This document shows, piece by piece, positions 1-64,000 of a stretch of DNA of 64,000 nucleotides (within the stretch, counting starts at the first letter, position 1; the number at the start of each line of letters is the position of its first letter). Origin of the DNA: Zygnema circumcarinatum SAG 698-1b. Lineage: Eukaryota > Plantae > Zygnematophyceae. Location: contig CM074815.1 in NCBI GenBank assembly GCA_037447605.1, positions 1,240,001 to 1,304,000 on the forward strand, read 5' to 3'. The translations under genes and the position numbers were made by a program. The notes beneath the pieces are model-generated. The model was given only the letters and a program-made list of their open reading frames with translations, was not told where the DNA came from and did not search any database.

Positions 1-3
1 TAG

Positions 4-2975
4 GAATACTTCGAAATGGGCAAAGCGTATTCTGCAGCGTGGACTGACTGCTCGGACTAATCCTGAGTCAGATGCGACCCGGGTAGCAATCGCAGAACAG
101 CTCCAAATGCACCAAGATCTGAAAAGGAAGATCCACTCGGCAACCATTGGGAGGGAAGATGAGAGTGATGAGGAAGAAAGTGATTCTGACGAGGAAGCAG
201 CACAGGAGGGAGAGGGGGAAGATGGAGGGGCTCTTGATGGAGGGAAGGTGAGGGGACTGGTATTGGGAAGTGGTAGAAATAAGATATTGGCCAAGGGAAA
301 GGCTGCAATGTTGAAGGAGCTGGAACATAACCCTGACGAAGATGTTCCTACAACTGGACTGTTTGCGCTGCCTTTCATGGTGAGGCCCTAAACCTCGAAC
401 CCTCTTCCAGAGGCAGCTCAGTATGTGTATAAAGGCTTACGGAGAAGAGAAGGTTTCTTTAGCCGGGGAGGAAAAATGAAAGTGTTAATTTAAGAACTTT
501 GAAATTCAGCTGCTGTAGCCGAACATACTTTGAGCAGGAGTTAGATGTTATGACTGCTTGAAACTAATTGGGAAGAGGATTTTATTTAACGCCCTCTGAT
601 GTATGGGCATTACAGGCACGCGCAATTGAGAAGAAACGCAAACAGGCAGAGCAGGAAGCCATGGCTGTGTTGCGGGAGCTTGAAGAGGAGGCGGAAAGAC
701 AGCATTCGGATTCGGATGGCGAAAGAGAAGATGGGCAGAGCAGGGAGGAAGCAGAGGGTAATGATGACGGACCTGTGTCTGGCAGAAGGAATTTTGGATC
801 TGCTGCTATGGCTGCCGATAGAGGTGCTGAGCAGGCGGGGGAGGATGGGGAAGAAGATGGAGGAGAGCGTGCAGGCGGCAGTGAGGGCGAATGGAATGAA
901 AGCGAGGATGCATCTGGTGATGAGGGCAAAGATATCAGGATGGGGAATGGTGGGAGAAAGCAGAGCCGAACGTTAGGGATTGGAAAGCAGAAGGCCAAGG
1001 TTCATAATTCACGTCTGAAGGCTACCTTTGAAAGCGAAGAAACAGGCGGGGCGACAGTGGAACTTCCGGAGGATGGAAATGAAATCAGAGAGGTATGGCG
1101 TCTGTGTAGGTTAGGACATAGTTTTTGAGTGATTGAATTAATGGCATTGCATCTCACTCCTTGCTTGCCTCAGTGTTTGGCCTGTTATTCTTTGCCGTTT
1201 ATGTTTTTTCATGTATGCCCTGAACACATCATCCAATTTTGAATCGTCTATGGGATCAGAAAGAAGCTTTGAGCCTTGCCTGCTGGCAATAATCTTCATC
1301 TGGAATGGAGGCAGGTGGATATGTTTGGATGGGTGGAGCTGATGGCGGAATGATAAAGAGTATTCATGGGTTATTTTATGGCCTTTGCAGGTGGGCGTGT
1401 CTGCAGAATTCACTGTGAAAATGAAGGAGCCTTTCTCAGTGTATGACTTTACCGAGGATCACAGTGGCCCCTCCTTTCGAGAAGATGCAGAGGAGGGAGC
1501 ACCTTTGGTAGCCAATGCTGAACTTGAGAGACGAGCAGTTGCTGGTAATGGGGAAGCAGCAAAGGAAGGTCGGAAGTCTGTGGGCGGAGCTAAAAGTTAT
1601 GCCTCTTCCTTGGGGAATAATCCATCTCTTTTCGGACCCCAGGAAATGGGCAGCCAAGGGAGTAAGGCGGCAAAGGAAGGAAAGGTAAAGAATAAAGGGA
1701 CAGAGACAGAGAATGGACTACAAAGTGAGCGCGGTAAACAAACTAAGGGGCAGCGTGGAGAAGATAAGAGTGCTGCGAATGGGAAAGTTGCTAAGCCATT
1801 GGTTTCTACGGGTGTGCCTGTGGAGGACCAAGAGGAGGAGCAGGACTTAGAAGACGACGAGAAGGTTGAGGATGAGGATAATGGGTTTGATACAGGACTT
1901 GGCTTAGGTTCTGCGACTGAAATACCTGAAGGATCGTTTCTTGATGCAGTGGGGTCGCAGAGGGAGCTTATACAGAGAGCATTTGCAGGTGATGATGTTC
2001 AAGCTGAGTTCGAAGAGGAGAAGGCGGAGGCATTGGATGCGGAGGTGCCTCGTCAGGAGGGCCCTGTGACTTTGCCGGGATGGGGGCAGTGGGCTCACAC
2101 TCAGAAAAAGAAGGGACCACCACAATGGATAGTGAAGGCGAAAGAAGCGGAGGATAAAAAGAGGGAAGCAGCGCTAAAGAAGAGGAAGGACGCGGTTTTG
2201 AAGCATGTGGTGATATCTGAAAAAGTAGACAAGAAGGTGAGTGGTGGAGGTAGCCAAATAGACTGTCGCTGTGCTTGTTTGAAATGTCGCTCACCTGTCT
2301 CTTGTCATTCAGAAGTTAGTGAATCCGGGGAATGTTGAGCAGAGCTCGGCCCTTCCCAGCATCACCCTCAACATCACCACATTAACATCACCGCAAATGC
2401 CATCAACACCCCCCCCCCTCCCCCCCCCCCCCAACCCTAAAATGCTGAAGTCTGTGTGGAGTGATGGCATGGCATGTCGACTTGGTGCAGGCGGCCAAGT
2501 ATGCGCACGCACAGGTGCCGTATCCTTTCACTTCAAGAGAGGATTTTGAGCGGAGTCTGAGGGCTCCCATTGGCCCCGACTTCAACACTGACAAGGCCTT
2601 CCGCAACATGACTCGCCCGGCTGTAAGTTTTGGCATATATGGCTTGCGATCATCCTTTGTTGCTTGCAAGAAGCCTCTCAGGAGCATTGGCCAGATTATA
2701 TAGGGCATGGCTAAGGGGAGGCTGTGATTCTCTTATGTCAGGAGGATGCCATGCGGAAAAGCTCTAAGTTGCTCTTTTTCTTGAAACTGAGGCATTCGTG
2801 ACGGTTCGATGTGCAGATTGTGAAGAGTGTGGGGACGGTGATAGACCCCATAAAGTATCAGCACAGCTCGAACACGGAAAAGAGCAGTAGAGGGGCAGGG
2901 AGTTCGGGCGGCAAAAGGAAGGCTTCCGCTCAGAATGTCAAGAAGGCCAAAAGCTTCAAAGTTGGGAAAGACTAG
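4..2975 (+). CDS. UTP14: U3 snoRNA-associated protein 14, 3' part of a multi-exon gene (5' end outside window)
   Basis: Exons with GT-AG boundaries: 4-379, 616-1092, 1391-2236, 2491-2622, 2817-2975. They join in frame and give Utp14 motifs NTSKWAKRIL, GLFALPFM, LPGWGQW, VPYPFTSREDFERSLRAPIGPDFNT and GTVIDPIKY. Stop TAG at 2973-2975. Confidence 0.93.
2409..2440. repeat. C10-T-C13 homopolymer followed by AACCCTAA, in a UTP14 intron
   Basis: Read directly at 2409-2432 and 2433-2440. Confidence 0.85.
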
Positions 2976-4616
2976 AGCCGGGCGTTGGGCCGATAGTGAA
3001 GCAGGATGTTTACGTCTTAAACGGGCAGGGATTAATGGGAAGCCATGAGCAGATCGGATTGTTGCGAGCATCATTGCAGGTGTCGAAGATCTCTTTGGGT
3101 CAGACTCGTGTGGGAGGCTATGGTGGTGTTGGCTTCTATGATGATGATGTCATGCGTAGGATATTGACGGCTTGTCAGCCTCTTGGGTGTGAAGTGTAAA
3201 CACATGGAGCTGTTCCATGTTCACTGTTCCGTTTTAGTTAGATGTACACCGTTTGGCTCAGATGGCCATACGGTAGTGTAGATCCAACTTCGAAAATTCG
3301 CTTGTTTGGGCCTCAGAATTCACTATTGTTTTGGAAATCATAAATTTGTGGAAGGTTTGCCCAAATTCCGCTCTCACGAGTTCTGAGCCTTTGCGGGCGC
3401 CTAGAAAGTCCGTATTTTGGAATTCAGCTAAAAAAAATCCGAATTTAACCTACAGTAATATAATTTTAGCGGACACTGGAGCGTCTGCACAGTCACTTCC
3501 TTTGGGCACGGTCCCGTCACAGAAATTAAACACTGCAAGAAGTTCTTCGAAGTCCTTCAACTTCTTATGCTTCTTCTTGTGTCTTGTTCTTCTTCTTCTT
3601 CTTTTCTTCTACAAAAGTCTTCTGAAGTCAGAATGAATAATGCACGTTTCACATGTACACGTTTGGACGTTCCTGCAGTTTAGACAGATCTGGAACGAAA
3701 AAGCAAGAGAAAGCAAAGCCACCCAAACGCCGCAAAAACTTCATCCGCCCTCGGCATCCGATAGATATGCACGATTTCCCGATGCACGATTTGCATGCAT
3801 CCGTCTCCGCAACGTCATCCCTTTGCGTCCAACATCAATTTGGAACTCATTTGTCGTAACAACTCAGCATTTTGTTGACTTTGGTGCTCCAGTGCATCGT
3901 GAATGCTCTGAACAGAGAGCTGCTGAGCCATCGAGGAATTACGGACACCGTCGCTCCAACGAACATCCAGTCGACAAATTCAAATTTACCTGCAAATGGA
4001 AAATAACCGCTTTCAAGAGCTCACAAGGTGAGCGTCTCTACCATGCTTTGTTTGGACTTACTCGACTAGGAAGCAATGGCATCGGATGCTTCCACACCCA
4101 CGACTCCATTCACAAAGAAGCTGACAGGCCCAGGCCATACATTTCGTCATTGGAATCATGACTACTCTCCCGTAACCACGTGAACAGTCTTCGACAGACC
4201 AACAATAAAACTGGTTGATGATGAAACAGTGCTCCCCGAACTGGTTTATTAAAAGAATATATACCGAAATCTTAAGAAAAGAAAAAGAAGTGAATCTACA
4301 CTAATATACACTGAAGGTCATCAAAATTTTGCAACGACACGCTCTACAAATTGGCGCCAAAACCCACAAAGCAGTGGGCTCGCACCATGTCCTGTCCTCC
4401 TGTGCGCGCTTGTAGGGCTTACGTCATCTGGTTTTCTGTGGCGCTAAGCGACGGGAGACCTGCGCATACCACTTCGCTCTATTGTCCACCTCTTTTCGCG
4501 ATAAGCTGATGACAGCAAAACGCAAATTTTCTCGCAGAAACTCGACACGACTTGACCGTATCACCGAGCCACGGCCTGAGTCCACCAGCACGGCGAATCG
4601 CTAAAAAAAACGAAAG

Positions 4617-4716
4617 CGGGAAAGAGAGGGAGAGAGAGAGAGGGAGAAAGAGGGAGAAAGAGGGAAAGGGAGAGAGAAACGGGAAGGAAAGTGAGTGAGA
4701 GAGGGAGGGAGAGAGT
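4617..4716. repeat. GA-rich low-complexity tract just 3' of the minus-strand GH16 stop codon
   Basis: Purine-only run gggaaagagagggagagagagagggagaaag... read directly. Confidence 0.85.
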
Positions 4717-4717
4717 G

Positions 4718-6959
4718 CTTAGTCGCTGAGCGGAGTGATGCGCAGGCCCTTGTAGTGCGCCACGAAGGGCATGTCCTTTCCGTCCCACTTCCCCGTCCAG
4801 TACCAGTCGCCGTACTTGACGGAGCTCGCGTTCCAGACGGACGCGTAGAAGAAGACGGGCTTTGCCGGGAACGGCTTCGCGCCGTCCTTCTGCGCCGTCT
4901 GCCGCACCGCGCCGTCCACCAGCCACCTGCACCGCCAAGAAGCAAAGTCGACTGTCAGTCTTGGACTGGCGGGAAAGAGCAGTAACGAAGGGAAGGTTTT
5001 ATCGAAAGTGAAGTCATCAGCGAGCAGAGGGGATGGAGGGCGCGCCCTCACTGGATCATTGTGGGGCCGTAGCGGATGGTGTAGGTGTGAAAGGCTTCGG
5101 AGCAGTCAAAGCCGAGGTCGATGAAGCCTTCGTGTCCACCCACGCCATTGACATAGTAATTGGTTTGCACGCTGTACTTGTCCTTGCCCAGCCACTCGAA
5201 GTCGATCTCGTCCTGCACGGCCTCGCCGTTCACTTGGTATCCCTCCTTGGAGGACAGCTGCCGCCCACAAGAGCAAAGCACCGTCAGCCATGGTTCAATC
5301 ACGAACACGACAAGTAATACTCAAAAGCATGCAATCAAACACGCAGACGATCCACTTCCGATAGATTAGGCGTTGATTGCTCTTCGACTGCTTCCAGTGT
5401 TGTGGTCGTGCAAGCTTACATAGAGGGAGGAGAGGAGTCCGCTCGTATCACCAGCAGGGCACTTGAAGGAACCCGTAAACTCCCCGGAAGCATAGTACCT
5501 TGTGCTGTGGAACCGTCCTCCTGCAGTCCAATGACCATCCCACAAAAACCAGAGAGAGCATGAGTGCACTCTCAGAAAAACCGAACCTCACGATCAGCCA
5601 AATAGCTGCCCCATTAGCCCATGCATCGCCCAGTCACTGGCCAGAGTGGAGTTGCGAGCGGATCCACTGACCGCACTGACTGGCGTCACAGGTGATGGTC
5701 TGAGAGTCGGATTCAATGGTGGTCTTTCCGCCATAGAGACCGTTGTCGATGCCGATTGGGTACACGCGAGCGTCGGGCAATGCTGTGGGGAAATCGGGGA
5801 TGGCGGAGATGGGGCTTTGGTACACGACATCGTGGAAGGAAGAAGTGAATGTGTCGGCGCCATCGGGGACGCGCACGCCCCACGTGTCACTCAGCCACTT
5901 CTTGTTGCTGAGGGCGAGGTACAAGTAGAGAGGCTTGTTGGGGACGGGGCTCGAGAGCCACATGGTCTTGTCGTAGATCTCGAGAACGTTGTTGTCGCTC
6001 TTCCACCTGCAACACACGCAATGGACAATAGTTGTTCAGCTAAACGGAAAGGCATGCGAGGGAAGCTCTGATATGCATGGCATGTCTCCAAGTGAAGCAC
6101 GGCATGCATTCAGGCATGACCCGTGAGGCAGGTTTCAAGGCGCTGACATGATCTTCTCCGGAGTCCAGTAGATGGAGTAGACATGGAAGTCTTGGGAGCA
6201 GTCGTATTCGAGGTCCACCACCATGTTCCAACCGCTCTCGCCGTCGACCATGGTGTTTAGGAGCACGATGCTGCGGTCGAATCCGGGGAACTCCATCGTG
6301 ATGGACGACCGCCGGGAGTCGTCCGCATCCGACGACAACTGCAATGCACGCCACGTGGCAGGAGGATCGCGAGGGTAAGAAGAATAAATTGGACTCCTCC
6401 CAACACGAGGGCACACAGGCCTCTTTGAGTGGGTTTTTTGGAGTTTGAGGCGCGTTGGGAGCTTACGAAGAAGGCGGTGTTGAGGCCGTCGGCGCTCTCT
6501 CCCGTTGGACACTTGATGCGTGCGGCGAACTTGCCGGAGGTGAAGGTGGAGGCGGAGCGGAGGCGGGCCCCTGCCATGAATGAACGCGCGGCAGCACACA
6601 AGGGAGGGATTGCAGTGAGGCCCTTGCGGCGTTGCAGAGGGCGGCCATTGCACAGCGAGGAGAGGGGCGACGCACCTTTGTACGTGGCCTTGCGGAAGGT
6701 GAGGTCGTAGCTGTTGGCGGAGGCGGCCACATTGGCGCCCCCCCCCTCAGCGAGGAGGGCGGTGGCGGGCGTGCCGGCGAGCGTCTCTGCGAGAACGGCG
6801 CTGTTGGCCATGGCGGCGAGGCAGCTCGAGGGGGCGCCCAGGAGGGCGAGGGCTGACGTCAGCTGGGTCGCCAGGCGCGTCCCCGCGGGAGCAGTGCATT
6901 GCGAGAGGAAGTGCCGCGCCCACGCCGCCTTGTTGCGCGCCTTCCCCCACGTGCCCGCC
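4718..6959 (-). repeat. Left arm of a 2,242-bp apparently identical inverted repeat (partner 14051-16292)
   Basis: ORF-track translations match across frames with constant coordinate sum 21010, so no indels. Introns checked by eye are exact reverse complements. The match breaks at 6960/14050 and 4717/16293. Confidence 0.93.
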
Positions 6960-7315
6960 CCCGCCAGAGTCTTTGCGTTTTCCACGGTCGTCAATGCTCT
7001 CCCTACGCTCTTCTTGCATGTCACGTCACCTGCCCCCAGCGGGAGCGACTTCATTGCGGCCATCAGCGCGCCCAGCTGTGGGTCTACGCCCCTCGTGCAG
7101 TTCATAACCGGTGCATGAATCTGCGCGTCCATAAGCTCTGATTTCAAGTCGTGAATAGCTGGGCTGTTGTCTGCGGCCGGCTCTTCCAGAGCCTCCCCGG
7201 TTGGATAGCGCTCTGTGCCTCGCAGATGTATTCCCCCGTCAGCCGCCGATGTAGGCCTGAAGGAGCAGTGGAGGGCGAAGTAGGCGGCGCAGAGGAGGAG
7301 GCGAGAGGAGGCCAT
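4719..7315 (-). CDS. Secreted tandem GH16 (EG16/XTH-like) protein, copy A, 7 exons
   Basis: ATG at 7315 with hydrophobic signal peptide [19 protein letters not shown]. Exons mirror copy B (coordinate sum 21010). Domain 2 has [34 protein letters not shown] and FYASVWNAS. Domain 1 has SITMEF in place of EIDFE. Confidence 0.88.
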
Positions 7316-7349
7316 GGCGGCGGGGCAGAGGAGCGCGAGGAGGGAGGCG

Positions 7350-7475
7350 GCGGCGACTTTTAAAATCTGAGCGCGCCGCGGCCGCCGCGGGGGCGACGGC
7401 AACCTCCGTACGGCCGGACGAATCGCTGTGCGCTTACGTCTCCGGTTCGCTTACGCTCTTTGCACACGTGGCGCG
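7350..7475 (-). promoter_or_regulatory. Promoter of GH16 copy A: TATA-like TTTTAAAA, GTAAGCGCACA motif, G-box/ABRE CACGTGGC
   Basis: Block gcggccgcggcgcgctcagat(a/t)t(a/t)aaaa and GTAAGCGCACA (7427-7437) are shared with the copy B promoter. CACGTGGC at 7465-7472. Confidence 0.6.
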
Positions 7476-7974
7476 TTGCGATTGGGTGAAGTGTTCCATC
7501 AGGCGGTTTTCAAGAAATGACGCGCCACGAAGAATGCGCTTTTTGCCGGCCTTCTGTGCCGGTACCAGTACCCGCGCGCTCCCAATCAGCGGTCGCCACG
7601 TGGACGAGTTATGGCCCACCCCGATTATCGGAGTGTCCGCCCATCTTTTGTCGGTACAGTAAATATACGGACGGACAATGTACTGTACGGCACAATCTCT
7701 AGCATGAATCTTCAAGGAACAGTTGTTGGCTGGCGGCTGAAGCACGGAAGATCTGCTTCGCAGGGACGCACATTCGGCCGTCGATGTGGGTGTGATCGGT
7801 CGGCGAGGATTCACGCTGATCGCAGGACAAAAAAACAAATTTAGGACTGGTTGTCGCAAGTGACGTTTTAGTGTGGTCCTCTCTCTCTCACTCTCGCTCG
7901 CGCTCTCTCTAGCTCTCTGCAGCATGCTTAGATTACTCGCCTGCAATGCAATGTAGACCTATGGAGGCTATGCT

Positions 7975-8251
7975 GTCCCCCGCCGGCAGCCAGTGTAGGC
8001 CTGAGGGAGCAGAGGAGGGCGAAGAGGACGGCTTACAGTGTTAGGTGAGGGGAGGCCATGGAGGCGGAGGCCATGGAGGCGGAGGCCATGGCGGCTGGGC
8101 GGAGGAGCGCGGGGAGGGAGGCGGCGGCGCCTTTTTAAATGTAAGCGCGCCGCGCCCGCCGCGGAGGGGAGGGCGGTCGGCCGCCCGAGGGCGACGTGGG
8201 CGCCGGACGGACCACTGTGCGCTTACTATGATTTCTTGCGGTAAGCGCACA
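7975..8251 (-). pseudogene. Third, truncated GH16 5' end: promoter plus signal-peptide fragment with a premature stop
   Basis: Reads MASASMASASMASPHLTL*AVLFALLCSLRPTLAAGGG, against copy [30 protein letters not shown] 15-bp unit is triplicated at 8051-8090. TAA at 8033-8035. TATA block and GTAAGCGCACA are retained. Confidence 0.8.
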
Positions 8252-8489
8252 ATCCCGTGCATATGCGGCGCGTTGATACGGAACTAAATAGCGCTCTGTC
8301 GTAAAACTGCCACCACAGGGAGCCCGTTGGGCCCTGCGGACACGGCGGGACGGGAATCGGCGGGCCGTACTGGAGTTAGTCATTGGAGCTGATCTGATGG
8401 CTGACTAGCTGTGGCTGGCCAGAATCTCGCTAATAGCCACGCGTGGCTGGAAATACTAAATGGCAATATTGGTTAATCATTTTCTGCTG

Positions 8490-11400
8490 ATGGCTAACCA
8501 AGTCGAACCTGCTAAGGGGGTGCTGCAGCAGGAGGTGAGGTGCTGCCTGCTTGGAGGGAAGGAGGAGGCAGGGGGGTGGGGGGCTGCAGGGCGCTCCCTT
8601 GTTGAGCAGCAGGGGAAGGGCAGATGTTGAATGTATGCTGGAGAAGGAAAGGAGGGAAGGAGTGAGGAAATGGAGAGAGCTTGCAGGCCGATCGCGCCTC
8701 CGAAGCTGCAGATTTCTGCAAGCTTGGTGGATGCCGTCCTGCTTTCTGCCAAAATATAATTCTCGCAGTTCTGGATGATGGCGTCGAATGCACAAGAACG
8801 GCGGGTTATGATCGTCTATGGTACAGTAATTTGCATCCAGAAATGCCAGGTTTCGTCAATACAGCTGCACTGCTTCAGTTTCATGCTGACAAGCAAGTGC
8901 ACAGATAGTGAAGGCGAAGCTATTGACGGTCAAGGAAAATCCTCACGTTTATTTCATTTGCAATTTCTTCTTCATATTCGAATCTACATAATGCATTGCC
9001 GGAGCCAACTCAACTCGACTTAGAAATCTGTAGATTCTGAAACTGACATGGCAGAATTCAAAGTATTGAGTGAAGACGTTCTTTTTCAATGGAAGGGATA
9101 TTGACTAAGACATCTAGCCCAAATGTGATTGACTTTGCTTTCGGCAACTGGTCATGAAATGTGCATCATTTGGTTCTCTCGGCGCAGATCCCAAAGGAAC
9201 TATTAGAACGACATCTGATACGCAAAGCAGTCCTGTGGTTCATCTCTGCCACCCAAAGACTGGTATGCATGTAATCTTCGGGCCTTGTTAATGAGTCAAA
9301 AGTGCCATGGCGAGGTCGTCGAGTAACGTCATGTTGTTTACATTGTTTGAATTGCGCTGACTTGTGCAAGGCGTTGTGAGACGTATTCACGCGAAGAGAC
9401 TTCCGACCAAATTTGTTTGTGCCAGCAGGCTGCCTTGTTTTGTAGGTTCAATTTGGCATTGTGGTTCTTCCTGGGACATGTTGATTGTTTCTCACTTATG
9501 CTTACTTGACGATGTGACGATGGCATCTCGTAAAATTTCAGCTTCAATCGTGTCATAGAGTAATGGAACCTGACAGCAGTTCTTGTGTGTTATGGTTGCA
9601 GGAGCTGCTGCATGCTATCTACTGCACGGTTCCTATTTGCAGGAGATTCATTGGTTTAAGAACAACCTGTCGTCATGGTTTGTCGGAGAGTCTGTTATTG
9701 AGGGTGAGTTGCCAATGCGAGGGCGATTTTGCGTTCTGTCTGGGAGCATGTTGGTTTCTTTGCTCGGTGGTTGTACAGCTCCAATATAAGTCTCCGTGAA
9801 CAATGCATGGCAAACATCCATGGTGACAAGGTGCCATCAAGTCCCGGGAGGTCGAATGTGAGATGAGACATTGATTTCAATTCCTTGGGACTATATCGTA
9901 TCGGCGCATTGATTGAATCAACTCCTAATTTGTTAAAGCACAAGGCTGCATATTCCACGCTCGCTTCGGTGACGGCTTGCCGCATTCCCTATAGCACATT
10001 GTTTAGAGCATTTGCTGAAAGCGCTGATTCATAGCTGTGTGCAGGGGCTGGTCAGATGGCAGCCTGTATTTGTCGTCTCCAGTGGACCCATTGTTCTTAA
10101 TAATCGGACCATTGGAGCGTGCTCGGATGAAGGTGCGATTCTGAATTTGATCGCAGACCTATGCTTCTCTGTTTCATAGGCCAAACATGTTTTTTCGGAT
10201 GTGCATTAAGCCACAGAAGTCTAGGAACCATCATATAATTGAAAACTTCAAAATATTTCTGGCATATGCGTGTATTCTGTACACACTCAGACCATTTCGT
10301 ACGTGGATGCACCTTGACCCTAGCATGCAGTACAAGTATGCAATTTTTCATACACTGGTAGACTGTAGCCTGTTGTTCTCAAAAAATGGCTCGTATCTCT
10401 TTTTTATGTTGCAGAAGGGTGATCATGAGGGCAATTATCGAACATTGGAGGACATACTTTCTGTCGATGGCTTTCCTGCATACGGAACTTTGCAGCCCCT
10501 GGTGGAAGACAGGCTGAAGCTCATCTGCTCGCTTAAAGGTGAGCTTCTACCACTGCAGCTTTGAGAAGTGAGAGAGGAAAGGTGAGAGCAGGTGAGAGAT
10601 TTGGAGAGGAAAGGGTAATGTATTGCTTGTGAATTGGAATGTGATGCAGAGTTAGGAGGGGAGATGTATTTTCGTATGGATGACAAACGGACCGTGGCTT
10701 GGCTCTGCTGCAAGGTGCTCATCGTCATCGCTCATTATCCCCTATGCTGCACAGATAGATGTATTTACATATAACTAACTTCTTTTTCCCATACGGGTGT
10801 TTAACTTCAAGGCTGATGAGCCAAGGAGCTCTTCACTTTCTGATGCAGGTAAATCAGACATGTGCAGCGCTCCGAAATCATGGAGGAAGGACAATGGCGT
10901 CAATTTCTGACCTTGATTTGAGTAAGTCATCTTGACCTCTACTTCCCAAAGATTGAGATGCAGACGTGGTGCCCATATACTGTTCTGCAGTGAATCGACG
11001 TATGTTTGTGGTAGGTGGAGTCCTCCCGTTCTGAAAAGGATTAGTTTTGGGTTTGCGGGCCTTTTGGCTTTCCAATGCATGCCTGAAGACTGCTCTGAGT
11101 CGCATTTGTTTCGAAGATGATCGTTTGGCTTCAAATGTCCCATTCCTGGAGGCTTATTCCCTTGCTGCTACTCTATTGGCGGCTCTATTGGCTGGCTGAA
11201 GCTGATCATAGGCTGGGGAGGCCGTTTGTAAACAGAGACTTATGCCGTGGGCATGCTCGGAGAGTATCTGTCTGACACGTGGCACAATCGGCTTTCCTCG
11301 CAGTTTGGGTAAGCTAAAAACCTCGACTTACACTTTTGCTTCTCTGACTTTTCAGATCCTGCGAAGGAGTTCGTGTGTTCGACAAGGCTGATCGGTAGGG

Positions 11401-11997
11401 TGGTAGCTTAGACAAGCTTGGTGCCCTTGTACAAAAGCTTCACATTCATCTAAACTAAATTGCAGCATGCAACTGATTGCGTGGGAGGTACGTCCCTACG
11501 TGGGTCCCTACAAGGTCCAATTGGAATCTATAGGACATGGAGACTTTCTGAAAAGATGAACTTTACCTCTCTGCAATCATCAACCTGTCAATTGATGAGT
11601 GTTTTTTTTTTTCTATAGAGAAATTCAGTGCTGTGCTCACTTTTTTGTTATGCAAGCTTGGGCTCATCTTGTTCAGTGTCGACCTAGCAGCAGCCAAAAA
11701 GCAGCGAGAAAGCAGCAGCACGGACCCAATAGTTGTGACCCCCCAGGCGTCCCTTCAGGTGAGACCACATACCTTCACAACTTTTATGCTTTATGGTAGA
11801 TGTTGGTGCCTGCTTAACAGTGTCTGGCATGTTTCTGGAACTATGTGTTTTGGGTTTGTGGAGTGATCTTACCTTTCGATTTTTGCACGCAGACCCAAGC
11901 TGCTAATGCACAGAAGAGACCGAAGACTAGCAGCCTCAAGAAAGGCCTCCAACCAGGCGAGAGGAAAATCACAAGCTTTTTTGTCCAACCGCGTTAG
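8490..11997 (+). CDS. RNASEH2B: Ribonuclease H2 subunit B, multi-exon
   Basis: Exons about 8490-8534 (tentative), 8769-8820, 9189-9262, 9603-9703, 10056-10132, 10415-10539, 10650-10714, 10849-10921, 11236-11309, 11677-11758, 11893-11997. Motifs: HLCHPKTG, YLQEIHWFKNNLSSWFVG, DGSLYLSSPVDPLFL, EDILSVDGFPAY, YFRMDDKRTVAWLCCK, GMLGEYL, and C-terminal PIP-box-like RKITSFF. Confidence 0.88.
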
Positions 11998-12542
11998 GAC
12001 GACAACTTTTGGAAGAGTGTCTTTAGGAGCGCGTCAAACATGCGCCATTGTATTGTGCGAGTAGTCCGCGGATGTTGGAGCCTTCAAGCGCGAAGATGAG
12101 TCTTCAAGCACGAAACACGAAATACAAATTACGATATGTCAGGACTGGTCTATTCACTCACCAAGTGCGGCTTCATGTTTTTTTAAGGTCGCCAAATTAG
12201 TTTCATTAGTTTCCAATTGGCTGGTTGATTTTTTTGTTGTTTCTAGCTAGAATTATCTTAAACAGAATAACTAAGTCTCCGGGTTTTGTGTTAGAGACGG
12301 GAAGGCTCTTGTTTCTCACAGCATAGTTGCTTTCCAGCGCAGCGGCTGAGTATTCATCTTGTGCACCTGCTTTTGGAACTTTGAATCAGAATTCGAAAGC
12401 CTCTAAATTTGGGATTTGCGAATCAGGCATTCGCTGAGTCGAAAGTCGCCAATGCTGTCCAAAAAAATGAACAAGGAGAGCTGATACCGAGAGGTGTGAG
12501 AAAGGGGGGCGGGAAGGAGCGGCGAGTGGGGGAGAGGGGAGA

Positions 12543-13050
12543 GAGATACAAGAGAAGGCACGTGTCATGTGTCTTTCCATTTGTTCCTTTGCAATCTGCA
12601 CCGAGAGAACCAAATGGTGCACATTTCATGACCAGTTGCCAAAAGCAATGTCAATCCCACTTGAGTAAGATATCTAAGTGAACACCTCCACGCGACATTT
12701 CCGTTGGAAGCACGCCTGCACTGAATACATTGAAATACGCCATGTCGTTTTCGGTGATCTTCAGAGGTCTAACCCGGCGCTTGTTGGATCCAGCAATGCA
12801 TTTTGTAGATTGTAACATGAAGAAGAAACTGCACTGGAATAGCCCTCAGGGTTTGCCTTCGGGTTCTAACAGCTTCACCTTCACTATCTGTGCACTAGCT
12901 GATCGTCGGCATAAACCTGAAGCAGTGCAGCTGTACTGAAAAATCCTGCCATTCTGAATGCGATTTCCGTGCCCTTATCGCCCATAACCCGCCGGTTTCC
13001 CGTGCTCATCCACCAGCCCTCCCTGCGAGAGCGATATTTTCCGCCGAAAG
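12543..13050 (-). pseudogene. Decayed inverted copy of the RNASEH2B 5' region (exon 2, intron, start of next exon)
   Basis: Reverse complement aligns with about 8742-9245. Example: gattgacattgcttttggcaactggtcatgaaatgtgcaccatttggttctctcggtgcag vs gattgactttgctttcggcaactggtcatgaaatgtgcatcatttggttctctcggcgcag. Translates to WWMSTGNRRVM vs FWMMASNAQERRVM. Confidence 0.82.
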
Positions 13051-13054
13051 AAAG

Positions 13055-13085
13055 GAGGGAGGGAGGGAGGGAGGGAGGGAGGGAG
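13055..13085. repeat. (GGGA)n microsatellite
   Basis: ggagggagggagggagggagggagggagg read directly. Confidence 0.85.
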
Positions 13086-13467
13086 GCCGAAGCTTCAGGC
13101 TCAAGGCGCCAGCCTGCCACCTGCGAATATATCGCGGTACCACCGGCGCATCGGCCGGGATAAAACAGGAAGTTGCCGGCGCGGCCGCCGGCAGGCCCGG
13201 CGCTGGGCGGCCATTGGGCTGCCCGCCGGCCGACCGGCGACGCCGGCAACTTCTGCCCGTTACCAGTGCCGATGCGCCGACAGATATCGCGATATATCGG
13301 TACCTCGACGCTTTCCGCCCTATCCAATCGACAGCGAGGCGGTCCCTGCCGACTGCTGGACCCTTCGATCCCGTCGGTGGCCGGTGGCTCCTGATTGGCC
13401 CTCCCTCGACCACTTAAAATACGTCACTTGTGCACAGGTTCATTTGCCTAACGTACAAGCCGTACCG

Positions 13468-13597
13468 GTAAGCGCACATCGATCAAAGTCTTCGCGCGGC
13501 GGACCGACGTACGGAGAGCGCCACGTGGCGCCGCCGCGGCCGACCCCCCCCGCTGCGGCGGACCGGCGGCGGCCGCGGCGCGCTCAGATATAAAAAG
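13468..13597 (+). promoter_or_regulatory. Promoter of GH16 copy B: GTAAGCGCACA motif, G-box/ABRE, TATA box
   Basis: GTAAGCGCACA 13468-13478, CACGTGGC 13522-13529, TATAAAAA 13589-13596 (85 bp upstream of ATG 13674). Confidence 0.68.
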
Positions 13598-13673
13598 GCG
13601 CCGCGCGGCGCTGGTGCAGAAGCCGCCTCCCTCCTCCCGCTCCCCTGCCCCGCCGGTCCTCCGCTCGGCCGCC

Positions 13674-16291
13674 ATGGCCTCCTCTCGCATCCTCCTCTGC
13701 GCCGTCCTCTTCACCCTCCTCTGCTCCTTTGGTCCTACAGCGGCTGCCGGCGGTGGCAGAAGGGCACTGCGCGATACAGAGAGCTTCCCGACCGGGGGGA
13801 CTCTGGAGGAGGCGGTAGAAGACGAGAGTAGCGTAGACCTGTTGTACGATGGAGATTCAGAGCCTGAAGATGCGTGGGATTCCCAGGCCCAGGCTGTGCA
13901 TCAGAGCTGCGCGGCGGAGGTGGACGAACAGCTGAGCGCGGTGGCAGACGCCATAAAGAAGGCACTCCCGCTGGCGTCAAACGACCTGGCGTGCACACGG
14001 CGGGTCCGCCGGGCAGCCATGGCGGTTGAAGGCGGGAAGAAGCTGATGGAGGCGGGCACGTGGGGGAAGGCGCGCAACAAGGCGGCGTGGGCGCGGCACT
14101 TCCTCTCGCAATGCACTGCTCCCGCGGGGACGCGCCTGGCGACCCAGCTGACGTCAGCCCTCGCCCTCCTGGGCGCCCCCTCGAGCTGCCTCGCCGCCAT
14201 GGCCAACAGCGCCGTTCTCGCAGAGACGCTCGCCGGCACGCCCGCCACCGCCCTCCTCGCTGAGGGGGGGGGCGCCAATGTGGCCGCCTCCGCCAACAGC
14301 TACGACCTCACCTTCCGCAAGGCCACGTACAAAGGTGCGTCGCCCCTCTCCTCGCTGTGCAATGGCCGCCCTCTGCAACGCCGCAAGGGCCTCACTGCAA
14401 TCCCTCCCTTGTGTGCTGCCGCGCGTTCATTCATGGCAGGGGCCCGCCTCCGCTCCGCCTCCACCTTCACCTCCGGCAAGTTCGCCGCACGCATCAAGTG
14501 TCCAACGGGAGAGAGCGCCGACGGCCTCAACACCGCCTTCTTCGTAAGCTCCCAACGCGCCTCAAACTCCAAAAAACCCACTCAAAGAGGCCTGTGTGCC
14601 CTCGTGTTGGGAGGAGTCCAATTTATTCTTCTTACCCTCGCGATCCTCCTGCCACGTGGCGTGCATTGCAGTTGTCGTCGGATGCGGACGACTCCCGGCG
14701 GTCGTCCATCACGATGGAGTTCCCCGGATTCGACCGCAGCATCGTGCTCCTAAACACCATGGTCGACGGCGAGAGCGGTTGGAACATGGTGGTGGACCTC
14801 GAATACGACTGCTCCCAAGACTTCCATGTCTACTCCATCTACTGGACTCCGGAGAAGATCATGTCAGCGCCTTGAAACCTGCCTCACGGGTCATGCCTGA
14901 ATGCATGCCGTGCTTCACTTGGAGACATGCCATGCATATCAGAGCTTCCCTCGCATGCCTTTCCGTTTAGCTGAACAACTATTGTCCATTGCGTGTGTTG
15001 CAGGTGGAAGAGCGACAACAACGTTCTCGAGATCTACGACAAGACCATGTGGCTCTCGAGCCCCGTCCCCAACAAGCCTCTCTACTTGTACCTCGCCCTC
15101 AGCAACAAGAAGTGGCTGAGTGACACGTGGGGCGTGCGCGTCCCCGATGGCGCCGACACATTCACTTCTTCCTTCCACGATGTCGTGTACCAAAGCCCCA
15201 TCTCCGCCATCCCCGATTTCCCCACAGCATTGCCCGACGCTCGCGTGTACCCAATCGGCATCGACAACGGTCTCTATGGCGGAAAGACCACCATTGAATC
15301 CGACTCTCAGACCATCACCTGTGACGCCAGTCAGTGCGGTCAGTGGATCCGCTCGCAACTCCACTCTGGCCAGTGACTGGGCGATGCATGGGCTAATGGG
15401 GCAGCTATTTGGCTGATCGTGAGGTTCGGTTTTTCTGAGAGTGCACTCATGCTCTCTCTGGTTTTTGTGGGATGGTCATTGGACTGCAGGAGGACGGTTC
15501 CACAGCACAAGGTACTATGCTTCCGGGGAGTTTACGGGTTCCTTCAAGTGCCCTGCTGGTGATACGAGCGGACTCCTCTCCTCCCTCTATGTAAGCTTGC
15601 ACGACCACAACACTGGAAGCAGTCGAAGAGCAATCAACGCCTAATCTATCGGAAGTGGATCGTCTGCGTGTTTGATTGCATGCTTTTGAGTATTACTTGT
15701 CGTGTTCGTGATTGAACCATGGCTGACGGTGCTTTGCTCTTGTGGGCGGCAGCTGTCCTCCAAGGAGGGATACCAAGTGAACGGCGAGGCCGTGCAGGAC
15801 GAGATCGACTTCGAGTGGCTGGGCAAGGACAAGTACAGCGTGCAAACCAATTACTATGTCAATGGCGTGGGTGGACACGAAGGCTTCATCGACCTCGGCT
15901 TTGACTGCTCCGAAGCCTTTCACACCTACACCATCCGCTACGGCCCCACAATGATCCAGTGAGGGCGCGCCCTCCATCCCCTCTGCTCGCTGATGACTTC
16001 ACTTTCGATAAAACCTTCCCTTCGTTACTGCTCTTTCCCGCCAGTCCAAGACTGACAGTCGACTTTGCTTCTTGGCGGTGCAGGTGGCTGGTGGACGGCG
16101 CGGTGCGGCAGACGGCGCAGAAGGACGGCGCGAAGCCGTTCCCGGCAAAGCCCGTCTTCTTCTACGCGTCCGTCTGGAACGCGAGCTCCGTCAAGTACGG
16201 CGACTGGTACTGGACGGGGAAGTGGGACGGAAAGGACATGCCCTTCGTGGCGCACTACAAGGGCCTGCGCATCACTCCGCTCAGCGACTAA
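13674..16291 (+). CDS. Secreted tandem GH16 (EG16/XTH-like) protein, copy B, 7 exons
   Basis: Exons 13674-14334, 14440-14543, 14672-14862, 15004-15338, 15490-15590, 15753-15958, 16084-16291, all GT-AG and phase-consistent. Signal peptide, then a Cys-containing Ala-rich N-domain, a degenerate GH16 (SITME, 14705-14719) and a catalytic GH16 (EIDFE, 15801-15815). Confidence 0.9.
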
Positions 16292-16292
16292 G
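14051..16292 (+). repeat. Right arm of the 2,242-bp apparently identical inverted repeat (partner 4718-6959)
   Basis: Same evidence as the left arm. Confidence 0.93.
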
Positions 16293-17288
16293 GGCTGCGC
16301 GAGGGCGACTCCATGGGTAGTTTAGCGACGCAGGGAATCTGCTTACAAAGGCCATACGGCCCACGGCTTGTGGGCGGGGAGAGGTGTCGGACAGGGCCGT
16401 CACTTTCCACTTTTTGGCACCAATTTGTAAAGCTTTATGTATAGCGAGTCGTTGTAAAGTGGTCTGTAAGTCTTTAGCTTTTGTTAAATATAGGACGCCC
16501 TAAATGTACATTCATATTTATTACAAAAAATCGTATCTGCTTTGAGAATCTATTTTGAGGAGCAATGTAAATGTTTTATCGTCGTCGAAATTTATTTGTT
16601 GGCAGTGGTCAGCTACTTGCCTCGTGTTTGACAAGAGGGCAGTCATTCGTCCAATCATGGCTTGTATGGCCTATGAATTCTAGCATGCTTGTGCTCTGCC
16701 CTAATGGTTTCGTCGAGTGTAAAGCTATCCGTCATCATTTTCTTTCTACCTGAGTCAGTCCAAACAAGCCAAGGTGGAGGCGCTCATCCTGTGAGCTTTT
16801 TAATGTAGGTTTTGTCCATTTACTGATATATATAGTTGACATCGTTGCCCTGAGTTTTTCGGGTCGACAATATCCATATCCTTGGCAGTTTCGACAATTC
16901 TATGCTGAAAACATTTACTTTTTGCTGGAGCTCCCAACTCAACAAAGTACATAGCTGCTAGCACCCTTGACTTTGAAGGAAAATTTTTGACGAACAACAA
17001 AAAGAAATGCCTCATTTTCAAGTGGTTTTATAGAAAGGAAACAATCAGCAGTCATCCTAATACAACAGAGACACAGCAGTGTCCAGTTCGCCAAAAAAAA
17101 TGTGGGCCTCACTAGAGCCAAAGCAAACAGTCGCTTCTCAATCCAGCACTAGTCCCCTAAAGGAACGTCTCATATAAGAACTAGGTATATTGCGCAACCC
17201 AAATCAGATTATATACAGCCAAAACTAAATGTACGCCAGTTGGCTAGTCTTTCAAGCAGTCACAAGTCTGCCGCTCCTGACTATATCA

Positions 17289-18705
17289 TCACTGGTCAAA
17301 GTCTCTTGGTTGAAATCCATCACCCAGAGTTGCTTTGGCCGGGTCTTTCAGAAACTGGTTTTCTGCAGTTTCACTATGGTAAATGCAAGAGACCTCAGGG
17401 GCTTGCCGCAAATCTCCCACAAACCCGAACGTGTTCATATTGCGCTTGCAATCCCTGACTTCTCTTGTGTTGACAAGGCCTCGCGACTCCAAGACTTGCC
17501 AGTTGCTTTGCCTTAGAATGCAGCCAGGCTTCACTTCGGCCTGTGAAACATAGACATTAAACCTGCAGAGCAAGGACAATTCGCTTCCCCTCTTCAAACT
17601 AGACATGTAAACATGCAGACCCACCATGCAGCATACAGCTTGGAAAGGTCTGAAACGAAAGGCCAGCAACAAGCGAATCCACAAAAGCGCTTTAACAACT
17701 TCACCCGTCCATATCATCTGGTAGCCATGCAATAAAGGCTACCATTGGGTATTAAGAAGTGTCACGTACGGGTTAAAGGAAATGAACAGCCGCTGATCGA
17801 GCACCATCGCACTAAATCCATTAGCGAGGCATATATCAGGATTTGGAGTCTTCTGGTCAATCACGTCCCTCGACGCGACATTTGAAGGCTCAGTATTCAC
17901 TAATGTGCTCATCGCAATGCCGGCCCCTATTCCCAATACAAAGACGCTTGCAAGTACAAACTTGTTCGCCCCTTCAAGAATGATTTTACCCCCAGGCGGG
18001 CCTTCTGAGTTGAAAGGTCCGACCAGTCGTTTCCTCGTCCCACCCGGCCCATAATCACCCAGCTCTGATTCAAAGTCATCTTCAAGCCCCGGAGGCGAAG
18101 GTCTCGTCCGCCTGCTGACAGGATAGTCAGAGTACCTCTCTTGAAATCTGCGCCTTGTAGCCTTTATGACTCTGGTTGGCCTACTCCTTTCAGAAACTCT
18201 CCTTCCTTTCTCATCTCCCCATCGTAATCCCTCGGCGTCCAATTGACACCTTTGGGTAAGATAGTGAAATTTCAGAGTTCCTGAAGCACTTGAATCTAGT
18301 CTTCTAGTCAGCTCGTCCTGCAACTGCACACAAACTACCGCAGGTTTTTCAGTAATCAGAAAGAACTACAGCACCAAAAAACAAAACTTTTCGTCCGCCT
18401 CTCCACAGCACCTTAACTAATTTCATCTCCAAACACAAACTCGATATTCTTGCTATGTCATAACTACCAGAAATACGGAAAGACCTGAGAGTTACGAAAT
18501 TAACAGCAGCATCTTTGGCTTCCTCTAGCGACTCATTCCTAATATGTAGTCAGTCTACTCCAATGCTTCTGCATTAGTTTCGCAAATGGCCTGAGAGGGT
18601 TCACAATCGTACCGACATTACGCGCCGCTGAATCATTCCACGCCCAGTAGACACGCCCATGATTGACTCAGCAGTTGCAGAAGGAGAAGTAAAGGGCACC
18701 GTCAT
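17289..18705 (-). CDS. DUF3172-family protein (cyanobacterial-type, probably plastid-targeted)
   Basis: Exons about 17770-18324 and 17289-17562 give VFVLGIGAGIA, VASRDVIDQKTPNPDICLANGFSAMVLDQRLFISFNP, FNVYVSQAEVKPGCILRQSNWQVLE and CKRNMNTFGFVGDL. The first exon (ATG 18705, S/T-rich) is tentative. Confidence 0.8.
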
Positions 18706-19436
18706 CGTCACCTGTTCCTTTCAATAGGCAACCCTAATAGTCCATACATTCACAACGCAATACAATGCTGAAAAAACCTCCAAGATGCTTCGAAATGCTT
18801 CCTCAATCATCTCCAGCAGCGATGAGCTTCAAACGCATCATGCCAATACCATCCCCTCTATCGTCGACACATTCAGAAAATCACAAATTCCTCTTTTTTT
18901 TCCTCTTCTCGTTGCCCTGCCTTGCCTGTTCCAGAAGAGGTCTCAAAGGCGCCCTTCCCTCCCTTTCAATTCATTCCTTTTGAGCCACACGGCACCAGAA
19001 GCGCCTGCTGCATACCCTAAATATTTTCGGGCTCTTTATCTTCTGACCATGGAGGCTTAGGCTCTGGGCCTGCTTCCCCAGCACAAAACATAGCCTCGTC
19101 ACCGTCACAGTTCAACGCTGGCCCGTCAATATTCCTCTCCATATAAGCCAGTTACAGTTCACGGAGCCCCCCTCATAGAGCAGAAATTATCGAACAGTAG
19201 CGTAAAATGTTATTTTCACCATGAAGTGTTGACTCGCCGTAGAACTACGCCGTGACGGTAGAACATGGAACGGCATGGTGGACGTCCATATTCGGCCGCC
19301 TCGGCTGTACTGGGAGGAGCGCCTGAAGCTTGAGTTGTGAGAGGGGAAGAGAGGGAGAGGGAGGAGGGCGGGAGGAGGGCGGGAGGAGGGCGGGAGGAGG
19401 GAGGAGGGAGGAGGGAGGGCGAAGGGGGTGGCCGCC

Positions 19437-22400
19437 ATGGGGGAGGGAGAGGAGGTGACTGCAGTCCCTGTGACGCGGGAAGAGCGGAGGAGAGAGAGGT
19501 CGCCGGAGAGGAGGCGGGAGCGCTCTCCCCCTCGCGGCCATAGGGACGAGAGAGATGAGCGTAGGAGAGGTCGGAACGACGAACGAGGGGAGAGGAGGGA
19601 GAGAGAGAGAGACAGGGACAGGGACTACAAGAGGCGGAAAAGCACCAGTCCTCCATTTCGTGATCGCCGGCACTCGCCTCGCTCTCCTCCATCGAAAAGG
19701 TCAAGGCGGCAAACGTTGCAAAAGCATTATGGCAGTATTTGAAGCCAGCAGGATGTTTTGCCATATTTCTAGCGCTGCAGTCTGCACTCCTTTGTTAGAA
19801 AATATCCTGGACTGCGTCATTACGCAGAGGGAAACTCCTGGCCTGCACGGCAGGGGGGGCCCTGGTGCCCTGCCTTTCTGGCTTGCAAGATTCCCCTCGT
19901 CCTGCAGGAGCCTACAGTTTTCTGGTTTTATTGCTCCTAGTGCACTCTTCTGCTTCTCCTCACTGTGCTCGCCGACTTGCTTTTGGGATACGGAGAGCTT
20001 CTCTTCAGCGGAAGCGCTGCAACTGTTTGATTCTGGATAGATTCAGCGAGATGAGCCTTCGTTATGTAGATATTCTCATTGCTGAGGACCTCTCACACAT
20101 AGAGCTTTACAAGTACGTTTAAGTTCACAATAGTTATTACTTGCAAAAGCTCGTCACTTTTCAAGTCTCTTCCAAGTTTATGGTTCTTTAGTGTCACTCC
20201 TATTCCTCTCTCTAGCTTCCGAAATTTATCCAAAGTCATAGATTCACATTTGAGAAATGATCATTCCAACAGCTGTAGGGCTTGTGCCTCATAACATTCA
20301 CAGACATGTATGTAGTGCGCACTCTCTCGCAGAGGTAGCTGTAATAGAACTAGTCCTCAGATGTGACTCGCCTGCCATTTAGAAAGTAGACGCTGCCGAG
20401 TTTAGTCGACAGGAAGGCTTCTCGCCCTGCGCTTGTGGAGGATTCCATTGGGCTTCATGTGACGCAGATGCTGTGCACGTCGCTCGCTTCAATTCAGTTT
20501 GGTGAAGGCTCAAGTTCACTTCCAGCATATCAGAGGAGAGGGTCAATGTCGTTTGATTGTGGACGTCGTGCAAAGCACTGCATCAGTTTGTGCTCTATGT
20601 TGGATTGTACTGAAGCTGCCTGCTTGTTTGTGATCTGAAGACTTCTCCTTTGTTTTTCCTGTTCATTCATTTGTGATGTTGTCGCCATTGTCTTGCATGC
20701 TAGGGACGCAACTCAAATCATTTGCGGCATTTGAATATTACTGAAGACACAATTGCTTGTCGCAGGCCTGCGTACGATCCTTATGATCGCCCTCGAGGAT
20801 TTGCTGGAGATTTACGAGGACCTCCAGGTGCGCTCCTGCAAGGTTTCTCTCTGCATAGTTTGAATACTTGCCAGTAATTTTATGGATGGGCTTCCCTTGC
20901 AACCAGATTACTGATGTTGTATGGTTTGCCATCGAAGACCACTACATACTTGGTTTATGAACCATGCGGCTTATTACGAGCGTTGCTTGTTGTCTGCAGA
21001 CTGGTCACGTCAAGGACGTAATTCAGGTTTTGATGTCCCACCTATGGGGGGATACAGTGGTGGTGAACTGCGAAGGTCAGTTTTGTTTCATAGTAGCTTT
21101 GCATCGTCATTAGAGGCTATTTGATTCTTCCATTTCTAGGCTTACAAATCGGAGAACCATCACATTTACGGTCACATTGTGTCGGTAACATTTCTCCGGT
21201 TGATATTTTCATGGAATATGCAGCGACTTTGGTGGACTGTTGTCGTATAAACAGTTTATTTTGGACCTTGAGGATGACGTTTCTCCTGCAGAAGCGCAAC
21301 GAAGGTGAGTCTTGCATGACATCCGTCTAGGCCCTCCTTACTTCATTTCTATATTTTTTGATTCTCTATTACTAATTTCTAACTTTATTAACGAAATGAC
21401 TTGAATGAATGGGATTGGAACTTGTGGAACCAAATTTTGTTGGTTCTGCGCTTCCCAGAATCCGAGCGGCTCTCTTATTGTGCCCGTCTTTTGCCCGCGG
21501 AGCATGTTCAAATGTATGTTTTAAAAGTAGTTCCATTGTTGACAAATCGAGTTGCTGAAGGTTCTGGTGTGCTGTTCTCGGTTTGCTAAACAATTACATG
21601 AACTCCCTTTGAAGCATGCCATCGTGGAATTGCTCAATTTACTTGTCCAGCGTTTGTTTCCAGATACGAGCTATACAAGAATGACTTCATCGGTATGCAG
21701 AAGCAGGCATTTTTCAATCAGCACAAAGACGAAGACTGGTAAGTCGCATGAAGGGCTGCGATTCCTTAGTCTTTTGGTTGATTGTAAATGCATTGATGTA
21801 TTGCTGGTTTTGATATCTCAATTCGTTCAATGGTTGCTATGTAAGAGTTTTTGGAACAGAGACGTATGGGCTTGATATCCACTCTTATTGCAAGCAGCTC
21901 ATTACTGAATGTGCATTTTCCACTTGTCCCCAGGTTGCGAGAGATGTACGATCCTCCGCGATTGGAAGTATTTCTCGTTAGGTAAATTTTGTATGGATCG
22001 GATGGTCGGATGTATCAATACTTTTTATTTTGCATGAGTGCCAGGTAGTTAACGAGTTAAAAGAGGAAAGCTTTCTTGTATATACGTAAGAGCTTTGGTC
22101 CTGTACAGAGTAAGCTGTACATGGACCTTATCCAAGTCAATAAATGTACGTACCATGACGCAATGTCCGCGTTTTTTTAATATAAATTTGTAGTGCTTGT
22201 TATAATTGTTCACCGAAGCATTTAGTTGGCTATTTTGAAGCTAATGGTTAGTGCGTGCATATGAAGCGAGAACTCTTACATCTCCCACATGACATGAGTG
22301 CATCGTAACCTTTTGGCAGGCGGAATGAGAATGCCCAGGGTGTTTCCAAAGATTATTTGGACATAATTTCGGCTGGCCAAGTAGACGTGTAAGTTGACTT

Positions 22401-25400
22401 ATTCCTCCGTCTCCTTTTCACTTCAGCACTTTACTGCCGTTTACATTCAGAGTAATCCTAAGCAAAGTTTTTTTGACTGTCATGAGCACTTTGTTCACTG
22501 CTGGTATTAGGACGAACATGGCTTGAATCGAGTTACTTTCTTATTGACTGATCAGAACGTTTATTTACGGGTGTTTATGTTACGGTTTATGCAGGAGAGC
22601 TAGTGCGTCGATGAACCGTGAAAAAAGTGAGATGGACGAGGAAGAATCAGATCTAGGTTTAAAACATCGAAGGTCTATTGATGGCCGAAGTCGAGAACGA
22701 GAGGACGATGCTGCTTCGAAGGTTTCAGCGAGTGCAGCACAGCCTGAAAGAGTCACTTCTGACATCAAACAAGCTCGGTCTTTGATTGAGAAGCTGGACA
22801 AAGAGAAGGGAATTGCAGAGAACTTACTTACTGAAAGAAGAGGCAAAGGAGAGCAGACCGAAGAAGACGACGGTGCGGCACATGCAGAGGATACTGTAGT
22901 AATCAGGGGAGCTATGGAGAAAACTCTGAAGGGCCTTGAACTTCTTGATATCTTGTTGACTTACCTCTGGCGAGTGCATGGGATTGACTACTATGGAGCA
23001 GTTGAGCTAAAGGGGTTGCCTAAAGGGCTACGCACTGTTAGGTCCAACTCTGATGCTGAGGACGGAGTGACTGCTGGAAACGACTGGGTAAAGAAGGTAG
23101 ATGAAGTGTGGAAGAAAAGGCTTTCAACGGAGGGACAAGATCCCCTGATTCCAATGCTTGGGCGTGACAGGCTGGAGAAGGTGATGAATGATACGTTGGA
23201 AAATTTTGTGCGGAAAATAAAGGATGAGAAATATGGATGGAAATATGGCTGTGGGGCAAAAGGCTGCACAAAGCTGTTTCATGGGCCTGAGTATGTTTTC
23301 AAGCACCTAAAATTGAAGCATCAGGACTTGGTGACTACAGCTTCTGCAAAAGTTCAGGAAGAAGTATACGAGAACAATTACATGAAGTGAGTTTTTACAC
23401 TGGCCCTTGTATCGTGTATGAGTTTCTTCAGCAGGACTTTTTGCTACTTGGTTTTCCGATTATGGCAGAACTCTACACCTTTTGTCCTGCAAGTCTCAAC
23501 CTTCAACATGTAATGCATGCAATCGACATTGGGGTATATTTCACTGCTGTGATACTGACAACCGAATTCTTTGTTCAGTGATCCTGATGCTCCCCTGCCA
23601 GCGGCTGAACCTCCAAATCGACCATTGCTGGCAAGTTTCCACTCTGCACTACGTCTTGGCATGTTGCCTTACAACCATGCATAATTTCATGTATGCGATT
23701 CTTAAGCTTTTACTGTTGCTGGATGCTGTTTTACAACTGTGCTGCGAATACGAGGCTGGATGACAGCTTTTCTGTCTATACCTGGTCGAAGGAGTTCTTT
23801 TATGGAAGAGCTGATTTTCAGCACCTTTGTTTTTAATCTGTTGGGGTAGTTTCTTTCAATGCAGAGAAGAGATTCGATGAATCGAAGGAGATCAGATTCT
23901 GGACCACTTCCCGACAGACCTCCTCAGGGGCCAATGAGAGGAATGGAGAGATTCGATCGTGGAATGAGGGATCCTGGACGATATGAGAGAGGCTTGGTGC
24001 CACCAGAAGTGGAAAGGTACAGGGACAAAACTTTGTTGTTTGGAGATCGCCACACTCTGCTCCTGTGGGCAGGGTAAGTTTGATAGAGTCCTACTTGCTG
24101 ACTGGTTTGCAGTAAATGGTGAAGTTGCTGTCTGAAACGAGTTGGTTGTTGTGCTCAGCACAGGAACAGACCAATTTTGACCACTTTGAGATGCATGTAC
24201 GAGTCCAGAAGTAGAATTCATATATAGATGATATATATAGAGATGTATAATTCACAGGCTGTTGAGGTGGGCCTTCATAGCAGGGAACCCGAGGAGGAAA
24301 GATTTGAACGCGGGGCCATGGAGGGGGATCGATTTGCACGCCCTCCCAGAGACGTTGATCCTTTTGAACCTGAAGGAGGGAGAGAAGGCTTCCCTCCTCC
24401 AATGATGGGACGAGCACCTTTCGACGACCGGCCTCCTTTTGAGGGGCCGCCTATCGACACTCCAATGTTTGACCCATTTGATGGGCCGCCAATACGACCC
24501 CCCTTCGGTCCGGGAGTGCCTGAACCACCGCCGATGCTCATTCCGCTTCCCGGAGCTGGGTAAGCTGCTTTCGGAATCATTGTGTTTTGGGAAGGTGCGG
24601 AATTTGTCTGCAAGTGCTGGCTGTTGGCATGGTTTTTTTTGCATATACGCACTATGCCGGTCATCGATAAGGCGTCACTCTATTCTTGCCGCATGGATTC
24701 ATCACAAAATCAAGGTTTCCTCGGATGGTTTCTAGAGTCAATTTACCTTTTCTTTATCGCTGTGTGTGGCTTGAACTTTGTTAATGATACCAGAGCGGAG
24801 TGTTGCTTTATCAGGGTCATAGAATCGATACACGGTCAAAGTTGTGGACTTTTTGGGTCGTCGCTGTTGTGTTAGGGCCAGACAAACACTTTGGAGTGCT
24901 GTGTTTCATAGCATGGTTGAAACTTTTCCTTTGCAGGCCACTTGGCCCCTTTGTCCCGGCGCCTCCGGAAGTGGCGATGCGCATGATGCGGGAGCGTGGG
25001 GGTCCCCCTCCTCCATTTTTCGATGGCTTTGAGGGACCCTTTGAGCCTCCTCCCTTTGATGTAGATGGGCCTGAAGGAGGCCCTTCAGATAGGGGCGGAG
25101 GACTTCGTGGAAGGCCAAGGGGAAGAGGCCAAATGCCCCTTGGATCCCCAGGGATGGGTCTGATGCCCCGTCCCTCCATGATGATACCCATCCCTCCAGG
25201 CATACGCCATGATCCGCGCCGCATGAAGAGGTAAGTCGTCTGGGAAGGAGTCCCCAGTTTACCCACGTGCTTGATTCTGTCTCGCTGAAGTTTCTTAAAC
25301 ATGAAGCTTTAAAGTCCGCTACCTGATGTAAGGCTGCTGACTCTGGGCCTCCTCTTTATTGCAGTTACAGGGATCTGGATGCGCCTGATGACGAAGTTAC

Positions 25401-25425
25401 TGTAATCGACTACCGGAGCTTGTGA
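19437..25425 (+). CDS. SE: SERRATE / Ars2 RNA-processing factor, multi-exon
   Basis: RS/RD-rich N-terminus, GLLSYKQFILDLEDDVSPAEAQRRY, LDILLTYLWRVHGIDYY, C2H2 finger YGCGAKGCTKLFHGPEYVFKHLKLKH, GPFVPAPPEVAMRMMRE, and C-terminus YRDLDAPDDEVTVIDYRSL* (TGA 25423-25425). Not all internal exons resolved. Confidence 0.95.
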
Positions 25426-26239
25426 GAGCTGATTTTGGAGCAGTGGATGGGCCCTGGAGTGTTGTTCAAAAGGGAAGGTGGGTTCTCTGCTAACCTTCGT
25501 GTAAACTGCTTGGGACTTTGAAAGGTGAGCCTGCACAGCTGGAATTGGGTAGAGGGGGCTGACGGTAAGTGCCGCTCCTAGCTGTAGTGGCTGAGTGACA
25601 AAAGGCATGTGCAGTGTGGATGGAGAGGGCTCGTGGATCGATCCAAAGATTTGTGACGAATTTAATCCAGTTAACCCGTCCATGGGAAGGACGTCATCTT
25701 CCATTTTGGGACAACTGTGAACGTCGCGTTTATTTTGTCGAATGGACTGTCAGTTGTGTCCGATGCGCTTGTTCGGGAGAGAGAGAGGGAGAGTTTTTTG
25801 CGTGATGTTGTCCAGGCAAAACATGTTCTCATTGACTGGATTTAAACTTCCCATGTGCCATTCCCTTTGTTCTTGCGTGTTACCCACTTGATGGATGTCA
25901 ATACGACACATTTCCATGGTCTAATTGTGACCCGTGCCCACGCCTCAATCACATAAACTTTGACTCCTTCGAGACCAAAAGCAAGACATTCTCAAATCTT
26001 ATCCTGAAGTTGCCCAAAACATCATATCCAGCCCAAGAGCCAATGGGATATAACACGTATCTCCTCATTAGACATTCAATCGAGCACTGTCTTTCCTCTG
26101 CCCCTTCCGTGTTACTTCAGGCCCTAAAATTCTGAACTTGCGCTTTAAAACAATACAAAGGGCAAAACTTTTTCAGTTTATTGTACAGGGTAAACACCAT
26201 TCGGTGCCATACTTGTGGGAAAAGAGTGTTTTGTCCGCC

Positions 26240-29233
26240 TTATATATCAGCAGCTAGAAGACTCCCAGAAAACAATATCTGCACCCACAAGCCAAAAAGT
26301 CAACTTCCCCTTTCGTCTCTGGAAGGGACTCTGTCTCTTCCTCTGAGATACTTGTGAATGGAGTCCTTTGATGAGAGCATGCTCCTACAACTCTAAACAT
26401 TTCAAAGGTAGACTACCTACATGGCAAACTTCTTCAAAATGATCCAAAGCCTTCGCTTAGGCAACAGAAGGTGTGAGATGTGCACAGTCAAATGAAATTC
26501 CACTGCAAGGAAGGGGCAAGAAAGCAAAGGCTTTACAGACATGACGCACCTTTTCACCGAGCTTGAATGCAGGAAGCCCTCTATATGGGCAGCCTGCACA
26601 TCGGAAAGCATCTCCGAGTCCGCACTGCACCAAAGCCATTTGCAGACGGTGCGAAAAGACATCCTCAAAAAGGGAAGGAAGGAGAACCTAGCAGCAGTTT
26701 CACACCAAAACAAACATTCTACTCCTTTGCGACGGGCAAACAGAGCGAATTATTACCAGCTCTATAATCCAGCGAACAGAGGAGAGATAGGATGCATACA
26801 CTGCCACAAGCTGACTGCGGGTTGTCGACCTGATCCACATTGAGCTTCTTCACAATCACCTTCTCCTCCATCTCTGCTCTTCCACAGGTGCAATTCTTAC
26901 AAGCCTTCTTCCCAACTCGGCCAACCTCACAGTCATCAGCTGCACCACAGATAAAAAAAGTCAGCTCCACTTGAGCATTGTAATCACCGATTTCACATCC
27001 CACATTACGACACGTGAAGGACACAACGGGCACTGCAGAACCTCTCATTTGCATTAAAAAGTGGCAAACTGAGTACCCTCAGCAACGCTTAGCAAGGGCG
27101 TCCGGCCATGTCAGCATTGGCCAGTGGCTTCTCCCTATTTTCACACCGAACATGGTTCCCACTTGATCAACAGTGAAATAAAATCACCCACGTTGGTTGC
27201 AAGTTTAAAACCTAAAAAAGCTCCCTTCAAACACAAAAGCACAAGCACTCATGGAAGTAAAGGAAAACCGACAGAGCTAATTGACGCTCTATTGACTTCA
27301 GCGACTTGGCAGGAAAACCCCCAGGCCTCAGGCTCCCAGAACTCTGCTGAAGCAGTTTACTTTCTCATCAAATTTTCACACAGCATTAAGTAAAGGGAAT
27401 CTGAGGGAATGCACCTGGTACTGCAGCCGGTGGCGCCAGGTCTTCTGGAGTGAGCAGTGAATCCTCGTCCACGAGGTCATCCATTTCAGCATTTGCCGAT
27501 GCCCAGAACGATGGTTGGGGTGCGGATGGGAGAGCCACACCAGACTGAGGAGCAATTGCCACATCGTCAACTTCGTCCAATGATATCTTCACAGTCGATC
27601 TGTTACCATTGCCGTTTGCAATGGACGTTCCGCCAACATTCACAGCCGGTGCTCCTGAACCACATACAACCGCTGCCTCAGCGGGGTAGATTGTGGATTG
27701 AAAGTGTTACAAAGTCGCAAGACGGTCGGCATTGAAAAAAAAACTCTGAAAATAACCATCGATTGCTTACCTGTGGAAGCCACTGACACTTTCTTTCTAA
27801 GCGTGAAAGACGTTCCCTTCTCCCAAGAAGGTTTCTGTACCTTGAACTGCATTGCCAATCACACAAAAGAGTAGCTACTTAAAAATTACAATCAATGAAC
27901 AAAAAATGTTCAGCGCAAACCTTTCATAAGCTCCAGAAACATCTCAACCTGTTGCTCAAATAATTTCCATTAGTCCTATTCTAGCCAAAGGAAAAGCAGG
28001 TTCACCATCTCAAGAGCATGCTTTAATCATGGACAACTATCACTTTAGATGCTACCTTTCTCCACTGCAGGAGTAGCGATTGGAAGATAATGGAAGGTTG
28101 GCTAGAGTCTCTCCTTGCAGAAATTCCCAGATACAAGTCAATTAAAAAACTTACAGCAATGGGCTGAAGTAGTGCACCCTGAGTGGACCCAATGGACGCA
28201 GGTGTTAACCCGCTCCAATCAGCAGATAGCCCAGCTTCTGCCAGAGGTGCTATAGAAGATGCAGCAGAAAAGCCTGCATAAAGCAATGACTTTTCGAGTA
28301 CTGCCTGGGATTTCAGCAAAGACGCTCGTTCTCCTAATTTCTGTTCCACAAAGAGAATCACACGGCGAGGTTACATCTATGTTCAGCTCTTGAAGGAGAG
28401 GGGCTGTCGACCTGACTGAATTCTACTTTGCTTCATGAACAACCCACTCAAGTAGACAATCCCTAACTGCTTTGGTCATCAGCTCGATCCAAGGCAGCTG
28501 AAGAAGAGGGGCAACTGCAGGCTATCTACTATCTTTCTCTCCACTCAAAATTTTCAAAGCAACAAGGAACACTACGCCTTCAACATGAAACGTACGAGGA
28601 TACCGAAAAAATGCCTTAAGGAAAGCAAAAGAACCTTGGTACAATATGCACAGAACCTATAAAGTAGGCGAAATAAGCTACTTACTGCAAGCTCCTCAGT
28701 GGCTACAGTCCTCCTTCCAACAGGCTCCTGAATCACCAAGCTTCCTCCCGGGCGCAAAAGGCGTGCAAGCTCTGTCAGCAGCAGGGCCGTGTGATGGCCG
28801 GGAGTTTCAGCTATCGACAGCACAAACTCCACAGAAGATGATGCGAGCGGGAGCTTGCCTGCTGGAGAGAAATTTCAAATAAAAAAGCGCATCAGCTGAG
28901 CAAAAAGTCAAACAAAGAGCAATACAGTTTCTCCGCTTCGAAATCCTCTGAACACAAAGGTCACTTCAGACTGGTATTGCGCACGTAGAGGCTCCCTAAT
29001 TGAGTGTCAACTCTATTTGGCTTTAACAATGATAAAGGCACGCAGCAAATTCTTCATCGAAACGACTCCTGAAGGATGCACGATGACATACCACACAAGC
29101 CTGCCTGCGTGACGATGCATAACGCGTTGATGGAGATGTATGGATGATATGCAATAATCTCTTTCAGAAGAACAGGCGACAGGACGGTCGACTCCGTGAG
29201 AAGGAGAGCAGTGGGAGAGGAAGCCGGCGCCAT
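26240..29233 (-). CDS. DRE2: Anamorsin / CIAPIN1 cytosolic Fe-S assembly factor, multi-exon
   Basis: ATG 29233 ([15 protein letters not shown]). Methyltransferase-like [37 protein letters not shown]. Fe-S motifs [19 protein letters not shown] and [30 protein letters not shown]. Last exon [12 protein letters not shown]. Confidence 0.93.
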
Positions 29234-29440
29234 TGCTGCAGGAAGAGGCGGAGCTGCTGAAGGCGGCAGGAGCTTTCCAAGGGGCGGAGCAAAGGACCCC
29301 CCGATACATATTGGATATATTCAGTTCCCGAACGTTCGAGGCGATGAGAGTTCAGTACGATTCAAAGAATACTGACAATATAGCTCAATATACCGGGATA
29401 TATTTCGATTGTATTAGCGGGGGTCAGACTTAGCGCGGAG

Positions 29441-29585
29441 CGTACGAAATTCCCGAATTCAGTATACGAAAAGTCACATTTTTCGTGTACGAATTTCGGT
29501 CGGGACCCGCGGCTCCGCCGAACCTAAGCTGTACCGAAATGCGTACCTAGCCAATGCGAAATACGCCCGGCAGGCGTACGAAATT
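29441..29585. promoter_or_regulatory. GTAC/CGAAA motif cluster upstream of DRE2
   Basis: CGTACGAAATT at 29441-29451 and 29575-29585, with five GTAC cores in 145 bp. Function is inferred. Confidence 0.45.
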
Positions 29586-30131
29586 GATTTGGCCATGTTT
29601 TAAGGCTGCCCCCCCCTACGGATGAGCAGCTTGGCGAGCAGACGCTTTGGATATGATATGTTTTGTATTTGAGGTGGATTCTTATATGCAGGAAGTTTAC
29701 AGACTGAGAGACTGCTGCGATGGTGTCCATTTGTTGCTCCTTTCGTTTAAATGGATCAAAATACGCTGAAATTCATTGGCTTATCTATGTTCGACTCAAA
29801 GTTTTGCCCCTTCAACAGATTGAAGAGTAAAGGTGACTGGTAAAAAAATGAACCGTATTTCCAAATAGAACAAAGTCACAACAGTAGCTTTTCAACAATG
29901 CATCCATTCGAAAATGAATAAAATACATCAAGCGACCTTCCCTGTACACGACCCCGGACCTGCCCCTGCCCTCCTTTGATTCCTCTTTTGGTGAATTCAC
30001 ATTCTAGCCTCGCACTCCCTCTCCTCTCCCACCTCGCTCATGTTACCATCCCACTCTCTCATCACCGACCACTGATTAGCCAGCAATTCAAAATCGTTAC
30101 TCTTCCAACAACTCCAATGCGAGTGCCCTCA

Positions 30132-33010
30132 TTACACCCCCAGAAGGGGGAAGGTGAAGCTTCCTTGAAACAGGAATGAGCCGACAATGGCTGCAGTAAA
30201 AGGAACAGTAAGGTTGTCGTCCAGCTGCCGAGTGACAGGGAGGGACTCCACTCCAGTGGCAAAGAAGGTGACGGCTGCGACCCGCATAATGGTGCTCGAC
30301 CATTCGCACTCGAAGTACCCAAGACTGCTGAAGAAGGATATAAAACTGCAAACCACCATCCCCAACAGAGAAAAGGTTGAAGGCCCACAACCCCCTCCCC
30401 TGACTTCCATAGACGCAGAAACCACCTATTGAATGGCCTGGAATGAACGCTGATTCCCCCCGCCTGCAGTAGCCACATACCAACAACCATTCAAGGTAGC
30501 ATAGAACAGACGCTCGAGTTCTGCAGCTCACCAGAGTGAGACGGGGAAGCCCACTGCAAACATGGCAATGCTTCCTGCCCAGCTCTTCTCGCTGTTCCAT
30601 GGCAGCTTTGCAGACCCGAGTCTCCGTCCAACAATGTCAGCCACACCTGTCAAAGAACCCTTCCCCTTCTCCAATGAGCATCATATTTCCTGGATTTTCG
30701 GCTTTAGCATTTTTCAATATGCCTTAAGCACACTATTGCAATGCAATTTACCTGTCCTTCTGCCAACTTCGCTACGAAGGCCAGCCACCCAGCTGTAATG
30801 ACACCGCCAAAATGGACTTTAAGATGTCGATGTTGTCATCACTCACCATCGCCAGCACACATGAGCGTCATTGCTATAATGCCCGTAGGAGAATCGCGCC
30901 AAAAAAAGAGAATGATGCTTACGAATGCCACCACATAAAAGAGGGGACCGCGCAACAGCTCCCTGCACTCCGCTCCATTCAAGAACCACCGTCAGTTAGA
31001 AGGAAGTGTTCACCTACCTAACGTTCTGCAAAGTGATCGCACTTTTGTGCCACTCAGCATGAGCAGTTTAGTCCCCAATATCCATCAGGGACAATGAGCC
31101 ACGCCTTTAATCCCCCATGCAGGCCACATTGAGTTCCTATGAACGAGGTGCTTCTTAGGTCGCCCTAAACTGCCTCTGACGAGTATGCAGACTTGAAGGC
31201 TTGCCCTGCTGCCCACCTCCAACAGACCCCGAGCAAAAGCCTCCTTTCCTGCCAACTGCTGCAGCCTTGATTTACCAATGAGAGGAGAAACCTGCATCTC
31301 CTCAGTCCCAACACTGATTTGGAGGAACGAAGCATAAGCAGGGCATGACTGTGGCAGTCCCTCAAGGTACAGCTGATCCCTCTGATCGAGTCGATGCCTC
31401 ATTATCCAGACTCGACTCGGAATGAAATGACAGGACTGACCTCGGATCTCCTTCTCTGCTGATAGAGCGCACGGCAGCTTCATCCTTGATGACCCCAAAG
31501 GCGAGCAGGAGAAGCTTGACCATGTTGCCCAGGGGCACCACTGCAGCAAATAAACGAGCATTTGGAGAAGCACTGGCCTCCCCCCGCCAAAGAGCGGATC
31601 AATAAGCACCCAGGTTCGAGGCTGAGCTATAATAGACCATTCAGATCACTACGACCTTTTCCAAAATCAGAGTGAGGGATAGCATACTCAGATTCAAGGA
31701 ATTTCCACTAACTATAACACGCTCGACCAGAGAATAAGCTAAACTGAACCGACCCTAATGCCACTATTCAATGACATGACATGACATAACATGGACAATA
31801 TCATGACAAGACATAACATGGGACAACCTCGTTCTAGAATCACTGATTGTGATGGAGCGTAAGGAGTTCAGCACAAGCGACCCGAGCGGGGAAATGAGAG
31901 CAACCTGAAAACTGGCCAGCACATCATAAAGAGAAGCCCTGTAGTAATGTGCACAACTTTTCGGCTCAGCTTCTGCACAGAAACTTAGCCTCCGCTAAAA
32001 GTGAGAGTTATTCCAACAGCATCGTCGGAAAGTTTGAAAATTAAAGTAAATAGAAGTCAGTCCTAGACTACATAGTTCATGCACCTGCACAGACCAGCCT
32101 TGTTTTGAACAATGAACCACCTAGCACCCCTCATTCCAGCAAATGATGTCGTCATAATTTTAAGAAAATCAACCTACTTCTAAGGCACTCCTCACGTGTT
32201 CGAGGATTCTCTCCTTCAAGACTGGCACTTCTATTGTTTCGCGCAACTTGCAAGTTCTGAATGGAGATAACTGCTCCCGGTTTGCTTCCCGGTTTTCGTT
32301 TTCAAGCAACAAAAAAGTCTCTACAAGTACAAGGTGGATGCCAAATTGAGCACCTGCTCAATAACGAGAAGATCGCTATCTGTTTATCAAAATTAAACAT
32401 CTCACACCTTCTCACATCCTATTCACCATAATTCCCAGCTGTTTTCCGAGTCAAAGGCAGGTGATCAAAGGTCAGCGCTCACCTGCTCCAAGAAGTTGTT
32501 TCGTGTCAATTCATCAAATATCCGAACCCATAGCAAGGCTGCTGCAGAGGTCAAGACTGCAGCGATGATGTCATGTTGTAGACGTGACTGCTCCATCAAA
32601 GGCGCGATTAAAGTGATATCCATCAGCCCAATCGACCTCATGATCTCTCCAGTCGGCGCTCCATCACTGATGAACTGCTTAACCTTCGCCTCTCCTCGCT
32701 CGTGCTTGCATGACTTTCCTTCTGCCGCGCCTTGTATTCTTGCTCCAGCTGGCGACGATACATTGAAGCCATCACCAGCAGCTGACTTGATTCCAAAATT
32801 CCTCCGAGAAGTTACAACCGTCAAGCATAAAATTGGAGAAGCGCAAGTCGAGAAACGCGACCTCTGAGAAGCCCGGGTGCTTGCAGCTTCAGGCACGCCA
32901 TGGCTTCCTGCTGCAATCCGGCTGCTGCCGCCCCTGCTGCTCAGAGCCACAGTGCGGAGAGAAAACGGCTGCGTCCTCAGCGCCATGGGCGTGCCAAGAG
33001 CGGAGGCCAT
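30132..33010 (-). CDS. VTE5: Phytol kinase (CTP-dependent isoprenoid alcohol kinase), plastid transit peptide, multi-exon
   Basis: ATG 33010 with S/A/R-rich leader. Motifs KLSRKVVHITTGLLFMMCWPVF, SWAGSIAMF, SSLGYFECEWSSTIMRVAAV and VESLPVTRQLDDNLTVP. The C-terminal half looks closer to VTE5 than to farnesol kinase FOLK, which is not excluded. Confidence 0.82.
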
Positions 33011-33278
33011 GCTGCCATTAGCCGGCTCTTGCAGGCAGAGAGGGAGAAGAGAGACAGCCCCAACTCTAGTAGTAGTGCTTTGAAGCTTTGCAGGTATGAT
33101 TCCGCCCGCACAACCGTGCACATATCCGTTAGAACATGTTTGGACATAGAACACCGTATCTAAAGAATGCAGTTGGACAAATTTGGCACTAAATAGACGC
33201 ATATGATTGGCTAGTCACATGCTCTCAGTTTGCTGTCGAGTGTCACTGACGGTGGACTGACTCCCACCAGTCATAGTA

Positions 33279-33460
33279 TGACACGTCATCACATCTTTCC
33301 ACGTGGCCAATTTCCATTCGCTTAGAATATCGTCAACGGAGACCTGCCCTGACTTGTAGTGCGACTATCGATTCGATGGAGACATTTTAACGAATTATTT
33401 TTCGCCACGTGTCGCCAGGATTGAGGAGTGCCTGCAGCCTCCCTGCCTGCTAGTACGTGG
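33279..33460. promoter_or_regulatory. ACGT-core (G-box/ABRE) cluster upstream of VTE5
   Basis: TGACACGTCA 33279, CCACGTGGC 33299, GCCACGTGTC 33404, TACGTGG 33454. Confidence 0.5.
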
Positions 33461-34183
33461 ACACCAGATTATGATGAGCCGTACGGTAGGATCTGACTGT
33501 ACGGTAGGGCACGGCTGTGATTGGAGATACAGTACAGTACGATAGAATGTACAGATGGATTTTTTTTTGGAAAATTCTATTCTCACACCTTTTTTGTCTA
33601 CACACAGGCCTCTTTTCGCCGGGCAGATTTTAAAATAGCACAAAAAAAGAACACACCTTTCACACCTTCTCACCTTTTTTTTTTCACCTTTTTTTTCCCA
33701 CCTTTTTGAAATCGATACACACCTTTCTCCATCGGGCAGATTTTGTTGTACAGCACTAGAGACTGTACAACGTTTTGGGACATAGACTCTCTAGGGAGGT
33801 TAGATGCGCCTTGCAAGTGTTAGAGGCGCATGTGTACGAACGTCCGAGTATACCGTACTGTGCCGTACTGTACTGTACCGTACCACTTTTACCTGGTGTA
33901 CGAAGTGTACGGACAGTATAGATGTACAGGAAGTGTGGCGTCGCATCGCCACGCATAGGAGTCAGCCTTCTGACGGCTAAAACCCCTTTTAATCGATCTA
34001 GCCGCTTTCAGAGAGCTTTGCCGAGACGTTTGGCTGTAGCCAGGGCAGGTGCTTATGGGATATGTGTGGGTTAGTGCAAGGAGGGACAAGTAGTGTGGCA
34101 CTGCTTTACATACCTTGTACTCATTCATTGAAAACAAGAGTTTTGGGCCGGCGGGGCTTTTCTCAATCTGTTGAGCTTGTCTT

Positions 34184-37100
34184 ATGTCTGAAATGTCTGA
34201 GACTGGAGATTCAGGAGGAGGAGACACGGCTGGTGGTAAATCCATGGATGGAGTTACAACAAGTGGTATCAGAGCTTTCGGATCTGAGGACAGTGGGAAG
34301 ACCCACATCCAAATCTTCCGAGGCGGCACAAGTACAGAGTACAAGGAGTGGAGATGGGAGATGACCGCTCTACTCGAAACCAGGAAGCTGCTCCCGTATG
34401 TCGATGGTACCATCAAGCCACTCGACAAGAAGACAGCGCCTGCAGCCGATTTTGAAGCTTGGACTGAAAAGGATGCCAAATGTAGACACTTCTTCGCTGC
34501 AAGTATTAAAGGCAAGCCAGCTCACATGCTCATGCATCTGAAATCTGCTCGTGAGATGTGGGAGAAACTAGAGGCCACTTATGATCTAGTTGACATCACT
34601 GGAAGGTCAAATTTATATGATGAATTAGCAACCATTAAAATGACTTCAGATGAGACAACACTAGATTACTTGATGAGGTTTGGCAATCTAATGCAGAAGT
34701 TCACTATGCTGGACAAGGTTTTAGATGAGGATCACCAAATCAATGCATTTTTCAGAGGCCTGCCCAAACGTTTTGACGTCACTGTCAATGGCCTGCGGAC
34801 TCACCACTCCTTCTCTACACTCACGTTAGCCCATGCCATGGCCCGTATTAGAGAGGAGGACACATTTCAGAATGCATCCAGGCCAGGGGCAGATGGTGTC
34901 ATGGCAATGCGGCAGCAGAGCCTCCGAGAGCAGCGTGACCGAGGAGGACCTGACAATTTCTGCACTTACTGCAAGAGGAAGGGGCACATTGAAGCGGAGT
35001 GTCGGACCAAGAAGGCAGCCCAAGGCAGCGGGCAGCCTGACAGCGCAGAAGGCAAGGGGAAGGGCAAAACTGTCATCTGCTATAAGTGTGATCAGCCAGG
35101 TCACATTGCCAGGAACTGCACAGGCATAGCTGGAACAGAAGTAGCAGAGCCTGCACAGGTAGAGAGTAGTTTGATGGCTAGGGCTGCCAAGAGAATCGAT
35201 TATGTAAATCAAGTTTATCTTAATGACAAGAATCATTTACCGTGGCTCATTGACTCAGGGGCTTCCAAACACATGTGTAGTGACACCTCTCTCTTTGCAG
35301 AAATGCAGCCTTTGGCTGAGGCTAGATGTGTGTTTTCAGCAACAGGAGATCAAGTTGATGTCACTCATGGTGGAACTGTCCATTTTGCGCCTGTTGGAGA
35401 AGGCACACCTTTCCAACTCAGGCTTGGCAATGTCTTGCATACACCCACGTTACAAAACAATTTCTTTTCTGTTAGTCAGGTGTGTGGCAAAGGCTATGAA
35501 GGAATTTTCAGAGAAAATTCATGTAAAATTTTACATAGAAAAACTCGGAAAATTCTATGTAGAGGGACACAAAGGGACGGCCTGTACTACTTAGATTGGC
35601 AACCGTCGATTCAGGAGAAGGTCGCCGCTGCACGCGCCTCGGACGGCGCAGATGGTCGCGGTGGAGTCGCACGTGCCCAGGGCGTGCGTGACGGCCGCGA
35701 TCCTGCACGCGCCTCGGACGGCGCAGATGGTCGCGGTGGAGTCGCACGTGCCCAGGGCGCGCGCGACGGCCGCGATCCTGCACGCGCCTCGGACGGCGCA
35801 GATGGTCGCGGTGGAGTCGCACGTGCCCAGGGCGCGCGCGACGGCCGCGATCCTGCACGCGCCTCGGACGGCGCCGATGGTCGCGGTGGCGTCGCACGTG
35901 CCCAGGGCGCGAGCGACGGCCGCGATCCCGTCCGCGCTCTCGGACCATCGGACGGCCCTTGCAGCGTTGCAAGGCGCGCCGACCCGGATTGTAGTGACGT
36001 GACGCAGCGCCATGCTCCCATGGCACCAGAGGGCACGGGCGATCCCCCTCAGCGGCGCACAGGCTCCAGCTGCAATGGGGGCATAGAGTCTGCGCATCAA
36101 GTCTCTGATTCGGCGCAGCTTTGGCACAGGCGCCTTGGCCATCTATCGTACAGCGGTCTGGCGACCCTTGCTACCCAGAGCCTTGTGAGGGGGCTCCCCT
36201 TTACGAAACTCTCCAAGGTCGAAACTGTTTGTCCGGATTGTGCCGTGGGCAAGAGCCACCGTCACCCCTTCCGAAACCATGGCGTGGACTCTTTCCGCGC
36301 ATCCCAGCGGTTGGAACTAGTTCACAGCGACTTGTGTGGGCCAATCACCCCAATGACGCCCGGCGGTGCACGGTACTTCATAACCTTCCTTGATGACTTT
36401 TCTAGGAAGATTTGGGTTGTACTGCTGGCACATAAATCTGACGCCTTTGAGGCCTTTCAGGATTGGCAGCTCCAGGCCGAACGGCAGTCCGGTGAGAAAC
36501 TTCAGCGAATCCGGACGGATAATGGGGGAGAGTACAAATCCATCCAATTCTCTGACTATCTCAAGTCTTTGGGGATTCGTCATGAGTTCACAGCGCCATA
36601 CAGTCCCCAGAGCAATGGTGCAGCAGAAAGAGTGAATCGTACTCTTGGAGACATGGCGAGGTCCATGCTGAGTGAGTCCCCCTTCTCCTTGACCTTTTGG
36701 GGAGAGGCCATCCTCACAGCAGCCTATCTTCGGAACAGGTGTCCCTCTAACGCCTTGAAAGATGAAGGGCGAGTACCTGAAGAAATGTGGAGCGGCAGCA
36801 AGCCAACAGTTCAACACCTCAAAGTGTGGGGCTCCCAGTGCTGGACTACGATTCCCAAGGTGCAGCAGACTACCAAGTTTAGCCCAAGAGGAGAGTTTGG
36901 TTACTTCCTCGGCTACAATGATGATAGTCTGACCTACCGCGTGTGGAATCCCTCTACGAACAAGGTTATGACTACCCGAGATCTCCTTGTTGAGGAGACC
37001 ATCACGGAGGCAGATCAAGCGAGGATGCGGCACTTACCACTCCCAGACATCGAGTTCCTCCCTGTGAGGGACACTCTGGCAGATGAGGCGTTCCCACCAC

Positions 37101-39079
37101 CTCCACCTAGCCCTTTGGATGAAGAGTTTGCAGAGCAGTCTTCCATGGCTGAGCAGCCATTGTGGTCACAACCACTCTCGAATGAGCAGCAGCATAGCTC
37201 ATCAGAGCTCCCGGGGGAACTGCCTGATGAGCTTTCTGACGACCCTGATATGGGCCCTATGGAAGATGATGTACCTTTGGCACCGGCACCATCCGAGGTA
37301 CTGCCCACGGCTAGCCGTAGATGGGGTCCACACTCAGAGAAGAAGCAACGACCCGTCCGGGATACCAGAACCCCGGATTGGTATGGTGAGTGGAAGCGCT
37401 CCCCGTGGAAGAAGAAGGGCTCCAAAAGGCGACCTCCAGAAGAAGTTGAGGAGAGAGTTCCGTTGGACTCTGCTGACTTTGCAGGGATGGCCATTTGTCT
37501 CATGGCCCACGCCGAGGAGCCTCAAACATATTCCGCTGCATTGGAGGGCGCGGATGCAGGGAAGTGGAAGGAAGCCATTGATAGTGAGCTAAACAGCCTT
37601 AAGGAGAATGGAACGTGGCGGTTGGAGCCGCTGCCCCCAGGACGAAAAGCTATCGGCTGCAAGTGGGTATTCAAGGTCAAACGGAAGTCAGATGGGAGTG
37701 TTGACAGATTCAAGGCACGGTTAGTGGCCAAAGGGTTCTCACAGAAGTACGGCATAGACTATTCTGAGACCTTTGCACCCGTGGTCAAGTTTAACTCACT
37801 CCGAGCATTGATCTCTATCGCCGCTGAAGAAGGAATGCACGTCCACCAGTTGGACATCAAGACTGCTTTCCTCTATGGGGACCTCCAAGAAGAAATCTAC
37901 ATGCAGCAGCCTGAGGGGACTGTTGACAAAGGGAACAGACATCTTGTGTGCAGACTTGTTAAAAGCCTCTATGGGCTCAAACAAGCACCGAGGATCTGGT
38001 ACCAGAAGATTCATGACCTGTTGGTAGTGAACGGCTTCACTCGGTTCCATGCTGACCATTCAGTGTACAAGAAGGGGAAGGGAGGTGCCCAGCTGTTTGT
38101 AGGCATCTACGTTGATGACCTGATCATTGTGAGTGCCTCTTTGCCCAGTATTCAGGGTCTCAAAGACCTTCTACAACAGAATTTTCAGATGTCGGACCTC
38201 GGCCCTGCAGAATACCTCTTAGGCATCCAGCTTAAGAGGGGGAAGGATGGCAGTATGTTCCTCTGCCAGGAGAAGTACGCTAGAGAAGTTTTGGCGAAAT
38301 TCAATATGGAGACGTGCATCCCAAGCTCCACCCCCATGGACGCCAGCGTGAAGCTCAGCTGTGACATGAGCCCTCAGACTGAGGCAGAGACGAGAGAGAT
38401 GATAAAGATTCCATACCGATCTGCCATCGGGAGCTTGATGTACCTCATGGTGGGCACACGCCCTGATCTGGCCAAGGCCGTCAGCACTGCAAGTAGGTAC
38501 ATGGAAAATCCTGGGGTCAAGCATTGGGAGGCTGTCAAGAGGATCTTCAAGTACCTCAAGGGCACATCTCATTTCGGAATTCGGTTTGAGAGGGGGAGCG
38601 GCACTCCTGTGTATGGCTACACAGATGCTGATTGGGGCGGGGACCTCGATACTTCCAAATCCACTTCGGGCTATGCCTATCTCTATGCACGTGGGGTCAT
38701 TTCTTGGAGTTCGAAGTTGCAAGAGACAGTTGCTCTCTCGACCACCGAATCCGAATATGTGGCTGCTTGTCACGCCGCTCGGGAAGCCGTGTGGTTATCG
38801 TTATTCTTTGAGGAATGTGGGCGGCCCCAACTTCCCTTGCCGATTCTCACCGACAACCAGTCCTCCATTGCGCTTGTTGAGAATCCAGTGTTTCATCGGC
38901 GGAGCAAGCACATCAAGCTCCAATATCATTACACGCGGGAACTGGTGGAGGCGGGTGAGATCACAGTGTCCTTTGTCGAGACAGAAAACATGGCAGCGGA
39001 CATGCTTACAAAGGGGGTCAGCGGGCCCATCATGTGGAGGAATGGTCTTCTACTGGGGTTGGGTCCGTTTCGAGCCTAG
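34184..39079 (+). CDS. Copia gag-pol polyprotein, uninterrupted, 1631 aa
   Basis: Two CCHC knuckles, protease WLIDSGAS, integrase WHRRLGH...CPDC and RTDNGGEY, RT YVDD, RNase H KHIKLQYH, in copia order PR-IN-RT-RH. Confidence 0.97.
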   Translation: MSEMSETGDSGGGDTAGGKSMDGVTTSGIRAFGSEDSGKTHIQIFRGGTSTEYKEWRWEMTALLETRKLLPYVDGTIKPLDKKTAPAADFEAWTEKDAKCRHFFAASIKGKPAHMLMHLKSAREMWEKLEATYDLVDITGRSNLYDELATIKMTSDETTLDYLMRFGNLMQKFTMLDKVLDEDHQINAFFRGLPKRFDVTVNGLRTHHSFSTLTLAHAMARIREEDTFQNASRPGADGVMAMRQQSLREQRDRGGPDNFCTYCKRKGHIEAECRTKKAAQGSGQPDSAEGKGKGKTVICYKCDQPGHIARNCTGIAGTEVAEPAQVESSLMARAAKRIDYVNQVYLNDKNHLPWLIDSGASKHMCSDTSLFAEMQPLAEARCVFSATGDQVDVTHGGTVHFAPVGEGTPFQLRLGNVLHTPTLQNNFFSVSQVCGKGYEGIFRENSCKILHRKTRKILCRGTQRDGLYYLDWQPSIQEKVAAARASDGADGRGGVARAQGVRDGRDPARASDGADGRGGVARAQGARDGRDPARASDGADGRGGVARAQGARDGRDPARASDGADGRGGVARAQGASDGRDPVRALGPSDGPCSVARRADPDCSDVTQRHAPMAPEGTGDPPQRRTGSSCNGGIESAHQVSDSAQLWHRRLGHLSYSGLATLATQSLVRGLPFTKLSKVETVCPDCAVGKSHRHPFRNHGVDSFRASQRLELVHSDLCGPITPMTPGGARYFITFLDDFSRKIWVVLLAHKSDAFEAFQDWQLQAERQSGEKLQRIRTDNGGEYKSIQFSDYLKSLGIRHEFTAPYSPQSNGAAERVNRTLGDMARSMLSESPFSLTFWGEAILTAAYLRNRCPSNALKDEGRVPEEMWSGSKPTVQHLKVWGSQCWTTIPKVQQTTKFSPRGEFGYFLGYNDDSLTYRVWNPSTNKVMTTRDLLVEETITEADQARMRHLPLPDIEFLPVRDTLADEAFPPPPPSPLDEEFAEQSSMAEQPLWSQPLSNEQQHSSSELPGELPDELSDDPDMGPMEDDVPLAPAPSEVLPTASRRWGPHSEKKQRPVRDTRTPDWYGEWKRSPWKKKGSKRRPPEEVEERVPLDSADFAGMAICLMAHAEEPQTYSAALEGADAGKWKEAIDSELNSLKENGTWRLEPLPPGRKAIGCKWVFKVKRKSDGSVDRFKARLVAKGFSQKYGIDYSETFAPVVKFNSLRALISIAAEEGMHVHQLDIKTAFLYGDLQEEIYMQQPEGTVDKGNRHLVCRLVKSLYGLKQAPRIWYQKIHDLLVVNGFTRFHADHSVYKKGKGGAQLFVGIYVDDLIIVSASLPSIQGLKDLLQQNFQMSDLGPAEYLLGIQLKRGKDGSMFLCQEKYAREVLAKFNMETCIPSSTPMDASVKLSCDMSPQTEAETREMIKIPYRSAIGSLMYLMVGTRPDLAKAVSTASRYMENPGVKHWEAVKRIFKYLKGTSHFGIRFERGSGTPVYGYTDADWGGDLDTSKSTSGYAYLYARGVISWSSKLQETVALSTTESEYVAACHAAREAVWLSLFFEECGRPQLPLPILTDNQSSIALVENPVFHRRSKHIKLQYHYTRELVEAGEITVSFVETENMAADMLTKGVSGPIMWRNGLLLGLGPFRA
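35630..35929 (+). repeat. 75-bp GC-rich tandem repeat x4, in frame in pol (ARASDGADGRGGVARAQGxRDGRDP)
   Basis: Unit starts at 35630, 35705, 35780 and 35855. Confidence 0.95.
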
Positions 39080-41225
39080 GCCCCAAGAGGGGGAATGTTG
39101 TACAGCACTAGAGACTGACAACGTTTTGGGACATAGACTCTCTAGGGAGGTTAGATGCGCCTTGCAAGTGTTAGAGGCGCATGTGTACGAACGTCCGAAG
39201 ACACCGACCGCGCGTATGGCACGCACCGCACCACTTTTACCTGGTGTACGTAGTGTACGACAGCATAGATGTACAGGAGTGGCGCGCACGCCACGCATAG
39301 GAAGTCAGCCTCTCAAATCCCTCTCTGTCTCACTTACCCTTCAGAGCTTTGCCAGATGTTGGCTTGCAGCCAGGAGGTGCTTATGGGATATGTGTGGGTT
39401 AGTGCAAGGAGGGACAAGTAGTGTGGCACTGCTTTACATACCTTGTACTCATTCATTGAAAACAAGAGTTTTGGGCCGGCGGGGCTTTTCTCAATCTGTT
39501 GAGCTTGTCTTATGTCTGAAATGTCTGAGACAGGAGATTCAGGAGGAGGAGACACGGCTGGTGGTAAATCCATGGAAGGAGTTACAACAGATTTTACCCC
39601 TTCTTGTTTTTTTCAAAGAAAAAAATATCGGCCTGCCCGAATCCACTCGGAGCAGAAGATCCGTCCGCCACGACATCGTTCGCGGGTGGCCGTCCTTCAC
39701 ACGTGCAGACACTATACACCGTCGATTCTAGAGCAGATCACACCACGGCAGATCACCGTTCGATGGGCTCGGTTCCAGCGAATGGCACACGCCCACGTGT
39801 CCCACCCGAGCAGGCTCGAGGTCCGTACACATCTCGTACGGTCGCAGCTTCGAGGAAAGTCTAAATTCCTTACATTGCGAGCTTGAACCAATCATCATCT
39901 GCCGCGTGCTCTTTTTAAACGTGGCAAACTGTGATTGGTACAGGCACAACTTTAATTATTACGTTTTTTGACTTTCCTCGAAGCTGCGGGCGTACGCCTT
40001 TTGTACGGTCCTTGGAGCCGGCTTGGGTGGGACACGAGGGACAGAGCCCGGCTGCTGATCGAACGGTGATCTGCCTTGGTACGATCTGCGTAAATATCGA
40101 CGGCGGAAAAGTATTGCACGTGTAAAGGACGGCCACCCGCGAACGATCTCGTGGCGGACGGATCTTCCGCTCCGAGCGGATTCGAGCAGGCAGATTTTTT
40201 TTTCTCTGAAAATAAATGATAAGGAGTAAAATCTGCCCGACAGAAAAAGGTCTCACGGCGCTCGGCCGCTCAGGACTAGTAGCGTGTGTCGATTCCAAAA
40301 AGATGTGAAAAAAAAGGTGAAAAAAAAAAAGGTGTGAAAGGTGTGCTCCTTTTTTGTCTATTTTAAAATCTGCCCAGCGAAAAGAGGTCTGTGTGTAGAC
40401 AAAAAAGGTGTGAGAATAGAATTTTCCTTTTTTTTTTAGAGAAGCTCGGGTTGCGCCAATCAGAGTTGAGCTTGCCATTGCTGGCGTTGACTTTGACTTA
40501 TACCCGTGCCACATGTACCTAATCCAGTACAATAGAACGGTGTCAGGTCACGGCTACAGTACAGTACAGTACTGTAGACCAAGTTTACCGTACAGTACAG
40601 TACGGTAGGGCAGGTTGAAGAACGCTACTGTACAGCTCCCACAAATTTGGAGATCGTAGACATTGTATGCATTGTTCAGCCATGGGATGCTCATGCTTAT
40701 GTTATGCATATGCTTATGATGAAGGTGTTGCTGATGGTGCTGCCATCCCAAAAGAAGGCACTTCTGCGCACCCTAAGTCTAACAGCGATCACCATCGTGA
40801 GACCAATGCCACACCATTTCCTAACAGCGACTTTGTTCCTAGGGCCGTTGAGATTTCCGGCCGGCCTTTATCTCGTTCATGAGGAAATGGATTTGGCATA
40901 GATAAGTTCAGAAGTCATTTGCGACCGGTTCACAATACATGTTCGGTCCACGTATTGCCCTTGTCCATGTACATTTGATGGCATCGCCATGCGCGAGATC
41001 AATGCCACATCCTTTTCCGTTGCCCACTATCTGTACTGACTCGCCATCTTGAGATCAATGCCGGTTCGCCTTTTCCCAAAAAGTAATTATTTGCAGCCAA
41101 GCCAGGCATTCTTTCTCCTGAGGCCCTAATTTTCTGTTTGCTCTTTTTAGGTCTGGCAGGAGCTTCGGGCTGCCAGCGCCAGAGCCAGCGCCTGGGCGAG
41201 GGCCACGGCTGGGGCAGGAGGCGAG

Positions 41226-41423
41226 ATGCTGCGCAGGAAGCCTTCTCGCTTGGAGCTCCGTCCGGAAGACAGAGACGACTATCTGGAGGCGCGCCACGTG
41301 GCAGCCATGGCTACGCCTCCCACCGGGCCTTCCTCTCTTCACCCTCCTGCCTCTGCAACGGACGAGCTTCTCAAGGACAGAAGCAAGCTCTCTGCAACAC
41401 AGCGTATTGCCACGACTAAGTGA
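41226..41423 (+). CDS. CDC26: Anaphase-promoting complex subunit CDC26 (APC12), 65 aa, intronless
   Basis: MLRRKPSRLELRPEDRDDYLE matches the conserved CDC26 N-terminus (MLRRKP-x-x-(I/L)-x-L-x-x-(E/D)-D), followed by a low-complexity tail. Length is typical. A strong splice acceptor at 41150 suggests a 5' UTR intron. Confidence 0.9.
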   Translation: MLRRKPSRLELRPEDRDDYLEARHVAAMATPPTGPSSLHPPASATDELLKDRSKLSATQRIATTK

Positions 41424-41949
41424 TCCTATGTAGACTTTTTTAGGTCGGGATAGCTGGGAGCAGCTCGTATTTCTTAACCGTGTAGTCGGACATCCTGGAT
41501 CATAGTCGTGTACGTGATTGAGATAATTCGGCCGCAACATTTGTTCTCCTGCTAATTCCCCAATTTGAAGAGCCTTCTTGATTTTTCAAGACGTGCTTGT
41601 AACGACCCTCTGGATTTAAACGAACGGTACTATCTGCGAGGACGCTGAACGATAGGAACCCTTTTTCGTCTTGCCTGCCCCATGGCCTATTTGCAGCTGT
41701 GAAAAAATCCTACATTGCGCAGCGGAAGGTTCTCTTGCGGCTCTAAATAAGTGGGCTATCCTGTTCGGTCTGTCGCTTAAAAAAAGCACAGCTTTAGTTC
41801 GCAAGCTGTATTACGAGACCGACGGGATTCTGTTGAAGCGCTTTGTGAAGATAAATTTGTCAGCGTTATATCGGTCCTCTTCTCTCGCTCTACTTGGAGC
41901 AACTGCGGCTGCATTCTGAAGCTTCGAAACAGTATTGACTGTGCTGGTC

Positions 41950-44945
41950 ATGGCTACCAAGGAAGATGTGGAGGATGATGATGACGATTTCTTCGCGGAG
42001 GTCTATGGGCGAGAATATTCTGGCCCCGCTGCAGGCCGTGATAGCACCCGTATGGCATCTCAGAATCAGGAGAGTACTATATCCAGGGTTCGAGAAAACT
42101 CAGAGGAACGGGAAACTCCTCGTGATCCCAATGAGCTGCCCACGGACTTCACAACTCGTGAGGCGAAATTGTGGGATGCCAAGGCGAAGGCCATGGAGCG
42201 AAATTGGAAGCGGCGAAGAGAGGAGGAGCTTACTTGTCGCATTTGCGGAGAGATGGGACACTTTGCACAGGTGAAGCACTACACTTTACTCCTCTTCGTC
42301 TCTAAGGTAGAGGCATGCATAACAGTTGTTTCATTCCTTGCACCACATTGTAGGGATGATGCACACAATTGGTTAGAGCATTGACAACAGATCTTTCTCG
42401 TAACGGGGAAATTGCTCTTTCGGGATTAGATTCTTAGGATCCTTAGATTGGATAAAGTCTTTGTTCATGAATAGGCAGCTGTTGCTAACTCCATTTTCTC
42501 GTCATTCTGCTACTTCTCCCTTCCTAAGTCAAATAAAGATTCAGGTGTATTGTGCCTTGAATTGTAGTCGTGGTCAAGAGGCCAGGTGACAGCTGTCGTT
42601 TGGAATGCTTCTTGGTCATTCATGCCCGTTGCTCTTATTTGTGAAACTGACCCAGTTGTACCAGCAGCTGCACCGATGTATGGAACAAGTCACAGAACAG
42701 TTAGTTGCTGGGAACCAAAAGCGTTTCGGTTCCGAATGGCAATTGGCAGAACATTCTCAAAGATTAGAATCCTATTTTCATCAAGGCCTAGTTCTTGAAT
42801 CCCCCAATCCGGACAAAATTGCCTAGAGAAATATAGGCTGTGCTTTCCTTATCCTGTAGGCTTCCTGTATCACTCTCCTGACTCGTGCCTCCCGCATGGG
42901 TTCAGGGTTGCCCTACCACTCTGGGTGGAGGTGCACGGCCGGGCGAGCATGTGCAGAGGATGGCCATCAAGGATCGACGCATGAAGCCGCGCTTAATAGG
43001 GACAGGTGGTTCTGTTATTCAAGGTATAGAAAAAAGCTCAGGATGCCGCATTAAGTTGGAGGACAATCTGGTGGCTGGAGATGGGTCATTTACAGTGCAC
43101 ATAACTGGCTCCAATGAGGAGAAAGTGAAGAAGGCACAGGATGCAGTGAATTCCATATTAAAGCAAGTCGAAGAAGAGTGGCAGAAGCAGGCGCAGCGCA
43201 AAGTGGCTGGAGGAGTTGGCGGAAAAGTACAAGTAGAGCACAGGGTTGTGCCCGTAAGCCCTTCTCCAGGCAGGCCGGGACAACCACGCCCAGCTTCAGA
43301 GGTTGTAAGAGGAGACGCCTACCATTCTCCCAGCCCTCTCCTTCCAGTGGGGCCAAGGCCTCTAGCAGCAGTTCCACGGAGCGGTGCAGCTTACTTGAAA
43401 CCCGATTCCCATATGACAGAGCAAATCGCAGCCCATCTCGAACTACGTCGTAAATGGGAATCTGCAGGAGCTGCCACGAGGGTCGGGTTTGCCGCTCCTC
43501 CGTATTCGTCAGCTGCTCCTCCCGCTCCCTACGATGAAAGTGAGCCTGCTTTGACCACTCACGCAGCAGCCAAAATGGACCATTGTATGATTGCTCCTCT
43601 TGAGTTTTCTTTTGTGTCAATTCCTAACCCAGAATAGTGCTCTTGCTGCAGCTTCAGTCAGAGCTTCAGGAGCCTACGATGCCCCTCTCGCTGCGAGGGA
43701 GACCCCACAGGCCAATAGCCTCTACTATTCCCAAGAGGTGCAGGGAGGGGAGTCCAACGCTTATGGTGAAGCTGCAACTAGTAGTGCTCATGGGGATTCT
43801 GCTGTTCTTCGGTCCAGCTCCCAGGCAGGAGCAAGTGCAGGGGAGGAGGATATGGAAGTCGGTTATGATGACAGTGGGAGTGTTAGCAATGCCGTTGGAG
43901 CAGAGTCTTTGGAGGATCTTGAGCAGCAGTTTCTTGAGCAGACAATGGCACTGACACGAGCTCAGACTGCTGAGGAGAATGCAGAGCATGCAAGGCACAA
44001 GCAGGTGGGGATAGCCGGGAATTTCATTTGCTTGGCAGTCTCAAAGCTGTATTGGGGATAGTGCCAAAGCAGGAGCAAATGGGGTTCGGAACAGCCACCG
44101 TAAGGCGCACCTAGTGATGTGAGACGAAGTTGAATACTGTCTGACTAACATCTGTTCGGTTGGAGATGCAGCGAATGGTGGAGATTGGCGAAGTATACCA
44201 GAAAAGAATGGCCACTTTACGCGCAGAGCAGACAGACCGGCGGCAAGCCTTCCTGCAGAGGCACTCCAAAGGTGGGCAGGGGCAGCAGGCCGCCTTCTCT
44301 CCCTACCACTACTCCCCACATAGCGGCTCCGTGCCCCCTTCAGGGCCTCCCTCTGGTCACCAGCAGCAGGCTGCCGATGCAGTCGCTCCTTTGTATGGAG
44401 CCAGTTCCATGCCTCCGCTATATGCAAGCCGAGCTGGGGAAAGCACTGCAAGGTCGCCGATAGGTGGGAGCAGCGGAGCAGCCGCTGAGAGAGCCACATA
44501 TTCAGGGCATCGGCAGGGCGATGGGGCGGGGTTTTCTGCCTATTCAGGTATTGAGAATGGCACGTATTCATCGTCGCACAGCAACCCGGAAGCTGGAGGG
44601 TTAAGTATGCCTCAGACTCTCCAGCATCACACCGGGGCCTCATATGAGCCTGCCCTTGACAGAGGACACCTACCTCCTTCAAAAGCACCACTGCAGGCAC
44701 AGACCTACGGCGAGACCAAGTTGAGCTATACTGCAGCTGTGGGAACCACCTTTACTCAGACTGAAAAGGCATACAAGCAGGGAGAACCTGATACCGGATA
44801 TGAAATTAATGCTCAGGAGGTCTACAGCCAAGCAGAGCCATACACTACGGCTTCAGCTGCTTATGCTCTCCAACCACCAATTTTTAATTCTGCAGTGGGG
44901 TCAAGTGATAAAGATGGCTTCTCTAATTACAGACTGCAAGGGTAG
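41950..44945 (+). CDS. CCHC zinc-knuckle plus KH-domain protein with a coiled-coil region (plant uncharacterised family), multi-exon
   Basis: RDPNELPTDFTTREAKLWDAKAKAMERNWKRRREEELTCRICGEMGHFAQ|GCPTTLG, KH motif LIGTGGSVIQGIEKSSGCRIKL, and ESLEDLEQQFLEQTMAL...ENAEHARHK. Confidence 0.82.
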
Positions 44946-45403
44946 TTGGAGGACGCGAAGGAGAGAGAAGAAATTGAGGAGAAATCCAACGAAGAGATAG
45001 AGGGTAAGGTTGGTAACTGTGAAAATTTTCACCGAACTTTAGGTATGTAGTGTTCAACTATTAGAAATAGTACTTAACCAGTTTTCTTGCAGGCTTCATA
45101 TCTGCTTTTAATGCATTGCCTTGTTTTTCAGTCACAAATTGATTTTGCCAGGGACGATCTGTTTTGTGCCTACGTGCACGTTTTACCTTTAATTAGCGCC
45201 AATGTTGCTTTCCACGACCAAAGTATGAAAGCACCAACCGCCCATCCAACCACCACACATACACAGCGCGAGTATGAGCACATGAAGGCAAGCGTCATCC
45301 ACACGCGCGCATGCCATTTATACCTACATACCAACACATACATACATACACACCATACACATGGGGATGAAAGCTGTACGACGACGCTGGGGGCTCACAA
45401 TGA

Positions 45404-45644
45404 TGACGTGGCAGGCGCACGGAATGCCTGGGAGTGCCCCTAGCAGTCACACGTGGCACCTCTCATTGGGCCTTCCGTCCTCGTGCCTATCAACCGGCTC
45501 GTCGCTGACCGCGCTCCCGCGTGATCGCGATTCTAATGTGTCGTTACTGTCTGCATGTGGCGAGGCTGCCACGTATGCAGATGGAACTGGCCGAAAGCCC
45601 GGCTCAGGCTCCGGCTCCGGCTCGCGGCTAAAGGATGACGTGGC
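45404..45644. promoter_or_regulatory. Cluster of four ACGTGGC (ABRE/G-box) motifs next to the retroelement pile
   Basis: TGACGTGGC 45404, CACGTGGC 45450, GCCACGT 45568, TGACGTGGC 45636. Confidence 0.45.
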
Positions 45645-45718
45645 GCGCGAGGATTGGCTCGCACGGGTTCACGTTTTTTTTTATTTGATCAAAGGCACAT
45701 CCGACGGTGCAGGGCGGG

Positions 45719-46221
45719 TGTAACAAGCCGAAACCCTAGAGCCTCCCCTAGAGCTCCCAGCCTGCTAGCGGAAAATCACTTGAACTGTAATGCTGGTTTC
45801 CAGGTTGAAGCAAGGTTAAGGATTGAGGTTCCCAGCTCCAAGCCCCCAAACATTCAACCCACGCCCCTTTATACGCTCCCCCCGTCAAACCCTTTACCAG
45901 CGTAAGGGACCGGGAGCAGGGCTAGCCAATGGCGCAATGCCACGTGGCCAAACGGCTGGTTCCATGCCCGTGGCATGGGAAGTCAGCGGATTGTGGTTAC
46001 ATGAACTTTCCCAGTGCGGGAGCAAGACATGCCACGGCGGTTGTGGTCGCGCTTCAACCGTAATGCGCGACGCCGCAAAATCGCCGTAAATCAGTACTGA
46101 CCGTACTCCATACGGACCCGTACGGTTTCCCCGTACAAATGCACGGTTAGTCCGTACGACTGAACCGTACGGATATCTCCAGGAGGCCGGTGGCACCGTG
46201 GTGGCTGTAGCGTTCGCTACA
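45719..46221 (-). mobile_element. Solo LTR of the gypsy-1 lineage
   Basis: TGTAACAAGCC...TGTAGCGTTCGCTACA, 503 bp, perfect TSD GCGGG at 45714-45718 and 46222-46226, no PBS or PPT. Colinear with, but diverged from, LTR 47910-48409. Confidence 0.92.
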
Positions 46222-46799
46222 GCGGGCCCGCTAGGGTTGGGGGCACGGTCCCCCTCCGACCCGTGCCCAGGGGCTCGTGCCCCCCCCCCCCNNNNNNNNN
46301 NGGTCAGATCCTACGGCGCAAGACGTGGATCGAATGGAAGGCTGAGTCGGATCCGACGGAAGCAAAGGGCTGGATCCGTGTGAGCCTACGAGGATCCGAC
46401 GACGCAGGATTAGGATCGGGATAGGGCCCTTGCGGGCCGCTAGTCGATGTTGTGAAGCTTCGTAGCATGTTGTTGTCACGTGTGTAGTGACATAGTATTT
46501 AAGGATTGTTTTTTGTTGTAGGCAAACAATTCATTCAGGCTGTTGTAGTCTCTGTTATGCTGTTCGCTCGTGTTGCGACACTACACTTACTCGTGCTGTG
46601 AGGTAGTGAGCTGTGAGATTGCTGAGCGGCCGATTTGAGAGGGGGTCTCTCAATGTATGAGTGAATTCACTATTAAGGAGTTTTAGAGCCAGGAGCTTTC
46701 TCCTATCCTTTTCTCTCTGTTATTCGGCTGTGCATTTATTGCTGAGATTCACTCTGTGAGTAAAATGGGCTATGAGTGAATGTGAGAGAGAGATTTGGA

Positions 46800-47909
46800 A
46801 TGTCATCATCGATTGGAACGCGAACTCCGATGGAGGGTGACCCGAACGGAGGAACGGACGGGTACAGTGGAGGAGTCCCTGCACCAACAAGTGGTATCAG
46901 AGCTTATGGAGACTCGGAGGACCACGTCAAGTTCAGTATTCCGGCCTTTGATGGGCAGGATTACAAAGCATGGAGATGGAGGTTGGTTCCCCTGCTTGTT
47001 GGCAAGGGGTTGCTTGGGTATGTTGATGGCAGCATCAAGGCGCCGGAGTTACCGGTTGGAGCCTCAGCGGAGCAGCAGTCGGAGTACGACGTGGCGCTCG
47101 CACGATGGAAAGCCAAGGACAACAAGGCCCTGACGCAAATTGTAATGAGCGTAAGAGGAAGTCCGTCCTCTATGCTATATGATCTCAAAACCTCTCATGC
47201 TATGTGGAAGTGCCTAGAGGAAATGTATGATGTAAAAGACAATGTGACGATCGTCAGTCTTTACACGCAGCTAGGCAAGATGAAGATGACTTCAGATGAG
47301 AAACTAGAAGCTTACATGGTCAGGTTTGATGCTCTGATGGAGAGGTTCATAGCCCTTGGGAAACCATTAGAGGCAGACCATACGATAAGCCAGTTTCTAG
47401 GGGGTTTGACCAGTAGATTCGATGTGGCAATGGCGGCTTTGAGGACAGTCCTGACTAATACCACGATGACTCTTGAGCAAGTCAAGCGTAGGATAAAGGA
47501 GGAGGACTCCATCCAGGATGTCGGCAGCCCTGAGGAGAAAGTGCTTGCGTTGCACACTCGACCGAATCGAAGAGGAGGCGCCCCGAAGTCAGCCCGAGGA
47601 GAACGCTCGGCGATTACGTGTTATACGTGTGGCAAGATCGGCCACTACTCCAGCGATTGCTTCAAGAACAGAGGCAGCCAAGAGAATGGAGGAAACGCGA
47701 CTTCATCCGGCAAGAAGGAGAAGAAGGCGTTCAGTGGCACTTGCTTCAAATGCAAGAAGAGAGGCCACAGGAGTTCAGACTACAAGGTAGCAGTTGAGAA
47801 CAACCTCATGCTGGCGGAGAATACTGAGAATGCGTTTGTGGGAAGGATTCAGGTAGAGGATCCGAAGCGGCCGTGGCTGATTGATTCCGGCGCTTCTACG
47901 CATATGTGC
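46800..47909 (+). pseudogene. copia-2 gag and N-half of protease, cut by the gypsy insertion
   Basis: FDGQDYKAWRWRL, CCHC knuckles CYTCGKIGHYSSDC and CFKCKKRGHRSSDY, and WLIDSGASTHMC. Confidence 0.88.
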
Positions 47910-48460
47910 TGTAACAAGCCTTGAGCACAACACCCAAAGCCTGCTAGAGACTAAGTCACTTAAATGTAATGCTGGTTTCTGGAACGATTGCAAGTGCCCC
48001 CTTCAAGGACCCCCTCTTGCATTCATCCCACGCCCCTTATACGCTCCCCCCGTCGAACCCTTTACCAGCGTAAGGGACCGGGAGCAGGGCTAGCCAATGG
48101 CGCTATGCCACGTGGCCAATCGGCTGGTCAATGCCAGTTGTATGAGAGGCCAGTCACGGTCACCAGCATTCCCAATGTGTGACCGTGACACGTCACTCCG
48201 TATAGCGACCGGCGGTCGTGGTCGCGTTCCGATCTCGAACGCGACGCGCGACGCCGCAGAATCGCCGTCAGTCCGTACCGTCCGTATGGGTGGTACGGAT
48301 CCGTACGGCTACACCGTACGACTGTACGGACGGCTTGTACGGCCGAACCGTACGGAGATCCTCAGGATGCCGGCGGCACCGTGGTGTCTGTAGCGTTCAG
48401 TTCGCTACATTACTCCCCCCCCCAATGCGAAGTGTGAACGTCCTCGTTCACGAGGGTAAA

Positions 48461-51400
48461 TCAAGTCAAAGCAGCTCGCAGTTTCGACGACACGCGTCGA
48501 ACTCTNNNNNNNNNNCACAACTTACGGGTGCCGCCATAAGCTTTGAGTTTAAGATGAGCGGTACTCAACAAAACTTCATCTCCCTCAGTAAAGAAAAGTG
48601 GAGTCCGCTTGCGATCAGCATACGACTTCTGTCGGGAGGTGGCCGCTTGCAGGGTCTGCCGGGCCCTCTGCAACGACTCAGACATTAATCGGACAAAAGA
48701 AGTAACGGCAGGAGGTTGAGTCCTGTCCGCTCCTCTCGTACACCAAGGATCGAGGTTTCGGTGGACACCCATGTGCCACTCAGAAGGGGATTGATCCTTT
48801 GGCTGCAGGGGATTTAGAGGACGCTGACCAAAATTTAAGAAGAAAGGAGTAGTGCCGATAGATTCCTGGTACGCATTATTAATGGCGTACTCCGCCACTG
48901 GGAGCAACTGGTCCCACACATCTGGTGTAGGTCCCACATAATGCCGAAGATAATCTTCCAGGATTCGGTTCACTCGCTCCGTCTGGCCGTCAGTTTGCGG
49001 GTGGAAAGCTGTACTCATAGCCTGATGGGTTCCCACAATTTGAAGCACTTTTTTTCAGAAATGCCCAGTGAACCTGGGATCTCTGTCAGAGACAATCTCA
49101 GATTGAAGCCCATGCAGACTCCACACTTTGTCAACATATATCCGTGCCATCTCATCGGCCCCAGCAGTCTTAGTAGTTGGTGCGAAATGCACCATCTTGC
49201 TGAGCCTATCGACGAACACTAAGATGGAGTCAAAACCCCGGGGTGTAGCAGGAAGATCAGTGATCAAATCCATGCCAATACTTTCCCACTTCCGAAAAGG
49301 AGGTGTTAAAGGTTGCAACTGATTAGGAATTCGGCCAGTACGTGCCTTATCTCGTTGACAAGTGGGACAGGCGAGTACATACGCCTTTACATCCCTCGTG
49401 AGCCCCGGCCACCAGAACTCACGGAGCAGTGCCTCACGAGTCTTGGCAATTCCCATATGACCTCTGTACGGCGGATCATGCAACTCACTCAGAATGAGTT
49501 GCCGTACAACCCCGGTCTTGGGCACGACCAATTGCTGCCCGTGATACCAAAACCCATCTGTTGAGAGCACCACTTTGTCCTTATAGCCACTACCCTGACC
49601 ATCCAAGAACAAGGGATCACCAGTATACCCCTCCTGAATCATCCGTCTGAGATCAGAGAGAGCAGGAGGGTTGACTGTGCTACTGGTGGGGTGGTTTATG
49701 GCGAGGCATACCGGAAAGGGAAAATCAGGGTTGGCCGGCCCCTCATCTCGACCGCTTCGTTCCCCAATCACCCGAGTCGACGAGTGCGCCATCCAGGCTA
49801 GATGACGCGATTGCCTGCTCAATGNNNNNNNNNNCGCGACTGCCTGCTCAATGGATCCGCCACATTCAACCTCCCTGGTCGATAGACCCACTGACAGTCA
49901 AATCGTTGAAGGAACTCGGACCAGCGTGCCTGCCGCCTAGTCAATGTCTGTTGAGAGGAGAGAAATGTCAACGGCCGATGATCCGTGACAAGCGTAACCG
50001 CTTTCGCCCCCTCTAAATAACACCGCCATGTCCTCAAGGCGTGGATTACTGCAAGGAGCTCTTGCTCAGTTGCAGAATAATTGCGTTCGGCTGGGTTCAT
50101 CTTACGACTTTCGTACGCAAGAGGTCGCCCATCCTGAAATAGGACGGCTCCCAGAGCGAATCCGGACGCATCACAAACCACCTCATATGGTTTGGTAGGG
50201 TCTGCCAACACCAATGTAGGTGCGGTGACTAAGGCATGTTTAACACCCTCAAAGGCCCTCTGGCATTCAGGCGTCCAAATGTAAGTGACACCGGCACGTG
50301 TCAAATCTGTCAAGGGAGTAACAAGTTTGCTAAACCCTTGAATAAATTTACGAAAATAATTCGCAAATCCGAGGAAAGACCGCAACTGATGTAAATCAGC
50401 CGGTACTTCCCATGTCTCAACCGCAACCACCTTAGCCGGGTCCGGTCGAATGCCCTGATCATTCAGGATATGCCCAAGGTAAAGCAGCTCACGCTGCATG
50501 AAGTGACACTTCTTCCACTTGGCATAAAAATGATGCTTCCTCAGAACTTCAAACACCTTTCTCACGTGTTGAAGATGGTCCTCAACTGTCTTACTAAAGA
50601 CGAGGATATCATCGAGGTACACCAAAACAAAGTCATCCATGCCAATGAACATTTCGTTCATGACGGCCTGGAAAGTTGCTGGAGCATTAGTCAATCCAAA
50701 AGGTAAAACTTTATACTGGAAGTGACCAATAGGCGTACGAAACGCCGTCTTAGGTACATCAGCATCCGTCACACGAATCTGATGATAACCTTGTGCAAGA
50801 TCGAGTGATGTGAATACTCGAGCACCTTGCAATCTGTCCAGCAAGTCATCAATACGCGGTAACGCATACCGATTCTTGACAGTTATCTTGTTAAGTGCCC
50901 GATAGTCAATGCACATTCGCAAAGAACCATCTTTCTTCCCCACAAAGAGGATTGGAGCACCGAAAGGACTCTGGCTGGGTTCAATCCAACCTTTGTCTCT
51001 CAAGTTTGAGAGTTGCTTACTTATCCTCGCCCGGGAACTCCTTGCTTGGGGACTTAACCCGATAAATCGGCGCCGGCCTGCAGAGTTCCAAGGGAATGGT
51101 ATGCCGACACCTCGAGGCGAGGAGGCAATCCCGAGGTAAGTCTCATCAGGAAAAATATCTGAATTCATCAACAGCGGTTGGATCCGAGATGGAAACGGTG
51201 ACAACACATCCGTAGGTGTGACATGCCACTCTTGTTCCTCGTCATGAACATCTTCCGTGGTATCCATGACTTGTACCAAAAACAAGGTACATCCTGCCTT
51301 AACAGCTTTAGCCAACTGCATGGCTGAACACTGAAAAGGTGTATCAGACTGCTCAGCAGCATCTGGAATCGTAATGCCTGGGCGCAGAGTTATTCGTCGT

Positions 51401-52380
51401 ACGCCACAACGCAAAACACAAGTAGGTATGGAAAAATCCATCTGAGCCTTGACCATGGTTAACCACTGACTTCCCAGAATAACATCTAGGCCAGGCGCCA
51501 GATTAGTGACAAAACACCGAATCTGCCCTGAGTAAGTCTGAATCTTCAGACGTGTGGTTATGGTGCCAAGGATTTGACCCTGTCTTCCATCACCAAAAGT
51601 CACGACTTCGGTGAGAGGGGAGACAGACAAGTCAACAAGCTTAACAAGTACAGCACTAATGAAATTAGAATCAGCACCTGAATCAAGTAAAACTACTACA
51701 GATCTGCCGCCAATGAATCCCTGAAAGGTCATTGCACGGTGTGCAAGGTGGAAGAGTGACCGCAATACATACGATGATGGAGAACATGAAGTCCGCCAGA
51801 TCAAAGGGTACGGCGATCCAACCAGCAAACTGGTAGTATCCACCCAATGTAGCATGGGATGTCCTTTTCGCCAGATCTTGACCAACTTCCAGTTAGTATG
51901 GCTAAAAGTCCCAATAGAAGCATGCAAAGGCATCAATACATGCAAACTTGAAACATGACTAGTGATGCGCTGTAAACGTAAAGCAACAAATGTACAATCA
52001 ATAAGAGACACATTACCTGAAGGATTCAAAATCCAAACAGCCAATTGTTCTCCATTCATCACAACATTCATGAAAGAGTCAGGAGTCACGATTAAGGAAA
52101 TCGAGAATGGAATCACATTCAGATGCTCAGGACACAAAGTCACAAATACATCATGGTCATCCGGCTGTCTGCCCATCACTTTCAAAATGTCAAGAGGTTG
52201 TGGTACAAGCAAGCCTCTAGAACTGATAGCAGCAGCTGCAATCCTTAATCCATCTTCTCCACCCGCAGCGACTCCTACACTGCTGGTGGTGTGCCGTTTT
52301 CCGGCCCTTTTCCCTTCTTGTCCTTGATGCTTTGCGGACAGTCCTTCGCCATATGGCCAGACTGCCGGCATCGGAAACAT
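48461..52380 (-). CDS. gypsy-1 pol (protease, RT, RNase H, integrase), broken by N gaps and frameshifts
   Basis: LLDSGADSNF, LRMCIDYRALNKITVKNRYALPRIDDLLD, YLDD, CDASGFALGAVL, LHDPPYRGH...CPTC, IVSDRDPRF and DGQTERVNR. Confidence 0.9.
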
Positions 52381-53818
52381 CGTCCTTCCTTCTTCATCTT
52401 CTCCATTTCCTGTGGAGTAAGCTTCTGCACCTTCGCAGAAGGCTGTGGGGCAGAGGTTGCACTCGGCTTCCTCTTTTGCGGATTTGCCCCCCTTTAGCTT
52501 TGGAAATGAAAGGAAGAGCTTCGATGCTGCCTCTACGCGGAGGTGGTGTGGTGGGCGTGAAGGCAGCCGGTGCTGCCGCCAGGAAAGGGAATCAGCTTAC
52601 CAAAGCCGCCCGCATAGAAAAAATTCTGCATCCGCACCGGACACATATGATTTGAGATATGCGTGGATTTTAATAGCAGGAATTTCCTCCCTTCCAAAAT
52701 CGCGACTTCAGGCCCATCCAAAAGTGATAAAACACTGCTTCATCAGTAGGACGATGTGTCTTAATGAGTGACACCGTCATACGCAGATCTCGCAGGAACT
52801 TCTTGGCACTACCAGTCTGTACCATACTGTGGTACCTTTGACGCGCTTCCATTCCAGGATCCAAGACCCCAAAATGACGCTCAAGTTCCTTGCGGAATTT
52901 CTCCCAATCACTCCCGATCTTAGTGGCTAAGCTCTCGTATACACGATAGGCATCGCCGCGGAGTGATGGATATGAGAAATTCACCCACTCCTTCTGTGGG
53001 CAATTCGTGGCGTGAAGGTAACCCTTCACTTGGCCCAACCACTGTTCAATAGAACAGTCAGTTGCAGGGTGTTCTCCCCAAGGAGAAATGGGGGTTACCT
53101 TGGCCCTGTTCCTCGAAGACCAATCTTGAGGAGGGACCAAAGGGCCGGATCCTGTTCCAGGAAGTCCCCCATCACCAGAGGGCGATCCCGAAGGGGATCC
53201 ACCACCACTGGAAGGTGCGCCACCCCCGTTAGGATGACTCCCCCCTGTTGCAGAGGCAGGGGGTCCCGACGACCGTCTGCTGCTTGAGGCAACAGGTTGG
53301 GTCGCAGTTCTCGTGGCAATTGATGGTGCTACCCCATCAGCTACCCCAGGAAGATCTTTCTCTGCCTCAACGGCTTCGGCCTGGGGAATGTTGGACGTAC
53401 CTTTTGCTGCCGTCAAGTTCTTCATGGCGAGGGCCAAATCCCCTCGTAGGTCCGCACGAAGCTTGTCCATCTTCTTCTGAACGTTGCGCTCCATCTGCGC
53501 CATCTCCTGTCTTTGGGTCACAAGGAGAGTCTCGTACTGACCAATCTTGGCCTGAACCCCTCGCACGTCTTTCTGAAGGTTCAAGGCTGCTCCGGCAGTG
53601 ATGTTCGTCTCAGCCGCAGGTGGCGGCGGAGGCTCATTCTGAATGGGTGCTGGAGGCGCTTGCTCCGGGCTGCTGCAAGGAGACGGGCTGTAGTCGATGA
53701 GAGAAGGACCCCGCGGATCTGCCGTCTCATCCTCCTCTGGATTCTCCTCCATCGGGTGATCCTCTTGGTCCTCAGGGCTGGAAGGCGGAAAAGGCGGAAA
53801 TTCTGGAAATGCCTCCAT
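52260..53818 (-). CDS. gypsy-1 gag, with a frameshift before the zinc knuckle
   Basis: ORF 52670-53872 is retrotransposon-gag-like (EQWLGQVKGYL, ARQRYHSMVQTGSAKKF). CCHC knuckle CFRCRQSGHMAKDC lies near 52340-52385 in another frame. Confidence 0.75.
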
Positions 53819-54285
53819 TAAACAAACAATCTTAGCAGGAGAAACACAAGCTCTGATACCAAAATGTAACAAGCCTTGAGCACAACACCCAAAGCCTGCT
53901 AGAGACTAAGTCACTTGGTTTCTGGAACGATTGCAAGTGCCCCCTTCAAGGACCCCCTCTTGCATTCATCCCATGCCCCTTATACGCTCCCCCCGTCGAA
54001 CCCTTTACCAGCGTAAGGGACCGGGAGCAGGGCTAGCCAATGGCGCTATGCCACGNNNNNNNNNNACGTCACTCCGTATAGCGACCGGCGGTCGTGGTCG
54101 CGTTCCGATCTCGAACGCGACGCGCGACGCCGCAGAATCGCCGTCAGTCCGTACCGTCCGTACGGGTGGTACGGATCCGTACGGCTACACCGTACGACTG
54201 TACGGACGGCTTGTACGGCCGAACCGTACGGAGATCCTCAGGATGCCGGCGGCACCGTGGTGTCTGTAGCGTTCAGTTCGCTACA

Positions 54286-57200
54286 TGTGCGGAGACACAT
54301 CGATGTTCTCCAAGCTCGACAACTTGGAGAAGACACGCTCAGTCCATTCAGCAACCGGTGAAGGAATCACCGTGACGAGAGGTGGAGCCGTGAGGATGAT
54401 ACTCGGAGACGGCTCGGTCATCAATGAAGAAGACATACAAGAGAAGTTGTCAATTGGTGACGTTCTTCACACCCCTGAGCTAAAGCAGAATTTCATGTCT
54501 GTTAGCCAAGTGTGTAAGAAAGGATACAGTGTTCTGTTTGAGGAGAAGTCATGCGTGGCCATCCATACAGAAACTGGGAGACAGCTGTTTAGGGGTTATG
54601 AGAGAGGAGGGCTGTATTATCTTGATTATAAGAGGGAGAATTATGAGCATGCCAATGCAATCTCAGAGAATGCCGTAGATGTATGGCATAGAAGACTTGG
54701 TCACTTACACCATAGAGGAATGCAGCAGTTGGTTGCGAAGGGGTTAGTCCGTGGGCTAGACCCGGGTGTAGTGGAGAAGGAGCTTGGGTTGTGCCAGGAG
54801 TGTGTGGAGGGCAAGGCGCACAGGAGACCATTCGTGAGGTGGAGCCGAGGTCACATGGTAAAGAAGTTGGAATTGGACATTACGACTTGTGGCCCGATTA
54901 CACAGCGCGACCAGCGAACGCATTTGCACCGTCACGCGTTCCTGCGGCGATTTTCGAGGAAGATTTGGATTACGCTCAGGGGAGAACAAGAGTCGAGGAG
55001 AGGCTTTCCGGAGCCTTCGAGGGTGCATTTGGATCCCGGTGAGGAGGCCAGTCGAGGGGCCAATTTGAAGACTGCGCTCGGACAATGTGGCCGAATTGAG
55101 AATCCGAGAAGAGTTGTGAGAGTTCGAAGAACAGCGGTATAAGGCGCTATACGCCCCATTCCCCTCGGAAGCGTGGGCGGTGGCGAGTGGGCTCGGACAT
55201 TGGGGGCGTGGCACCGGACCATGTTGATTGATTCCCCTTTCGGCTTCTTTTTGGGGAGAAGCGGTTTTACTAACTTCTTGCGTGCATTAGAAGCAGAATG
55301 TCAAATGCACGATGCGAAAAGACCAAGTCCCACTGGCAGAGATGTGGGTGGGAGGAAAGCCCGCAGTTTCCCACACAGGACGCTTTGGCCGTAGCGATCT
55401 TTGTTTACCCAGCGCCCAAAAGGCGCGAGAAGAAAAAGTTTGACCCCGGCGGTGGAGGGTTATGTTCTCGGCTATAACACCAAATGTACCGCGACGATAG
55501 TAAACCCCGACTCCAGGAGGTCCCGGTTAACGCAGGGACATTACAAATGGATGAGGAAGTGCCGTTGAGCGCAGTTGCGCACTCTCGATCTTTCCTCCAA
55601 AATGGAAAAAGCGATTTCGACCGCAGGTGTATGAGGAGGAGAGACGAGTGGAGAGCGTGATGTCACTGTGCAGGATGCCAGCACATCACAGAGTGAAGGA
55701 GCCGAGCCAGCAGCTGCGTCAAGCGAGCCTGCTGATGTTGGAGAGTCGCCAGAGGAGGCGCATGCGGAGGAGCCGCAGAATTCGACGGAGACGATTCCAG
55801 TGCACACTCAGTTGAGTGAGGAAGAGGAGAACTCCGCGGAGACGCGGTGTCACGCGACACGAAGAGTTAGAGGACCTTTGAAGCGCCGGTGAGAGAGGCT
55901 AAGGTTAGCTAACATGCCTCCGTGTTTTGTACCCTGACCTACTTCTATCCGGAGGACGGCGCCGGCGAGATCTCGGAAGAGCGCCGACAGAGGCTTACCA
56001 GATTCGGTAATACCGAACGCAACCCTCATCCAAGAAAGAGTGCCTTCGTGATTCACCCACTGGAGCGCCCATCGCTTATGATCACGAACTACGCATCTTC
56101 GTGAAGCACACACGCACGGAGTCGGCGGCGACAAATGGCGGTGGCTTAATGATGTAGAAGGGACAACTTTGATAGAACTAAGACGCGGGAGGTTGAGGAG
56201 TCAGCCAAGGGAGGCAAGCTTATTGGTCAGTAAATGGGTCTTCAAAGTCAAGAGGAAGGTACCTTTAAGCGCGGGATGATACAAGGCTAGTGGCTAAGGA
56301 TACGTGCCTAGAAGTATGGAGTTGACTACGTGGAGACTTTCGCTCCGGTGGTAAAGTTCAACTCCTTGAGAGCCTTGATTTCCATCGCAGCGGCTGAAGG
56401 AATGCATGTCCATCAGTTGGACATCAAGACGGCATTCCCGCATCGAGATCTAACTAAGAGATCTACATGGAGCAAATGTGAGGGAAAGGTAACCTTAGGT
56501 GCGTAAACACCTAGTCCGGCCGACTAGTGAAGAGCCTATATGGTTTGAAGCAATGCAGCGTGGCACGGTAAGATAGATGATCTTTCCCTCGAGGAGAATG
56601 GTTTCACCCCCATCTCGGAACAGATCATTCCGTACCGGCCATGAGAGGGGGCGGACATCATGTTTGTCGGGATTCACGCTGATGACCCTACATATAATGG
56701 TGAGCCTCGCTGAAAGAATCAGTTCCCTTGAAAGAGTTGCTCGCTAAAATTTCAAGATGTCAGATTTGGGTGAGGCGCAGTATCTGCTTGGGATGCAACT
56801 GAAGAGGGGGCAAGATGGCAGCTTATTCTTGTGTCAGAAGAAGTATGCATCAGATGTTCTTGCCCGGTTCCACATGGAGGATTCTAGGCCGTGCTCCAGC
56901 CCGATGGAGATAGGTGCTAGATTGTCGAAGGAGATGTCACCTTCGAGTGCAGCAGAGGCGCAGAAGATGTTTGGAGCGCCTTACAGGTCTGCGATTGGGA
57001 GTCTGATGTACCTGATGATTGGAACGCGTCCGGACCTGGCGAAAGCAGTGAGCTCGGCCAGCCGATTCATGGAGAATCCGGGCCTCGAGCATTGGGAGGC
57101 CGTGAAGAGGATATTCAGATATGTGAGAGGGACGCTTTGATTATGTGGATCGTATGAAAGGGGCCAACCAGAAAGTGATTGGCCATGCTGCATCAGATTG

Positions 57201-57651
57201 GGGTGGTGATGTAGATATCGCCGACTTCAGGCTCTTACTTAATTGCATGGAGGTGGAGCTACTCTGCGGAGCTCCAAGTTGCAAAAGACTCTGTGAGCGC
57301 TATCGAAAGTACGAGGGCGAGTACATGGGTGCTTGTCATGCTGCAAAGGAGGGCGTGTGGTTTCAACAGTTCTTTGATGAATGCAAGAGAGAACAACGCC
57401 CAATTACCTTGTTCACCGATAATCAATCATCGACACCCCGGTGGGAAACCCGGCAGTTTCACAAGTTTTACCCAAGCACACGAAAAGCATCATTACAAAA
57501 ATTTCTGGAGTTGGCTATCGAGGAGGGTTTGATCGAAGTAAAGTTCGTAGGTACGAAGGAGCAAGCCGCCGATATGCTGACAAAAGGAGTTAGCGGAGAA
57601 ACCCTGCTGGTGAATGGCAGGTTGGTTGGGCTGGGGCCCATGCAAAACTAA
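54286..57651 (+). pseudogene. copia-2 pol remainder (protease C-half, integrase, RT, RNase H), many frameshifts
   Basis: GGLYYLD...VWHRRLGH...CQEC, MSDLGEAQYLLGMQ, PYRSAIGSLMYL...RPDLA and AADMLTKG in shifting frames. Confidence 0.88.
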
Positions 57652-57784
57652 AGTCCCAAAGAGGGGGATTGTTAGTGTATAGAAGTTAGTCACTAGACAA
57701 GTTGTTGTTGGGACATTAGTTTTGTGTGCGTGTGTTGTGTGTGTGGCCCTTGGCGGCGATGTGTGCCTAGACCGNNNNNNNNNN

Positions 57785-58202
57785 CCCACACAAGTGCTTT
57801 ACCATTAAAAGGCAACCGCGGATGTAAGTATTTGGCCATACAACCCATGTATAGCGTTTCGCTACATTCCTCCCCACCTAAACCGGGCTCGTCCTCGAGC
57901 GCAGTCAAGGTTTTTCACGAGCAGCGTTCAAGGTCCTTCAACACATGGACCTACGGCCTCAGACCCTCTAGTCATAGTTGACTGCCTGGCCTCAGTCAAT
58001 CCGTACCATGCTCAGAGATCACGGTGTTTTTGGGGTGGATTGCAAATACCAGTCCTTAGGCTCTGATACCAATGTAACAAACCCGCCTCCAGCAGGGTTC
58101 GAACTCAGGACCTCCCGGTACCCACACAAGTGCTTTACCATTAAAAGGCAACCGCGGATGTAAGTACTCGGCCATGCAACCCATGTATAGCGTTTCGCTA
58201 CA
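57785..58202 (-). mobile_element. TRIM (miniature non-autonomous LTR retrotransposon) with tRNA-derived 130-bp LTRs (Helenus-like)
   Basis: Complete LTR 58073-58202. Second LTR visible 57785-57866 (start in N gap). PBS revcomp GCTCTGATACCA 58060-58071. PPT revcomp TTCCTCCCCACC 57867-57878. Internal region 206 bp, non-coding. Confidence 0.88.
58085..58156 (-). other. tRNA-derived segment (Pol III A/B-box-like) inside the TRIM LTR; not a functional tRNA
   Basis: Minus strand reads ...AATGGTAAAGC ACTTGT GTGGGTA CCGGG AGGTC CTGAG TTCGAAC CCTGC TGGAGGC. GG to TTC spacing is the canonical 36 nt and the variable loop is AGGTC. The stems pair poorly. Confidence 0.8.
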
Positions 58203-61200
58203 CCGACGGACCGACACAAATGAAGGGACCCAACCACGGAAAAGCCCGTTGAGTCGGTTTGGCGAGATTCTTGAGCCAAATGAGCTGACGTGGACGACCT
58301 GATTGGGCGGGAGAGCAGCGCGTCGGCGCCTCCCAAAGTCGGTGAGTTGTCGTCTGTGCGCGCGTTCGAGGTGGTGGGATGCCATGGAATCTAGGGTTTG
58401 GAAGCGGAGGGCCAGGAGCTGAAGCTGGGCTACCCGATTTGGGGGAGGCTCGTCATCGTAGAAGAGGGGCTCAGCAGAGAGGAGGTCAAGGGGAATGCGG
58501 GGCTTACGGCCATAGAGGAGCTCGTAGGGAGAGAAGCCAGTGGAGGAGTGCACCGAAGTGTTGTAAGTGAAGACCAGGGAGGGGATGACCTCGCGCCAAT
58601 CCGCCTCCAGCTCCGCGCAGCCGCGAACACACGCGTCCTTGACGGTCTGTATGGTACGTTCTGCAAGCCCATTCTGCCAGGGGGAGTAGGGGCTAGAGGT
58701 GCGGTGAATGATGCGGAAGTCTTGCATGAGCTTGGCAAACGCCCCCTTGTATTCGGTGCCATTGTTAGAGTGAACAGAGTAGGGGAGAGAGTGACGGTGA
58801 ATGATGGCCGTCAAGAGACGAGCAAAGTGGACTGAGTGCTTAGATTCTGTCGCGTGAACTTCCACCCATTTGGTGTATCTGTCCACTGCTAGGAATACCC
58901 GAATGTAGCCAGAGGGGGTGCCGAGTTGGGGGATAGAAAAGGTGTCAATGTTCCAATCGTCTGCAACGCCTCGTATCGGGATCTCACCCATCTCTAAGGG
59001 TTGGCGGTCGGGGGGAGCAGAGCGCTTGCCGCGTTGGCAACGGGTGCAGGTTTCGACGTATCGGCTCACTGCGCCATGGAGTCCGGGCCAGTAATAGCGC
59101 TCCTGCAGCATGGCGACCATCTTCTTCTGCCCAAGGTGGAATCCGGCAGGCTGGGCATCGTGGGCGACATCCAAGATCTCCATGCGCTTCGTTAGAGAGC
59201 GAGGAAAGGCGGAGGAAGTGAGTCGACCATCATCATCGCGAAGTTCCGGCCTTGGCCGAGGCTGGCCAAAGCCCGGTATGCATTGATAAAAGAGGCGTGT
59301 GTGAGTCATGGCATGCTTACTTGAGAGAGGAAGTCGAAGTGAACATCATTGCTTGCAGGAAGTAGGGAGGAAGAAAGAGGCAGTAGGTCATCCATGAGAA
59401 GGTTCCCCAGGATCGCATGAGGGTGGTAGTGGGTGAAGTCGGGGTCTTACCCGGCGATGGAGGTGGTGGCATTGGTAGGAATATCAATCGACCCGTCTGC
59501 CGAATATGACATCATGTAGGTCTTGATTGGCAGCCAAAATCTCGATGGGAAGATGCTTTCGAGGTTGAAAGGGGTGGAGTGGGGGATGGGTTGAGCGAGG
59601 CGGATGCGTGACAAGGAGGTGGAGCGAAGGATTTCGGCGAGGCGTGCATTCTTTGTGGCTCCACGTAGGGGCCGGTGAGTGACCTTGAGTACATTATACT
59701 CCTCCAACTACATCACCAACGATGCAAACTTGGGTGCATTAGAGTGCTTCACTTGATGTGCGGCCAAAAGTGAGCAGCATGTAGTGGAGTCCGAATGACA
59801 ATGGCAATAGAGTACACGGTAAAATTTATGAAACCACAAAGCTTCTCGAAGTGCTTGAGGGGAAGTGCTTGTGCCTGCCTCCCGGTAGAGCGTACTTGGT
59901 CTCGGTTTTAGAATAGACCACCGCTATACAAAGCCCGACGGGTGTTTGTCAGGAGAATGCTTGGTGGCCCTTTGCCCCAAAGCCCGTCGACTCCGGTCGG
60001 CGTCGATGATTGTGGGCGGGGGTGGGGGTCGAATTGATCTGAGACAAGGGCACGAGTAGGGCACTTAGGCGCATGGGGCGAATCTAGCGCCCGGCTCCAT
60101 TAAGTGATGGACTCTGTGTTTCTCTCAAGGCATGTAGGGGCCCAGCCTTGATAGGGAGCACTTAACCTTTGATGAGCGGCGATAGAGAAGGAGGTGAGTC
60201 CCCGAGAAAGATTTGAGCTGAGTGAGGTTCTGTGGAACTGGCATGAGGTCAATGGCCTCAATTTTGTCGAGTGATGGCTTCAGTCCATTGATGCCAAGAC
60301 GATGTCCTAGGTGAGTGATCTCCTGATGGCCCCACTTGCATTTCTTGGGGGCAATCTTCAAACGCGCACTGATGAGCTGTTGCAGTACTTGGTCAATGTG
60401 TTGCAGGTGGGAGGACCAATCCTTGCTGTGGAGGGAAGCATCATCCACATACGGTTCGCAGAAGGCACGACAGGGACCGAAGACCTGGTTGGCCAGGCGC
60501 TGGTGAGTTTGGCTGGAATTCTTGAGCTCAAAGGGAAGCACTGTCCACTGCACGAAGCGTGTGGCCGTGCGAAGCCCTGTCTTGCAGCGATCGGCCTGTC
60601 GCAAAAGGGATCTGCCAGAAGGACTTCTGCATATCCAGTGTTGAGAACCACTGGTCATCAGGGGAAACGCCATGGAGGATGAGGTCGACATCCGGCAATG
60701 TATAGGGATCCCACTTCGTCACTGCGTTCAATTTCCGATAGTCTCCACAGAAGCGAAGGGTGCCATCTGGCTTCGGTGGCAAGACAGCCGGGCTGGCCCA
60801 GGGACCTTCTCCGGGTTCCATCAATCCGACAGCCACATTCTCGTCGATCTGTCTTTCGACATCGGCCTGCTGAGCAGCGGAAAAGCGATAAGGGGTCATG
60901 GTCATCACTGGAGGGGAATCTCATTATGATGTGATGCTTTCCAGTCGAGGTGGAGTCTTTAAGATGTAGGTGCATGGCGGGCAAGACTAGGTGATTGCTT
61001 GTATGACACTATGCATGATGCGAATGCTTGATTAGATGCGAGGTATAGGCCCCGTCGCATATGTCCTCTATCTTGACCACTCTTCATCCTTGGTCACAAG
61101 TGAGCGAGGAAAGTTGGAGTGCGGTATCTCCGGCGGCAAAAGTTCTTCCGTCGGCGCCCAGGCCCGACAGGAGGAACAAGAGGAGTCTCGTCCTCACGGT

Positions 61201-61500
61201 GCTCGAGTGCCAAGCGGATCCATACAGGAAGAATGGCCCCAGGCCCGCGCATGTTTATGTTGATCTCGGGGTAGGAGACTGCGCGTGGTATGTCGTTTGT
61301 AAGGGAAGGCGGTGGCAAAGGGGACTGCGAGGATGATGGGGAAGAGCAAGCTGTCGCCCGGCTGAGATAAGTCACGGTAGCCCAGCGTGAAAAAGTAGAT
61401 GCATTGCCCCCATTACTTGATAGGCCAATCACGAGCCAAGCGGGGATAGGAATGCTGGCCCAGGCTGTGATGACGCATTCACGTGGCTCCCATCTCTCCA
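58203..61500 (-). mobile_element. Degraded Ty3/gypsy of a second family (gypsy-2): RT, RNase H and integrase fragments
   Basis: RT GPWASP...GTLRFCGDYRKLN...DPYTLP and EPYVDD. Integrase AHD...H...YYWPG...CTRC, VDRYTKW and NGLAERTIQT, with the second catalytic Asp replaced (HSNNG). gag and 5' LTR probably lie in 61.5-64 kb but could not be delimited. Confidence 0.8.
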
Positions 61501-64000
61501 AAGAGTGATGATCACACGGAGCCTTTGCCCCAAACCTTCATGTAGACTCCCATCAACATGCTCCGGGGGGATGGGTTGTCTTGTCCAGCAACCCACTGTA
61601 GCCTTCATCACTTTGGTTTGGGCCAGGCTGCATGGGCATAGCTCTGTATTTGATCATGGCCTTCTTTGGGATGGCCGGATTCGACCATACATTGTGATGG
61701 TCCTTACGTTGGGTGTTGGGATCGGAGGGAGGGCATGAATGGCGAGGCTAGCCCAGGGGAGAAGCGGCCCCGGAGTGGAAGAAGCGGCGAGTAGCCATGT
61801 GGTGTATGCTCTAGCCCGTGAGGATGTCCGGGAGGAGGTGCCATAGGAACCGTGGGGAAGTAGCGGGAATGGCCCCTCTGCATTTGTCGGCCAGCTTAGG
61901 CAGCAGCGGCAGCACACACTGAAACCTCTTTGCATCAAGCTGTGAAAGGTAATTCCGATCTTAGCCTTGTCCCCCATAAGCTGATGAACCATGCGTTCAA
62001 TCAGGGATAGGCCATCTGTCGAGGGAGGTGGTCGGCGGTCGGCTGCTTGGGGAAGCCAAAGCGGGCTGCGAAGCTGATAGGGAAGGTTCACGTGCATTTC
62101 GGCAAATCGCAGCAGCATGCGGCTCGAGCGTACCCGGCCCAGCCAGCTCCTCACCAGTGAATCGTCAGTTCCCTCCTCCCGGCGTAGATCCCGAGGATGA
62201 CGTGGAAGGAGGGAGGGGCAGGGAAGTTCCTCGGCGAGGGCGGCCGGTGGAGCGATGCAGAGAGGAAGGCGCGCCGTTCCCGGCATTGGCAGCAGGAGGA
62301 ATGGCAGAAGAGGATATGAATGAGGGTCAGCTTTGCTTGACAGGAGCACAGCGCCAGGCCATTACAATCTCGGCGTCGGTGGCGAAGGCACCTGCCGGGA
62401 AATTGATGGGTGATTCGGACCAAGCCGGTTGCAATGCTGTGGCAATCTGGGCAGTGCGGGCGCGGGCAGCCAGATCGGGCTCGACCCCCAATACGTTTGT
62501 CAAGGAAGGGGACTCCATGGGGTGCAGATGGATCGGCGGACGTTGCAGGATGGTATAAGAGGGTGAAGGAGGTGGAGGCGGGCGAAAGGGAACATGAGTT
62601 CTCGATGGTATGTGTGTCGCCGGGAGCATGTCCATGAAAGTGATCTCTGCAGGTGAGCTCCCTGTAGCTGCTTCTTTCCCCTTTCGGGCTTTCTCACTTT
62701 GGAGAGTCTCACTTAAGCATACGAGGGCATCATGTCAGTGATGCGGCAAAAGGTGCGAGGTCCATGGTCCCGCAGCCGCATTGCCCAGGTTGCCCATGAT
62801 TACGTCTTGCGCCAGTGGACAAACGCCCTGCGGAACCCCTCCCTCTGTGTCCGGTGCGCAAATGGCCACACAGCGGCCTCTCTCTTGAGGGTGTCGCGAT
62901 CCGGGATAAGGACCCACTGGAAATAACACAGGCCCGAGAAACGCCGGGTATGAGGATTCACGAAAGGCTCAATAGGATGAGATCATGAGGTATGGAGAAA
63001 GGGAAGGGGCTTGAGTAGTGCTGGCTATAGCGGTACACCCGCGAGGGGGCTGCGGGGCGTCTGATGTTGAGTGTTAGGCTAGTTAGGAACTTGTAATACA
63101 CTAAGTTATTTGGTACTAAGTTCTTAGGGGTGTGCTCATAGTGTCCGAATTGCATGAAGGACCGCCTTAGCGACCGTACAGGCCTTTTGGGGGTGTCTTG
63201 GCGTAGCAGCGCTTCTGGAGGCTGGCCGAGAGAAAACAGGTGTACGGGCTTGGCTGGCGGAAGTGTCTGCGGCCATGGCGGAGTCTTGGTGTGGTGAGAA
63301 GCCTTGAGTGGGGCGCTACAGTGCAAAGGCAGCGATGCGCCGTGAAGTCGCATGTGAACCGATGAAGCAGCGCTGATGAGTAAATACTTGGCCGCGCAAT
63401 CTGGTGCGACTTGATTGGTCGCGAAAGCAGCGATAGCGAGGAAACGCGGAAGCGCAAGTCCCGTGTAGCGAAGATTAGCGGCAATCCCGGCGGCCCGCGT
63501 GGGCCCACTTTCGGTTAGTGGAAGCGCCGTTGGTTGGCTGATGTGCAGCGAAAAATTGGCCAGGAAAATGTCAAAGGACGAGAAGCGAGAGGATACATGC
63601 AGCGGGGCAATCCGTTAATTGATTGTCTGCGTAGGTTCTGAGACCGCAACCGTGGAATCACGGATTTGGTCTTGCAGCTTTCAGAATGCAAGAGGGCTAG
63701 CAATGGTGGGCGTGGCGTGACATCTAATTGATGTCACGTCACCACGGTATAGTAGTATATTATGGAGATTACATTTTGTAGGTGTTAACCTTCTCGTGTC
63801 ATTGGGGGACGTGAGGCTATCTTGCTTTGGGCCTAGAAGATAGTGGGAAGAGTTCAGCTTGTAGTGGGGTGGTGTATTCACATAGCTTGAGTTTAGGTGC
63901 TTGAAGCTTGGCTCTAGAGTTGTCAAGTTGTATTCATCTTTAACTAAGGAGTTTTAGGGCGGAGGCTTTCTCCTTACATCTTCTTCATTCATTTGATGTT

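Follow-up and report, generated by a model that had tools for sequence, protein, structure and literature searches.

Probable recent gene conversion between two inverted GH16 genes in an old, decayed palindrome of Zygnema circumcarinatum

In a 64-kb stretch of Zygnema circumcarinatum DNA (the window), two predicted genes for secreted cell-wall glucanases with GH16 domains lie head to head in the arms of a palindrome that is mostly decayed, and over 2.2 kb the two copies are nevertheless identical, introns included. The locus raises the question of how a perfectly matching tract came to lie within old, diverged homology, and whether the match belongs to the genome or to its assembly.

The identical tract and the decayed palindrome around it

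Base-by-base comparison showed that positions 4718-6959 are the exact reverse complement of 14051-16292 (2,242 consecutive matches, 0 mismatches), in line with the initial annotation, which had seen no difference between these segments. A repeat search of the window placed the inverted arms at 4718-7060 and 13950-16292, with 40 mismatches within the first 101 bp inward of the tract. The initial annotation had proposed aligning the arms and plotting identity in windows; this alignment yielded 100% in every 100-column window of the tract and an abrupt fall to ~62% on its inner side, with both edges sharp and no gradient of identity. At the best background identity of the arms (83%), the probability that the tract is identical by chance is ~1e-181, and the upper 95% bound places its dS below 0.0013.

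The tract starts at codon 126/127 in exon 1 of gene B (ATG at 13674; exon 1, 13674-14543) and ends one base past the stop codon (16289-16291 in B, 4719-4721 in A), so that its earlier description, from mid-exon 1 to one base after the stop, was accurate. The inner edge falls inside an N-terminal helical bundle, at the loop joining helices 2 and 3, and domain borders are not respected: the conversion had been said to homogenize the GH16 domains, and the GH16 body is indeed covered, but bundle helices 3-4 are taken in as well. Five identical introns, ~707 bp in total, lie within the tract.

The tract is not, as had been supposed, the outer end of an 11.6-kb palindrome. Beyond it, homology returns in an outer block (A 4253-3844 against B 16541-16973) that is 63% identical over 437 bp (E = 9e-32) and has a Smith-Waterman score of 79, compared with 23 +/- 2.3 for shuffled sequences and 28 for the wrong orientation. 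The decayed palindrome spans ~3844-9222 and 12561-16973, ~13.1 kb in all, with the tract embedded between colinear, inverted, diverged homology on either side. The arms measure 4.4-5.4 kb, and their identity is confined to 2.2 kb; their alignable non-coding parts are 62-83% identical with many indels, and the inner arm end (8799-9222 against 12994-12561) is 75.5% identical. The inner parts of the arms are thus diverged, as first described, and the arms themselves stand, although their inner ends move from 9245 and 12543 to ~9222 and 12561. Given the dS of 0.79-1.18 in the 5' coding sequence (see below), the 62-83% non-coding identity, and the many indels, the inverted duplication is old, and older than the tract.

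The features of the locus, in window coordinates, are as follows.

3844-4253, unstranded: outer block of old homology in arm A, the inverted counterpart of 16541-16973
4254-4717, - strand: 3' flank of gene A, specific to this copy and without an alignable counterpart in B
4612-4715: low-complexity (GA)n/(CT)n run in the 3' flank of gene A, abutting the outer edge of the tract, in A only
4718-6959, - strand: copy A of the identical tract (2,242 bp), running from within exon 1 (its 3' two-thirds) through exons 2-6 and all five introns to one base beyond the stop codon
4719-7315, - strand: coding sequence of gene A, 629 aa (exons 7315-6467, 6338-6148, 6006-5672, 5520-5420, 5257-5052, 4926-4719)
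6960-7315, - strand: 5' part of the gene A coding sequence, diverged from B, with the signal-peptide-like N-terminus, a linker and bundle helices 1-2
7225-7405, - strand: core promoter (TATA-like), 5' UTR and coding start of gene A, ~82-90% identical to B (intermediate)
7965-8180, - strand: extra, degenerate direct copy of the promoter/5' UTR/start block, in arm A only, with an early stop, 79-88% identical to 7232-7400
8799-9222, + strand: inner end of arm A, lying upstream of the central + strand RNASEH2B-like gene and running on into it
9223-12560, + strand: unique spacer (3,338 bp), with the body of the RNase H2 subunit B-like gene
10028-10141 and 10619-10771, + strand: weakly matching RNase H2B-like exon pieces within the spacer
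12561-12994, - strand: inner end of arm B, a truncated duplicate with the 5' region only, homology stopping at 12561
13555-13770, + strand: core promoter (TATA-like), 5' UTR and coding start of gene B
13674-16291, + strand: coding sequence of gene B, 636 aa (exons 13674-14543, 14672-14862, 15004-15338, 15490-15590, 15753-15958, 16084-16291)
14051-16292, + strand: copy B of the identical tract (2,242 bp)
16293-16540, + strand: 3' flank of gene B, specific to this copy and without an alignable counterpart in A
16541-16973, unstranded: outer block of old homology in arm B, partner of 3844-4253

The two GH16 genes and the gene between them

Both genes are intact in frame (a single terminal stop was checked in A). 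The predicted in-frame model has five GT..AG introns, every one within the tract; the initial annotation had recognized that the introns are identical but counted six. Intron 3 of gene B is placed at 15339-15489 in the model, with 15373-15439 as the alternative. The last 510 residues of the two proteins are the same, and A and B differ only in the first 119-126 residues, the promoters, and the 3' UTRs.

Profile and structure-library searches were run exon by exon, and joined exons were translated for frame and length only. Each protein consists of a signal-peptide-like N-terminus, a four-helix bundle, and two GH16 domains, with exons matching PF00722 (GH16) at E = 1.9e-16 (15702-15962), 1.6e-6 and 1.6e-4. 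The catalytic ExDxE motif is intact in the second, EG16-like domain (DEIDFE), and the first, with SITMEF at the same position, is predicted to be catalytically dead. A PDB search with the catalytic exon only retrieved EG16 (5sv8, 5dze) at E ~2e-20, Bacillus lichenases at ~1e-16, and XTH (1umz) at ~1e-5; by these E-values, the second domain appears closest to EG16 among characterized relatives. No third GH16 copy that might have served as an alternative donor was found in the 64-kb window.

An AlphaFold2 single-sequence model places the helices of the N-terminal bundle at 64-167 (pLDDT 67-90). The bundle has no Pfam match, and the top Foldseek matches of the model, PMEI 1x8z and 1xg2_B, are weak (E = 0.07-0.25), weakly suggesting a PMEI-like fold. 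An exhaustive phmmer search of 1.84 billion protein representatives, the species' own proteins not among them, detected no relative of exon 1 of copy B, and the exon-1 ORF of copy A had no match in a word search of the protein library.

In the diverged 5' coding part, 68 of the 128 aligned residues are identical between A and B. Over codons 26-118, dN is 0.47 and dS 0.79, and for the unconverted 5' coding sequence the estimates range from 0.79 (NG86) to 1.18 (ML) for dS and from 0.47 to 0.53 for dN. Positive selection on the diverged N-terminus is unsupported, with dN/dS at ~0.45-0.6. The promoter/signal-peptide block has a dS of 0.20, compared with 0.79 in the adjacent coding part.

The initial annotation had also labelled a 5' copy of RNASEH2B in the inner parts of the arms. 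Two colinear matches on the + strand agree with this label, and both are weak: one spacer piece matches PF09468 below threshold (E = 0.06, 14 bits, cutoff 25), and five of the six weak PDB matches of a piece located upstream on that strand are to RNase H2 subunit B (E = 0.33-1.8). Of the 30-odd stop-free spacer pieces searched against Pfam and PDB, almost all were blank, and no further RNase H2B match came up. The nearest relative of the neighboring DUF3172 gene, 73% identical, is encoded on a 1.7-kb, transcript-sized contig, and an Rfam search of positions 1-20000 returned no match.

Origin of the identity

The tract is best explained, with good probability, by a recent conversion of one inverted paralogue by the other. 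The paralogues are old, a tract of higher identity is bounded by diverged flanks on both sides, and its neutral sites are identical; an exact 2,242-bp tract, colinear between diverged homologous flanks, is what textbooks describe for non-reciprocal copying from one paralogue to another. The initial annotation had arrived at the same reading, an old inverted duplication followed by recent arm-to-arm conversion, which is supported by the dS contrast, the identical introns, and the diverged flanks.

An ancient inverted duplication placed two copies of a gene for a secreted protein (helical bundle, dead GH16, EG16-like GH16) head to head. It included some intergenic DNA on the 3' side as well as the 5' end of the neighboring RNase H2B-like gene, and the copies then diverged nearly to saturation. 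Much later, a lesion in one copy would have been repaired by homology with the other arm as template, presumably through synthesis-dependent strand annealing or double-Holliday-junction repair, copying 2,242 bp non-reciprocally from the helix 2-3 loop to just beyond the stop. The outer end of the tract was probably set by heterology, given that the (GA)n run and the unalignable 3' UTR lie exactly there in A; its position one base past the stop codon would be a coincidence, for which the heterology argument accounts only loosely. The event possibly started at the (GA)n run with A as recipient.

Could purifying selection alone have kept the enzyme bodies identical, with no transfer of sequence? 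The tract does cover the portion of the protein that is catalytic and conserved, but ~707 bp of introns and all synonymous sites are identical too, next to coding sequence with a dS of 0.8-1.2; selection on the protein cannot account for such a tract, and we reject it as the cause because of the identical introns, its probability being negligible. A better case can be made for an artefact, in which differences between near-identical copies were polished away or a gap filler wrote one copy into both arms: perfect identity over 2.2 kb is the expected look of consensus collapse or of short-read polishing of near-identical copies, and the scaffold is gapped, with five 10-N runs at 46.3-57.8 kb, one of them adjoined by an exact 221-nt repeat. 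However, polishing merges only copies that already share at least ~97% of their bases, and recent conversion would still be required for the step from there to 62% at the edge; polishing could exaggerate only the exactness of the tract, not make the step. Furthermore, each copy runs without gap or frame break into its own diverged flanks on both sides, truly diverged 3' bodies would lack the long shared k-mers that could mislead an assembler, and no N run occurs within 30 kb of the tract; we consider an artefact very unlikely. A palindrome assembled from foldback or chimeric reads is rejected, since the 3.3-kb spacer is unique and the inner arms have diverged. An origin from transposable elements was likewise rejected, the arm sequences having no further copies in the window.

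The remaining alternative concerns the history of conversion, which might have recurred ever since the duplication within fixed limits, with the regions outside escaping, diverging, and becoming barriers. Such long-term concerted evolution is possible, if somewhat unlikely. It is in keeping with the two sharp edges without an identity gradient, with the elevated GC in the introns and at third codon positions of the tract (GC3 of 0.83 in the converted coding sequence against 0.70-0.72 for its unconverted part and 0.48-0.54 for the neighboring DUF3172 gene), and with the promoter/signal-peptide block of intermediate age (82-90%, dS of 0.20 against 0.79), which suggests more than one transfer. 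However, one recent event accounts for the same data. The GC3 pattern fits GC-biased conversion, short of proof, and the GC difference may instead reflect only domain composition or codon bias. For the promoter block, which holds the TATA-like element, function and not conversion may be what keeps it similar. In the present sequence, a single recent event and long-running concerted evolution look alike.

Comparison with known systems and meaning of the tract

Arm-to-arm conversion is known from palindromes P1-P8 of the human Y chromosome, the primate and mouse X, and the willow sex chromosome (PMC8600007, PMC8327919, bioRxiv 10.1101/800185, PMC7023750). The Zygnema locus resembles these in its inverted arms with genes flanking a unique spacer and in non-reciprocal copying between arms that leads to near-perfect identity, non-coding DNA included; the GC-biased footprint reported for sex-chromosome palindromes (PMC8981503) is hinted at in the tract. 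Whereas sex-chromosome arms measure 10 kb to >1 Mb and are >99% identical throughout, those of Zygnema (4.4-5.4 kb) are mostly decayed (62-83%) and identical only in a 2.2-kb internal tract. Inverted arms and a unique spacer are thus present, but not the arms of >8-10 kb with >99% identity that mark this type of palindrome, and, unlike in sex-chromosome palindromes, nothing points to a context that is sex-linked or non-recombining. The closer likeness is to ordinary interlocus (ectopic) conversion, which leaves a sharp-edged tract of identity in old paralogues, introns included, with frames kept. There is no essential difference from this process; at 2.2 kb the Zygnema tract is on the long side, and while it begins within a protein domain, it stops at the stop codon beside a microsatellite.

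With respect to the encoded proteins, the closest known system is that of the charophyte EG16 and EG16-2 GH16 endoglucanases (PMC8711696). The second GH16 domain carries DEIDFE and has its best structure matches in poplar and grapevine EG16 (5sv8, 5dze; E = 2e-20), and the signal-peptide-like N-terminus recalls the secreted EG16-2 of Klebsormidium (PMC8711696). The Zygnema protein differs in that a dead GH16 domain, as predicted from its motif, and an N-terminal four-helix bundle precede the EG16-like domain, and in its exon 1, for which the protein library yielded no relative.

We regard the tract as real but ordinary gene conversion, a fresh example of a known process, the understanding of which it leaves unchanged. 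It is a clean, well-bounded case of ectopic conversion in a streptophyte alga, with old homology flanking both sides, and can serve as a test site for assembly quality control. Because the two genes are distinct only in the first 119-126 residues, the promoters, and the 3' UTRs, short-read RNA-seq will mis-assign most reads. The perfect 2.2-kb inverted repeats could also let the 7.1-kb middle segment (6960-14050) flip via crossover. It is rather unlikely, in our estimation, that recurrent, boundary-limited conversion keeps the GH16 pair and half of the bundle identical, with a GC-biased footprint, while helices 1-2, the promoters, and the 3' UTRs diversify. If this reading were true, the alga would maintain a constant enzyme chassis with two different 'heads' and two expression programmes.

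Extent of the palindrome and its identical tract

Segment 4718-6959 of arm A (the left copy, with gene A on the - strand) is the exact reverse complement of 14051-16292 in arm B (the right copy, with gene B on the + strand). Base-by-base comparison of this tract gave 0 mismatches in 2,242 bp, as the initial annotation had seen. Immediately inward, 40 mismatches occur in the next 101 bp, and the windowed arm alignment proposed in that annotation (global, 100-column windows) gives 100% identity in all windows of the tract and 62-63% directly inside it. At 83%, the best background identity in the arms, the probability of 2,242 straight matches is ~1e-181. A repeat search returned one large inverted repeat, 4718-7060 with 13950-16292, the sole long one within the 64-kb window; the five 10-N scaffold gaps, at 46.3-57.8 kb, are far from the palindrome.

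The tract had been described as the outer part of an 11.6-kb palindrome with arms at 4718-9245 and 12543-16292. Their inner ends shift slightly, to ~9222 and ~12561, and homology returns beyond the tract: outside copy-specific stretches (A, 464 bp; B, 248 bp), the outer flanks realign in inverted orientation (4253-3844 paired to 16541-16973; identity 63% across 437 bp, E 9e-32), with a Smith-Waterman score of 79 vs 23 +/- 2.3 for shuffled sequences and 28 when the orientation is wrong. The decayed palindrome thus spans ~3844-16973 (13.1 kb). At the tract's outer edge, the gene A 3'UTR sequence is unalignable; a purine/pyrimidine run of ~100 bp, (GA)n/(CT)n, adjoins this edge at 4612-4715, in copy A only.

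GH16 genes and neighboring loci

Gene models were derived from three-frame reading and splice sites.

Predicted exons of gene B and the neighboring gene
13674-14543, + strand, gene B exon 1
14672-14862, + strand, gene B exon 2
15004-15338, + strand, gene B exon 3
15490-15590, + strand, gene B exon 4
15753-15958, + strand, gene B exon 5
16084-16291, + strand, gene B exon 6
17289-18329, - strand, DUF3172 gene, two exons (Pfam E 1e-31 and 3e-23), converging on gene B

The gene B coding sequence is 1,911 nt long (636 aa) and is interrupted by five GT..AG introns, each ending in GCAG, where six had been counted previously; a shorter alternative intron 3 (15373-15439) is likewise in frame. Gene A (exon 1, 7315-6467; 629 aa) mirrors gene B, both frames are intact, and the final 510 residues are identical. 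Exon-by-exon Pfam scans identified two GH16 domains per protein, which share 35% identity as well as intron positions. Domain 2 carries the catalytic DEIDFE, and domain 1 has SITMEF at that position. Among solved structures, the catalytic exon best matches the plant EG16 endoglucanases 5sv8 and 5dze (E ~2e-20), with Bacillus lichenases and XTHs ranking behind; secreted EG16-2-type enzymes have been described in charophyte algae (PMC8711696).

In a single-sequence AlphaFold2 model, exon 1 forms a confident helical bundle (helices 64-101, 105-126, 130-145, and 150-167). The tract starts at residue 126/127, in agreement with the mid-exon 1 onset noted initially; this position falls in the loop joining helices 2 and 3, and in the model the edge is thus inside the predicted domain and not at its border. 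The bundle had no Pfam match, and its best structural matches, pectin methylesterase and invertase inhibitors, are all weak (E 0.07-0.25). Both diverged copies (13674-14543 and 6467-7315) retain a cysteine pair in helices 1-2. No match came from a word search with the exon-1 ORF, and an exhaustive search of 1.84 billion representatives returned no protein at E <= 0.001 for exon 1. The DUF3172 gene served as the anchor: its relatives in mosses, Closterium, and Klebsormidium (61-72% identity) confirm a source among streptophytes. Its best match shares 73% identity and lies on a 1.7-kb contig; the protein search contained no identical match.

A + strand gene resembling RNase H2 subunit B appears to lie in the spacer, the unique sequence between the arms (9223-12560), and in the inner end of arm A. 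For piece 10028-10141, five of the six weak PDB matches are RNase H2B chains, over a conserved PVDPLFL stretch, and the downstream piece 10619-10771 has a sub-threshold match to PF09468 (E 0.06). These two weak matches are independent, share one strand, and follow the expected order; searches with the remaining spacer pieces gave no match. The original RNASEH2B label is plausible, with no more than moderate support. Near 11970 there is a KITSFF motif, which we take to be PIP-box-like. Arm B matches only the 5' region (12561-12994, 75.5%), after which homology is lost, and this segment is thus a truncated duplicate.

Several other repeats are present in the window. A tandem array with a 75-bp period occupies 35553-36002, its 150-nt units being 97-99% identical in their core. 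Two direct 215-nt repeats (34047-34261 and 39375-39589; 99% identical, 5.3 kb apart) look like retroelement LTRs, and just beyond them lies an inverted pair (39607-39764 and 40058-40215; 84%). An exact 221-nt direct repeat (48190-48410 and 54066-54286), the second copy of which starts directly after the 10-N gap at 54056-54065, could represent an LTR, or else a duplication that the assembler created at the gap edge.

Divergence of the arms and origin of the identity

In the unconverted N-terminal part, 68 of 128 aligned residues are identical, and codons 26-118 give dN 0.47 and dS 0.79 (NG86) or dN 0.53 and dS 1.18 (ML); the dN/dS of ~0.45-0.6 indicates relaxed purifying, not positive, selection. 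For the non-coding blocks, the Jukes-Cantor distance is ~0.5 for both the outer flank and the block adjoining the tract, ~0.3 for 8799-9222, and ~0.19 for the promoter/5'UTR/signal-peptide block, with a 95% upper bound of 0.0013 for the tract. The promoter block, which includes a TATA-like element, is closer than its neighbors (82% vs 62%; dS 0.20 vs 0.79), and this lower divergence could reflect functional constraint or an older transfer. Arm A also contains the GH16 core promoter/5'UTR/start codon block a third time, in degenerate form (7965-8180, - strand), with a 15-bp tandem repeat of ATG-bearing units (8047-8095) and a stop eight codons after the ATG that overlaps a GTAAGC resembling the splice donors used by the gene itself. 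This extra copy may be a dead duplicate or may serve as an alternative first exon, and its presence implies that the locus was rearranged more than once.

The identity is best explained, with good probability, by gene conversion, that is, non-reciprocal homologous repair between inverted paralogues. An old inverted duplication with recent arm-to-arm conversion had been proposed from the outset, and this reading is strengthened by the embedding of the tract in old, diverged homology on both sides, the pattern expected of conversion. The identical introns rule out purifying selection as the cause, and the unique spacer together with the diverged inner arms rules out a foldback or chimeric-read artefact; a transposable element is an unlikely source, given that the window contains no further arm copy. 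A substantial contribution of assembly or polishing to the identity is improbable: polishing erases differences only where two copies are almost identical beforehand, and a wrong join requires long shared k-mers, so that the step from at least ~97% to 62% would still require a recent transfer. Such an artefact would endanger the claim of zero differences, not conversion itself.

Under gene conversion, heterology would have halted the tract at its outer edge, where A has the (GA)n/(CT)n run and the unalignable 3'UTR; more speculatively, a break at the run possibly initiated the conversion, A being the recipient. In the converted coding sequence GC3 is 0.83, compared with 0.70-0.72 for the unconverted portion and 0.48-0.54 for the DUF3172 gene, and GC content is 0.53 in tract introns vs 0.42-0.49 in the flanks. 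This pattern is consistent with GC-biased conversion acting over a longer period, although composition differences between domains could yield the same.

Relation to known palindromes

The 7.1-kb segment between the perfect 2.2-kb inverted tracts (6960-14050) could flip by crossover; such an inversion, if it occurs, would exchange the 3' contexts of both genes and turn the RNase H2B-like gene around. Conversion between arms is well documented for the sex-chromosome palindromes of primates and mouse, and also in willow (PMC8600007; PMC8327919; bioRxiv 10.1101/800185; PMC7023750). The present locus works the same way but falls short of the size and the whole-arm identity that define sex-chromosome palindromes. 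It is better classed among ordinary interlocus conversion tracts, here one linking inverted paralogues, and is a fresh example of an already known process.

Follow-up and report, generated by a model that had tools for sequence, protein, structure and literature searches.

CDC26 as the probable 5′ cistron of a CCHC/KH gene, and not of TTM3, in a zygnematophyte alga

CDC26 is a small APC/C subunit with a stabilising effect on APC6, and its N-terminus, reading MLRRKP(T/S)(R/K)(I/L)E(L/V) from Met1, is the segment that binds APC6/CDC16. In animals and fungi CDC26 is monocistronic and the genes stand alone, as for human CDC26 (PDB 3HYM/4UI9). We know of no biochemical link between the CDC26 and TTM3 proteins, and one proposed rationale for the CDC26–TTM3 dicistron is that translating the second ORF helps the expression of the tiny first one. 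The closest described system is CDC26/TTM3 of Arabidopsis (At2g11890; CPuORF homology group 30), which was first flagged in PMC3426882 and is given as dicistronic in PMC7943633, PMC6973038 and PMC11892635, all citing Lorenzo-Orts et al. 2019. PMC11892635 calls this dicistron conserved from green algae to angiosperms, and describes NMD and polysome effects for CDC26/TTM3 as well as leaky scanning on green-algal bicistrons. Leaky scanning is the route by which chlorophyte bicistrons are translated (Gallaher et al. 2021, PMC7896298; Duenas et al. 2025, PMC11892635). A conserved small 5′ cistron whose downstream partner varies by lineage has a precedent in CPuORF HG8, a twin-CX9C protein and hence of a different family, which is associated with different main ORFs by taxon (PMC3426882). 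For CDC26 itself, no change of partner within the green lineage was found in the literature searched.

The DNA analysed here, a stretch of 64 kb (the window), carries on its forward strand an ORF of 65 aa from ATG to stop TGA (41226..41423, +), which the earlier note had read as a clear CDC26 and which is confirmed, on sequence grounds, as a real one. The motif MLRRKPSRLEL (residues 1–11) begins at Met1 and occurs once in the window in a six-frame motif scan; aligned from Met1, the window protein agrees with human CDC26 at 10 of residues 1–11 and at 12 of residues 1–23. With human CDC26 it thus shares the N-terminal motif and small size, although animal and fungal CDC26 are standalone genes. 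The Pfam family ANAPC_CDC26 (PF10471) matched residues 1–23 with E=0.0037 and 18.5 bits, under the gathering score of 24.5 bits, which is the usual limit of a very short family model (23 residues) and not an exclusion, and matches in the PDB had E values of 0.13–0.9. A profile search of 1.84 billion proteins returned CDC26-like small proteins, some of which are named CDC26 by UniRef, and in an alignment of 18 sequences the invariant residues M1, L2, R4, P6, E10 and D15 were all present in the window protein. This alignment also showed a C-terminal QRI(G) motif in plants and other eukaryotes, the form (Q/E/H)RIG(L/Y/F) being common to plant, algal and animal CDC26; the window protein ends in TQRIATTK, with A in place of G, and the database protein P0001 in AQRIGASK. 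P0001, which was the sole close CDC26-like protein from two database-wide searches and carries a precomputed PF10471 match marked as weak, is a full-length orthologue (E=1.4e-12, coverage 100%), with the same residue at 39 of 64 aligned codons, a dN of 0.24 and saturated dS. Within codons 1–15 there are nine synonymous and no non-synonymous changes, and these codon comparisons indicate strong purifying selection on the peptide across two species that are deeply diverged. No gene recorded in the assembly collection has exactly this 65-aa product, in line with the earlier remark that gene predictors could miss it.

Upstream of CDC26, an X4 contig contains the last 48 nt of a first exon that is non-coding (5′ UTR; 40749..40796, +); they include no ATG, and the 5′ end of the exon lies beyond the mapped part. 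The joint 40796>41151 removes a GT..AG intron of 354 nt (40797..41150, +), with a donor of exonic C followed by GTGAG and an acceptor formed by a pyrimidine tract and AG; this intron is retained in some contigs. A high-depth repeat unit lies inside it. The remainder of the leader, within exon 2 (41151..41225, +), is also ATG-free, and the leaders examined (window and L001, described below) all have 0 ATG. Downstream of CDC26 lies a spacer of 526 nt (41424..41949, +) that is transcribed, unspliced and covered at exon-level contig depth. It contains two ATGs against 7.5 expected (P=0.008), opening ORFs of one and six codons, so that the window combines an AUG-depleted leader and inter-ORF region with a good Kozak context for ORF 2 (the KH AUG has G at both −3 and +4, the CDC26 AUG G at −3 and C at +4). 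An 82-aa ORF starting with TTG (41671–41919) found no support. The only Rfam result was a sub-threshold miRNA match at 40552–40608.

The nearest same-strand gene starts at ATG 41950, 526 nt past the CDC26 stop, and it is, as proposed from the first reading, a CCHC/KH gene, with a CCHC zinc knuckle and a single KH_1 domain encoded by four CDS exons. Exon 1 (41950..42270, +; 107 codons), with 78–81% identity to P0002, ends within the knuckle at the joint 42267>42903 (cut +3; 4/4 runs), and with the knuckle split by this first intron, exon 1 alone gave zf-CCHC at E=0.001. Exon 2 (42906..43539, +) completes the knuckle (CX2CX4HX4C) and holds KH_1 (E=3.4e-12). Exon 3 (43652..44004, +) is bounded by the joints 43539>43652 and 44000>44168 (cut +4), found in 4/4 runs, and its end is part of a conserved helical segment, with the tblastn matches of most orthologues at 43843–44004. 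The last CDS exon (44172..44945, +) closes with TAG at 44943–44945, followed by a 3′ UTR (44946..45813, +) into which contigs extend as far as 45379 (X1) and 45813 (X2), the latter being the last base seen and not a mapped end. Orthologues were found in Marchantia, Riccia, Physcomitrium, Selaginella, Adiantum, Ginkgo and Mesotaenium, and the placement in the KH tree is 'outside the moss/liverwort/vascular-plant clade' and no finer. The family, of land plants and zygnematophytes, is labelled as an uncharacterised 'CCHC-type domain-containing protein'.

Transcription of the locus was followed in RNA-type contigs from four runs (X1, X2, X4 and X5) of three studies, and the canonical GT..AG joints at the KH introns indicate that these contigs derive from RNA. 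They tile positions 40982/41151 to 42267 without a gap, through leader, CDC26, spacer and KH exon 1: X5 gave one record of 40982–41593 and another of 41564–42267 plus the joint, X4 one of 41151–41767 plus the 5′ joint, and the unspliced X2 and X5 contigs begin at 40982/40983. In X1 the depth was 120–227 over CDC26, spacer and KH exon 1, compared with 3.5–7 in intron 1. These data show one transcribed stretch that extends from the short 5′ exon, across the 354-nt intron, over leader, CDC26 and spacer and into the coding exons of KH. No joint in the contigs would fuse CDC26 to KH through splicing. The RNA evidence consists of assembled contigs, in which overlapping transcripts of neighbouring same-strand genes can merge; the two ORFs are found together as gap-free contig cover in the window and in single contigs in a second species, and contigs of either kind cannot prove one molecule.

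This second species is represented by Logan contigs L001–L004 (four runs), each with CDC26, a spacer of 572 nt and an intronless KH ORF of 678 aa that is 64–81% identical to the conserved exons 1 and 2 of the window gene, and none showed any CYTH similarity. Across the exon 1/exon 2 junction of the KH gene, the contiguous cDNA of L001 reads ...CRICGEVGHFAQGCPTT... Its spacer has three ATGs against 6.6 expected (P=0.06). The spacers of the window and L001 are no more alike than chance would give (41% similarity against 46% in a shuffled control), and on this lack of similarity a conserved RNA structure or IRES-like element in the spacer was rejected. Both ORFs are collinear in a diverged species, at saturated dS and with a spacer that cannot be aligned, and the CDC26–KH arrangement has so far been seen in these two species.

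Taken together, these data make it probable that the 65-aa ORF is a functional CDC26 and forms a dicistronic unit, as its 5′ cistron, with the CCHC/KH gene and not with TTM3. According to this proposal, 40S subunits would load at the cap and most would initiate at the CDC26 AUG, and ribosomes may arrive at the KH AUG either by leaky scanning over the CDC26 AUG or by renewed scanning after termination; such a route could work because only three ATGs intervene, the in-frame Met28 and those of the 1- and 6-codon ORFs. Because three introns follow the CDC26 stop, NMD should act on the mRNA if the KH ORF goes untranslated, and NMD sensitivity is likewise reported for Arabidopsis CDC26/TTM3 in PMC11892635. 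The proposed unit resembles Arabidopsis CDC26/TTM3 in having a 65-aa CDC26 as first cistron before a longer, biochemically unrelated ORF on a capped nuclear mRNA, in the position of the CDC26 stop upstream of introns and in an arrangement kept between species, but it differs in that the second cistron encodes an RNA-binding protein of the CCHC/KH type and not the CYTH polyphosphatase TTM3, and in a spacer of approximately 0.5 kb compared with 73 nt in the liverwort Riccia and 15 nt or an overlap in two TTM3-linked metagenome contigs. With the chlorophyte bicistrons it shares a small ORF 1, a short ATG-free leader, few ATGs before ORF 2, a Kozak context that favours ORF 2, and an ORF order kept from species to species. 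In contrast with those bicistrons, the host is a streptophyte, the 65-codon ORF 1 and the much greater inter-ORF distance of 526 nt are long, leaky scanning is proposed here by inference, and ORF 1 has a purine at −3, so that its leakiness is not obvious. Further points against a dicistron are that ATG depletion in L001 taken by itself has P=0.06, that the Pfam score is under the gathering threshold and that contig depth rises 2–3-fold in three runs.

This last point bears on the possibility that the locus produces two independent overlapping mRNAs, a monocistronic CDC26 with a long 3′ UTR and a KH mRNA from a promoter inside the spacer, in which case merging during assembly would account for both the continuous cover and the joint contigs; we regard this reading as unlikely. 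From the CDC26 ORF to KH exon 1 the depth increases from 24 to 91 in X2, 28 to 74 in X4 and 31 to 70 in X5, which would fit extra KH-only transcripts starting in the spacer, whereas in X1, the fourth run, it is flat across the region. A contig spanning two genes does not by itself show a single transcript; however, the contigs had neither a depth gap nor a poly(A)-type loose end reported within the spacer, and AATAAA is absent from it. The KH gene can evidently work alone, as in a zygnematophyte-like KH transcript (L009) the leader is just 270 nt long and lacks CDC26, and a CDC26 contig from another species (L082, like L083) runs 984 nt downstream without a partner ORF. Against this, order and spacing (526 and 572 nt) have been kept in the two species despite saturated synonymous sites and unalignable spacers, and the spacers are poor in ATG, for which a 3′ UTR or a promoter would have no use. 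The earlier note had left CDC26 here as either monocistronic or provided with a new bicistronic partner, and the continuous contigs, the second species and the ATG-poor spacers support the new partner.

The earlier note had also seen no TTM3/CYTH ORF downstream, and had considered that a TTM3 exon might lie within 41424–41949. With full-length Riccia TTM3 as query, tblastn gave no match in the 64-kb window (best E=0.74) and none within 41424–41949, the TTM3 fragment P0025:53–138 likewise returned noise only, and the contigs show no splicing inside 41151–42270, so that a TTM3 exon was rejected and the TTM3/CYTH ORF that directly follows CDC26 in CPuORF homology group 30 is absent from the window. 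It may nevertheless be asked whether the window CDC26 is a secondary copy that acts mainly as a repressive uORF in the KH leader, with a working CDC26 retained ahead of TTM3 at another place in the genome. Conservation of TTM3 is high throughout the streptophytes, Klebsormidium, Chara and Closterium among them, and this organism very probably has the gene, and the analysis covered 64 kb of its genome. We nonetheless consider a secondary copy quite improbable, given the strong purifying selection on the peptide in two deeply diverged species, the Closterium TTM3, which has no CDC26 within 8 kb upstream, and the fact that P0001, the sole close relative, is also KH-linked. That the ORF is no gene and begins with a CDC26-like motif by chance, as the Pfam and PDB E values might allow if taken alone, is effectively refuted by the full-length orthologue, the synonymous-only changes in the motif codons, the shared C-terminal QRI motif and transcription of the ORF.

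With CDC26 as the probable 5′ cistron of the KH gene, the ancestral green-lineage pairing of CDC26 with TTM3 may have been broken in this lineage and CDC26 re-housed in the KH leader. Dropping TTM3 as partner while keeping CDC26 as 5′ cistron of another gene would amount to a natural swap experiment, one arguing that selection acts on the dicistronic context itself and not on TTM3. Such a swap also points to a general rule, open to test, for leader-encoded small essential proteins. For annotators, the locus exemplifies concretely how gene predictors omit an essential cell-cycle gene. As to how far the KH pairing extends, the KH locus of Marchantia paleacea has no CDC26 within 6 kb upstream and in Riccia fluitans CDC26 and the KH gene are on separate contigs that differ in length, which indicates that the pairing is not general in land plants, and KH was the partner in 0 of 70 metagenome CDC26 loci. 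The canonical pair was recovered as a positive control in Riccia (L008: CDC26, 73 nt, CYTH), and TTM3 follows CDC26 in 12–18 of the 70 metagenome loci, with the 15-nt spacer or overlapping ORFs in L026 and L033. No ORF was found downstream of CDC26 in L007, and the CDC26 of Diphasiastrum (L006) has a retrotransposon downstream; both contexts, like those of L082 and L083, are uninformative. Animal-like CDC26 loci in the metagenome sample have no close downstream ORF. More tentatively, and with some doubt on our part, CDC26 could be a habitual 'passenger' cistron that needs a downstream ORF of interchangeable identity. If so, the downstream ORF may serve NMD escape or polysome recruitment, and CDC26 would have been re-housed repeatedly before unrelated genes, namely TTM3 in most green plants, CCHC/KH in the present lineage and those that follow. 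CDC26 lies upstream of a starch-branching-enzyme-like gene in L084 and of an SLC35F transporter in L021. In 18 contigs of one marine lineage it precedes an LRR protein, its stop overlapping the start of the LRR ORF or separated from it by at most approximately 150 nt, and in 17 compact-genome contigs it is possibly paired with a guanylate kinase.

The ORF at 41226-41423 of the window (+ strand), which the earlier note had read as a clear 65-aa CDC26, begins with ATG, runs for 65 codons and encodes a product with the N-terminus MLRRKPSRLELRPEDRDDY; aligned from Met1 of both proteins, 10 of its first 11 and 12 of its first 23 residues are identical with human CDC26. Residues 1-23 match Pfam ANAPC_CDC26 (E=0.0037) with 18.5 bits, below the gathering score of 24.5 bits, as expected because only approximately 23 residues can match, and the motif occurs once when all six frames of the window are scanned. 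By word-index search we found one close relative, P0001, the 68-aa CDC26 of a second species (57% identity over the full length, E=1.4e-12). When 1.84 billion representatives were searched with a profile of these two proteins, 34 small proteins that share the N-terminal motif were recovered, among them proteins of Diphasiastrum, Riccia and Ceratopteris, as well as of Cymbomonas and Seminavis, both named CDC26 by UniRef. When 18 sequences are aligned, the window protein has every invariant residue (M1, L2, R4, P6, E10 and D15) as well as the C-terminal QRI motif, with A instead of the usual G. Codons 1-15 differ from those of the P0001 gene by nine synonymous and zero non-synonymous changes (whole ORF, dN 0.24, dS saturated). 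The P0001 relative, the profile matches, the invariant residues and the synonymous-only changes together argue that this ORF is a conserved and presumably translated CDC26, and the earlier reading is borne out by its ATG start, its N-terminal identity with human CDC26 and its conservation.

The next coding start on the same strand is the ATG at 41950 of a CCHC/KH gene, exactly 526 nt past the CDC26 stop, the distance that had been proposed. Its four CDS exons (41950-42270, 42906-43539, 43652-44004 and 44172-44945, + strand) were set by transcript joints, and the three introns (42271-42905, 43540-43651 and 44005-44171) have such joints in all four sequencing runs compared (X1, X2, X4 and X5). 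A CCHC zinc knuckle (C-RI-C-GEMG-H-FAQG-C) is split, exon 1 ending inside it and exon 2 completing it, and exon 2 also holds a KH_1 domain (E=3.4e-12). Window exons were compared one by one, and full-length searches used the contiguous orthologue cDNA ORF L001:818-2851 (P0002). Orthologues of P0002 were found in liverworts, a moss, a lycophyte, a fern, Ginkgo and Mesotaenium; they are annotated only as 'CCHC-type domain-containing protein'. The family is widespread in streptophytes, and no functional name appears among the matched database entries. In a KH tree, the L001 protein falls outside the moss/liverwort/vascular-plant clade.

The second species shows the same arrangement. Four runs (SRR8128902, SRR8128905, SRR8128906 and SRR8128908) have Logan contigs of 3.1-3.3 kb that encode P0001. 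On each, CDC26 near the 5' end is followed by a spacer of 572 nt and then by an intronless ORF of 2,037 nt for a 678-aa KH protein, which reads straight through the window's first KH splice junction and is 78-81% identical with exon 1, 64% with exon 2 and more weakly similar (35-49%) to exons 3 and 4. Synonymous sites are saturated between the two species and their spacers reach 41% in alignment, not above the 46% of a shuffled control; despite this, the order, strand and spacing of CDC26 and the KH gene are all kept.

Using the full-length liverwort TTM3 from the Riccia fluitans contig L008 as a tblastn query, we obtained a best match of only E=0.74 in the window, none in the spacer (41424-41949), where a TTM3 exon would have spoken against the earlier note, and none in the contigs of the second species (L001-L004). 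TTM3 is 56-89% identical from Klebsormidium and Chara through angiosperms and is thus so well conserved that any copy in the window would have been detected. The absence of a TTM3/CYTH-like ORF downstream of CDC26 is therefore upheld.

To this point CDC26 could be monocistronic or have a new bicistronic partner. Nine runs of one organism were found, six of which, from three studies, contain 58-69% of the words of the window, and contigs of X1, X2, X4 and X5 were compared with 5,901 nt of it. As these carry canonical GT..AG joints, they derive from RNA. Their cover of CDC26, the spacer and KH exon 1 is gap-free: in X5, one record spans 40982-41593 and another 41564-42267 and on across the intron-1 joint, and in X4 one record spans 41151-41767, with a GT..AG joint linking it back to 40796 and so defining a leader intron of 354 nt. 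Depth in X1 is 120-227 over CDC26, spacer and KH exon 1 and 3.5-7 in intron 1; in X2, X4 and X5 it climbs by a factor of two to three over the spacer, which would accommodate additional KH-only transcripts. These data are strong evidence for one transcribed stretch, although contigs show no starts, ends or single molecules and leave one mRNA unproven. Intron 1 is covered in X1 by one low-depth contig (42242-42628) that differs by 17 substitutions and a 1-nt deletion, which points to a diverged allele or another copy of the locus in which the intron is retained.

The spacers are also poor in ATGs. That of the window has two compared with 7.5 from dinucleotide shuffles (P=0.008), opening 1- and 6-codon ORFs, and that of L001 three compared with 6.6 (P=0.06), opening 4-, 11- and 17-codon ORFs, all three no more than 60 nt from the CDC26 stop. 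Leaders contain zero ATGs in all cases, and the AUG of CDC26 has G at -3 and C at +4, that of KH G at both positions. In chlorophyte bicistrons described as translated by leaky scanning, added inter-ORF AUGs lower the output of ORF 2 (PMC11892635); the ATG depletion, ATG-free leaders and AUG contexts seen here match those bicistrons. A spacer that was just a 3' UTR or a promoter would have no evident need of these features. Of the two options in the earlier note, the new bicistronic partner is thus the best supported, by gap-free contig cover, second-species contigs and ATG-poor spacers, and we consider it probable.

The CDC26/TTM3 dicistronic locus is already known (PMC3426882, PMC7943633, PMC6973038) and its conservation across plants and green algae has been described (PMC11892635). 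In the literature searched we found nothing on CDC26 with other partners or on polycistronic transcripts in Zygnema; the nearest parallel is the CX9C CPuORF HG8, whose main ORF is reported to differ between taxa. Riccia fluitans has the canonical pair on L008 (CDC26 at 8001-8273, then the CYTH gene at 8347-8943), and its KH orthologue lies on a contig of another length and hence elsewhere in the genome. Approximately 170 nt upstream of the pair, and divergent from it, L008:4904-7827 (-) encodes a 636-aa ANAPC3/TPR-repeat protein, another APC/C-type subunit. No CDC26 lies within 6 kb upstream of the Marchantia paleacea KH gene. Among 70 CDC26 loci from a metagenome scan, 12 have a clear TTM3 downstream, six more (moss-like) a divergent CYTH-like ORF, and none a KH gene. 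In the zygnematophyte-like KH transcript L009 the leader is 270 nt long and lacks CDC26, and on L082, a CDC26 contig of the same accession series, neither KH nor TTM3 occurs in the 984 nt downstream. Because it was not met in Riccia, Marchantia, the metagenome loci, L009 or L082, the KH pairing seems confined to the lineage that the window organism shares with the L001 species. The TTM3 pairing may have been lost more widely in Zygnematophyceae: in Closterium sp. NIES-68, no CDC26 was found within 8 kb upstream of TTM3, whose gene model (L010/L011:8001-12862) has a 104-aa, targeting-peptide-like N-terminal extension.

Within the leader intron, 40788-41087 reaches a contig depth of 800-2,700x; 24-nt direct repeats (40796-40819 and 40992-41015) bound this stretch, some contigs connect its end to its own start, and it looks like one unit of a tandem or dispersed repeat of approximately 196 nt, highly represented in RNA elsewhere. 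Two 31-nt units rich in TACAGTAC lie in tandem at 40555-40616 and form a hairpin-like inverted repeat as well; the sole Rfam match there is sub-threshold. Approximately 1.7 kb upstream of the CDC26 unit is an uninterrupted Ty1/copia-type polyprotein ORF (34184-39079, + strand, 1,631 aa) with CCHC zinc knuckles and, by motif rather than Pfam scan, features typical of Ty1/copia integrase and reverse transcriptase; its ORF start is repeated at 39512. Just downstream of the KH gene 3' region, from 46282 onward, a C run leads into an assembly gap of N (50 in the whole window).

The locus is of interest for the question of why CDC26 should be carried as a 5' cistron in the first place; as candidate leads, further partners (starch-branching-enzyme-like, LRR, SLC35F and perhaps guanylate kinase) point in that direction too. 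The SRR28580343 Logan contig L084 (180-1556), from a GC-rich source, has a 78-aa CDC26 with a PF10471 match, a 138-nt ATG-free spacer and an ORF of at least 334 aa with a transit-peptide-like N-terminus and a CBM_48 domain, which looks like a starch-branching enzyme, another non-TTM3 partner. In 18 metagenome/metatranscriptome contigs of one marine lineage (L012-L019, L024, L025, L027-L029, L031, L035, L039, L042 and L056), a 46-53-aa CDC26 precedes a 350-387-aa LRR_6 protein at distances from overlapping stop/start up to approximately 150 nt; many are 1.0-1.8 kb long with CDC26 at the 5' end, and the pair may be a further dicistron. At 17 loci (L020, L023, L034, L040, L043, L044, L046, L047, L054, L057-L062, L069 and L070), a CDC26 first exon (MLRRQPSRIELKPEDKDEV, an apparent intron next) lies just upstream of guanylate kinase, an adjacency that may be trivial because these contigs are large and from compact genomes. 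In L021, an SLC35F transporter lies 111 nt past CDC26.
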